Below are positions 1-64,000 of a stretch of 64,000 nucleotides of DNA, piece after piece. How positions within the stretch are numbered: the first letter of the stretch is position 1; each line of letters begins with the position of its first letter. This stretch comes from Paragordius varius (taxonomy: Eukaryota > Animalia > Nematomorpha). Location of the stretch: the NCBI GenBank assembly GCA_964247055.1, contig OZ176051.1, positions 9,424,001-9,488,000 on the forward strand, in the 5' to 3' direction. Position numbers and translations under genes: made by a program. The notes under the pieces are model-generated. The model was not told where the DNA came from. It made no database searches and saw only the letters and a list, made by a program, of their open reading frames with translations.

Positions 1-534
1 ACAGAAAATTGTAAGGATTTTTGGTTGATATTCCACTACTTTATTTTGCATATATAATATACTTAATAATTCCTAATCTAAGAATCCAAAATAAAAGAGT
101 ATAAATTTTTTATATACTCATAAACCAGATGACAAAAAAATGCAATGTTAGGATTATAATAATGAATTTAGGTAGTAAATAATTAAAAAAAATTATTTTA
201 ATATAGTTTCATTAAATATTTGTCCTTTAAATGTGATAAAAAAAAACGCCATCTTTTGACCTAAAATTTTATAGAAACGCTAACTATATGATTATAGGCT
301 ATTTATATATTGAAATTATCTCCTAAAATGATAATAAACGATAATATTTTAGATTTTCTCATTATTTTTTGAATTATCCTTAATTATCCTTAATTTTCAC
401 TTTTTGCCTGATTTCGATTTCTCCCAATATTTCAAAAACTAGGTTGTCAACAAATAAAAAATTTTGCGGAAAATGAATACGCTGGTCATAAGCTATCTTA
501 TGAAAAAAAAAATTTCGTTAAATTTTTTTTGCAA

Positions 535-536
<2 letters not shown>
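1..536. mobile_element. One arm of a long-TIR foldback element (inverted copy of about 57073-57600; same family as 54375-55614)
   Basis: Shares blocks such as ctcataaaccagatgacaaaaaa, aaaacgccatctttt and ggtcataagctatct with 55030-55614; ends tttgcaagta directly at a (TA)n run. Confidence 0.6.

Positions 537-598
<62 letters not shown>
537..598. repeat. (TA)n microsatellite
   Basis: About 30 perfect TA units. Shorter runs occur near 47346-47386, 55340-55372 and 57050-57073. Confidence 0.98.
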
Positions 599-601
<3 letters not shown>

Positions 602-614
602 CTCAATATCATTG

Positions 615-1460
615 ACTGCAGATGTTTTGATCTTTTAATTATTTATCCAACAATTAAACGACTCGCCAATAGATATAAGTATGCCCCAACTTGAAAAAAT
701 ACGGTGTGTTGGTCAAGGTATGCTATATTTGAGATCGGTAGAAAAAGAACTATCAAATGTCGGATATTGCGATTATTTATTGAAATTAGAACCCGTTTTA
801 GACGAAAAAAGCATTGTTGCAGCGGAATTGACAATAAGTATAATGTTAAACATATTATGGAGATTATTTTTCTTAACCTACCTTTGCAATTAGAAGTATT
901 GCTTGATAGGAAGGACTATAACTTCTAATTGGAAAGGTAGGCTAAGAAAAATAATTTCCATAATATGTTTAATATTTACTATATAGATGGCGTTTTCCGA
1001 TAAAAACTATTACCCTAATTAAATTAGTATAATGGTTTAGACTTATTTTATCATTTTTAAAGTGTATTAAAATACATTTTTATATTTAAGCTATGAGCTC
1101 TAACGCAACGCCCGAAGGCTAAAATTCGATGTTATAAGTGCATGATTATAAATTATTAAATTTTAAAGACGAATGCTCGGGTAAACAAATGTACATTAAA
1201 TTTTGGCCTTATATCTCTTCAACATCATCGAAAAATTGTTACAGTCAAAACGAAAATGTTACCTATCCAAAACTCAATTAATTATAATGAAAACCTGACT
1301 ATCCCGATAAACTTTTTGAAGTCGCAGACATTTGAAATGTGCTAAATATACCTATTAGCTATATGAACCGGTCACTATGCCAAAATGGTTATGGGAACAA
1401 CTATTCTTGATTCAAAAACAATAACAACAATTATGAAACAGATCCTGAAGCAGGATTTTA
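615..1460 (+). pseudogene. Synaptotagmin-like remnant (end of C2A plus C2B), inverted duplicate of 56310-57030
   Basis: LRSVEKELSNVGYCDYLLKL..AAELTISI aligns with the Syt C2A/C2B junction ([29 protein letters not shown]). HHRKIVTVKT..INYNENLTIP resembles GKRLKKKKT..PYYNESFSF. Stops and frameshifts are present. Confidence 0.55.
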
Positions 1461-4400
1461 ATAATCCTTTAGGTTTTCGGTATACCTTTTAAATAATTAC
1501 ACTGCTTCGTAGGCAAAATTGGCCCACTTTATCCTAAATATATTTTCCGTTTAAAAACTAGGCCCCATTACAAATAAATCTTATAAATATATATATATAT
1601 ATATAAATATTATTATTTATATGAAATTTTAACCCCTTTAAAAAAGGCTCTCTATTTGAATAAACGCAAAAATGTCGAGATTGCATGGTACCAATTTTTG
1701 ATATATTTTAAGTGACATCAAGTTTTTTTGATAAAATGCATACAAAATTTCTTGCAGCTATATGTAAAAATAATTGGATGGGGGTTTACCCTTTAATTAA
1801 TAAAAATGATATATTATACATAAGCCATTTAATTTTAGAAATCTTTTTGTTAGGGATATAAGACTTGTAAAAAAACTCTAAAAAATTAAAGGAAGTGTTA
1901 TTAAAAATATTAAATCCATTAAAATGAAGAAAATTAGGAGTAGATCAATGGTTATTTAAAAGTTAGGGGAAAAAATATTATAAAATGAAAATTAGCGGAG
2001 TGTATCTCTATGTCTATGTAACTTATTTGAACATTCACTATTTTTAATACCTGACGTAACTTTTAAATATAAAATCTAATCTAAAATCATAAATATAATT
2101 ATAAACAAAAAATACCTTCAATTCTTTCGAATAATTTACATCAAATTATAATTGATCGGCAAACATCTATTATTATGAAATAAAATTGAAAAAAAATTTT
2201 TTTGTTCAGTTATCAGGCTATAATTGGGTTAAATTATATTATAATAATGTAAATTAATTAAATGGGTAACAATAAAACTCATGGCCTAATTGCATGAACA
2301 GTTAAATTTAAGTTTACACTTAACTAAAATACATTCATTCCGTCCTTCGATTCGAATTGGGGTAGTTGGATATCCCAAGCCTGCTCAAATTATACTTAAA
2401 AAATGGGGAATTGAAACCATAAGTTTGCACCTATATAACATTAATAAACCGAAAAAAAAATATAAAATACATGATACTTATCTTAAGGTAAAACCAAAAG
2501 GTAAAAATTTAATCAACATGACATGTGTGCATTAGCTAAATTTTAATAATACTAAATAAACCACTTTTTTTTTTCCATTGATATTAGATGTGATCTAAAT
2601 TAAGAATTAGTTTTATTAGCTTTAAAATTAAATAAACAGGGCTCGCAAAAATATTGTAAAATAAAAATGGCCTCTAATAGTTTTATGTGAAACTTTTTCT
2701 CTAAAACTAAATTTCATTTAGATATTCTGGCTTACAAATATAATTAGGGAAGCATAAATTTAAATTGGGACCATTTTTTTAAATAGTTTTATAAAATAAT
2801 TTAATATAGTCTGGGTGGTATCCCCATTTTGAATCGAAGTGTTGAATCGAGCAAGCATCTGATCGGATTTTTACCGTAAATTCTATCTTGAAACCATAAT
2901 AAACAATCAAAAATTGAGAATATATTTATGTATTAATTGATATTTAAATTTTTAAATAATTTTTTTTTTAATATGTGTTTGTTATAAATTCTACTAAATT
3001 ACATTACAAATGATTAGTTGAAAAGGACATTCTAAAATAATTAATTTACTTGATAATTGACTTTCCAACCGGCTATTTTTACCGTTTTGACAGAGTAATA
3101 TACAAACCTGTATTAAAAATCCAGCCAATAATAAAAAAAATTTGTATCATAAAACTTATAAATCTGATTTCAATTTTAAAGTTTGTGAACGCTCGTAGAC
3201 CACATACTTGTAAACGATAAAGCACAATAGTTCTTAATTAATGATACATCTCAATAATGGCGAATAAAAACATTACATGTATTTTTAAAGTGATAACGAT
3301 TCAATTTTATTTTTGATGAATTCCCATAAAAGAAAGATATGTTTATTTTTGGCACAGTATCGAAATATATTATAAAATGACATTCTATAGTTTGCATTAA
3401 TTAAGTTGCATTTGACTAAGAAATAACGAATATGTAATCATTATCATCAAAATTAAAAAAATTACCACTTAACTATTAGGTTAAAATCAACAATGTCTTA
3501 ACAAGCGCAACATTTTTTTAAACTCCCGCTACAATTTTTATCCATAAAAATTTTTCAAGCAAATACAAATCTTTTATTCAAACGCAACATTACTTGCATT
3601 TAAAGACAATTTTTTCATTATATAACAAATTAGTGTGCAATTCTTTTAGTAATATAATTAGCCGAACTAACTCAGGTCTTAAATAAAATTTTTAACTACA
3701 ATTAATGTTCCTTATGGAAGTTACTATTTGCCATTGATAAAATGTGCGTTTGGTTGGAAAAGTGTTTCTTTGGACTAAAAAGTATAATTTTATCAGACTG
3801 AAAATGGGATTTATATTGATTTATATAGGCTCATGTTGATCATTAGGTAATATGCCGAATTATATATATTAGTTTCAAATTTCTTAAATTATAATCGCTT
3901 AAAGTTGAAAACATTCCAAGTTGTAACTAAATTGTGGGTTGGCTCAAAAACTTTTTTAAGTAGGTAATTTAAAATATTTGTTAAAAGCTATTAATTAATA
4001 CGACATATAGGTAAATTTTTGGCATTTTATTGGTATTTAATAAAAATAAAGATATAGTTGTTGGCATTATTTAATGAAAAACTACCAGTGCATCTCTATA
4101 TTTTCTTTTCGAAAATTAATTATTTTGTCGTGAACCTTCTATAAGATTGCGTTTCATGTTCTTCAAATCACTTAAATTATACAGTTAATTCCTTTTTTAT
4201 ATATAATAAATTAACTATAATACAAACTTTAAGTTTTATATAATTTAAAATTGGCGATCGTGTTTAAACCAGATTTGAGATTGTAAGCTTAGCCAGATCA
4301 AATACACTTTAATTTATTTTTTTACCGTAATAACTGTCGGGCAAGTTGTTTTGGTTTATTGAAAATATTGACATTTTACAAAACTAATGTATTAGACACG

Positions 4401-4615
4401 AGTTTTACATAATGTTTTTGTCGAAATACATAAAAATTAGGCTTTAGGTCCAAAAAAAATCAAAAATATTTATTTAGTAGCCTGCAATATCATTATACAT
4501 TGCCGAAATTCAATAATATTTGCTTTATCTCCTTTAATATGTAGGGCCCATTTTATTATAAAGCATTTCTATATAAGACCTCCAAGAATTATATCAAAGC
4601 TATTAATTTTTTGAA

Positions 4616-7143
4616 ATGATTTTACTACCAATTTTATTCCTATTTGGGTTCTACAGTACATTAGCTCAGAAGCAACCAAATCCCGATGACATTTTGGTTT
4701 CATTTGGTCAGGAATATTATTATCAACTTCTTGATAAGTATCAAGGTCGAGCTAACATAACTGTCAATTTTGCGTTTGGTACATTTTACTACCCTAATGT
4801 TAATTATTCCCAATTTCTTGATCAAGAGATAGCGCCTAAATTGAATTTAGTTGATGGCCCTTATTCCATTTTAAAAAATGGTGTGACACAAAGGCGTGGA
4901 AAAATTTTTCTTCAAGGTAATAAATTTAATATTATAATACTCTTACATTGTGCAAGTGTTAATTTTTTACGTATGATTCATAGACGAAAGATGCATATAT
5001 TTTGTAATAACCGCCTTTCGCTAAATATCATGCAATAACAAACAATATATGTGTTATCCTTACACACTATGTTACGTTTTTTGCCCAATTTATCAATATC
5101 AATAAGTATTTTATATATTTTTTCTATATCTAACATTTTGCAATGTAATTTTTCAATTTTTAGTAACTACAGGGGGCATAGTATCACCAAATAATATCAA
5201 AAAGTATGAAATCGATATAGCTGAGTTTTGGCAACCTCTTAAAAATTCAAAAACACCCCCTACCATTCAAATAACTACCAAATATGGAAAAGAAATGCCT
5301 TTTCAAGTGTCAAACAAAACAAAATTAATATTTAATATACCTGGTAAATGTGATTATGTTGGACTTTGGACCATTAACATAGATGGTAAAGAACTTAACC
5401 TTTATTTTGAAATTTTCTACCCTTTGACGGATTACAAGAGCTACAATGGACGATTTATATTTGAGGAAAATTGTTCTGATTTGTTCAATGACCCAAATTT
5501 AGCCAAAACTTGTGAATTAAACCTTTATAGTCCTGGTAGAATTTATCAAAAATCACGGCTCTATTCAAGCTAATATAACAGCGATTCCTGATGAGTTTTT
5601 AGCCCTTTTCGTGAATAATTATGCATATAGAACATGGATAATTAAATTTGATGGTTTTTATTATTTATTTAAAATTTTTGGATATCATATATATATTTAT
5701 AATTAAATGTATAATTTTTCTGCCATCATTCTGAATCCTGGTAGGCGAAAGTGTTAATGTTTTCAAAATTATTTAGGCAATTCTCCTTTTTGTTATAAAC
5801 TAGAAAAATAACTTAAAACTATGTATTATTTATCCAGGAACGTGGGACAAAGCTGGAAACTTTAAATATATGCCCAAAAGTTTAAGTAAGTTTAATTATT
5901 AATTTTTTTATTACAATTATATATTATTCATATTTAACATCTTTTCCATTGCAAAAAAAACAAATATTCCGGTACATACCTATTAATCGTAAATATTAAA
6001 AAACATGAGCTGCAAACTTTTTGTCAAATTAATTCCATATTGGGTATTAGTGCTCTCAGAAAACTCTATTAACGTATATTAAAATCTGAGTTATATAAAT
6101 TTTTTTACTAAAATTATTAAAAATCTACAAACCTCACGTTATTATAGAATAATTAGGCTTAATTTAATATAATATGTTTAGCGAAAAGTGTTCGGAAATA
6201 CTATCAGTGTGAAAATACAGTTAGTTTCTCAACACTTGGATGGAATATAAAAGATGTTGAGTTTCTTGGCCCTTCTTATGAATACCTGACTAAATTTAAA
6301 ACTTACATGGACAATAATAAATTGATACTAAGTGGTTCGAGAAAAGAAATATCCAAATACGACAAAATATATCTAAAAAAATCGGATTCTCTACATGAAA
6401 TCAAATTGGTAGCTCAAGAGTGCCAAACTGCTTCCAAAAGTACTTATTTTTTTAAAAAATTCAAAGGAAATTAATGATATAATGCAACTTAACATGATTC
6501 CAACCCTTTAATATTAAAAAAATAATTTGCAAATAAAAATAAACGAAATTGTATTTTTACTTGATGTTCACTATAGGGAATAAATATACGCGATATGTCA
6601 CACAAAGTTTTATTATATTGTTAAATTATTTATTATTAGATAAAACATTATATAGATTATTTATAATTCTCAGCATGTATTTTATTTTCGGAAAATGTAG
6701 TTTGGGCATTAGTTAATACTTACTGGCGTAAAATTAAAATTTAACAAACAACTATATGTTAGCTGATTAGTGAAAACAACCATGCAAATACTCACACAAT
6801 GAGTTTTATTTGATTTTTAGTCATTGATGAATACGAGTATTATAACCATTCGCATAATTTGCCCGTAATATATAAACAAACCTCTTGTGTCAATGATATG
6901 CGTTTTTTACTAATGTGTAATATATTACCCTTTATCGATATATTAGATATCGGATGGAATAGTGAGGCAAGCACCTGGGACCAAATCAAGCCTCACCTGT
7001 CAAACCAATATTCCACAAGAATAACTTTGTATGCTAAATATCGGTCTCCGTATACAATCAAATGCAGAGCGAATTCTTGTATAAAGTTGCTTCTTTCGGC
7101 CGATGATCAAATCGCTTTTGTTAATAATCAATTAAACATCTAA
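4616..7143 (+). pseudogene. Gene X copy 1 (secreted Ig-like protein). Exons 4616-4916, 5164-5653, 5838-5885, 6182-6439, 6821-7143
   Basis: Signal peptide MILLPILFLFGFYSTLA and GT-AG phase-1 introns. Exon 2 is 490 nt versus 492/495 nt in other copies because of a 2-nt deletion near 5555 (caaaaatcacggc vs caaaaatccaacggc), a frameshift. Confidence 0.75.
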
Positions 7144-7875
7144 TACTTATCTCGTTTTGTGATGATTTACAAAAATTAACTATATCTCACAAATAAATAA
7201 TAAACATTTTAGGCAAATTCTTATTTGATCCCACAACTTTGAATAAGTAAAACGTTGATTTAAAGAGATAATTAAAGCCTCATAAACCAACAGTAGTATC
7301 TCGATTCCATTTATCTACCAGCACTGTCCTACACGCGGCCTTCTGCAATAATTTGCGGCCCGCGAAAGTTTTTGGATTTATCAAATAAATTCATAATTTT
7401 AATATTCCAAAAATAATTTAATAACAAAGTCAATAAATTATTTAACTTTTAGAATATATTTTTAGGTGTTGTTTAGATTTGCCCTAAAATTTTATATCTA
7501 TTTTATGTTTTGAGCTGAAATATTTATTGACGCGAGAGTATTATCGGTTTTATTTTCACGGTTCTGCCGTACGAAGCTCTTTTGTAAATAGGATTGTTTT
7601 AAATTAGGTTAGTATTATTGAAATCATTTTATTAGTGGTACTCCTACTATGACCCTAAGGGATCTTTTTCCCTTAAATAATTTAATATATTTTGAAATGT
7701 TTATTTTAAGTATAAATATCTGCAAATGTGTCAAAGAGCTCTGAAATTTTTATCGGATTACATGGTTACTTGGCCCTTGCGACAAGATAATTTTTTTTCG
7801 TCCCTTTATCTTTTGTTGTTGAGTACCAATGCTGTAAGCTTTTGTGAATACAATCAATAATTTATATTAGCATTA

Positions 7876-9013
7876 CACTGCTCAACAAGGTTTTGCACCA
7901 CCCCATTATTTTTGCATTTTCTAATACCTAATGGCATGGAAAGGCCAAAACAAAAAAGAAAATTGAGGCCACCAATAGGATTTTTCCAAAATTTAATTTT
8001 TAAATTTGTATTTAATTCAAAAATAACAATCATTCCTCATGTACATATGTTTAAATATTCAAACAAGCAAGTCGATACAGGTAATATTCCATGCATGGAT
8101 AACAAATTCTAGGCATTAAATAAGATACTAAACAAGCTAAGAGCCAAAGTATTAAAAATCTAAAAGGGGCTTATGTATAGTGTGATAGATATGGGCGGCT
8201 GCAAAGCTCTGCATATCCCCCAAGCATCCTATAATTATGCCAGATATGGCAAAGATAACAATAAGTAATCGTAAAATCCGATAAGAGAGACTTGCAAGCA
8301 AAATTGTGGCAAATTGACATGTCAAATTAACCAATTTACAGAATAAAGTTAGATGAATTCTACAATTAAATTGAATATAAATTAGGTCAATACAAATGGT
8401 CCAACCGCATAACAGTAAATTCTACTAAAAGTGACTACACAACATCCATCTGAAATTCAAAATACAAAACAACCAATAATTTTAAAAAAATAAGGTATAT
8501 CCACTAGGTATAAATAAAGGATATTTTATAAGAACCAACTCAAGAGAAAAAGTCTAATAAGTACTCGAAAGAACGAAAACTAACAAAAAAATATAGCCTA
8601 TCTGAAAGCCGAAGGTTTAAACCATAGAATGCCTTTTTTAGTATTTTTTTAAAAAAATTTTATATGTGTTAAAAATTCACTTGAAAAAAAAGACTAAATT
8701 TTGACGTTTAAGTCCGTATTTTTTTTTTCTCTCTTATATTTAAATGACATATTTATATTCAAAAGATAGAGTTTAAAACGCTTTATTAAATGATATTAAG
8801 TTTATAAAATAATAACATTTTATTATAAAGTTATATTTAATTTTCTCTCGATTTTCTCTTGTTTTTGAAAAATTGAAAACCCTATAAAATTTCAAAATTC
8901 TGATTGGCGGGATCAAAATTTTTTTCAAATTCGGTTTTAAAACACTGAAACTAGTCATAATTTAAAAAGTTTGAGTGGTGGTGCTTAAAAATGTCCAAAT
9001 TTGTCGACTAGTG
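7876..9013. mobile_element. Non-autonomous DNA transposon with CACT...AGTG ends and TTA target duplication (CMC/Chapaev3-like)
   Basis: Absent from the paralogous site near 42170-42195 (empty site gcatta-ttcatt). Ends are cactgctcaacaa and cactagtcgacaa (reverse complement), each followed by gcaccacc. tta flanks both sides. Confidence 0.75.
8055..8418 (-). pseudogene. Rhodopsin-class (neuropeptide-receptor-like) GPCR fragment, TM2-TM4, inside the transposon
   Basis: LLLCGWTICIDL..LFCKL..CQFATILLASL (TM2-TM3 with the ECL1 Cys), then in a shifted frame YAELCSRPYLSH..FLILWLLACLVSYLMP (ERY..IC.P.LSH / TM4 W..P pattern). Stops and frameshifts are present. Confidence 0.5.
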
Positions 9014-9384
9014 TTATTTATTACTAGGCTATTTCATTTACCAATAGTTTGGGAAGTTGTTCGATTAGAAAATTTAATTAAATAGCATCGAACTTAGCAA
9101 GAACATGTTCCGTTGGGTTCGAACCAACCTGTTTGGTTACAAAATTTAATCTTCATCTCGTTCTATATTCAAATTTTGAAGTTTAGGATTAGGCTTATGA
9201 TACATATACATAATTATAATTGAGTTTCCCTCTATTGGTTAATATTTTATTCAAGCTAATGTGCGATAAAAATGCTATTTTCCCGCAAATTGCAAGAAAT
9301 AATTACTTTTTTCCAGAATATTAATCGCATTTATCATTTCGATGTCCATTATCTTAAAGCTTTTAGCTATTTATAAATTATTAC

Positions 9385-9826
9385 TCGATTTTAATGCTCC
9401 TTTAATTACTTTACATTTTGGTAATATAATTTTAACCCAAATATAGTCCGATAATTAATTAACGAAAACTATTTCATATTTTTTTGAATTTTATATCATA
9501 ATAATAATAGATGTTTGCCGATCAATTATAATCTGATGTAGACTATTCGAATGAATCAAAGCTATTTTTTGTGTTTAATTATATTGTTGATTAAATATTA
9601 TTTTAAAACTTACACAAGTTATAAAAAAATTAAACACAAAAAATAGCTTTGATTCATTCGAATAGTCTACATCAGATTATGATTGATCGGCAAACATCTA
9701 TTATTATTATGATATAAAATTCAAAAAAATATAATGAAATAGATTTTGTTAATTAATTATCGGACTATATTTGGGTTAAAATTATATTACCAAAATGTAA
9801 AGTAATTAAAGGAGCATTATAATCGA
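9385..9826. repeat. Long near-perfect palindrome (arms about 196 bp, loop about 47 bp)
   Basis: 9385-9580 is the reverse complement of 9628-9826 with only a few mismatches. Confidence 0.95.
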
Positions 9827-10325
9827 AATCCTCACTGCATGAACAGTTATAATTAAGTTTAAATCACACATACAATTTTACCGTAAATTCTATCATGAAA
9901 CCGTAATAAAATATCAAAAATTAAGAAATATTTTTATGTATTAATTGAATCTAAATATATAAATAATGTTTTTCAATATCTATTTGCTATAAATGCTACT
10001 ACATTACAAATGATTAAATAGTACAATTTAAATATTTAATTTATTTGAACGGGCTATTTTTTTAACCGTTTAGAAAGGGTAATATACAAACCTGTTTTAA
10101 ATATCCAGCCAAATATAATAATACATATTACCACAAAACTTATCAATGAATTTTTTATTTTCCAATACACAACCATTAATTTAATATAGATAATAACTGT
10201 TTAACACTGTAAAATATACATGAAATACATATTGGAAATTATTAAAATAACAGCAAAAATATTATTTTTTCTAAATAAAAGACAAAATATTAGTCAAATC
10301 AAATACCCATTCATATATTTTTAAA

Positions 10326-11280
10326 TCAGTCGGATATATCTGATGTTGTCATATACTTATTGATTCAACTAAGAGACGACGTCATGCAGAGTACGCATAC
10401 GATTATTTATCACAAACCCCATTTTATTAATTAAACATTTAATAAAAATACGTAGGCCTCTTGCTCTTGTATTAATCAACCTCAATCGATCACAAGTATG
10501 AAACATGTTTAATTTAAAAGTTCTGATTTCAATGTAAAAGTCAGTGGGCGCTCAAGTAGACCACATCTTTGCTAATGATAAAGGACAATAGTTAATTAAT
10601 GATATATCTCGATAACGGCAAATGGGAGAAGCATTACATGTATCACATAGTCTGCAAAAGAGAAAGGCACATAAACTCGGAAAATGGGTCGTACACAATT
10701 TGAATGACATCAAATCGCAATAAATAGCTAGTGAAATCCATCATTGTGACGAAAGAAAATCTGTTTGCCTCGAAATGTGATAGGTTATGAGAATGGGTTA
10801 ATTTGCAAATGCGTAAAATTTGTGGCTTTCATCTTGCAAAGATGACGGTCTATGAACAACAGCCAAAATTGCTTTTGCAAAAAGACAATGCTGTGTTGGT
10901 AGGATCAGAGTGTTATTTATTATGAAGTCTTAAAACCCGCGGGTAAAACTGTTACTTTCACCAACAAGTGGTAAATTTAAACCATGCATTAATAAAAAAC
11001 AACCGGAATGTGTTAGAAGATATTACGATTTTACAATATAACAAATCCGAATTACACAGAACGAGTAAAATGAAACTTCTTCTCGATGGGATATACGCAT
11101 CACCTGTAGACACCTTACCTTACATTGACTACCTCTTTGCATCAATGGATACGCGAACAGAGTAGCACTTTAATAATTTCAAAGAAAATGGCTTGCCAAA
11201 TTGTCTGCCACATAAAACAAATATTTTTTCTGGCATGGCAATCATGTTTTTCCTGAATAATAAGAATCGATTCTCAATAA
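10326..11280 (+). mobile_element. Degenerate mariner transposase (Mos1/mauritiana-like)
   Basis: Frame-split motifs FKSSDFNV (FKSGDFDV), LGKWVVHNLN (WVPHEL), DQSVIYYEVLKP, VVNLNHALIK, DYLFASM and FFWHGNHVFPE. Confidence 0.85.
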
Positions 11281-11299
11281 GCCATGTGAATGAGCTTAT

Positions 11300-11490
11300 T
11301 TTTAAGCTCAATCACCTGGATGAATTATGTGGACATATATTTGAGGGAGGTGATTGATTTTTTGAGGCGTATTGAAAATTTTAATCAATATGATGGAAAA
11401 AAGTTTGAATCGCGATTTATATTTGGTCTTATTTAAAAGTTTTGTAATAAATTTTAGATATCCGTGCATTTTTATAAATACCGTAATAAG
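11300..11490 (+). mobile_element. Tc1-like transposase C-terminal fragment abutting the mariner
   Basis: AQSPG*IMWTY resembles the Tc1 (A)QSPDLNPIE..W motif. Confidence 0.4.
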
Positions 11491-11847
11491 GACTGGAAGG
11501 CTTTAGCCAAAGAAATGACTGATTTGAGATACAAAGCAACCGAGGGATGATCGATATATGTTATAAATATAATTTTGATAATTAAATAAAAAATATATTA
11601 ATTTATTGTGTAAAAATAAAGTATTAATAAAATTGTTTTTGTTTCTCCGAATTGGCTGACTATTAGATATAGGAGCTTTCTGATTTTCTGATATAGCGTT
11701 TGCTAACTCATTCAATGCTACCTATCGCTTTTATTATGCTTTATACCTGTAAAGTAACAAAAGTATAAATCGTAAAACTTGAAAGATATTTATTCGTTTT
11801 TTATACTCTTTACATACTATTTTTAAATGAACGTAATTTGCATGATT

Positions 11848-12412
11848 TTGTAATGGTAATGAACGGATTGGTTATGTTTTGTAATAACAGTTGTTAAAAT
11901 CCGTAATAAAACGATAAAGGATAATTAAATAGAATTAAATGAAATTATAAATAGATTATAAACGATATGTGAAACCCTTCATCAATAGTAATCGCAGACT
12001 AGTTTCGTGCTTGTTAGCACTCATCAGTACGACACAACTATTTGACTTGGGGTTTTCACATATCGATTTCGTATATATATCCAACTTTGCAATTTTGGTA
12101 TAAATGCAGTTGGTTATACAAATCTAAATTAAATTTAATGTAATTTATGAAAATTAAACTGAAAATTTGAAAATAAACTGAAAATTAACTCTAGGGGTGA
12201 GCCTAGATTTAGAGTATAGCTACTTAGGAATTTCATAGAAATCAATTTAATAACTAAGAAGCACTCTATTATGATAATAAACATAAGATAAAGATGATAT
12301 TGTAATGGTAATGAACGGATTGGTTATGTTTTGTAATAACAGTTGTTAAAATCCGTAATATAACGATAAAGGATAATTAAATAGAATTAAATGAAATTAT
12401 AAATAGATTATA
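11848..12412. mobile_element. Penelope-like element remnant with 113-bp direct repeats (11848-11960, 12300-12412)
   Basis: Near-identical direct repeats enclose a hammerhead ribozyme. A weak GIY-YIG C-terminal trace (LDLEYSY/RNFIEINLI) lies on + at about 12200-12290. Confidence 0.6.
11991..12033 (-). ncRNA. Type I hammerhead ribozyme (minimal, palindromic stem III)
   Basis: Minus strand reads GUCGUA CUGAUGA GUGCU-AACA-AGCAC GAAA CUAG UC^ UGCGAU. It has an intact core, a 5-bp stem II, a 6-bp stem I, a GUC cleavage triplet and an ACUAGU palindrome. Stem I extends into a hairpin spanning about 11963-12065. Confidence 0.9.
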
Positions 12413-12439
12413 TCAAATAAAACAAATAATTTCGAGTAA

Positions 12440-12900
12440 CTAATGGATATGTTATTTACTTAATACAAAATATAATAAGACATGAAAATCTCACTAAAAA
12501 CTATATCATACATGCAAAATATATATTTAAAATTTGCATATGTAACCTTACAATAGCCTTAGGAGAACCGGATCGGCTTCCGCCGAATTCTCTCAGGGTA
12601 ACTACGCTCATGCGAATTTTCATTTATATTGTCATTATTACTAATACTATCATTACTACTTTCATTATCCAGGTATCCAGAAAGTGTGACAGGCATGGTT
12701 CTAACCGCCACTGTACGCACAGGACGACCCTTACTGCCTTCCTGCGCTTTTACGCGCTGGGCAGGGGGACGCCACTTCATTGCTGGGTGCTTCTAAGGGT
12801 ATATGGAGTATGTAGTACAACAAACAAATTAAAAGCGATAATAATAATATTAAATTATATGCAATTTAGCCCTATCAAAGTATTTAATGTTACAATCGAC
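12440..12900 (-). mobile_element. Ty3/Gypsy 3' remnant (integrase tail plus LTR start)
   Basis: ORF ends RSYPERIRRKPIRFS*, typical of Gypsy integrase tails, and is followed by a TG-start AT-rich LTR-like sequence. Confidence 0.45.
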
Positions 12901-14460
12901 AACAAATTATCTCCCACAGAATCCGCCCTCTTTGCAGATAGTCTTTGAAGGCGGCGCTCGCATCGACGTTGGCGTTTGGCGTAGTGGAGTCTCTCCTCTT
13001 CCTTTAACAATTCGTTCTTAATATGAATACACCTATCCTACCAACCCCCATTTAGCACTAGAGTTATAAAGTCTGACTCCGCAAGGCCCCCACGCTGCAG
13101 GAATTCATACGTCCAAGCCATGTTTTTTACACTTCCAATAAGCTGGGCCGGGATCCAGTTTTAATTCCAGAGTTGCCTTAAGCGGACTCATTTCATTATG
13201 GCGCAGCTGATGGGATACCACATTCAGACTTGATAACGGTATTCCCAGCAGGAGAGGCAAGGTATCGGTTTTTAAGTGAAGTTTACAAGTGGCAAGTTGG
13301 CACCGTGTTTTCTTGGAGTAGATATCACCTGTGATGACTTTCAACGATTTATTTACAAATACCTGAGCCTTGCGGGTATACTTGATAGAATTTGGCCACA
13401 CCGACAATCATAGAATTCTTGGAAGGATTAGAATTTTAAATATTTTTAACTTCAGCTTTTGGCCAACCTCTTTCGAGCGCCATGAACAATGTGAACCGTC
13501 AAAAATGAGCTTTGCGGAATGCAACCTGAATAGAAGTGATTTAAGGGCGCATCCGTTTTTATCCGCCATAACTCCCAGGTATCGAAAGGACTCCACAACC
13601 TCAAGCTCCCCTCCAGTGTGGAACATCCTCATATCAGACCTATTATCATCACTTTTGACTTTTCATAATTAATATTTATGCCAATAGTCGTCAGTTCAGA
13701 TTCCAGCTGGTCCAGAGCCTGTCCCAGGTTTTTCTCCGTATCCGTTAAGATGCAAAGGTCGTCTGAATAGCAGAGCACCTGGAAAAAGACGTTGGGAAAG
13801 CTCGCATATAATTTTCGTACTATTGAGTCCATAGCCAAATTGAAGAGTTTAGGGGACAGAGGGCATCCTTGCTTCAGGCCTCGTTCCAAGTAGATGTAGT
13901 CCGAACGGGTCGTTTCAACTGCCACCCGACTTCGTGGTCGGATTATCAAGTGAACTATAATCTTAAAATTTTCTACCATATCAACCTTCTTCAAACGCAT
14001 GACGTTCTTCCTATCTAGTTTATCAAATGCCTTGGCTATATCCACAAAGCCCAAGTAGAGCGGGTGCTTATGTCGCCTGCTTTTTAGGATGAATATTACC
14101 AATGAACAGAATAAATCCATCGTTCCCCTGCCCCGCTTAAAACCCCATATTGCGTGATGAAAATCATTATCAAAGGACTGCAGTCTAGAAAGGGCAATGT
14201 TGGTCAATACCTTGTACACTGTGTTCACCAGGGCTATACCCCTGTAATCATTAAGGGTGCCTCGATTCTCCTGTTTTGCGATATTAATTACCTCGCATTC
14301 CACCCATTCCTCCATCAGTGTGCCACGTTCTAACCAACTATTGATGACAGGCAAGATTTTGTCGATGCACCAGTTTATTTCCTTTTTCCAGACATCCGCC
14401 GCACTGCGATCTGGCCCTGGGCATTTATAATTTCGTAAAAAGTCAATATCTAGACGAAAT
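12900..14460 (-). mobile_element. RTE-clade non-LTR retrotransposon, 5'-truncated, RT domain
   Basis: ORF 13629-14354 contains YRGIALVNTVYKVL, GFKRGRGT, FVDIAKAFD, GLKQGCPLSPKLF and CYSDD. It continues in shifted frames (FRYLG, 13105-13632). Clearly more GC-rich than its flanks. Confidence 0.92.
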
Positions 14461-14585
14461 GTCCCTCATCAATTCAATCTAAGTGATGCGCCAGGTGAAA
14501 AGATAATTGCAAACGATTTTGGGGCAAGGGGGGCCAGTATTAAATCTTGCGGGGGACCCACAATTTATAGTTCGGCCATTGGTTT

Positions 14586-14835
14586 CTATCAAATCATATA
14601 AATTAAATTATTAATACCTGAAGTAAAAGTGAATTTTGTAAACTTTTCTTCCAATGTCCCTTTGGATTCGGTTTCATTTTGAATAAGAGAGGTGTCTTTT
14701 TCGTTCATCCTTGTTAAAGTCCATTTACTTAATAAAATATAGGCTAACCATGCCACAATGATCAAAATAAAACAAATTATAAAAATGAGTAATTTAAAAG
14801 TAGTATCAATATTAAATGGATTAGATGCAACATGT
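14586..14835 (-). pseudogene. Duplicated 5' TM exon of the synaptotagmin-like gene, truncated by the LINE region
   Basis: NPFNIDTTFKLLIFIICFILIIVAWLAYILLSKW is a single TM helix. A 32-nt GT-AG intron follows (14586-14617). Paralogous to 59422-59680. Confidence 0.55.
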
Positions 14836-17285
14836 TTAGAACGTAAACGTTTATTTTAAATTTATAAAATATTTTAGCCAATTATTGTTAAAAATATCAC
14901 AAAATCTATTTAGCTCTTTTCAAATTTTCCCATTAATTTTATTTAGAGTATTGAGTAAAGCCAAAAAATATTTTTCACGATAAAAACTATCTTTGGGCGT
15001 ACTCTAAGTCGAGAAATCCCTTTACCGATTCATTATATTCTTTGGTTAATATTGGTGATTTTAACAAATTTAATAAATATTTTTTTGTAAAATTTTGAAC
15101 CGAATAAGTGTATTTTCTAAAAACACAATTGTAAGTTATTAATGGAGTATTTTGATATTGATGTCGGGAAATCGATCCTGTCAAACTTAAAATAAAGATC
15201 TCAAAACTATTCAACAGTTTATTATAAGCTCCGAGATATGCACCGATCTATATTAATTTATATTACGCACCAAAAAAACATTGGATTTTTAGATTCCTCT
15301 TTATCAATAAGAGCTTGCTATTAACTCAGATAAATTTTTTCATTGGTTCATAAAACTTTATTTTTTTTCCTCACATTCCATATTTACACTAAATTTAATT
15401 TACAGTTAGCCAGGGTTCGTCAATTTTATTTTAATTTGTATCGAAATTGGTATAAACAGGGTTCAATACAAATAACTTCGCGGCTTCTGTGATAATTTCT
15501 GGTTATATTTTATTTATATTGAGCCCTTTTGATTGATATATCTTATAAATAATCGTACGTTTTGATTGAAATCTAATTTTTTTTAACATTTATTAGAGCA
15601 CTTATGCATACACCCTGCTTTAAAACTTAATTGTAAATGTTTACATAATGCAGCTAAACTAGCGGAAAATGGATGGTAGGGGATCAAAAAAGTTGGTAAT
15701 AATTTTATAAAAAATTCCCAGAGGTAGAATTATAACGAGTTCCACTGCAAAGCATATGTATTTAAACTAATTAGAAAGAGGGGGAGATCAATCAGCACTC
15801 CAATAACAACCAAAGACATACATGTAGCAATTTTAGTGGATAGGAAGCGGTAAACTATCAACTTGTAAATAATGTCACATAATATCTTGTCTCTAACTGG
15901 ATAGTGTTGTCAGAATGTTGTTATTACTATAAAAACACATGTTGTAAAGAGAACGACGAAAATAAAGAGAAAAGCAGTTAAATTTGGACGATGACACACT
16001 GGATCCTTTGAAAACCAACTAAACATCCCACTTTGATAAAAAGACAAAAACTGTTTGATGGGCAACAAATATTCATCAATGAGTAGGTGCTGAAGCTTAA
16101 AAATATAATTGCTTTTGCGATGTTACCAATTATATTCAGGTGGGAAAGTTTTGGGAATTTCTAACATATTTAAACATAATATGGTAAAACGGCAAAAATG
16201 GGGATCTAAAAATAATTTATGAATAGCTAAAAGCTTTGAGATAATGGACATCGAAATGATAAATGCGATTAAAATTCTGAAAAAAAGTATTAAATTTTCA
16301 ATTTGCGAATAGCATTTTTATCGCACATTAGCTTAAATAAAATAATAAACAATAGAGGAAAATTCAACTATATATTATTGTTTATATTATTATAAGCCTA
16401 ATCCAAAACTTGAATATAGAACAAGATGGGTATTAAAATTATTGTAACCGAACAAATTGGTTCGAACCCAACGAAATATGTTTCTACGTTCGATACTATT
16501 TAAATAAATTTTCTAATCGAGCAACTTCCCAAACAATTGGTAAATGAAATAGCCTAGTACTAATTAATGATAAAATAAATTAGGGATTTTTTTCACAAAG
16601 GCTTACAGCAGTGGTAACAAAATATAAAGGGACGAAAAAAAAATATCTTGTCGCAATGGTTAAGCACACACCATGTAATACCGATAAAATTTCATAGCTT
16701 TTTTGACACATTTGCAGATATTTATACTTAAAATAAACATTTAAAAATATAATAAATTTAAGGAGATTCCCTAGGGTCACGGTTGGAGTACCTCTGCTAA
16801 AATGATTTTAATAATCCTAACCTAATTTAAAAAAATCATATTTACAAAAGGGCATCGTACGGCAGAACCGTGAAAATAAAACCGATAATACTCTCGCGTC
16901 AATAAATATTTCAGCTCAAAACATAAAATAGATATAAAATTGTAGGGCAAATCTAGCACCTAATAATATATTCTAAAAGTTAAATATTTTATTGACTGTG
17001 TTATTAAATTATTTTTGGAATATTAAAATTTTGAATTTATTTGATAAATCCAAAAACTTTCGCGGGCCGCAAATTGTTGCAGAAGACCGCGTGTAGGAGA
17101 GTGCTGGAAGATAAATGGACAATAAAAATCGAAATACTAGTGTTGGTTTGGTATGAGGCTTTAATTACCTCTTTAAATCAACGTTTTACTTATTCAAAGT
17201 TGTGGGCCCAAATAAGAATTAATTGCCTAAAATGTTTATTATTTATTTGTTAATTTTTGAAAATCATCACAAAACGAGATAAGGA

Positions 17286-19806
17286 TTAGATGTTTTCTCT
17301 TATCATTAGTTTCAATTGATTATTAACTAGAGCGATTTGATCACCGGCCGAAAGACGCAACTTACAAGAATTCGCTCTACATTCGATTGTATACGGAGAC
17401 CGATTTTTAGCATACACAGTTATTCTTGTGGAATATTGGTTTGGTAAAAGGTGAAGCTTGATTTGGTCCCAGGTGCTTGCTTTATTATTCCATCTGATAT
17501 CTAATATATCGGTAAAGGGTAATATATTACACATTAGTAAAAAACGCATATCATTGACATAAGAGGTTTGTTTATAAACATATAGTATGGGCAAAATTTA
17601 TTCGAATGGTTATAATACTCGTATTCATCAATGACTAAAAATCAAAAACTCATTTACGATTGTGTGAGTGTATGCATGGCGATATTTGTTTTCACTAATC
17701 AGTTAACATACTGTTGTTTGTTAAATTTTAATTTTACGCCAGTAAGTATTAACTAATGCCCAAACTACATTTTCCGAAAATAAAATACATGCTATATATA
17801 ATTTTTTATCTAAATAATAAATAATTTAACAATATAATAAAACTTTGTGTGACATATCGCGTATATTTATTCCCTATAGTGAACATCAAGTAAAAATACA
17901 TTTTCGTTTATTTTTATTTGTAAATTATTTTTAATATTAAAGGGTTGATGTTAAGTTGCATTATATCATTAATTTCTTTTAATTTTTTTAAAAAAATAAG
18001 TACTTTTGGAAGCAGTTTGGCACTTTTGAGCTACCAATTTGATTTCATGTAGAGAATCCGATTTTTTTAGATATATTTTGTCGTATTTGGATATTTCTTT
18101 TCTCGAACCACTTAGTATCAACTTATTATTGTCCATATAGGTTTTAAATTTAGTCAGGTATTCATAAGAAGGGCCAAGAATCTCAACATCTTTTATATTC
18201 CATCCAAGTGTTGAGAAACTAACTGTATTTTCACACTGATAGTATTTCCGAACACTTTTCGCTAAACATATTATATTAAATTAAGCCTAATTATTCTATA
18301 ATAACGTGAGGTTTGCAGATTTTTAATAATTTTAGTAAAAAAATTTATATAACTCAGATTTAAATATACGTTAATAGAGTTTTCTGAGAGCACTAATACC
18401 CAATATGGAATTAATTTGACAAAAAGTTTGCAGCTCATGTTTTTTAATATTTACGATTAATAGGTATGTACCGGAATATTTGTTTTTTTTGCAATGGAAA
18501 AGATGTTAAATATTGAATAATATATAATTGTAAAAAAAAATTAATAATTAAACTTACTTAAACTTTTGGGCATATATTTAAAGTTTCCAGCTTTGTCCCA
18601 CGTTCCTGGATAAATAATACATAGTTTTAAGTTATTTTTCTAGTTTATAACAAAAAGGAGAATTGCTTAAAGAATTTTGAGAGCATTAACACACTCGCCT
18701 ACGAGCATTCAGAGTGATGATGGAAAAATTATACATTTAATTATAAATATATATGAAATGTAAAAATAAATAATGAAAACCATCAAATTTAATTATCCAT
18801 CTTCTATATGTATATTGATTCACGAAAAGGACTAAAAATTCATTATGAATCGCTGTTATATTAGCTTGAATAGAGCCGTTGGATATTTGATAAATTCTAC
18901 CAGGACTAAAAAGGTTTAATTCACAAGTTTTGGCTAAATTTGGGTCATTGAACAAATCAGAACAATTTTCCTCAAATATAAATCGTCCATTGTAGCTCTT
19001 GTAATCCGTCAAAGGGTAGAAAATTTCAAAATAAAGGTTAAGTTCTTTACCATCTATGTTAATGGTCCAAAGTCCAGCATAATCACATTTACCAGGTATA
19101 TTAATTATTAATTTTGTTTTGTTTGACACTTGAAAAGGCATTTCTTTTCCATATTTGGTAGTTATTTGAATGGTAGGGGGTGTTTTTGAATTTTTAAGAG
19201 GTTGCCAAAACTCAGCTATATCGATCTCATACTTTTTGATCTTATTTGGTGATACTATGCCCACTGTAATTACTAAAAATTGAAAAATTACTTTGCAAAA
19301 TATATATGGAAAATATATATAAAATATCTATTGATATTTAAATTGGGCAAAAAACGTAACTTAGTGTGTAAGGATAACACATTGTTTATTATGATATTTA
19401 GCGAAAGGCGGTTATTACAAAATATATGCATCTTTCGCCTATGAATCATACGTAAAAAATTAACACTTGCACAATGTAAGAGTATTATAATATTAAATTT
19501 ATTACCTTGAAGAGAAATATTTCCATGCCTTATTGTCACACCATTTTTCAAAACGGAATAAGGGCCATCAACTAAATTCAATTTAGGCGCTATCTCTTGA
19601 TCAAGAAATTGTGAATAATTAACATTAGGGTAGTAAAATGTTCCAAACGCAAAATTGACAGTTATGTTAGCTCGACCTTGATACTTATCAAGAAGTTGAT
19701 AATAATATTCTAGACCAAATGAAACCAAAATGTCATCGGGATTCGGTTGCTCCTGAGCTAATGTACTGTAGAACCCAAATAGGAAGAAAATTGGTAGTAA
19801 AATCAT
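17286..19806 (-). CDS. Gene X copy 2. Exons 19806-19506, 19272-18781, 18605-18558, 18261-18004, 17634-17286; possibly pseudogenised
   Basis: Exon lengths 301/492/48/258 keep phase 1 without stops. Exon 5 lacks one T in a homopolymer near 17597 compared with copies 3 and 4, which is either a real frameshift or an assembly error. Confidence 0.7.
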
Positions 19807-21031
19807 TTCAAAAAATTTAATAGCTTTGATATAATTATTGGAGGTCTTATATAGAAATGCTTTAAAATAAAAATGGGGCCTACACTATTAAAGAGATAAA
19901 GCAAATATTATTAAAATTTGGCAATGTATAATGATATTGCAGGCTACTAAATAAATATTTTTTTATTTTCTTTGGACCAAAAGCCTAATTATTATGTATT
20001 TCGACAAAAACATTATGTAAAACTCGTGTCTAATACATTAGTTTTGTAAAATGTCAATATTTGCAATAAACCAAAACAACTTGCCCGACAGTTTAAAAAA
20101 ATAAAATTGAAAAGTGTATTTGATCTGGCTAAGCTTACAATCTTAAATCTGGTTTAAACACGATCGCCAATTTTAAATTATATAAGTCAAAGTTTGTATT
20201 AAAAAAGGAATTAACTGTATAATTTTATGTGATTTGAAGAGCATGAAACGCAATCTTATAGATAGTTCACGACAAAATAAATAATTTTGCGAAAAGAAAA
20301 TATAGAGATACACTGGTAGTTTTTCATTAAATAATGCCAACAACTATATCTTTATTTTTATTAAATACCAATAAAATGCCAAAAATTTACCTATATGTCG
20401 TATTAATTATTAGCTTTTAACAAATATTTTAAATAACCTACTTAAAAAAGTTTTTGAGCCAACCCTATAACTATTTAGAATTTCAAATGTTTTCAACTTT
20501 AAGCGATTATAATTTAAGAAATTTGAAACTAATATATATAATTCGGCATATTACCTAATGATCAACATGAGCATATATAAATCAATAAAAATCCCATTTT
20601 AAGTCTAAATAGATTTATACCATTTAGTCCAATTCAACACTTTTCTAACTAAACGCATATTTTATCAAGTAAAGGCATGTAACTCCCAAACGCAACATTA
20701 TTTGTAGTTAAAAATTTTATTTAAGACCTGAAATTCAGCTAACCATATTAAATCTAAAAGAATTCGTAATTTAATTTAGATAATAAAAAAAATTGTCTTT
20801 AAATGCAAAAATAATGTTGCGAAATGAAAAATTTGTCTTGCTTGAAAAATTTTATGGATAAAAATTGTGGCGGGAGCTTGATAAAATGTTGCGATTGTTA
20901 TGACATTGTTGATTTTTACCTAATAGTTAACCTGGTAATTATTTAATTTTTATGATAATGATTACATATTCATTTTCTTAGTCTAATGCAGCTTAATTAA
21001 TGTAAACTATAGAATGTGATTTTTTAAAATA

Positions 21032-21584
21032 CTAGTGTAAATCTCGTGCTGCTACACGGGCTATTTGAAAAAAGGGACAATAAAATGATCCACATATGTG
21101 GATTATTTCGAAACATTATTTAATAGCTATGATCTCATAGGAATTTTAAAACAGTGCATTCATACTAATATATTGTTTACTTGGGCGAAAAATAAAAAAT
21201 GATTTTTGTGGACATAATTTTTTCAAAAAAATAGCATTTTACGGGGGGAGCGGGTAAATAGAGGGCCTAAATTAAAAAAGCGAGCCGACTATGTTCGGCG
21301 CAATCGAAAATAAGTAACAAAAATCATATTTGAAAGAGAATGATCCAACACGTTCTCCGGAAAATTGTCTCAAAGACCAATTTTTGTGGACTTCTCTTTT
21401 CAATAAAAACCGTTTTTTAGAGGGGGTGGGCCCGAACTGGGGGCCTAATTTTAAAAAAGGGCGAAGCTATTGTCGGGGCATTCATTATGATTATATTTTC
21501 GATATTTGGATTTGAATGGGTGTACCGGTTTTCTAGAAAAAGATCACAAAGCCAGCATTTTCCATTTTTATAAATATATATAGA
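21032..21584 (-). mobile_element. Non-autonomous Helitron
   Basis: 5' TC(TATATATTTATAAAAATGG), 3' hairpin cccgtg-tagcag-cacgag then CTAG, inserted between A and T. The empty site is seen in the paralogous block near 3362-3370. Confidence 0.9.
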
Positions 21585-22321
21585 TTTCGATACTGTGCCA
21601 AAAATAAACATATCTTTCTTTTATGGGATATTCATCAAAAATAAAATTGAATTGTTATCATTTTTAAAGGCAAACGATATATTAATATCATCCTTTTATA
21701 ATTTTCTCTAAAATGTTCTTAATTTTATTGCTATTTTGTGTCATAAGACTCACAATAAGCGTAAGCCTAAATATAAACTGGCTTATCGCTTTGCCTTTAA
21801 GGGTAATAGGCCTAAGTGTCGGGGGTCAATGATTTAGCCTTTAATGTCGGTATTTTAATTCGCATATGCTCAAACAGTTATGATTCCAATTGCCAACAGA
21901 CAGTACTAATCTCATTTTTGTTTATTGTAAATAAAATTTAAATACCGATTTCTGATATCAATTTAATTTTTTTTAGATTTTATGCCAAAAAGCAAGACAA
22001 TTTTTTATGCTACTTTTATAAAAGAGATCAATAATAAAAAACGATATATATAACGCCGCCCTCTAGTACCTTGCACAAAAAGTCTGGGGATTTTTTAAGA
22101 ACACACATTTTGTTCCCTTAACCACTCATATGCAACATCAAACTTTAATTTCCAGTGTAATAACTTTACATTTTAACTTAAGTTAAAAAAAATAAATTTA
22201 TCCATTTGCAACATAACAATATTTTACCTATTCTTTCATCTTATACTTACGATATACCAATATTGAAGGCCAAATAACTTAATTACAATAAAAACATTAA
22301 CACATTTTTCAATCTATAATA

Positions 22322-23285
22322 TTGATGATGTTGGATATCTCTTAGTTTATGTACAAACTCTGGGGCAGTTGAGACGATTCGACCATATTGTAAGATATCT
22401 GTGCAAGTTCTTGGATTAAATGTGGTGTTATATTTTTAATCTAATCTAAATATCGTAGCTTAAGCCTTCCAAGTTTCCTAGCCCCTTCAACTGGGCCTAA
22501 GATTATCGCTTTTTCTAAGTTATCGGCTCTCATCACATGTCCGTAAACTCTGTGCTGAAAGGGATGAATTTTTTAATGAAGGTTAGTTTGGGTTTAATAT
22601 GTACTAATATTTTGTATTGTATCTTTTGCTCCCATTCTATACCAATATATCTATAGGTCCATAACTCAAACGCTTTTATTTTCTTGCAAATGACTTACAG
22701 CTTTAGTGCATTACTGGAAAACTTATTGATCTATTACACGCTTTTTGATGGAATTGGGAATTTTTTTGGAGAATGGATTTAAGTATGATTATTGCATTTT
22801 CTGCCATTGCAGCTCTCCTGGTACTGCTGGTTGTAGAGGTGCCACTTATTAAAATAGTAGATCTGAGGTAAGTTAAGTTGTTCTGAATGTTTTGTTCTTA
22901 AAATTCACAGTAAGTCCTCTTTTGTTGGGATAAGAATTGTTGCGTCATCAGCGAAACGCAAGTTATTGATTGTCTCGCCTTCTATTATGATGCCTGCTGA
23001 GTCATTTCTATTATATTTGTGATGTCAGTAAGTTAAATAGCGAAGGTGATAGTGTACATCCTTGTCTGACCCTCATTTCTCTATTTATTGTTTGGCTGGG
23101 AATTGCTGAAACTCGTATAACTGCTTTTTCATTTGAAGATTGTTAAGATTTAATAATGTGCAGGGAAAATCCGCTTCACCCATAGTTTTTCATAAACCAC
23201 CCTATCAAAGCCTTGGAGTAGTTCAGGAAGGAAAATATTTTTGTTGTATGCATTTGCTTGTTTTATTATGCGTTTTATATTACAA
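22322..23285 (-). mobile_element. Decayed RTE-clade LINE (3' RT region)
   Basis: VRQGCTLSP, LRFADDA and GKIEG..GR motifs. Same insertion as 49142-50900 but lacking about 1.2 kb. Confidence 0.85.
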
Positions 23286-23289
23286 ACTT

Positions 23290-23680
23290 AGGCCCTAGAT
23301 ATTTTTCTCAACATAGATATATAGAAATTTTAAGCTTTGGTCCATTATTTAATAATATTTATTTAGTTTCCTTCATGCTTTAATGAGTTGCCAAATTTAA
23401 TAATTATTTATCTCAACTGTTAATTTTTGTCTAACCTTACCACTTATTCCTACTGAATATATAATTGATTTATGCAAAATTTTAAGATATATAGACATAA
23501 TTCCAAGTAAGAAAGATTAACTAAAAGGTTCAGTAGCTAAGATAACTGTCAATTTTGCTTATGGAAATTTACTTAGATAAAATTAAATACAATTTTTTTA
23601 AAAGTAATTAACCAAATAATACCTGTAGTAATTACTATCAAAAGCAAATTATATAATTTGATTGCTATGCATATCTAGGA
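23290..23680 (+). pseudogene. Old diverged paralog of the gene X promoter and exon 1
   Basis: gctaagataactgtcaattttgcttatgga (AKITVNFAYG) versus gene X gctaacataactgtcaattttgcgtttggt (ANITVNFAFG). The upstream sequence is also homologous to about 4400-4500. Confidence 0.7.
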
Positions 23681-23946
23681 CAGGGGTGTAACACATTTCG
23701 CGGACGGTATGCTTGTATCAAAAATTTGACGGGCCAAACAAAATGGGCATTAATAAAATTATTGAATTTAAAATATAAGAGTGCACAAATTATTGTTTAT
23801 TTTAACAATTTTAGCTAGATCATGCAAAATTTTTGAGAAGATTTTTTCAAAAAAATCACTTGTGCTTCGATCTCATAAAATATTAAAATTTCTGGCGAAC
23901 TCCATAAATATTTTGGAGGGACATGCGACCTTGTTAGATATTTCTG
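23681..23946. mobile_element. hAT (Charlie-type) MITE
   Basis: Starts caggggtgtaac and ends gttagatatttctg. Imperfect 8-bp flanks atctagga/aattaggg with a TAG core. Second copy at 51695-51964. Confidence 0.55.
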
Positions 23947-24129
23947 AATTAGGGTAATAAGAGTGATCACATATTAGAATACTTTTTAATCGCCGTGAAA
24001 TATTTTATTATATGATTAATTTTATTTTTTTGTCACTTATGTATTAATACGACCGTTTGTGATGCGCCTCTTAACACGTTAAATAATTTTACACTATTAA
24101 ACACTATAAAACAACAATTAAAATTTTTT

Positions 24130-25170
24130 CAAATCATAATATGTTGCCTTGATATTTCCAATAATTAAACATATATTTTCCACAATGCCCAATAACTTTT
24201 TAGTGTTTCTAACAATCAAACATATTTCAACAATGAAATAATTTTTCCAACAATCAAATTATGTGGCCCAATAATATTTTAGTTTTTCCTACAATCAACA
24301 TATATTTATACAAAAAAATAATTTCTCCAACAATTTAAATATGTTGCCCAGCAATACCTAAGAGTTTCAACAATCAAAGATAGATTTTTAATAACTAAAT
24401 AATTTTTCCAATAATCAAAAGAAATTGCCCAATAATATTTTAGCATAACATTCAAAGCTATATTTTCAGCAATCAATATATGATGCCCAATAATAATTAG
24501 TGTGTCCGACAATCAAACCTTTATTTTCAACAATCAAATAATTTTTCCAACAATCAAAATATGTTACCCAATAACTTTCTATTGTTTCCAACACTCAAAC
24601 ATATATTTTTAACAATGAAATAACTTTTTTAATAATGAAAAGATGTTGTCAATAATATTTTAGTTTAAACAACAATCAAACATATATTTTTAATAATCAA
24701 ATTGCCATTGCGTTGCTGAACCGGATCGATCAAGAAAACCGTTTTTTTGTTACCGTGAGGCCTTTAGATTTTTCCAATAATCAAAAGATTTTGCCCAATA
24801 ATATTTTATTATTTCCAACAATAAAACATATATTGGCAACAATAATAATTTTTCCAACAATCTAAATTTGTTGCCCAGTAATTTGGTTATAACAACAATC
24901 AAACATATATTTTCAACAATCAAATAATTATTCCAACAATCAAAATATGTTGCCCAAAAATTTTAATATTTCCAACAATCAAACATATATATTCAAAAAG
25001 GAAATAATTTTTCCAACTATCACAATATATTCCCTAATTTTTATTATTTATAACATTCAAACTTATATTTTTAACAATCAAATAATTTTTCCAACAATCA
25101 AAATATATTGCCCAATAATTTTAGTGTTTCCAACAAGCATATAATTACAAATATCAAATTATTTTCAAAC
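24130..25170. repeat. Degenerate tandem array, monomer about 80 bp (about 13 copies) built of caacaatcaaa sub-repeats
   Basis: gccca recurs at 79-81 bp spacing. The consensus has stops in all + frames. Partial copy at 52140-52380. Confidence 0.85.
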
Positions 25171-25186
25171 AATGAAAAAAAGTTCC

Positions 25187-27274
25187 TGATGGTGTGTGGA
25201 GTTTATTACAAAGAAAATATTTATTTATTACCAAAATTAAACTTATGTGTGTAATATCACAATACTTCAATTATAGACTAACTATTTTGCTTGAAGGCAC
25301 AATTAACAATATTAACTCCGTGTATCACAAAGTGTTATAATTGTTTGCAATTATATAGGTGTTTTGTCCACAACAGTAGGTTCTACTTTAACATCACTCT
25401 GTCCCTGTAACTGATATCTATCTGGATGGTGTCGGATTCGTGTAGGGTCTCGCTGTTCTGTGTGAGTGTCAGTGGTAGGTGTTATGGTGGGTGTTTGGGA
25501 TGGCAATTCAATGACGGGCTCCAAGGGTTGGGGCGGTATGTTCGGAGCTGTGGTCGTGCCAGTAGGGTATCTGCACATAGGTCAAGCGATTGTGGTGTTT
25601 CTTCAGACAAAATTGTCTTTCCCTTCCTTACCTTTTTCTCAATTGATCGGCGTGTTTTTGGATGATTTTGTTACCATCTCGTATTTTAAATGGGAGTAAT
25701 CCGAGTCGTCTATTTACAATTCCTTCTCGCCAACCATTCACTAGTTTATTTTTTATATACATTTTTTCGTTTTCATGGTATTCGTGATTAGGTTGTACAT
25801 CGTCTAAGAAGTCTTATTTTAGCCATGTGATTGGATTTTAGGAAAAGTTGTGCGGGACAGGTATTTGTTGCACTGTGGATGTTAGTGCGGTATCCCCAAA
25901 GCGTGATATTTGTTTTTGATTGTGGATTACAGTCTTCTGCCGACCGTTAATGTGTTTTTAGAGTATATATCACTAGTTCCACCATTCCGCTCGTTTTTGG
26001 ATGATACGGAACTGATGTTACATGTTTAATGTTTCCCGTCATGAATTTTTTAAACTGCCCAGATGTAAAGTAAGATACATTGTCAGTTACTATCAATCCT
26101 GGAAATCCATATAGACTGAAACATTCATATAGGAAATATAAGATATTTTTGGTCGATATCATTTTCGATAGTTTAACTTCGACCATCCAATAAAATTGTC
26201 TATTTGGCCTGCTATATCTAGATTTAATCTCTCCCATATTGCTGTATTGAAGTTCCAATTGTATGTGGGATTCAGTTTTGGCATCGACCCACTTTTTTAA
26301 GTCGCTTTCCATGTTGTGCTAAACGATTATTTTGCTGTAGACCCCAGGTGGCTGACGTGTAATAAGTGTAAGATATTTATCTGCCAATATTACCCGTACA
26401 TATTTGCAATTTGATTTTGTTCTTGGTGCACTTATTCCCTGGACTGGTCGGTGGTCTGGCTTCTAATATGGTTACGATTTAAGTTAAGATTATTGACAAA
26501 CCTTACATGTTCTGTTGTTTGAAGACTTTCTGTGTCTTGTTGTTGAAGTTCTGTCGGCATGCGGGACATTGGATCTGCAATGTTTTCGTGACTTTTAATG
26601 TACCGTAGATTGTAATTTAATTCGGAAGCTTTATCTATCCAACGTAGTAGCTTGGAATGTTTATTTGGTCTATTTTACGATTATTTCCAAACAGCTTTAT
26701 TAGTGGTTTGTGATCAGTACGCAATTCAAACTTCTTCCCCGTAATAAGCGTTTTAAATTTTTCAAAGCTAAAAGTATGGCTTGTGCTTCCTTTTCTATCA
26801 ATGAATAATTTTCTTCGGGATTAGACCACTTTCTTGATGCGTATACAATGGGTTTATTAATGCCCTCCTGAGTGGTCTGTAGCAACACTGCTCCGTACCC
26901 TTTATTCGGGGTATCTGTTTCAATTATTATAGGAAACTCAGGGTTGAACGGGGTTCTTTAAAAGTATGGCATATTAAATTTTTGGCTCTGTTAAAACAGT
27001 CCTCGAGGTCTTTGGTCCATATCCAGGGTTTAACTGCCTAAGTCGTAAATTACAGAAAAACTTCCACATTTTGGAAGGAATTGTGTGTGAAAACTTACTA
27101 AGCCTAAAAAAGACTTGAGTGTTTTTTGTCATGGACTTGGGAAGTCTTGCATGGCTTTAACTTTATCGGCTGCTGGTGCGATGCCGTTGTTTGATTTAAC
27201 ATATCCTAAATAGCTTACGACCTGTTGAAAAAGTTTAAGTTTGCTTTTACTTAATTTTAAACCAGATTCTAGAC
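25187..27274 (-). mobile_element. Ty3/Gypsy LTR retrotransposon 3' half (RT end, RNase H, integrase, PPT, 3' LTR 25187-25396)
   Basis: GLKLSKSK..VSYLGY, KPIVYASR..NYSLIEKE, GFPGLIVTDN..PYHPKTSGMVE. PPT agggacagag precedes a TGATG...CATCA LTR. Confidence 0.88.
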
Positions 27275-30271
27275 CAGTAATCACCCAAAATTCTGACGGA
27301 CAAATATGAGGGCCATTAACCTTTTAATGGCAAATATTCCATAGCTTTTGTCACATATGCACATATTTATACTCTAACTCAGCCCATGTATTTTTTGCGG
27401 ATTGCATGTAAATTCAGCTAAAAACTCGTTTTGCACCATTAAAATTAAAATATATTGATAAAAGAATTTATTTTGATATTAACTAATAATTTTTGACAAA
27501 TTTGGTTTGGCCTCATGACAGGCCAATCTTAGTAGGTCGTCCATGTGATTATGGATTAAACGATTTCTGTTTGTATTGACATGCTTCATTTTTGAATACG
27601 CCGTCTCCAGGGTTGTGCATTTGACTGCTTTTTTAAAAAGTCCGGTCTGACCCGGTCAGACCATGGTCATGACCCTTTACCTAAGTAAATATCATGCGAT
27701 ATTATATTGTGAAAATAATGTTCGTACGACTCTTGAGTTTCACTAATAATGTCATGTTTTTTCTTAAAAGTTTATATTATACATTATTTTATATTTATTA
27801 CAATATTTTCAAAATTTAATTTAGAATTTGGTTTTAAAATAAATTTTGCCACATTATTGTGGCCTTACTGGATATTTAAGATTAAATTTTACCCAGTTTG
27901 TTTTACACTTTCTTTCATTAAAATATTTTATAAAATGTTTATACATTTTATTGGTTCATAAATATAGAATAAACGCATATTTTGCAAAATGCTTGATTGG
28001 TTTGTTTTCAAAATTGCTAATGTTATAAAAATGCATGTTTATATTTATTTTATATTTTCCTAAAAGGTATATTACTATCTCTCTTCTAAAAAAAAATAAG
28101 CAGCAATTTTTAAAAAAACAGCTGTTTTTTTAAATGACCATGGTCAAAAAATAAATAGTCACTGACCTGGTCATGACCCGGTCATTTGAACGGGTCATGA
28201 CTTGGTCAGCACAATCCTAGCCGTCTCACACGTGTAGGTTGAAGGAAAAACAGAACTTGAGCACATTTATATTTCATACTTACTTGGCACATCTTGCCAA
28301 AACTCTACATATCTTTCTTCTCTACAATTCTCCTTGAATATATCCTCCAAATTGGAATCATTTTTAAAATCTACGATTTCTTCAATGATATACGCCTGAT
28401 CAAAACCGAAATGCTCAAGTTGCTTAATATTGGATATATCCATATGCCATGGATTTTCAACAAGTTTTAAGCAATTTTTAGTATTTCTTAATTCATGAAA
28501 TCTGATTTAATCTCATTAGATAAAAATGTTAAATGATTATAGTATTACATTAATCTTCGCGGTAAAGTCCATATTTTCTTTATGAAGCGTTTTAAGTGTT
28601 GGAAAATATAGGAGTGTTTTAATTATAAAATCTTGTTTATATATTATTAATTTTTCTTCAAAAGCAAATATTTAATTGACAAATTGTGATATTATCTTGC
28701 TCCCTTGAAGACTTGTATTAAAAATACTAAATTTATAAGTAATGAAAATAGGCTAATAAAACCCACCATTTGTTAAATTCCTCGTCCAACTTTCTGTTAT
28801 CTTTTATAAATAATAGAATTTCATGTAACAAAAAATCTATAAAATACTTTGCTAAGGCTTAACCATCTCACAGCGGTGTACAAAAGATTATCATAAAACT
28901 TAATATGGATTTCTTTTAGAAGGTTTTTGTATTTACGGCGGTTGAATTTTCCGCCACGGATGTGGTTAACTATATCAACAACCGTTTTAATTACTGAATT
29001 GAGTGTTTCATCTTTAACACGCGAAACCAAGTTTTGCTGAATAAAGCAGTGAAAGGATAAAATATTTTGCAAATTATATTTGTTTTTCAAAAGAGAAATA
29101 ATCCTTTGTTAATTCCAATCATTGAGGGACAGCCATCTGTGCAGATAGAAACCAATTTTTTCAGATATACCATTATTATCAAAAAAAGTGTTAATTATTT
29201 CGAGAAACTCACTTCCTTTCGTAGTATTATTTATTGGTAAAAATTTTAAATATTCCTCGTTGATTATGTTGTAGTTGCAAATTTTCACGAAGAGCGCACA
29301 TTGAGGTTTTGTACTAATATCAGTGCTAGAAATAGCAATACTGAAATATTTGCAGTTTTTCAGAGCTAAAAATGTGTTGTTAAAAACATATTTAGACATA
29401 TATTCTATGCGTCGAGCACATAATAAATCAGAAAGATAAGTTTTTTAATCTGTGATTAGATCTTTATTATGGAGTTTATCAAATAAAATCCATTTATTAG
29501 ACATCTTTATATTAGTTGGGAATCAGTAAACGGTTTCATGTTTCTAAAATATAGCAAATTTCATACGAAGCTAATGTTACGGCTTTTTCCTGGGAGAAAG
29601 GTATGAACATAGTAGATATTTCTTTCTGGTATAATTCCTTAATCTTTTTATATTTTTCGTTTCTTTCTTTATGATTTAGTAATTTATGAGAATGATGGAT
29701 TGTAAAATGTCTTTCAATAATGTATTTTTTATAATTATGTTGTCCTTACATATAAGGCAGGTAATCACATTTTTATTTAAAACGACAAAGAATTTTTCTT
29801 CCCATCCATTTTTAAAGAAGCGATTTTCATCGGATAATTTACGTTTTTTATTAGATGTCATTCTTTAAATTTATGTTTTAAATTTAATTTTTTTCAAAAA
29901 AATAAATATAATTTGAATAATGCTAGATAGCAAAGAATATGCATATGTAAGTTTGGGTGAAAGGCTTGCATAAATACAAAAAAGGAATGCAATAAATTTT
30001 TCAATAGAGAAAATAAAGAATTAAGAAACAACACAAGTTAAAATTTTTAAATCATTTTGATGTAGAGAAATTTTTATACATTTCAAATTGGGTAAAAAAT
30101 AAAAAAAACAATTAAATCTAAAGATAAATTAATATTAAAATAAGCGAAAATTCGTTAATGTGTAAATTAAAAAATATCAATAAAAAAATAATTTAAGTAT
30201 CAATGTGGTCATAGGAATTTTAAAGCACTCTTAGTGCATGCGGCCCGCAGGCCGCGGTTTGAGTACAACTG
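27275..30271 (-). mobile_element. Degenerate hAT transposon (Charlie/OC1/SPIN-like, GTF2IRD2-type transposase)
   Basis: 5' end CAGTTGTACTCAAACCGCGGCCTGCGGGCCGCATGC. KKRKLSDENRFFKNGWEEKFF..CLICK zinc finger, VRWLS, and the PSTYTCETAYSKMK dimerisation domain. Left flank ttctagac; the right flank does not match it. Confidence 0.88.
27608..28219. mobile_element. hAT MITE nested in the hAT transposase
   Basis: Perfect 8-bp TSD gccgtctc (27600-27607, 28220-28227), TIRs cagggttgtgc/taggattgtgc, and subterminal TGACC(C/T)GGTCA/GGTCATGACC repeats. Confidence 0.92.
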
Positions 30272-31836
30272 AGTTACAGTCTCATGCGTGGACCTGATAT
30301 ATATTTTTTGTGCGCAAACCTCCGCATTTGAATCGAAAATACGATCCGTTTTATTTGGGTTGTGCACCTTTAGAACATATACTAATTAAATTAGCAAAAT
30401 TGATCGATAAAAAATATATATTGTTAAGATCCAACATAAAAGAAGTTTTCTTGATTTGAAATTATTTAAAAATATCGCGTTATGTTCATAAATATATATA
30501 TAATCAGATAATTTGTGAACTAAATTATAAACTTTTCCCGGTCAAATTGTAATATAATGTAGCTACGTATCGTAGGTCAATCACTATAATAAAATATCCA
30601 GATATTGTAGACATGATTGGATCAAAATTGATTAATTTTCCCATGTTTGTCATAACGCATCTGAGACATGGCAACACAGGCTACAATTATTGTGCTCACA
30701 CTAAAAATCCCCATACAATCAAAAAATTATATGCAATCGGTGATCTAATCGAAAAAAAGTATTTTTCGCTTTTACAGTAAAAATCGCATTTATACGAACA
30801 AAACGTGAAAAGATAAAGACAAACATTTTTCACAAAACTCGGGTCTATTTTTTAACTTTGATTTTTTAATGATGTTTGATAAACAATCAATAATATATTT
30901 TACAATTGTAATCAAATGATTTAATTAGGAAAAATTAGGGTTAAAAATTTAATTATCTTTTGAACAAAAAAATACTTGTCTTTATGTTTTTTCGTTTTGG
31001 TGTAAAATACTTACGCACTTACCCCTATTTCATAATTGGTCCAACAAGGATTTCATTGTAAATTAATAGTTTCCGGGAGTGAGATTTTGTTTAAGCTTCT
31101 CTATCCAGAATGCTTTTTCTGCTAAGCTAATCGTAACATTTTGAAATTTATCAGATTGAGTTAAGAGATCCATGTATTTTTCGACCACTCTGGAGGAGCA
31201 GTAGTATATTTTTCATCTATTATTTTATAATTTTATAACACCAATGATTTAAACATTCAATGGCGTTTTATCAAATTTTATAAATTCTTTATGCCATATT
31301 CATTGATATAAGTAAAAAAACAAGATCCTGCCGTATAAAAATCAAAAGGGCTAAGAGTCATATTATTATTAACAATTATGTTAATAATTTTATACAAATA
31401 CGAGACACATTGCTGGTGGCCTATACCCTAAAAAGCGCAGGTATGCATTTAAAAAAGGTTAACTTAAAACAATATCATCAAATAAAATAAACTATGAGTG
31501 TCATTAAAATGAAATACTAAATTAATTAGAAATTTTAATTAAAAAATAAGGATTAAGTCTATGAAAAGAGATATATGTGCTCCGTGCCAATGCAAATGGA
31601 ATCTTTAATTGATATAACAACCATTCATCGTAAGTAAAATAAAGCTAACTAAAATTCAACAATATACGTTATAGAGAAATAATCCAATCAAAGTGGTATG
31701 CTAACGGGATCCTTTACTCGAATTATAATAAAATATATTTTCTTGAATTGCCCATAATATAAAGTATAGCTATTTAACTTGATATAAGTAGATATGATTA
31801 ATGGCAATATATATTTAAATATAATTACTTAATATA

Positions 31837-32301
31837 GCGTTTGCACTTCAAAAGTCTTTTTTAACACTTCCAGTTGGCTCTAGAACATTTTAACACTTGC
31901 TTATATCTATAATTTTTTCATATTTTTATTATTTTTAATCTAGTATTATTACATATATCATTTTAACATTTTTAATTCTGAGAACTTTTTCATTTTAACC
32001 CTATTTTCCAATTAACAATATTTTGATTTTATTTACGTTTTGAGTAAATTTAACGGAGAAAACTTTTATATTTATTGCACTATAATATTTTTTTATTAAG
32101 TAACATTTAAAAATAAAGCAACTTTTTTTGAATGAACAAAGTTGATTTTGAAATAATATGAAATAATGGATTATATGATGAGTTGGATGTATGACTCATA
32201 GTTTGATGATAATTATAAACAAAAGAAAATGCTTAAGGACCAAATAGAAGTCTTAGAGGACCAACTTGAAGAGTTATAGAACACTCTTGAAGTACAAATA
32301 A
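31837..32301. mobile_element. Tc1/mariner-type MITE (TA-flanked) within the CHS remnant
   Basis: TIRs gcgtttgcacttcaa / cttgaagtacaaataa with caagttggtcct-type subterminal repeats. Family member at 57785-58333. Confidence 0.7.
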
Positions 32302-33989
32302 TATATATCGTTTTTATTAAAAGTTAAAAATGTAAAATCAATATATCTATAGATATATATATACATTTGGGGTTTTTCGTAAAGAGTTATTTTATGGCAC
32401 ATTGCATTGCAATATATTGTTAGTTATATAAAACAGGTTGCATTTAATATTTTCTTACACAATTTGATGGAGAAAGTCATATCGATTAATGTAGGTAAAA
32501 CTTAATTATTAATGTAAAAAGAAGCATTTTTAATAAAACATAAAGTTACCTGTCTTCAGTCAAATCCATTTCCAACACTTTTATTCTGTTCTCAGGAACT
32601 CTTCTATATGTTTGTTGAATATATGGGTCAGCTAGGATATTCCCCTTTATGTCGCAATAATCCCCTGACAAAATAGTTCCACCAAACATGTGATCGGAAT
32701 TTACCTCTAACCGATGCTTTTGTATGTATTCAAAGCGTTTATAATTGGCCCAATAACTGTTTCCGCGGCCATTAACCTATAAAAAAATTAGATTATTTTA
32801 CCCTTCCATCCATCGCCGGGTTTTTGAACCCTAATTAAAATAATAACTAGGGTATTAAGAGTTTCTGGAGGGAAACATATATCACCATGACACATTTAAT
32901 AAGATCGAATTTGACTAAAGCCTTGTCATTGGAATTTTTTCCCAAATCCAAAATGTAATCCATGTATAAAATCTAATTAAAAATGGATATTGGGGTTGGG
33001 TGTCTCATCGGGCATATAGTAACCGGTCTGATTGGCTGTAAATATGCTTAAGGGTTATAACTAGTCAAACAAATATTAAATATAAGTTACTGAACCAAAA
33101 AGCCGTTCAACCTCTTTCAATAATCCATAATCATAAATGCAAATTTTATGAAAATTTAAACTCTTACAATATTTTTACTTTAAATTTAATAAAAAGCTAT
33201 TGTTTCCTATATTGATTCACGAATGCGTCTTTTTATGGGGCTTATTTGTACTGTTTTACATTTGAAACAGAGTCAGTAATTAAAACTAATTTATATTCAC
33301 GCTTTATTCGACATAAAATATGAGTAAACATTTTAAAAATTTATATTTATAATCAGGATTTAAGCAACTATAAATCATTTTATTTATTGCGCTTTTCTTG
33401 ATCAATTAAATCAAAAATAAAATCAAGATTTTATAAATGAGAATACAAAAAAATGGTAAATACAACTCTACATATCGATATGCATAATTTTATGTTTATT
33501 CTATGATAGGGGTTTGGATTTCTAAATAATAAAATTTAAAATAATTTACTCATATAAAAGTATGAAATATAGGAAAAAACTTCATTGCAAAAACATTTGT
33601 TAAGGAATGGAAATGATTGAACCTATATATAGATTCCGCATTACCATATATGGCTTATTAAATGAAAAAAATAGTTTTCTTTAATAATTTACTTGACTCC
33701 ATCTTTTCCAAACTTTTATGTAAGATTTATTCTTAAAGTGCAAAACCAATCGTGTTTTCGATGGCAAATACCAGATTAATCGACCTCCATATGGAGTATA
33801 TTCCTTAACCTTTGGATGTTTGACATCATTTACAAGTTTTTCAATATGTTTAGTTGGTAATATATGATGACACAATAAATTTTATACACAATCAATAAAT
33901 GTTTCCGCATATTCGTTGATAATCTAAAATGTATATTCACAAAATTAGTTAAATAAATGGTTAAATTCATTAATTTCTTCGAATTCGAA

Positions 33990-34740
33990 AAAAAAGGAAT
34001 ACCGGAACCGTAGTGGTCCCTGGACGGCGTAATAATTTTAAATGAAACCGGGGTGATTGCAAGTGGGCCGGAACCGTGGTTCCCTAAGATATAAACGGTC
34101 CGGAATCGGTTTTGTACATTTGGAACCGGTTGCAATTTGGGTCCTGGATTTTCATTTGATGGTTTTCATTACATTGTCATTATAATATAAACCAAAATAT
34201 TGACAACTCCAAATCAAATAACTTATTAAAAAATTAAATAGCCAAATATAAAGGTAGATAATAAGTGTATCTTTATTAATTATTGCATCTATGGGGGAAA
34301 TCTTTATTTGATTTAAAAAAATGATTTACTAAGCAAAATTCAAAAAAATTCTCGACATGGTAATTCCATTTCGATCGTATACGAGTAAAAAATGTTTTCA
34401 TATGATTAACTTTAAAATAATATTAGGCAATATAAAATTTTGATGGAAAATTGGAAAAATGTTATTATACAATGGAGAGTAAATATTTTATACAAAAAAT
34501 TTTTATTTTTAAAAATAAAACGATATGGAAACCACTTTTTTTAACGTAGAACTGGAACCGAACTAATTTCTTGACGGTTGGAATCGAAAAAGGGCTGGTT
34601 GATTTTGAAAATAGAACCGGGGTGGTTCCTGAAATTTTAAAGCCGAACCGGGTTGGTTCCAACCTAATGGAACCGTTGCAGAAATCTCAGGAACCGGGTT
34701 CCGGTTCTGTATGGTTTCGATTCTGGTTTGAACCTCCGTA
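33990..34740. mobile_element. Degenerate DNA-transposon remnant with clustered GAACCG(G) motifs in a CHS intron
   Basis: Two clusters of gaaccgg/ggttcc motifs (about 34000-34140 and 34550-34735) flank an AT-rich core, resembling hAT subterminal repeats. TIR and TSD could not be resolved. Confidence 0.45.
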
Positions 34741-37008
34741 ATATATAATAGCCCTTATCGGTTATTTTTCAAGACATAATAATTACTTCAATATTATAAT
34801 GATCAAATGCATCATCCAAAACTAAGTAGTACTCATAAAAATTTGTTCCATTTATTTTAAGATTTTCTAGGGCTGTTCTACAAAATTAAATACTACCTTG
34901 AATCATACCTTATGATGGAATCAACGAGTTGTTTCTTCTATTTTCATGCCACATGGTTACACATACAAACACATTATAATTATTATAAAGTGGAATGCAA
35001 TGGCAATCTACAAGGCCCGAAAAATATTAAGAATCTTAGTTCGAGTGAATACTATACACTTTTGATTTGATTATGTATTTACAGCGCACCCTACGTAGTT
35101 ATCTCATGTTTTCAATTAAGAATTTGAAAGGCTTGCAAACAGGTAATACCACTTTGATGGAATAGTCTTATAAATTAAATTTATGCGCAGGTTATATTTG
35201 TATTCCTTTTCAAAGTTGTAATTGGAATATAATTAGAGGAATGTTTTAATTTAATTCCAAGGGTAAAAATATAAGCCGTATCGATCATATGAAACTTTAT
35301 ATGAAAATTTAATAGTTTTGAAACATCTCACATTCGCTTCAGGAATTTGCTTTCATTTTAAAAATGCTTTCAATTTAAACATAAATCTACCAAAAAGTAC
35401 GGCCGCGAGACCTTTAGAGCTTTAAAATAAATTTAAAAATTTGTTTGGATTTGTTTTAAATAAAACATATAATACCATTGTAACAATCAACAAAGGAATT
35501 TTATAGTGTAATACGATCTTTTAAATTTGGCCAATTATGGGATATTTAATATAATTTTATAAATTAGTCGTAAGCCGTATTTGCGTAATCACATCTAAAG
35601 CATAATTATCAGGACATTTTTGTGCTGTCTTACTGATAAATTCTTGCGACTCGCAGATGATTGTGTTCTAAACTAATTCCGAAAAAAATATGCTGCTTAT
35701 AATTTTTTTACATTTAATAACTTTCAAAAAAAAAGAAGAAAGTACTTTTGTGTTTTGGTCTGTGGTTTGCCTTGATTTTTTAAATTTAAAATTGAGTATT
35801 TTCCACAATCTCAAAACATTGCCCATTATGAAGGAATAAATGTTTAAATTTAAAAAGTTTAAAAGTTTCCACCACAAATTCCGATTAAATTTTCATAACC
35901 ATAAGGATCGTGATATTTTTGGGTTGGGATTCAGCCGTAAATTATGCAGATATAGGAATTGAGTGTTTGGTATATTTATTACAGAACTTTTGGTGATAAT
36001 CAAATATAAATATAGTTTACTGTTATTGTTTAACTAACAATTAATGGTTTGTTTATGCACATTCGCTGCTTTATTGGGTTTAACATCTATATTAATCTGC
36101 AAAAAAAAGGACTGCTAGCACAGTAAAATATTTTTTTTGATAAATTACTATTTAATATTAAAAACAATGTTTAATGTTTGTATACTAAAAACTATGCAGA
36201 GTAAATTCTGAGAGCCATCCTGTTACTGCAATAATATGGCAATTAAACAATATTTAAACATAAACAACGGATGTTTTAATTGACATATATCAAATATATC
36301 TCAAGTCTTTTCCGTTTTTTTTAGTAAAAATACGTTTTGAGAGAAAATGAGTCATTTATTTTATACAAAATATTGGCCCATATGAATGAGCCTTCTTCAT
36401 CCTGTTGAGAAGAAATTTTTGAGTCTGTTTTTTTCAGGATTAAAGTTATTACAAAAGCCGATATCTCGAGAACTTCAAAAAATATTTTTCTAGAAATGCT
36501 ACAAAGATTATAATGTTTAGTGGTTTATTTTTATTTAGGCATGAGATAGTAGTCAGATAAATAATAAGCAAGTCTTTCAACTGAATATTTAGAATATCCT
36601 TAAATATATAAACTGCATATATATTTTCTCAAAGATCTAGTATATGTCATTTAAATTTTGTCTATCCTCACTTGAAACTATTCCAAAAGGTAATATCATC
36701 AGGAATGCTATCAAGTATTTTTAATTTGGTTTATTTTAGACATATATCTCTGCCACATACTTATGAATGGGGTCATATATCTTTGTATGGTATTGTGACA
36801 TATGCAAATTTTAAATATATATTTTATATGTATGATATAGTTTTTAGTGAGATTAGCATTGTCTCTATTTTATATTTTTGTATTATGCAAATAACATTTC
36901 CATTAGTTACTTGAAATTTTATTTGTTATTTTGATATGCAAATTATGTTCAGTTAAAAATAGTATATAAAAAGTATATTACGATTTATACTTTTGTTACT
37001 TTTTACAT

Positions 37009-39610
37009 TGGTGGCCAATCGAATTCCGAACGAAGCAAAAGTTGAGGCCTTACCTATTTCCGAACGAACATGACAACGCCAAGTGCCAATCTCGCTAATG
37101 ATAATATCAAGTTTGAGGAATACGTTGATTATATGACAAATGTTATGGAGGCGAAAAATATCCCTGTAACAGAACAAGCTCTTAAAACAACCTTACTTGC
37201 CTATGGTGGTCTATTGGTTGTAGGAACGACTGTATCCCAAAAAAATAAAAGATGTATCATGGAGTGAGATAATGACAACAGGCCTAAAAGTATTTAATCC
37301 CACAAAATCAAAATTTCAAATCAGATTTGAATTTTTTCGACTTGTGCGGAGCAACGCTAAATCTTTCACCCAATTTTTAGAACGGATTAAGATCGCAGCC
37401 GAAGAGTCCAAATTCAATGATTCGATTGAGGAACGTATTCGGGATGCTTTCGTCATTGGTTTACGGCAACCTCAATTGGAAACGATATACATTCAAGGTA
37501 TCCAGATGCCGAGATCAACGGACAACCAGTGCCTCTAGAAACGATAGTGGATCTCGCACTAGCACACGAGGCTGCTAGGGCTGGCCTTCATAACTATAAT
37601 GATAATACTATAACAATGGTAAAAATTTAAATCGATAACACGCCAATAATAATAAAGGCCATGGGTTCACGACAGCCTACAGACCCCTACATTCGTACAA
37701 TCGTTGTGGGAGTAGCCATGGACCAAACAAATGTCCTGCCTGGAACCGTAATTGGAATAAATGTTGAAACCACTTCGCTAAAATGTGTACAAAAAACGCT
37801 GCCAAGAGTATGTTCAACCGCTAGATCCATATAAAAGAAATGCCAACACGGGGACGCAGAATGTTGTCTATTGAAAGAAAAAATGCCAAAGGCACCGCTC
37901 ATTTGTGGCTTGGTTTGGATCACGAGATTCAACATCGACATCTCTAAAGTACGAATTAACTTTCTTAAACTTGATAAAATTATTGAAAATTTTCCTAATG
38001 TATTTAAAGAGAAATTAGGCTGTTACATTGAGCCGGTTAAATTTATATAACATCCAATGCCTCCCTCAAGGTTTGGCCTTTTCGCCGAGTACCGTTTCCC
38101 CTAAGAGCAAAAGTTGAGAACGAATTGCTAAGATTACAAAAATTAGACATTTTGGAACCAATAAATCCCGACCTCACACCTCTTACATGGGCCACGCCCA
38201 CCGTCAATGTGCTAAAAGCGAATGGAGAGGTAAGAATTTGTATGGATTTTAGAGTTACGATCAACAAATGGCTGACGGAGGACTCACATATCATTCCAAC
38301 GTTTGATGGTTTAGTAAGTAAGATTGGCGAAGGCCAAGTTTTCACTAAGATTGATCTGAAAGATGCCTATCTACAAATGCCCACAACTAAAGAATCACAA
38401 CACCTCCTAACAATTCCAAGGCACAAGGGTTTTTCCGCTACAAAAGGATGCCTTTCGGACTGTCAAAAGTACCAATAATTTTTCAACGAGTCATGGACCA
38501 GGGTTTATAAGATTGTCCCGGCACTTGTGCATATTTAGATGATGTTTTAGTAACTGGCAAATCTGAACATGCACATTTAATAAATCTTAATGTATTAAAT
38601 GGGTTAGAATTAGGAGGTTTTAAATTAAGAAAAGATAAAATTGGTAAACTTTCTTTAAATTATCTGGGATTTTAAATAAGTAATAAAGGTATAAATCCTT
38701 GCAAGAAGAAAGTAAAAGCAATCAATGATTTTAAAAAACCTGTGGATAAAAATCTTTAATAAGTTTTTTAGGATTTTTGACGTTTCATGAAAGATTTATA
38801 CCCAAGCTTCAATTAATTGGTGATGTACATAGTTTAACAAGTAAGAACCTCAGATGGAACGGTCGGAAAAACATGAGAAAAGTGGAAAGCAGCGAAGGAA
38901 TTATTAAGTGAACAATTATTTTTAACACCATACAATCCGGATAGAAAGTTAGTAATTGAAACCGATGCATCAGACATAGGGTTTGGATGTATTTTAAGTC
39001 CTGTAGTAAATGGTGAAAGAAAACCCATTGCCTATGGTTGAAGAAATTGTAGTACCCCAGATGTGAACTACTTCACGATAGTAAGGAAATTAAAGGCTTT
39101 TGTTTTTGTATTAGAAGAGTTTCATAACTTCGTTTATGGTAGTAGGTTTGAAACTTTGACAGAGTACCACTGGTTATGTTGAAAAATAGGGATAGAAATT
39201 TGAAAGAAATTCAGAATGCGAAAGTTTTAAGATGGGGTAACCGACTGAATGATTATGTTGAATCAAGTTATCAGGCGGATCCGAAAATAGAGCCGATTAC
39301 TTGTCAAGATGCCCCGGGGAAGATAATGTTGAAACAACTGATAGGGATTACATGGTAACGAGACATCTTAGGTTCCTAAATTGTCATAATATTCATTTAA
39401 GTCGAGATGAGATCTGGAGAGAGACAGTAAAGGATAAATTGCAAAAGGTTATCAAGGCTATTCATAATCAAGATTGGAGTGATGTTGAGTTGGCTGGGTT
39501 TACAAACCGGAAAGGAGATTCGTACCAATACGGATTGCTAAGTTTGAACGATATCGATCATCCCTCGGTTGCTTTGTATCTCAAATCAGTCATTTCTTTG
39601 GCTAAAGCCT
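37009..39610 (+). mobile_element. Ty3/Gypsy (Mag-like) retrotransposon 5' part: PBS, gag, protease, RT, RNase H; decayed
   Basis: tggtggcc PBS after ...ACA; gag FEEYVDYM; DTGTQ protease; WATPTVNVLKANGEVRICMDFR, KIDLKDAYLQ, YLDDVLV; ETDASDIGFG. Interrupted by the Tc1/mariner block. Confidence 0.9.
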
Positions 39611-39614
39611 TCCA

Positions 39615-40882
39615 GTCCTTATTACGGTATTTATAAAAATGCACGGATATCTAAAAATTATTACAAAACTTTTAAATAAGACCGAATATAAATCGCGATT
39701 AGAACTTTTTTCCATCATATTGATTAAAATTTTAACACGCCTCAAAAAATCAATCACCTCCCTGAAATATATGTCCACATAATTCATCATCCAGGTGATT
39801 GAGCTTAAAAATAAGCTCATTCACATGGCTTATTGTGAATCGATTCTTATTATTCAGGAAAAACATGATTGCCATGCCAGAAAAACTATTTGTTTTATGC
39901 GGCAAATTTGGCAAGCCATTTTCTTTGAAATTATTAAAGTGCTACTCTGTTCGCGTATCCATTGATGCAAAGAGGTAGTCAATGTAAGGTAAGGTGTCTA
40001 CAGGTGATGCGTATATCCCATCGAGAAGAAGTTTTATTTCACTCGTTCTGTGTAATTCGGATTTGTTATGTTGTAAAATCGTAATATCTTCTAACACATT
40101 CCGGTTGTTTTTTATTAATGCATGGTTTAAATTTACCACTTGTTGGTGAAAGTAACAGTTTTACCCGCGAGTTTTAAGACTTCATAATAAATAACACTCT
40201 GATCCTACCAACACAGCAGTGTCTTTTTGCAAAAGCAATTTTGGCTGTTGTTCATAGACCGTCATCTTTGCAAGATGAAAGCCACAAATTTTACGAATTT
40301 GCAAATTAACCCATTCTCACAACCTATCACATTTCGAGGAAAAATGATTTTCTTTCGTCACAATGATGGTTCACTAGCTATTTATTGCGATTTGATGTCA
40401 TTCAAATTGTGTACGACCCATTTTCCGAGTTTATGTGCCTTTCTCTTTTGCAGACTATGTGATACATGTAATGCTTCTCCCATTTGCCGTTATCGAGATA
40501 TATCATTAATTAACTATTGTCCTTTATCATTAGCAAAGATGTGGTCTACGTGAGCGCCCACTGACTTTTACATTGAAATCAGAACTTTTAAATTAAACAT
40601 GTTTCATACTTGTGATCGATTGAGGTTGATTAATATGCAGCAAACAATGACTCCCAACAGCCTATTTTCAATGAAAAAAAGCAATCTTGATGTAAATGCT
40701 CTTTTTATAAAATTCGACATGATTAATGAATGACAAGAGCAAGAGCAAGAGGCCTACGTATGTTTATTAAATGTCTAATTAATAAAATGGGGTTTGTGAT
40801 ATATAATCGTATGCTCCTCTGCATGACGTCGTCTCTTAGTTGAATCAATAAGTATATGACAACATCAGATATATCCGACTGA
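39615..40882 (-). mobile_element. Second copy of the mariner plus Tc1-tail block (retains the N-terminal MSNFI.. start near 40728)
   Basis: Reverse-complement match to 10326-11490, with about 110 bp of extra 5' coding sequence. Confidence 0.85.
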
Positions 40883-41370
40883 TTTAAAAATATATGAATG
40901 GGTATTTGATTTGACTAATATTTTGTCATTTATTTAGAAAAAATAATATTTTTGTTGTTATTTTAATAATTTTCGATATATATTTTATGTATATTTTACA
41001 GTGATTAAACAGTTATTATCTATATTAAATTAATGGTTGTGTATTGGAAAATAAAAAATTCATTGATAAGTTTTGTGGTAATATGTATTATTATATTTGG
41101 CTGGATATTTAAAACAGGTTTGTATATTACCTTTTCTAAACGGTTAAAAAAATAGCTTGGAAAGTATATTATCAAATAAATTAAATATTTAAATTGTATT
41201 ATTTAATCATTTGTAATGTAGTAGGATTTATAGCAAATAGATATTAAAAAACATTATTTATATATTTAGATTCAATTAATACAATTTCCCAATTTTTGAT
41301 ATTCATGATAGAATTTACGGTAAAGTTGTTTGTGTGATTTAAACTTAATTAACTGTTCGCAGTGAGGATT

Positions 41371-41810
41371 TCGATTTTAATGCTCCTTTAATTACTTTAC
41401 ATTTTGGTATTATAATTTTAACCCAAATATAGTCCGATAATTAATTAACAAAATCTATTTCATTATATTTTTTTGAATTTTATTTCATAATAATAATAGA
41501 TGTTTGCCGATCAATTATAATCTGATGTATTCTAATGAATCAAAGCTATTTTTTGTGTTTAATTATATATTGTATGATTAAATTTTATTTTAAAACTTAC
41601 GCAAGGTATTAAAAAATTAAACACAAAAAATAGTGTTGATTCATTCGAATAGTCTACATCAGATAATAATTGATCGGTAATCTATTATTATTATGATATA
41701 AATATCAAAAAAATATAATGAAATAGTTTTTGTTAATTAAATATCGGACTATATTTGGGTTAAAATTATATTACCAAAATGTAAAGTAATTAAAGGAGCA
41801 TTAAAATCGA
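41371..41810. repeat. Second copy of the long palindrome
   Basis: Same arms and spacer as 9385-9826. Confidence 0.95.
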
Positions 41811-42928
41811 GTAATAATTTATGAATAGCTAAAAACTTTGAGATAATGGACATCGAAATGATAAATGCGATTAAAATTCTGGAAAAAAAGTAATTATTTC
41901 TTGCAATTTGCGGGAAAATAGCATTTTTATCGCACATTAACTTGAATAAAATATTAACCAATAGAGGGAAACTCAATTATAATTATGTATATGTATCATA
42001 AGCCTAATCCTAAACTTCAAAATTTGAATATAGAACGAGATGAAGATTAAATTTTGTAACCAAACAGGTTGGTTCGAACCCAACGGAACATGTTCTTGCT
42101 AATTTCGATGCTATTTAAATAAATTTTCTAATCGAACAACTTCCCAAACTATTGGTAAATGAAATAGCCTAGTAATGAATAATGCTAATATAAATTATTG
42201 ATTGTATTCACAAAAGCTTACAACATTGGTACTCAACAACAAAAGATAAAGGGACGAAAAAAAATTATCTTGTCGCAAGGGCCAAGTAACCATGTAATCC
42301 GATAAAAATTTCAGAGATCTTTGACACATTTGCAGATATTTATACTTAAAATAAACATTTCAAAATATATTAAATTATTTAAGGGAAAAAGATCCCTTAG
42401 GGTCATAGTAGGAGTACCACTAATAAAATGATTTCAATAATCCTAACCTAATATACAAAAATCATATTTAAAAAAGGGCTTTTACGTACGGCAGAACCCT
42501 GAAAATGAAACCGATAATACTCTCGCTTTAATAAATATTTCAGCTCAAAACATAAAATAGATAAAAAATTTTAGGAAAAATTTAGACAACACCTAAAAAT
42601 ATATTCTAAAAGTTAAATATTTTATCGACTTTGTTATTTAATTATTTTTGAAATATTAAAATTATGAATTTATTTGATAAATCCAAAAACTTTCGCGGGC
42701 CGCAAATTATTGCAGAAGGCCGCGTGTAGGACAGTGCTGGTGGATGAATGGACAATAAAAATCGAGATATTAGTGTTGGTTTGGTATGAAGCTTTAATTA
42801 CTTCTTTAAATCAACGTTTTACTTATTCAAAGTTGTGGGCCCAAATAAGAATTAATTGCCTAAAATGTTTAATATTTATTTGTGAGAGATAGTTAATTTT
42901 TGTAAATCATCACACAACGAAAAAAGTA

Positions 42929-45488
42929 TTAGATGTTTTCTCTTATTTTTAGTTTCAATTGATTATTAACTAGAGCGATTTGATCACCGGCCGAAAGACG
43001 CAACTTACAAGAATTCGCTCTACATTCGATTGTATAGGGAGGCCGATTTTTAGCATACACAGTTATTCTTGTGGAATATTGGTTTGGTAACAGGTGAGGC
43101 TTGATTTGGTCCCAGGTGCTTGCTTTATTATTCCATCTGATATCTAATATATCGATAAAGGGTAATATATTACACATTAGTAAAAAACGAATATCATTGA
43201 CATAAGAGGTTTGTTTAACATTTATTATGGGCAAAATTTTATGCGAATGGTTATAATACTCGTATTCATCAATGACTAAAAATCAAATAAAACTCATTTA
43301 CGATTGTGTGAGTGTATGCATGGCGATATTTGCTTTCACTAATCAGTTAACATACTGTTGTTTGTTAAATTTTAATTTTACGCCAGTAAGTATTAACTAA
43401 TGCCCAAACTACATTTTCCTAAAATAAAATACATGCTGAGAATTATAAACTATCTATATATTTTTTAGGTAAATAATAAATAATTTAACAATATAATAAA
43501 ACTTTGTGTGACATATCGCGTATATATTCCCTATAGTGAACATCAAGTAAAAATACATTTTCGTTTATTTTTATTTGTAAATTATTTTTTTAATATTAAA
43601 GGGTTGGTATCATGTTAATTGCATTATATCATTAATTTCTTTTAATTTTTTAAAAAAATAAGTACTTTTGGAAGCAGTTTGGCACTCCTGAGCTACCAAT
43701 TTAATTTCATGTAGAGAATCCGATTTTTTTAGATATATTTTGTCGTATTTGGATATTTCTTTTCTCGAACCACTTAGTATCAACTTATTATTGTCCATGT
43801 AGGTTTTAAATTTAGTCAGGTATTCATAAGAAGGGCCAAGAATCTCAACATCTTTTATATTCCATCCAAGTGTTGAGAAACTAACTGTATTTTCACACTG
43901 ATAGTATTTCCGAACACTTTTCGCTAAACATATTATATTAAATTAAGCCTAATTATTCTATAATAACGTGAGGTTTTTAGATTTTTAATAATTTTAGTAA
44001 AAAAATTTATATAACTCAGATTTTAATATACGTTAATAAAGTTTTGTGAGAGCACTAATACCCAATATGAATTAATTTGACAAAAAGTTTGCAGCTCATT
44101 TTTTTTAATCTTTACGATTATTAGGTATGTATCGGAATATTTGTTTTTTTTGCAATGGAAAAGATGTTAAATATGAATAATATATAAGTAATAAAAAAAT
44201 TAATAATTAAACTTACTTAAACTTTTGGGCATATATTTAAAGTTTCCAGCTTTGTCCCACGTTCCTGGATAAATAATACATAGTTTTAAGTTATTTTTCT
44301 AGTTTATAACAAAAAGGAGAATTGCCTAAATTTTGAGAGCATTAACACACTGGTCTACCAGGATTCACAGTGATGATGGAAAAATTGTACACTTAATTAT
44401 AAATATATATGACATGTAAAAATTTTAAATAAATAATAAAAACCATCAAATTTAGTTTTCCATCTTCTATATACAAAATTATTCACGAAAAGGGCTAAAA
44501 ACTCATCAGGAATCGCTGTTATATTAGCTTGAATAGAGCCGTTGGATATTTGATTTATTCTATAAAAACTATGAAGGTTTAATTCACATGTTTTTGCTAA
44601 ATTTGGGTCATTGAACAAATCGGAACAATCTTCCTCAAATATAAATCGTCCATTGTAGCTCTTGTAATCCGTCAAAGGGTAGAAAATTGTTGCAAGAAAT
44701 CTAATTTCTTTACCATCTACGTTAATGGTCCAATATCCAGCATAATCACATTTACCAGGTATATTAAAAATTAATTTTGTTTTGTTTGACACCTGAAAGG
44801 GCACTTTTTTTCCAAATTTGGTAGTTATTTGAATGGTAGGGGGTGTTTTTGAATTTTTAAGAGGTTGCCAAAACTCATGTATATCGAATTCACACTTTTT
44901 GATCTTATTTGGTGATACATCTATGCCTCCTGTAGTTACTATAAATCGAGAAATTACATTGCAAAATATTAGATATAGAAAAAAAATATAAAATATCTAT
45001 TGATATTTAAATTGGGCAAAAACCGTAACATAGTGTGTAAGGATAACACATATATTGTTATATTGTTATTCAATGATATTTAGCGAAAAGCGGTTATTAC
45101 AAAATATATGCATCTTTCGCCTATGAATCATACGTAAAAAATTAACACTTGCACATTGTAAGAGTATTATAATATTAAATTTATTACCTTCAAGAGAAAT
45201 ATTTCCATGCTTTATTGTTACACCATTTTTCAAAACGGAATAAGGGCCATCAACTAAATTCAATTTAGGCGCTATCTCTTGATCAAGAAATTGGGAATAA
45301 TTAACATTAGGGTAGGAAAATGTTCCAAACGCAAAATTGACAGTTATGTTAGCTCGACCTTGATACTCATCAAGAAGTTGATAATAATATTCTTGACCAA
45401 ATGAAACCCAAATATCATTAGGACTTGGTTGCTCCTGAGCTAATGTACTGTAGAACCCAAATAGGAAAAAAATTGGTAGTAAAATCAT
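42929..45488 (-). CDS. Gene X copy 3, apparently intact (about 482 aa secreted Ig-like glycoprotein). Exons 45488-45188, 44938-44444, 44264-44217, 43923-43666, 43275-42929
   Basis: Exon lengths 301+495+48+258+347=1449 nt, all introns phase 1 GT-AG, no stops seen. Indels relative to other copies are in frame. Has a signal peptide, several N-x-S/T sites, and a C..W..Y-x-x-x-C Ig-like pattern in exon 5. Confidence 0.8.
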
Positions 45489-45927
45489 TTCAAAAAATTT
45501 AATAGCTTTGATATAATTATTGGAGGTCTTATATAGAAATGCTTTAAAATAAAATGGGCCCTACATATTAAAGGAGATAAAGCAAATATTATTGAAATTT
45601 GGCAATGTATAATGATATTGCAGGCTACTAAATAAATATTTTTTAATTTTCTTTGGACCAAAAGCCTAATTTTTATGTATTTCGACAAAAACATTATGTA
45701 AAACTCGTGTCTAATACATTAGTTTTGTAAAATGTCAATATTTGCAATAAACCAAAACAACTTTACTGACAGTTATTACGGTAAAAAAATAAATTAAAGT
45801 GTATTTGATCTGGCTAAGCTTACAATCTCAAATCTGGTTTAAACACGATCGCCAATTTTAAATTATATAACTCAAAATTTGTATTATAGTTAATTTATTA
45901 TATATAAAAAAGGAATTAACTGTATAA

Positions 45928-47035
45928 CACTAGACAACAAATTTTAACTTTTTTTAACTGCCATTCTTGTAAATTTAAAATTTATTTCATTAAAGTACAT
46001 AATTAGTATATCTGAAAAGAAAATTGGTCTAGCATGGAAGAATTTCTTTATATTAGAGTTTATCGATAATTTTTGGCCCCGATTTAAGATAAACTCGAAA
46101 TTTCGAAAATTAAAAGTTTTAGATATGAAGCCATGTATTTTATATCATTCGAAAGAGCGCAAAAAACTGCATCTTTTAAATGGTAGTAAGTCATTTAAAT
46201 CAATCGGATGTAAAAGTTATTTGGATTTAAATGGTCGAAATTTTCAATCCTTAAATAAGTCAATAATTTTTACATACAAACTAATTTGAAAATCATATAA
46301 ATTATTTTAATATAATTATTAGGGTTATATTAGTATTTAATTTAAAAAAAATGTTTGAAAAAGCTTTTGGTTCGCTTTTTTAATAAAAATTATTATTATC
46401 ATAAAATTTTACCTAGTGGATACTAAAATGCATAGTTATAACTGTAAATATTACATAATGGCTATAAAAGATCAAAACTTTGTTTTCTTTAAAATTTTGA
46501 AATTATCAGCCTTGTAAAGAAAATTAATTAATATTGATGAGATGGTAATTTTTAAAAAACAAAAAACTTAAATATGGCTGTTTTGAGTGACATAAAAGCA
46601 ATAATAAAATGTTTTAATCAAAAACACTTTCTTGTGTTATCTTTTTTGGACATTCATCACCAGCTAAACAAAGTTTGAGCTATTTTCATCCATTGGTTTT
46701 AAAAATATAATAATTAAAAAAAATGCTCTCGCTTCGCGCGTTTGTCGCTCTTTGTGTCCAATATTAACTGTCGATGTAATACATATTAGTATGCATTTTA
46801 TAGAGTTTTTATTACTCTTTCGAATGATATATTACAAATGGGCATTACTAGTATATTTTCAAAGAAAAATATTTTTTAGTAAAATTTTGATAAAGAGGGC
46901 GCATAATCAAAAAAATCAAATTATACAAAATTCTTCCAACGAGTTATAATTTTTATTTCAGATTTACTGTTAAAATGATACTAAATATCAGAAAATTCTA
47001 AAAACTCGAGTGGCAGAAAAATTTGTTGTCCAGTG
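45928..47035. mobile_element. Non-autonomous CACT-ended DNA transposon with TAA TSD (CMC/Chapaev3-like)
   Basis: TIRs cactagacaacaaatttt / cactggacaacaaatttt with taa on both sides. Empty site seen near 20215-20225 and in copy 1. Confidence 0.85.
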
Positions 47036-47342
47036 TAATTTAAGTGATTCTAAGAACATGAAACGGAATCTTATAGAAGGTTCACCACAAAATAATAAAT
47101 TTTGCGAAAAGAAAATATAGAGTTACACTGGTAGATTTTCATTAAATAATGCCAACAACTATATCTTTATTTTTATTATATACCAATAAAATGCCAAAAA
47201 TTTACCTATATGTCGTATTAATTAATAGCTTTTAACAAATATTTTAAATAACCTACTTAAAAAAGTTTTGAGCCAACCCACAATTTAGTTACAATTTGGA
47301 ATGTTTTCAACTTTAAGCGATTATAATTTAAGAAATTAGGAA

Positions 47343-47389
<47 letters not shown>

Positions 47390-47854
47390 CGGCATATTAC
47401 CTGATGATGAACATGAGCATATATAAATCAATAAAAATCCCATTTTAAGTCTAAATAGATTTATACCATTTAGTCCAATTCAATACTTTTCTAACTAAAC
47501 GCATATTTTATCAAGTAAATGCATCATCCTAACTTCCAAACGCAACATTATTTGTAGTTAAAAATTTTATTTTAGACCTGAAATTCAGCTAACCATATTA
47601 AATCTAAAAGAATTCGTAATATAATTTGTTATAAAATAAAAAATTGTCTTTAAATGCAAAAATAATGTTGCGAAATGAAAAACTTGTCTTGCTTGAAAAA
47701 TTTTATGGATAAAAATTGTGGCGGGAGCTATGTTGTGTTATGACATTGTTGATTTTTACCTAATAGTTAACCTTGTAATTATTTAATTTTGATGATAATG
47801 ATTACATATTCTTTTTTCTTAAATGTAAACTATAGAATGTGATTTTTTAAAATA

Positions 47855-48408
47855 CTAGCGTAAATCTCGTGCTGCTACGCGGGCTATTTGAAAAAAGGGA
47901 CAATAAAATGATCCACATATGTGGATTATTTCGAAACATTATTTAATAGCTATGATCTCATAGGAATTTTAAAACAGCATTCATACTAATATATATTTAC
48001 TTGGGCGAAAAATAAAAAATGATTTTTGTGGACTTAATTTTTTTGAAAAAAATGGCATTTTACGGGGGAGCGGGTAAGAAGTTGGCCTAAATTAAAAAAA
48101 CCGAGCCGACTATGTTCGGCGCAATCGAAAATAAGTAAACAAAAATCATATTTGAAATTGATCCAACACGTTCTCCGGAAAATTGTCTCAAAGACACAAT
48201 TTTTGTGGACTTCTCTTTTCAAAAAAAACCGTTTTTTAGACGGGGTGGGCCCGAACTGGGGGTCTAATATAAAAAAAGGCCATGCTATTGTTAGGGCATT
48301 CATTATGATTATATTTTCGATATTTGGATTTGAATGGGTGTACCGGTTTTCTGGAAAAAGATCACAAAGCCAGCATTTATTTATATATATATATAATATA
48401 TATATATA
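47855..48408 (-). mobile_element. Helitron, same insertion as 21032-21584
   Basis: Same 3' hairpin plus CTAG at the same flanking site. The 5' end is obscured by a TA expansion. Confidence 0.85.
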
Positions 48409-49141
48409 TTCGATACTGTGCCAAAAATAAACATATCTTTCTTTTATGGGATATTGATTAAAAATAAAATTGAATCGTTATCATTTTTAAAGGCAAACGA
48501 TATATTAATATCATTCTTTTATAATTTTCTCTAACTTAATTTTATTGCTATTTTTTGTGTCATAAGACTCACAATAAGCGTTAGCCTAAATATAAACTGG
48601 CTTATCGCTTTGCATTCAAGGGTAATAATCCTGTAAGTGTCGCGTCAATGATTTAGCCTTTAATGTCGGTATTTTAATTCGCATATGCTCAAACAGTTAT
48701 GATTCAAATTGCCAACAGACAGTACTAATCTCATTTTTGTTTATTGTAAAAAAATTCTAAATACCGATTCGTGATATCAATTTAATTTTTTTTAGATTTT
48801 ATGCCAAAAAGCAAGACAATTTTTTATGCTACTTTTATAAAAGAGATCAATAATAAAAAACGATATATATAACGCCGCCCTCTAGTACCTTGCACAAAAA
48901 GTCTGGGGATTTTTTAAGAACACACATTTTGTTCCCTTAACCACTCATATGCAACATCAAACTTTAATTTCCAGTGTAATAACTTTACATTTTAACTTAA
49001 GTTAAAAAAAATAAATTTATCCATTTGCAATATAACAATATTTTACCTATTATTTCATCTTATACTTACGATATACCAATATTGAAGGCCAAATAACTTA
49101 ATTACAATAAAAACATTAACACATTTTTCATTCTATAATAT

Positions 49142-50900
49142 TGATGATGTTGGATATCTCTTAGTTTATGTACAAACTCTGGGGCAGTTGAGACGATTCG
49201 ACCATATTGTAAGATATCTGTGCAAGTTCTTGGATTAAATGTGGTGTTATATTTTTAATCTAATCTAAATATCGTAGCTTAAGCCTTCCAAGTTTCCTAG
49301 CCCCTTCAACTGGGCCTAAGATGGTCGCTTTTTCTAAGTTATCGGCTCTCATCACATGTCCGTAAACTCTGTGCTGAAAGGCATGAATTTTTTGAGGAAG
49401 GTTAGTTTGGGTTTAATATGTACTAATATTTTATATTGTATCTTATGCTCCCATTCTATACCAATATATCTATAGGTCCATAACTCAAACGCTTTTATTT
49501 TCTTGTAAATGACTTACAGCTTTGGTGCATTACTGGAAAACATATTGATCTATTACACGCTTTTTGATGGAATTGGGAATTTTTTTGGAGAATGGATTTA
49601 AGTATAATTATTGAATTTTCTGCCATTGCAGCTCTCCTGGTACTGCTGGTTGTAGAGGTGCCACTTATTAAATAGTAGATCTGAGGTAAATTAAGTAGTT
49701 CTGAATGTTTTGTTCTTAAAATTCACAGTAAGTCCTCTTCTGGGATAAGAATTGTTGCGTCATCAGCGAAACGCAAGTTATTGATTGTCTCGCCTTCTAT
49801 TATGATGCCTGCTGAGTCATTTCTATTATTTTTGTGATGTCAGTAAGTTAAATAGCGAAGGTGATAGTGTACATCCTTGTCTGACCCTTATTTGTCTATT
49901 TATTGTTTGGCTGGGGCTTGTTGAAACTCGTAAAACTGCTTTTTCATTTGAAGATTGTTAAGATTTAATTGTGCAGGAATCCGCTTCACCCATAGTTTTT
50001 CATAGACCACCCTATCAAAGCCTTGGAGTAGTTCAGGAAGGAAAATATTTTTGTTGTATACATTTGCTTGTTCTATGATGCGTTTTATTAGAGATGTGGT
50101 CTCGACAACTTTGAGTCGGAAACCAGCCTGTATTAGATATGAAGTTACTGTACCAATTCTGTATGCTCATTTGGATTATTTGAAAAGTATTATGTATTTG
50201 TGAGGTATGATAATTCTGTAATGATCGCAATCTTTTACTTGACATTTTCATGTATATTGGTATGAAGATTGATTTAGTCCAGTCTTTTAGCCATCTACAA
50301 TTTCTTTTGGCCTAACTTGGTTATTATGTCAGTTGTTTTAAGACTTCTTTTGAAATGCCGCCATCCTGGGGTTCTGTTCTTAACGATTAGCAATTCCGTA
50401 TCAATATCTGTTTGAGTTATGCTGGGTTCTGTTAAATGTGAAATAATTTGTGTTGTATTTGTTTTAAAATTTGCTTCAATGTATTCTTCCCATCTTGTTA
50501 CATCTTGTTAGTTAGCTGATTCCTTCAATGTGATTTATTTGTGATTTTTTGGGTTTATAATGTATTCATATAGGGAAATGATCCTTTAGACAATTCGTTT
50601 CCCTTTTGAGGCAAATATTTAATGCCTGTAAATGTAGTAATTTTATTTGTTTTTGAATATGCAATTGAGTGTTTTATATTTGTAAGAGTTTGAGCGTTGT
50701 TTGGCCAATTTTTCTTTTTCTGCAATCAAACACAGTGGGCTTAGTTGTTTTTTTTTCAGATTTTGTTTTAAGTTGTTCTTTGCAATTTGTACTATAATTT
50801 TTTTAGTTTCCTATTAGTTTACACGTATATTTGTATGTATCATGCAAAGTCATAAATTATCCTTAATTTTTATTTGTGTTATTTGATCTCATGTAAATTA
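49142..50900 (-). mobile_element. Decayed RTE-clade LINE (longer version of 22322-23285)
   Basis: Same RT motifs, plus upstream AGFR and IPK regions that are missing from the other copy. Confidence 0.85.
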
Positions 50901-51179
50901 CCTTCATAGAAAATTGTATATATCTAACCCGATTTTTCTAATAAATGTATTATCATTATCTTATACTATCACTATGATCTAACTTAACAAACAGTTACCA
51001 CATCACTGTGGGTATTAGTTAACATTTATTCACAAAAAATATATTGAATTGTACATTGACATCATTTTCTTTTACGAAAATAATAAAGCATTAGGCAGCA
51101 AATGTTAGGGGTTTTCAGCTATTGTTGAGACAGCGGAGATTGTTTATTGGATATAATATTACATAAACATATAAATTTA

Positions 51180-51694
51180 TTTTAATTTAGATCGTGTTTG
51201 ACCAGATTTGTTTTGTAAGTTTAGCCACGAAAAATAATATTTATTTAGTATTTCCGTTGGTTACAGTTCGAACAAGTTGTTTTCGTTTAAGGGAAAAATT
51301 GGAATTTTTTCACCAAATTTAGACCCGAAATATTTTTGTCAACCTAGATATATAGAAAATTTAAGCTTTGGTCCATTATTTAATAATATATTTTTAGTAG
51401 GTTACCAAATTTAATAATTATTTATCTCAACTGTATATTTAATTTTTGAATGCTCTAACCTTCCACTTACTCCTACAGAATATGTTATTGAATTCAGCAA
51501 AATTTTAAGATATATAGACATAATGCCAAGAAAGAAAGATTAAATAGAAACTCAGTAGCTAAGATAACTGTCAATTTTGCTTATGAAAATTTCTTACGAT
51601 AATATACAATTTTTTCAAAAGGTAATTAACCAAATAATACCTGTAGTAATTACTATCAGAAGTTATATAATTTGATTGCAACTATGTACTAGGG
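51180..51694 (+). pseudogene. Second copy of the old gene X paralog (longer upstream region retained)
   Basis: gatcgtgtttgaccagatttg matches gene X upstream gatcgtgtttaaaccagatttg (about 4256). The AKITVNFAY motif is present. Confidence 0.7.
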
Positions 51695-52389
51695 CAGGGG
51701 TGAAACACAAATAGCTTCGCGGACGGCATGCGTGCATCAAAGATTTGACGGGCCTAATAAAATATATAGGCATTAATAAAGTTTATTGAATTTAAAACAT
51801 AAGAGTGCACAAATCACTGTTTATTTTAACAATTTTAGCTAGATCATGCCAAATTTTTATTTTTTCAGAATCACTTATGCTTATATCTCAGGAAATGTAA
51901 TTGAAATTTCTGGCGAACTCCATAAAAATTTTGAAGGGACATGCCACCTTGTTAGATATTTCTGAATTAGGGTAATAATAGTGATCACATATTAGACTAC
52001 TATTAAATCGCGGTGAAATATTTTATTATATGATTAATTTTATTTTTTTGTTACTTATGTATTAATACGACCGTTTGTGATGCGCCTCTTACACATAAAT
52101 TTACACTATTAAACACTATAAAACAATAATTAAATATTTTTTTTAAATCAAAATATGTTGCCCAATAATTCTTTAGTATTTCCAACAATTAAACATATAT
52201 TTTCCACAATGCCCAATAACCTTTTAGTGTTTCTAACAATCAAACATATATTTTCAACAATGAAATAATTTTACCAACAATCGAATTATTTTGCCCAATT
52301 TTAGTGTTTCCAATAATTAAACATTTTTACAAAAATCAAATAATTTCTCCAACAATCTAAATTTTTTGCCCAGTAAAATTATGGTGTTG

Positions 52390-53950
52390 CGAGTGATAAA
52401 AATTAAAATTTAACAAAAAATGTTTTTTAACTTGTAAAATTATTGGTATAAAAAAATAACATTCATCGTAGATAAATATTTCATAAAATCTTCTGGTTCG
52501 GAAAGACTGTGTATACAAGCAATTCCGATCATAATCTATATATTTATAAAAATGGAAAATGCTGGCTTTGTGATCTGTTTCCGGAAAACCGGTAGACTCA
52601 TTAAAATCCAAGCGTCAAAAATATTTAATCATTAATGAATGCCCCACCCTAAAACGGGTTTTTTTGAAAACACAAGTCCAGAAAAATCGTGTCTTTGAGA
52701 CATATTCTGGAAAACGTGTTGGAATATTCGATTTCAAATATAATTATTTTAACTTTTCGATTGCTTCGAAACTACTCGGCTTACTTTTTTAATTTAGGCT
52801 CTCTTTTTACCCGTTCCCCCAGTAAAATGCCATTTTTTCAAAAAAACTAAATAATTTTTTGCCCAGGGCATGAGACCGTTAAAATTCACTGAGGATTCGA
52901 GTTATTCTCTGTCAAAAGGAAAAAATTTAGTCTTGTGTTTTATTAATATTGGCTGCTGGGTAAACAGATAGCCGCTAAAACTGCGCCACTATATAGAAAT
53001 TGCGTTGTTTTGGAGCTAATTTACAAAAAATTTATGAAGCCATATGAGCTTATTAAAAGCTAATATTACTCGTAGCTAGGTAAAAATTAAGGTTGGGTTA
53101 TTTTATTAGCCGTTAATAGGGGGCCTTTATGCCCTAAAATGCCATCATATAACGATTATTTAGTGTTGAGGTATTTTTTCGAATAACCCATGAGACGATG
53201 GTATCAAAGATGATTCCGAATATTCGCCCTATAAAGGCAAATGGGTAGGGGTCTATCGGTTTAAAACTGATACGCCACACAAAACAGGCGTAGTTTTGGA
53301 GATAATTTTCACAAAACTTAAGAAGCTTCACGAGAGTTAAACGCATTTTTGGAAAATTTGTATAATATCATTTTTTCCTTTAAAAAGGGACCACAAATGA
53401 TTTACTTTTTATATCCCTTGATCCCAGCTCTATCACAATTTCAAAGAACTTTTAACTGTGACTTCGTATAAGACAAATCTTAAAATAAATCCATTGATAG
53501 CTGAATATTCAATAAGGGACAGATTTAATATGGTCAATTTGAAGTAAACAATATTTCAGCCTATGGAAAATCCCTTAAAAGAATAATTGAAGACATTCTT
53601 TTTATTAAATATGTTTATTATTATTATTTTATCTCCATTAACTCTATTTTTTGCAAATTATTAAGAATAATTATCGGTGAGACGACGCCACACCGAAGCG
53701 TGACAGGGACAGCTAGTATCTCGTATAAATTTACTATGAATCAGAAAATGTTAAAGAAATTTATAAAAAATGTAGATATCTTTTTCTCAATCTCTCGAAA
53801 ATCCTGATAAATATTATCAACAAAATTTCTAAGTGTTATTTCGAACAATCTATTATTTTTCTTTTTTTATTTGTCGGGTTCGTTAACAAACTCGCAATCA
53901 TAAATGGGGTCGGGAACGTCGAAAGTTGAAGAAGGCATGATGTAATCATT
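52390..53950 (-). mobile_element. Degenerate piggyBac-like transposase with a Helitron 5' fragment (52535-about 52865, +) inserted
   Basis: VVPF(K)GK..IQ..PK..KLLKFCE-NY..Y resembles the piggyBac MVPFKGR..QY.P.KP.KFGIK motif; an upstream FF.IF..IV..T.Y pattern is present. The Helitron starts A|TCTATATATTTATAAAAATGG. Confidence 0.6.
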
Positions 53951-54374
53951 TGTAATTTAGTAGGATTTATAAACTCATATTTACAAAATTTTATTTAAAT
54001 ATTGAAATTCAATCAATACATAATAATATTTCCCATTTTTAATAATTTGTTATGGTTTCATGATAGAATTCAGGGTAAAAATCCGATCAGTTAGGATTTC
54101 GATTTATGTTACCCTTATCTTTATGGTAATATAATTGTAACCCAAATATAGCCTAATTAACAAAAAATATTTCATTATATTTTTTTTTGATTATAACATA
54201 ATAATAAAATGTTGCCTATCAATAATAATATGATGTAGTTTATTCGAATGAATTAAAGGTAATTTTTGTTTATTAATTTATGATTTTAGGTAAGGTTTTA
54301 TATTATTTTGAATAAGGTATTAATAATAGTTTTAATAAATTTAAAGTTTAAATGAGTCATCTATACATATAATA

Positions 54375-55357
54375 CACTGTGTGCAAAAAAGAGGGTTAAT
54401 TTTTTTTAAGATAAATTTTTTTTATGAGATGGCTTATGACCAGCGAATTGCAAAATTTTTTATCCTTTGAAATATTAAGAGAAAATCAAAATCGGGCAAA
54501 AAGTGTAAGGATAATTAAGGATAATTCAAAAAATAATCATAAAAATTGTGATATAATGGTTTATTTTCATTTTAAGCGATATTTTCAATAGATAAATAGC
54601 CTAAAATCATATAGTTAGGGTTACTATAATATCTCAGCTCAAGGCGTTGACTTTTAACACACTTAGAGGACAAAAAATATTTTATGAAACCATATTAAAA
54701 TAACTTTTTAAATATTTACAAGCTAAACTCACTATAAAAATGTTAAAATTTATATTTTATTCAGCAAAAAAACTTATATATCAAAATAAAACCAAAATAT
54801 ATTGTTTTTTATTTTTTCATTTTTTTGTCATCTGGTTTATGAGTGTATAAATTTATACTGTTTTATTTTGGAAACATACATGAGTGGGAATCAATAAGTA
54901 TTTTATTTATGCAAAACAGGATTTAAAAGTAAAATATCAACCAAAAATCCTTACAAATCCAATAACTCTGTTTTAAGACATATTAATATTTTATTGGGAT
55001 TTGTACGGATTGTTGGTTGATATTCCACTACTTTTAAATCCCTTTTGCATAAATTATATATTTTATGATTCGCACTCATGTATACAAAATAAAACCGTAT
55101 AAATTTTCATACACTCATAAACCAGATGACAAAAAATGTAAAAATAAAAACAATATTTTTTGGTTTTATTTTGATATATAGTTTTTGTACTGAATGAATT
55201 ATGGATGTTAAGATTTTTATAGTGAGTTTAGCTAAATAATTTAAAAATATTATTTTAATATAGTTTTATAAAAAAAATTTGTCTTGTGAGTGTTTTAAAA
55301 GAAAAACGCCATCTTTTGAGCTGAATAATTTAGAAACCCTAACTATATGATTTTACG

Positions 55358-55395
<38 letters not shown>

Positions 55396-55614
55396 AAAAT
55401 ATATTCTAAACTGATAATAAACCATAATATTTCAAATTTTTTCACTATTTTTTGAAATATACTATCCCTAAATTTCACTTTTTGCCCGATTTCGATTTTC
55501 TCTCAATATTTCAAAAACTAGGTTGTCAATTATAAATATTGCGGCAAATGAATACGCTGGTCATAAGCTATCTCATAAAAAAAAATTTCATTAAAAATTT
55601 TTTTGCACGCAGTC
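54375..55614. mobile_element. Foldback-type element with inverted arms of about 585 bp and a spacer of about 35 bp
   Basis: Termini cactgtgtgcaaaa / tttgcacgcagtc. The arms are reverse complements up to a centre at about 54960-54995. TA-rich flanks. Confidence 0.8.
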
Positions 55615-56309
55615 ATATACATCCGCTATTTTTCATTTTATATTTTTCCTCTGATTTTTAAACAACCATTGCTTTACTCCTCATTTTCTTCATTTTAGTG
55701 GTTTTAATATTTTTAATAACATTTGCTTTAATTTTTAGAGTTTTTCTAACAAAAATATTTCTAAAATAAAATGGCTTGTGAATACATCATTTTTATTAAT
55801 TAAATGGTGATATAAACCCCCAACCAATTAATTTTACATATAGCTGCAAGAAATTTTGTATGTAGCATTTTATCAAAAAAACTTTTTTGATGTCACATAG
55901 CATATATTAAAAATTGGTACCATGCAATCTCGCCATTTTTGCGTTTATTCAAAAAGACAGCCTATTTTAAAGGGGTTAAAATTTTATATAAATAATAATA
56001 TTTCATATTTAAAAATTTATATAAGATTTTTTTGTAATGAACATCTAGTTTTTAACCAAAAAATATATTTAGCATAAAGTGGGCCTATTTTGCCATTTTT
56101 CGATCAAAAGTATAATTATTTAAAAAGATGTGCCCAAAACCTAAAGGATTATTAAAGTCCTGATTATATCAGATTATATATTTCATCAGGATGTTTTTAG
56201 ACCGCCCGATTCACTCTGTGCATATAAAATAAATATACTGTAAGCATGGAATAATTAATATAAAATATAATGTCTTTCAATATTTATTTATTTTAAAGAA
56301 CCATTTATA

Positions 56310-59300
56310 TCAACTTAAAGTATTTTTAGAGATCTGATTATCTGAAAAGTAGTATTTCTTCAGGTTCTGTTTCATAATTGTTTTTATTGTTTTTGAATCA
56401 AGAATAGTTGTTCCCATAACCATTTTGGTATAGCGACCGGTTGACATAGCTAATATGTATATTGAGCACATTTCAAGTGTCTGCGTATCCAAAAAGTTGT
56501 TCGGGATAGTCAGGTTTTCATTGTAATTAATTGAGTATTGGATAGGTAACATTTTCGTTTTGACTTTAACAATCTTTCGATGATCTTGAAGAGATATAAG
56601 TCAAAATTTAATGTACTTTTGTTTACCCGACCATTCGTCGTTAAAATCAAATAATGTTTAATCATGCACTTTCAACATTGAAGAACCTTCGGGCGTTGCG
56701 TTAGAGCTCATGCCTTAAAAAATGTAATTAAATTAATATTTTTGACATACTTTAAAAATTAAAATAAGTCATAAACATTATACTTATTGTCTATTCCCCT
56801 GTAACAGTGCCTGATTCGTCTAAAAGGCTAGTTTCAGCAAATAATCGCAATATCCGACATTTGATAGTTCTTTTTCTACCGATCTCAAATATAGCATACC
56901 TTGACCAACACACCGTATTTTTTCAAGATGGGGCATACTTATATCTATTGGTGAGTCGTTTACTTGTTGGATAAATAATTGAAAAATCAAAACATCTCAT
57001 CTGCAGTCAATGATATTAAGTTTATATCTATGTAATCAATAGCATATTTATATATATATATATATATATATATACTTGGTACAAAATTTTTTTTTTCATC
57101 AGATAGCCTGTGACCAGTAAGTTCTTTTGCCGTATAATTTTTTATTTGTTTACCACCTAGTTTTTGAAATAATGAGTTGAAAATCGAAATCGTGCACAAA
57201 GTGAAAATTATAGATAATTAATGATAATTCAAAAAATAGTGATAAAATTAGAGATATTATGGTTGATTATCATTTTAGGAGATATTTTCTATATATAAAT
57301 AGCCTAAAATCATATAAATAGGGTTTTTATAAAATCTCAATTAATAGATGGCGTTTTTCTTTTTAATAAATTGTCAAAAATTTATTAAACTATGTTAAAA
57401 CAATTTTTTTAATTATTTATTAGCGAAACTTACTATAAAAATCTTAACATTCATATCTATCAAAATAAGACTAAAAAATAATGTTTTTTATTTAAACATT
57501 TTTTGTCGGTTTATGAGCGCATAAAAAATTTATAATGTTGTGGAATCTTACATGAGTGGGAAATAATATTTTTTAGTTTTATTTTAACATAGATATTTTT
57601 TTACTGAATTAAATATGAATGTTAAGGTTTTAATAGTGAATTTAGCTAATATATAATTAAAAAAAATATTTTAGTATAGTTACATAAAAATATTTCGGAC
57701 TTTTAAGTGTGTAAAAAGAAAAACGCCATCTCTGGAACTGAGATTTCAAAAACCCTATATATATGATTTCAGGCTATTTATTTACCATTTGCACTTCATG
57801 TTCTTGAACACTTCAAGTTGATCTTTAAACATTTCAAGTTGGTCCTTGAACACTACAAGTTGGTCTTTAAAATTTTTTAACCATAATTTTTGGTGTTTTT
57901 TATTTTTATTTTTTAACTTTTCTTAATTTTTAATATATTTATTCATTTTTTTCTTAAAAACCACTTTTTTGATTCAAACTAATTTTCTCATTTAACAAAA
58001 TTATAAAATTTTAAATGTTTTCAAAAATTATAAATAATAACCCAGAATATTTATATTTTTTATTTACGTGTTAAAATCTTATAAATTATAAAAATAATTT
58101 TAAGGTATTAATAAAGATATACGGTTTCTCAATGATTAAAAGTTGATATTGATTTAAAATTTTTCTTAAATAATAAAATTAGGTTAACAATTTAACAACA
58201 ATAAGATAGTGATATACGATTTGATTTAAAAGTTAAAAACAAAAAAAATCAAAGGACCAACTTGGAGTGTGTTCAAGGAACTTGATTGCAAAGGACCAAC
58301 TAGAAGTCAAGGATACTCTTAAAGTACATGTGGTATATATAGAAAATACCTCCTAAAATAATAATCAACCATAATATCTCAACTTTTATCATTATATTTT
58401 GAATTATCTTTATTTATGTTTAATTTTCACTTTTTGCCCCATTTCGATTTTCTCTAAATATATCAAAAACTAGGCCGTCAACAAATTAAAATTTTTGTGG
58501 CAAATTCACTGGTCATCAGCTATCTCGAAAATTTTTTTTAAAAAATAACTCTCTTTTTTGCACACAGTATATATATACATTTTGAGTAATTACATCGGAA
58601 ACTCTAAGAGCCCAAGTGGTGACTCATTAATTCTGTAAAATAATTAGAAGAAATAATTAACCGTTTAATTTTATTATAACTCTTCAGGTCAAATGAAATG
58701 AAGAACAGGAGCTTGATGGAACAAAATATTTATACACACCAAATTATTTGTTATTAATTATTATACAAACATTTTTAACTAAAAAAATTTTAAACAAAAG
58801 TAATACATAAACACTATATTACCTTTTCACATTTTATATTATGGGTACTTATTTGGATTCTTTGTCCCTTTAAACTTATATGGTACAATTATTATTAGGG
58901 AAATTGTTTTTACTAAATTAGTCCAAAATGTTTTTATAAATTTTTATATGTATATAGAATATAGAACCAACACTCGTGACAAACAGGTGATATTTAATTT
59001 AATAAATATCATAACCTCGAATTTTTATCGAATAATTCCATGTCGGATGATATGACAAAATCAGTAAGGGCAATGTTCTATATTTTTTAAATGGATCTAA
59101 GCATTTATATACGATTATTAAAGCTTCAAATAATGGTTGTTTTTTCATTTCATTTGTGTCGGATCAAGGTATAAAATAAGTTCTGGGTATAGAATGTGAA
59201 CATTGATACATTCAAAAATGTGAACATTCAAAATACATTCATGTCCATTATATCCCAAATTTAATTTTAATTGTATAAACAAATTTGATTATGCCAAAAC

Positions 59301-59680
59301 TTGTTTAATGAGAGGGAGCTTTCCGCATGGATAACAGAATCCATGATATTTTGATCTTCGTGTAAGCTAAGATCATTTTCGGAACATGATTGCAAATCCA
59401 AATTTTGTATTGGTCTAGTTTCTATCGAATCGCATAAATTAAAAATTTTAAAATACCTGAAGGAAGTATATTTTGTAAACTTTTCTTCCAATGTCCCTTT
59501 GGATGTGGTTCATTTTGAATAAGAGGGATGTTTTTTTCGTTAACCCTTGTTACAGTCCATTTACTCAATAAAATAAAGGCTAACCATGCCACAATGATCA
59601 AAATAAAACAAATTATAAAAATGAGTAATATAAAAGTAGTATCTATATTAAATGGATTAGATGCGACATGTTTAGAACGT
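56310..59680 (-). pseudogene. Synaptotagmin-like gene (N-terminal TM, spacer, C2A, C2B), decayed
   Basis: TM exon 59680-59457, 35-nt intron, spacer exon, GIIKFVY..LYLDPTQMKMKKQPLFE (C2A-like), LRSVEKELSNVGYCDYLLKL, KYIKF.LISLQDHRKIVKVKT (C2B-like). Domain order matches synaptotagmins; multiple frameshifts. Confidence 0.6.
57073..58569. mobile_element. Second foldback-family element carrying a nested TA-flanked MITE (57785-58333)
   Basis: Ends tacttggtacaaaa / tttgcacacagta, both in TA runs. The nested MITE has TIRs ccatttgcacttca / aagtacatgtgg. Confidence 0.7.
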
Positions 59681-62106
59681 AAACGTTTATTTTAAATTTA
59701 TAAAATATTTTAGCCAATTATTGTTAAAATTATCACAAAATCTATTTAGCTCTTTTTAAATTTTCCCATTAATTTTATTTAGAGTATTGAGTAACGCCAA
59801 AAAATATTTTTTACGATAAAAATTATCTTTGGGCGTACTCTAAGTTGAATCCCTTTACCGAGCCATTATAATATTATTTGGTAAATATTGGAGATTTTAA
59901 CAAATTTAATAAATATTTTTTTGTAAAATTTTTAACCGAATAAGTGTATTTTCTAAAAACACAATTGTAAGTTATTAATGGAGTATTTTGATATTGATGT
60001 CGGGAAATCGATCCTGTCAAACTTGAATAAAGATCTAAAAACTATTCAACAGTTTATTATAAGCTCCGAGATATGCACCGATCTATATTAATTTATATTA
60101 CGCACCATAAAAACATTGGATTTTTAGATTCCACTTTATCAATAAGAGCTTGCTATTAAGTCAGATAAATTTTTTCATGGTTCATAAAACTTAATTTATT
60201 TTTTTCCGCACATTCCATATTTACACTAAATTTAATTTGAAGTTAGCCAGGGTTCGTCAATTTTATTTTAATTTGTATCGAAATTGGTATAAACAGGGTT
60301 CAACACAAATAACTTCGCGGCTTCTGTGATAAATTCTGGTTATATTTTATTTATTTAGAGCCCTTTGGATTGATATATCTCATAAATAATCGTAAGTTTT
60401 GATTGAAATCAATTTTTTTAAACATTTATTAGAGCACTTTTGCATACACCCTGCTTTAAAACTTAATTGTAAATGTTTACATAATGCAGCTAAACTAGCG
60501 GAAAATGGATGGTAGGGGATCAAAAGTTGGTAATAACTTTATGAAAAATTCCCAGAGGTAGAATTATAACCAGTTCCACTGCAAAGCATATGTATTTAAA
60601 CTAATTAGAGAGGGGGAGATAAATTATCACTCCAATAACAACCAAAGACATACATGTAGCAATTTTTTGTGGATAGGAAGCGGTAAACTATCAACATAGT
60701 GTAAACAATGTCACATGATATCTTGTCTCAAACTCGATATTGTTGTCAGAATGATGTTAATACTATAAAAACACATGTTGTAAAGAGAACGGCGAAAAAA
60801 AGAGAAAAGCTGTTAAATTTGGACGATGACACACTGGATCCTTTAAAACTGACTAAACAGACAACTTTGATAAAAAGACAAAAACTGTTTGATGGGCAAC
60901 AAATATTCATCAATGAGTAGGTGCTGAAGCTTAAAAATATATTGCTTTTGCGATGTTACCAATTATATTCAGGTGGGAAAGTTTTGGGAATTTCTGACAA
61001 CTTAACATGATAAAACGGCAAAAATGGGGATCTAAAAATAATTTATGAATAGCTAAAAGCTTTGAGATAATGGACATCGAAATGATAAATGCGATTAATA
61101 TTCTGGAAAAAAGTAATTAAATTTTGCAATTTGAGGATAGTATCGCACATTAGCTTAAATAAAATATTAAACAATAGAGGAAAATTCAACTATATTGTAT
61201 TGTTTATATTATTATAAGCCTAATCCAAAACTTAAATATAGAACGAGATGGATATTAAAATTTTGTAACCAAACAAATTGGTTCGAACCCAACGAAATAT
61301 GTTTCTACGTTCGATACTATTTAAATCAATTTTCTAATCGAGCAACTTCCCAAAAAATTGGTAAATAGCCTAGTACTAATTAATGATAAAATAATTTAGG
61401 GATTTTTTTCACAAAGGCTTACAGCAGTGGTAACAAAATATAAAGGGACGAAAAAAAAATATCTTGTCGCAATGGTTAAACACCCACCATGTAATACCGA
61501 TAAAATTTCATAGCTTTTTTGACACATTTGCAGATATTTATACTTAAAATAAAAATTTAAAAATATAATAAATTTAAGGAGATTCCCTAGGGTCACGGTT
61601 GGAGTACCTCTGCTAAAATGATTTTAATAATATTAACCTAATTTAAAAAAATCATATTTACAAAAGGGCATCGTACGGCAGAACCGTGAAAATAAAACCG
61701 ATAATACTCTCGCGTCAATAAATATTTCAACTCAAAACATAAAATAGATATAAAATTTTAGGGCAAATCTAGACAACACCTAATAATATATTCCAAAAGT
61801 TAAATATTTTATTGACTTTGTTATGAAATTATTTTTGGAATATTAAAATTTTGAATTTATTTGATATAATCCAAAAACTTTCGTGGGCCGCAAATTGTTG
61901 CAGAAGACCGCGTGTAGGACAGTGCTGGTAAATAAATGGACAATAAAAATCGAGATATTAGTGTTGGTTTGGTATGAAGCTTTAATTACTTCTTTAAATC
62001 AACGTTTTACTTATTCAAAGTTGTGGGCCCAAATAAGAATTAATTGCCTAAAATGTTTATTATTTATTTGTTAATTTTTGAAAATCATCACAAAACGAGA
62101 TAAGGA

Positions 62107-64000
62107 TTAGATGTTTTCTCTTATCATTAGTTTCAATTGATTATTAACTAGAGCGATTTGATCACCGGCCGAAAGACGCAACTTACAAGAATTCGCTCTA
62201 CATTCGATTGTATACGGAGACCGATTTTTAGCATACACAGTTATTCTTGTGGAATATTGGTTTGGTAAAAGGTGAGGCTTGATTTGGTCCCAGGTGCTTG
62301 CTTTATTATTCCATCTGATATCTAATATATCGGTAAAGGGTAATATATTACACATTAGTAAAAAACGAATATCATTGACATAAGAGGTTTGTTTATAAAC
62401 ATTTATTATGGGCAAAATTTTATGCGAATGGTTATAATACTCGTATTCATCAATGACTAAAAATCAAATAAAACTCATTTACGATTGTGTTGTATGCATG
62501 GCGATATTTGCTTTCACTAATCAGTTAACATACTGTTGTTTGTTAAATTTTAATTTTACGCCAGTAAGTATTAACTAATGCCCAAACTACATTTTCCGAA
62601 AATAAAATACATGCTGAGAATTATAAACTATCTATATAATTTTTAGGTAAATAATAAATAATTCACAATATAATAAAACTTTGTGTGACATATCGCGTAT
62701 ATATTCCCTATAGTGAACAAGTAAAAATACATTTTCGTTTATTTTTATTTGTAAATTATTTTTTTAATATTAAAGGGTTGGTATCATGTTAAGTTGCATT
62801 ATATCATTAATTTCTTTTAATTTTTTTAAAAAATAAGTACTTTTGGAGGCAGTTTGGCACTCCTTAGCTACCAATTTAATTTCATGTAGAGAATCCGATT
62901 TTTTTAGATATATTTTGTCGTATTTGGATATTTCGTTTCTCGAACCACTTAGTATCAACTTATTATTGTCCATGTAGGTTTTAAATTTAGTCAGGTATTC
63001 ATAAGAAGGGCCAAGAATCTCAACATCTTTTATATTCCATCCAAGTGTTGAGAAACTAACTGTATTTTCACACTGATAGTATTTCCGAACACTTTTCGCT
63101 AATATATATTATATTAAATTAAGCCTAATTATTCTATAATAACGTGAGGTTTGTAGATTTTGAATTATTTTAGTAAAAAAATTTATATAACTCAGATTTT
63201 AATATACGTTAATAGAGTTTTCTGAGAGCACTAATACCCAATATGGAATTAACTTGACAAAAAGTTTGCAGCTCATGTTTTTTAATCTTTACGATTAATA
63301 GGTATGTACCGGAATATTTGTATTTATTTTGCATTGGAAAAGATTATAAATGATATATAATTGTAATAAAAAATTAATAATTAAACTTACTTAAACTTTT
63401 GGGCATATATTTAAAGTTTCCAGCTTTGTCCCACGTTCCTATAATACATAGTTTTAAGTTATTTTAGTTTATAACAAAAAGGAGAATTGCTTAAAGAATA
63501 TTGAGAGCATTAACACACTCGCCTTCGAGCATTCAGAGTGATGATGGAAAAATTATACATTTAATTATAAATATATATGAAATGTAAAAAAAATAAAGAA
63601 AACCATCAAATTTAATTATCCATCTTCTATATGCATATTGATTCACGAAAAGGACTAAAAATTCATTAGGAATCGCTGTTATATTAGCTTGAATAGAGCC
63701 GTTGGATTTTTGATATATTCTACAATGACTATAAAGGTTTAATTCACAAGTTTTGGCTAAATTAGGGTCATTGAACAAATCAGAACAATTTTCCTCAAAT
63801 ATAAATCGTCCATTGTAGCTCTTGTAATCCGTCAAAGGGTAGAAAATTTCAAAATAAAGGTTAAGTTCTTTACCATCTATGTTAATGGTCCAAAGTCCAG
63901 CATAATCACATTTACCAGGTATATTAAAGATTAATTTTGTTTTGTTTGACACTTGAAAAGGCATTTCTTTTCCATATTTGGTAGTTATTTGAATGGTAGG
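62107..64000 (-). CDS. Gene X copy 4, 5' part beyond the window. Exon 2 (partial, to about 63605), exons 63438-63391, 63098-62841, 62456-62107
   Basis: Exon lengths 48/258/350 in phase, no stops seen. Confidence 0.75.

What the first reader, a model, noticed from the sequence alone, without database searches (positions are those of the whole stretch)
42929..45488. Unrecognised, recently amplified family of secreted Ig-like proteins (gene X)
Seen: a five-exon gene of about 482 aa reconstructed in four copies, with a signal peptide, every intron in phase 1, constant exon lengths (301/492-495/48/258), and indels in multiples of 3 apart from two lesions. Several N-glycosylation sequons are present. 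Exon 5 has a Cys..Trp..Tyr-x-x-x-Cys pattern (CNILPFIDILDIRW..YTIECRANS); exons 2 and 4 have weaker versions (KLIFNIPGKCDYAGLW; CENTVSFSTLGW). Established: phase 1-1 exons are typical of shuffled extracellular modules such as Ig and FN3. Inference: a lineage-specific Ig-superfamily-like secreted protein under birth-and-death amplification, as seen in allorecognition, immune or parasite host-interaction gene clusters. I do not recognise it as any known family.
Basis: partly seen in the sequence, partly recalled or inferred. Interest (0 to 1): 0.8.

Follow-up and report, generated by a model that had tools for sequence, protein, structure and literature searches.

The report
Orphan secreted Ig-like protein family
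This AT-rich animal genome holds about 32 copies of a gene for a secreted, sugar-coated protein made of antibody-like folds, with no detectable sequence relatives elsewhere; the youngest copies sit in a cluster where they duplicate, swap pieces and decay.

Summary
The gene is real. It lies on the minus strand at 42929-45488 and has five GT-AG exons, all introns in phase 1. Four copies lie in the window.

Exon 5 is drawn 132 nt too long. In 19 of 19 paralogs an AG acceptor sits just before the conserved start of exon 5 (window 43143). The extra stretch carries frameshifts, a stop or a lost acceptor in 5 of 11 close copies.

The family is old. It has about 32 loci on 7 contigs, down to 26% identity, with a young cluster of 10 copies at C2:9.36-9.53 Mb.

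No sequence relatives were found in Pfam, PDB sequences, 1.84 billion representative proteins or metagenome contigs.

AlphaFold2 models of exon 2 (pLDDT 92) and exon 4 (pLDDT 91) are Ig-like beta-sandwiches: two domains in exon 2 and one in exon 4.

Copy C is a recombinant of two neighbouring copies. Four of the 11 young copies are broken. One 30-codon patch of exon 2 changes faster than the flanking introns.

Function is unknown. The best reading is an extracellular binding protein. The spliced protein was not searched or folded whole.

The parts
45188..45488 (-). Exon 1 of copy C (301 nt). It carries the ATG, a hydrophobic signal-type segment and an N-terminal beta-rich module with three N-x-S/T sequons.
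   Evidence: The length is 301 nt in all 11 close copies.
45435..45488 (-). Predicted signal peptide, residues 1-18, ending in the conserved L-A-Q.
   Evidence: Kyte-Doolittle maximum 2.04 at residues 2-16. The segment is conserved across paralogs. No signal-peptide predictor was available.
44444..44938 (-). Exon 2 (495 nt, 164 full codons). It is predicted to form two tandem Ig-like beta-sandwich domains, with an invariant Cys104-Cys117 pair.
   Evidence: AF2 pLDDT 92.2, pTM 0.82. Foldseek gives E about 1e-6 to 1e-4 to Ig tandems. VIA-align gives Z 8.4, rmsd 2.1 A over 77 residues to a titin Ig domain.
44667..44756 (-). Fast-evolving patch: exon-2 codons 61-90, the predicted F and G strands of the first Ig-like domain.
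   Evidence: There are about 11-13 nonsynonymous versus about 0.6 synonymous differences per lineage pair. Between copies C and B the patch differs at 14/90 sites versus 23/381 in the flanking introns (p=0.004, window chosen post hoc).
44217..44264 (-). Exon 3, a 48-nt micro-exon (linker).
   Evidence: Divergence is 1.1% versus 5-7% in the flanking introns. Homologous 51-63-nt micro-exons with good splice sites occur in distant paralogs.
43666..43923 (-). Exon 4 (258 nt, 85 full codons): one predicted Ig-like domain. It is the most conserved module, with invariant Cys9, Trp20 and Cys80.
   Evidence: AF2 pLDDT 91.3. Foldseek TMq is up to 0.68 to CD4, titin and obscurin Ig domains. VIA gives Z 7.7. 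dN/dS is 0.19.
43144..43275 (-). It is most likely the 3' end of intron 4.
   Evidence: Five of 11 close copies carry a frameshift, a stop or a lost upstream AG here. Homology to distant paralogs starts downstream of it. A TACTAAT-like branch motif lies about 30 nt before the downstream AG in all 11 copies.
42929..43143 (-). Exon 5 as revised (215 nt including TAA). It is a C-terminal beta-rich module with two invariant Trp and an invariant Cys-x4-Cys.
   Evidence: An AG sits directly before this start in 19 of 19 paralogs. An AATAAA lies 51 nt after the stop.
4616..7140 (+). Copy A, inverted relative to the others and broken (5-nt deficit in exon 2, 18-nt deficit in exon 5).
17286..19806 (-). 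Copy B. It is intact under the revised model; its only frameshift lies in the probable intron stretch.
62107..64000 (-). Copy D. It runs off the window end inside exon 2; the full copy (L024) is intact.
41813..52376 (.). Duplicated unit around copy C (roughly 8-10 kb). Counterparts lie at 14582-24354 (B), 59418-64000 (D) and, inverted, 3366-7875 (A).
   Evidence: Self-comparison of the window.

Best explanation
Gene X belongs to a lineage-restricted family of about 32 loci. By sequence it is an orphan. It encodes a soluble, secreted, N-glycosylated protein of about 438 aa built as a chain of small beta-sandwich modules. Exon 2 encodes two Ig-like domains and exon 4 encodes one. Exons 1 and 5 look like further beta-rich modules but were not folded.

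Shown here: the gene model, coding constraint, family size, absence of detectable sequence relatives, predicted Ig-like folds, tandem amplification of a unit of about 10 kb in a transposon-rich region, DNA exchange between copies, and decay of some copies.

Inferred: the protein works outside the cell as a binding or recognition molecule. The edge (F-G) strands of its first exon-2 Ig-like domain would be part of a contact surface that is changing fast in the young cluster, as expected if the partner co-evolves. The partner could be a host molecule, a pathogen or a mate. Earlier notes of this scan suggest the genome is a horsehair worm's. I did not verify this; if it is true, a host-facing role is the most attractive guess.
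For: Gene model and copies.

Exon-5 acceptor: the AG is present in 19 of 19 paralogs, and the extension carries lesions in 5 of 11 copies.

Coding constraint:
- E1, E3 and E4 show no length change in 10 copies (one exception, in a pseudogene), whereas every intron varies in length.
- Older paralog pairs have dN/dS of 0.1-0.6.
- Within the cluster, E4 has dN/dS 0.19 and the revised E5 0.41.

Family size: 31-37 matches per exon on contigs C2, C3, C5, C7, C8, C10 and C11, down to 26% identity.

Secretion: the only hydrophobic segment is N-terminal. Sequons and paired cysteines are conserved.

Fold:
- E2 has pLDDT 92.2. Foldseek gives E 9e-7 and weaker to IL-18R, titin and NCAM tandems. VIA gives Z 8.4, rmsd 2.1 A over 77 residues, and two-domain alignments to PD-L2 and VCAM-1.
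- E4 has pLDDT 91.3, and its top 50 hits are nearly all Ig domains.

No sequence relatives:
- Pfam and PDB sequences gave nothing.
- The E2 profile searched against 1.84e9 representatives gave only two weak hits to bacterial repeat proteins, and hhalign probability was 0.9% for the one compared (P0001).
- The E4 and E1 profiles found nothing in the word search, and the metagenome scan found nothing.

Dynamics:
- The amplicon was mapped.
- Copy C is at least 98.5% identical to copy L023 over 45600-44218, then 99-100% identical to L021/D over about 43650-42858.
- Four of 11 copies are broken.
- The fast patch is described.
Against: - No RNA evidence for any junction was obtainable.
- The spliced protein was not folded or searched whole, so the folds of exons 1 and 5 and the inter-domain packing are unknown.
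- Structural Z scores of 7.7-8.4 lie in the range the tool calls common for beta-sandwiches. No Pfam Ig model is hit.
- The fast patch was picked after looking. It is significant in only one of three lineage pairs, and nonsynonymous versus synonymous within the patch alone is not significant (p=0.17).
- dN/dS of 0.68-0.91 in exons 1-2 of the cluster also fits relaxed constraint.
- Absence of relatives is weakened by poor database cover of this lineage. A transposon reverse transcriptase from the window also found nothing at E<=1e-10 in the word search.
Confidence: 0.7

Rival explanations
1. The first reader's 482-aa model is right, at least for the copies where the long exon 5 is open. The upstream acceptor at 43276/43275 is used and the extra 44 codons are coding.
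For: The extension is open in copies C, D, L021, L022, A and L026. Its divergence (3.7%) is lower than that of most introns. Forty-six open codons upstream of the downstream acceptor are unusual in DNA this AT-rich.
Against: - The extension carries a 1-nt deletion in B and L027, a 5-nt deletion in L001 and a 2-nt deletion in L025. L023 has a stop plus AG-to-AA loss of the upstream acceptor. B, L001 and L023 are otherwise intact.
- All 19 paralogs keep an AG at the downstream site, and most close the frame within 3-25 codons upstream.
- The long model gives an odd number of cysteines. The short one gives eight in copy C.
Confidence: 0.1
2. The young cluster copies are functionally redundant duplicates drifting towards pseudogenes. 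The high amino-acid divergence in exons 1-2 reflects relaxed constraint, not selection for diversity.
For: dN/dS is 0.68 for E1 and 0.91 for E2. Exon divergence is about equal to intron divergence. Four of 11 copies are already broken.
Against: - Seven copies keep 438-codon frames with no indel in E1, E3 or E4, while every intron has indels.
- Within E2, codons 21-60 and 91-120 have pN/pS of 0.16-0.33, next to a patch with a ratio above 4.
- In C versus B that patch exceeds the divergence of its own flanking introns.
Confidence: 0.15
3. The proteins are structural parts of the animal's own extracellular matrix, cuticle or egg envelope rather than recognition molecules. The copy number would serve dosage.
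For: They are secreted, glycosylated, multi-module beta-sandwich proteins with conserved disulfides. Older subfamilies are under plain purifying selection.
Against: There are no repeats, low-complexity regions or cross-linking motifs typical of matrix proteins in the exon translations. Localised fast amino-acid change on one strand pair is not expected for a dosage-driven structural protein. Neither point is decisive.
Confidence: 0.2
4. Gene X is cargo or a gene of a mobile element, and its spread reflects transposition.
For: Copies are dispersed on seven contigs. The cluster is full of retroelement remnants.
Against: - No exon matches any transposon protein family.
- The copies keep introns, so they are not retrocopies.
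- Neighbouring copies share 8-10 kb of collinear flank, as in segmental duplication.
- The retroelement ORFs lie between units, not inside the gene.
Confidence: 0.03

Closest known systems
Immunoglobulin-superfamily I-set domains (titin, NCAM, telokin, obscurin)
   Same: The predicted fold is shared. E2 residues 1-87 align at Z 8.4, rmsd 2.1 A over 77 residues, and E4 at Z 7.7. Exon 4 is a one-domain exon bounded by phase-1 introns. A D-x-G/A-x-Y stretch lies before the predicted F strand of the first E2 domain; I read this from alignment A1, and calling it a 'tyrosine corner' rests on my own knowledge.
   Different: No Pfam Ig model is hit even at E<=1 in 38 exon translations. The F-strand Cys is absent. 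The B-strand Cys of E2 exists only in the youngest subfamily. The invariant cysteines sit in loops or at module ends. Two domains share one exon.
Hydractinia Alr family (PMC9546547): 41 'unusual IgSF' genes in one genomic complex
   Same: Both are a large clustered family with pseudogenes. In both, the Ig folds are seen through structure prediction, while diagnostic sequence motifs are missing. Both have invariant cysteine pairs and are highly diverse.
   Different: According to that paper's abstract, Alr proteins are transmembrane cell-surface proteins with ITAM/ITIM tails, and sensitive homology searches link them to the IgSF. Gene X has no TM segment or tail, and no sequence link to any IgSF protein was found. 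The two families share no detectable homology.
Diversified secreted invertebrate Ig proteins: snail FREPs and insect hemolin (reviewed in PMC11999971)
   Same: All are soluble secreted proteins with tandem Ig-type domains. According to the review, FREPs diversify by point mutation and recombination between family members, which is comparable with the mosaic copy C.
   Different: FREPs carry a C-terminal fibrinogen domain, and hemolin is a single gene with canonical Ig domains. Gene X has neither.
Lineage-specific secreted modular families of parasitic helminths, for example the atypical CCP-domain TGM and HpARI families of Heligmosomoides (from my own knowledge, not checked here)
   Same: All are secreted chains of small disulfide-bonded modules with roughly one module per exon. 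They are sequence-divergent versions of a common extracellular fold and have expanded in a single lineage.
   Different: The fold differs (CCP/sushi versus Ig-like). Those families have demonstrated host ligands; gene X has none. That this genome belongs to a parasite is not verified here.

Membership tests
Immunoglobulin superfamily (Ig-like domain, Pfam clan Ig) | Greek-key beta-sandwich of about 7-9 strands in about 80-100 residues | tested here: met
   AF2 models of E2 (two domains, pLDDT 92.2) and E4 (pLDDT 91.3) were built. The top Foldseek and VIA-align matches are almost exclusively Ig domains. This rests on prediction only.
Immunoglobulin superfamily (Ig-like domain, Pfam clan Ig) | Significant match to a sequence profile of an Ig family (I-set, V-set, ig, Ig_2/3) | tested here: not met
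   No Ig model was hit at E<=10 for copy C or at E<=1 for 20 E2 and 18 E4 paralogs. PDB profile searches were also empty.
Immunoglobulin superfamily (Ig-like domain, Pfam clan Ig) | Canonical B-strand Cys, C-strand Trp and F-strand Y-x-C disulfide core | tested here: inconclusive
   In E4, Cys9, Trp20 and Cys80 are invariant, but DSSP puts them outside the B, C and F strands. In E2, the F-strand position holds Thr or Ile, and Cys15/Cys63 occur only in the close subfamily.
Immunoglobulin superfamily (Ig-like domain, Pfam clan Ig) | Domain exons bounded by phase-1 introns | tested here: met
   All four introns are phase 1. Exon 4 holds one domain and exon 2 holds two.
Hydractinia Alr-type cell-surface IgSF | Single-pass transmembrane segment and cytoplasmic tail with ITAM/ITIM | tested here: not met
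   No hydrophobic window reaches 1.3 (Kyte-Doolittle, 15 residues) after the signal segment, and the C-terminus is polar.
Fibrinogen-related proteins (FREPs) | C-terminal fibrinogen domain | tested here: not met
   Pfam scans of the exon 4 and exon 5 translations found nothing.
Fibronectin type III | Match to an FN3 profile | tested here: not met
   The only hit is Tor_FN3_1st at E 0.08-0.11 (12.8 bits against a cut-off of 25) in 4 of 20 E2 paralogs. The two weak library hits to bacterial FN3/Ig-repeat proteins gave an hhalign probability of 0.9% for the one compared (P0001; P0002 was not compared).
Transposon-encoded protein | Match to reverse transcriptase, integrase, transposase or a similar protein | tested here: not met
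   No exon has such a match. The RT and integrase ORFs of the window lie between the gene copies.

The most novel reading that the evidence does not exclude
Suppose the genome is indeed a horsehair worm's. The family could then be a phylum- or genus-specific repertoire of secreted Ig-like effectors that the parasite releases into its insect host. The repertoire would be diversified by tandem duplication, exchange between copies and positive selection on one binding face. That would make it a first concrete molecular candidate for hairworm immune evasion or host manipulation.
Probability: 0.15. Interest if true: 0.7.

Novelty: new variant of a known kind. Interest (0 to 1): 0.38.

Why it matters
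Families of secreted Ig-like proteins that duplicate and diversify underlie recognition systems in many animals. This one is invisible to sequence-based annotation and shows up only through structure prediction, like the Hydractinia Alr genes. Standard pipelines would label it 'hypothetical' or miss it. It gives a defined set of about 32 loci, a corrected gene model and a candidate contact surface, all testable by expression profiling, secretome proteomics and binding assays. If the host genome is a parasite's, it is a reasonable candidate for host interaction. If not, it is one more lineage-specific extracellular family, of modest interest on its own.

Tried and rejected
- Pfam on every exon and on all paralog exons gave nothing above noise.
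- ESM Atlas on E2 and on mature E1 gave no usable hit.
- PDB sequence profiles for E1, E2 and E4 gave only chance-level hits.
- A profile-profile comparison of E4 against E2 showed no detectable internal repeat relationship.
- The two library hits of the E2 profile (P0001, P0002) are bacterial multi-repeat proteins, one a subtilase with many Ig/FN3-type repeats. I rejected them as relatives; hhalign probability was 0.9% for P0001, the only one compared.
- The metagenome contig scan with the E4 profile found 226 pattern matches, none confirmed.
- I tried to establish the organism myself. HSP70 and enolase loci are split into exons too short for the length window of the word search. The 'horsehair worm' label therefore comes only from earlier notes of this scan.
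- The idea that the divergent E2 patch was imported by conversion from a distant paralog is unlikely. Its synonymous divergence is very low while its nonsynonymous divergence is high.
- The transposon-cargo idea was rejected (see rival explanations).
Full report
**The observation**

The stretch 42929-45488 carries a minus-strand gene. Translation of the three minus frames and anchor searches give these exons:

| Exon | Window coordinates | Length (nt) |
|---|---|---|
| E1 | 45488-45188 | 301 |
| E2 | 44938-44444 | 495 |
| E3 | 44264-44217 | 48 |
| E4 | 43923-43666 | 258 |

There is also a last exon ending at the TAA at 42929-42931. Every junction is AG/GT and every intron is in phase 1. A tblastn search with the five exon translations finds four copies in the window:
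- Copy A lies on the plus strand at 4616-7140.
- Copy B lies on the minus strand at 17286-19806.
- Copy C is this one.
- Copy D lies on the minus strand from 62107 and runs off the window end. The complete copy was fetched as L024.

**Exon 5 is drawn too long**

- In protein alignments of 19 family members, homology in the last exon begins at a conserved D-I-x-W. Nucleotide homology to distant paralogs starts at window position ~43150.
- The 'invariant Asp' is the acceptor itself. In 19 of 19 paralogs an AG sits directly before AT-AT[TC]-nnn-TGG. In most of them the frame closes within 3-25 codons upstream.
B and L027 have a 1-nt deletion, L001 a 5-nt deletion and L025 a 2-nt deletion. L023 has a stop codon plus loss of the upstream AG.
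- E1, E3 and E4 of the same copies carry no indel, apart from one in a pseudogene.
- A TACTAAT-like motif about 30 nt upstream of the downstream AG is present in all 11 copies.

I therefore place exon 5 at 43143-42929. The coding sequence is then 1317 nt, or 438 aa. Under this model copies C, B, D, L021, L022, L023 and L001 are intact. The broken copies are A (E2 short by 5 nt, E5 by 18 nt), L025 (several lesions), L026 (one stop in E2) and L027 (E2 short by 5 nt). In that script the exon columns were concatenated only to count length modulo 3 and stops. No joined sequence was printed, saved or searched.

One consequence follows.

**A real, constrained, old family**

Searches of the window's own genome (110.6 Mb, 44 contigs) with E2, E5 and an E4 profile each find 31-37 matches. 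They correspond to about 32 loci on contigs C2, C3, C5, C7, C8, C10 and C11, at 26-100% identity. Twenty paralogs that I fetched keep the same exon order. Paralogs at about 45% identity have a homologous micro-exon of 51-63 nt.

Pairs of older paralogs have dN/dS of about 0.1-0.6 in most exons. The family is therefore not just 'recently amplified'. What is recent is a cluster of 10 copies at C2:9.36-9.53 Mb, plus one copy at 12.87 Mb. These are 89-97% identical over gene and introns.

**Protein features**

The only strongly hydrophobic segment is the N-terminal one (Kyte-Doolittle 2.04). No later window exceeds 1.27, and the C-terminus is polar. This fits a soluble secreted protein; no signal-peptide predictor was available.

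Copy C has six N-x-S/T sequons and eight cysteines. Three cysteine pairs are invariant across the family, one pair within each of E2, E4 and E5.

**No sequence relatives**

- Pfam finds nothing for copy C, nor for 20 E2 and 18 E4 paralogs.
- PDB sequence profiles and the ESM Atlas give nothing.
- An HMMER profile of E2 against 1.84 billion representative proteins returns two weak hits to bacterial repeat proteins. Profile-profile comparison of P0001, the only one compared, does not support them.
- Word-index searches with the E4 and E1 profiles, and a metagenome contig scan, are empty.

There is a caveat. The word searches see only proteins of 0.55 to 1.75 times the exon length. A reverse-transcriptase ORF from this window also found nothing at E<=1e-10, so cover of this lineage in the library looks thin. 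The E2 HMMER scan is the only strong negative.

**Fold**

As the scan's rules require, the spliced protein was neither searched nor folded whole. Exons were handled one at a time by reference.

With the paralog alignment, AlphaFold2 gives E2 a mean pLDDT of 92.2 and pTM of 0.82. The model is all-beta.
- Foldseek matches tandem Ig structures (IL-18 receptor, titin, NCAM) at E 9e-7 to 1e-4.
- VIA-align puts residues 1-87 on titin and NCAM I-set domains at Z 8.4, rmsd 2.1 A over 77 residues.
- VIA-align also aligns the whole model to two-domain structures such as PD-L2 and VCAM-1.

E4 gives pLDDT 91.3. Its best matches are again almost all Ig domains, with Foldseek TMq up to 0.68 and VIA Z 7.7.

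These Z values lie in the range the tool warns is common for beta-sandwiches. I conclude 'Ig-like fold', not proven IgSF ancestry.

**Dynamics of the young cluster**

The duplicated unit is about 8-10 kb with the gene in the middle. Retroelement remnants lie between units.

Copy C is a mosaic:
- From 45600 to about 44218 it is at least 98.5% identical to L023.
- From about 43650 to 42858 it is 99-100% identical to L021 and D, while L023 drops to 91-97%.

This shows crossing-over or gene conversion between copies. It agrees with another note on this window (s1-326807).

Exon divergence within the cluster is about as high as intron divergence, except in E3 and E4. dN/dS by exon is as follows:

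| Exon | dN/dS |
|---|---|
| E1 | 0.68 |
| E2 | 0.91 |
| E3 | 0.39 |
| E4 | 0.19 |
| E5 (revised) | 0.41 |

E2 is heterogeneous. Codons 21-60 and 91-120 have pN/pS of 0.16-0.33. Codons 61-90 are the predicted F and G strands of the first Ig-like domain. They have about 11-13 nonsynonymous against about 0.6 synonymous differences per lineage pair.

Between C and B this patch differs at 14 of 90 sites, against 23 of 381 in the two flanking introns (p=0.004). The window was chosen after looking. The other two lineage pairs are not significant, and nonsynonymous versus synonymous within the patch gives p=0.17. I regard diversifying selection as suggested, not shown.

**Interpretation**

The best-supported reading is a lineage-restricted, sequence-orphan family of secreted glycoproteins built from Ig-like modules. 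It evolves by tandem duplication, exchange between copies and loss of copies. The most likely job is extracellular binding, with the F-G edge of one module as part of a changing contact surface.

Earlier notes of this scan call the genome a probable horsehair worm. I could not verify this. Published hairworm genomes are reported at 200-300 Mb (bioRxiv 10.1101/2024.06.11.598342), whereas this assembly is 110.6 Mb. A host-interaction role is therefore a guess, at about 15%.

**Comparison with known families**

The closest analogue in kind is the Hydractinia Alr family. It is also a clustered family whose Ig folds lack the diagnostic sequence motifs and were recognised with structure prediction (PMC9546547). 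Alr proteins are transmembrane, however. Snail FREPs and insect hemolin (PMC11999971) share the secreted tandem-Ig theme but have canonical domains.

**Not done**

Noticed in passing
window 24224-25153 and 52118-52411: Arrays of a repeat unit of about 80 nt, 60-77% alike, lie at the upstream edge of the duplicated units of copies B and C. They may mark the amplicon boundary or a recombination-prone satellite.
   Followed up: no
window 13629-14354 (-), 25947-26312 (-), 38125-38478 (+): Retroelement remnants lie between the gene copies: a reverse-transcriptase ORF (RVT_1, E 6e-32), a weak integrase core and a weak second RT. The first found no relative at E<=1e-10 in the word-index protein search, which suggests thin database cover of this lineage.
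   Followed up: partly
L003 (G000:C10:90000-95500): This locus has two exon-1 copies about 3.3 kb apart but only one exon 2, and no exon 4 or 5 in the fetched stretch. It looks like a partial tandem duplication or a truncated family member.
   Followed up: no
G000:C5:12314213-12316595 (-) and 12331024-12333385 (+); C7:7869081-7871223, 7904130-7906273, 7929576-7931305; C8:1634680-1636553 and 1642085-1644283: Older family members also sit in small local groups: an inverted pair on C5, a trio on C7 and a tandem pair on C8. Local duplication has therefore recurred throughout the family's history.
   Followed up: partly
paralog loci L007-L015, between exons 2 and 4: The linker micro-exon varies in length among subfamilies (48, 51, 60, 63 nt) while keeping phase 1-1 and good splice sites. 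It would be easy for gene finders to miss.
   Followed up: partly
window 43150-43190 and the same place in 10 other copies: A TACTAAT-like motif about 30 nt upstream of the exon-5 acceptor is conserved in all 11 close copies. It is a possible branch site and may help in defining this genome's splice signals.
   Followed up: no
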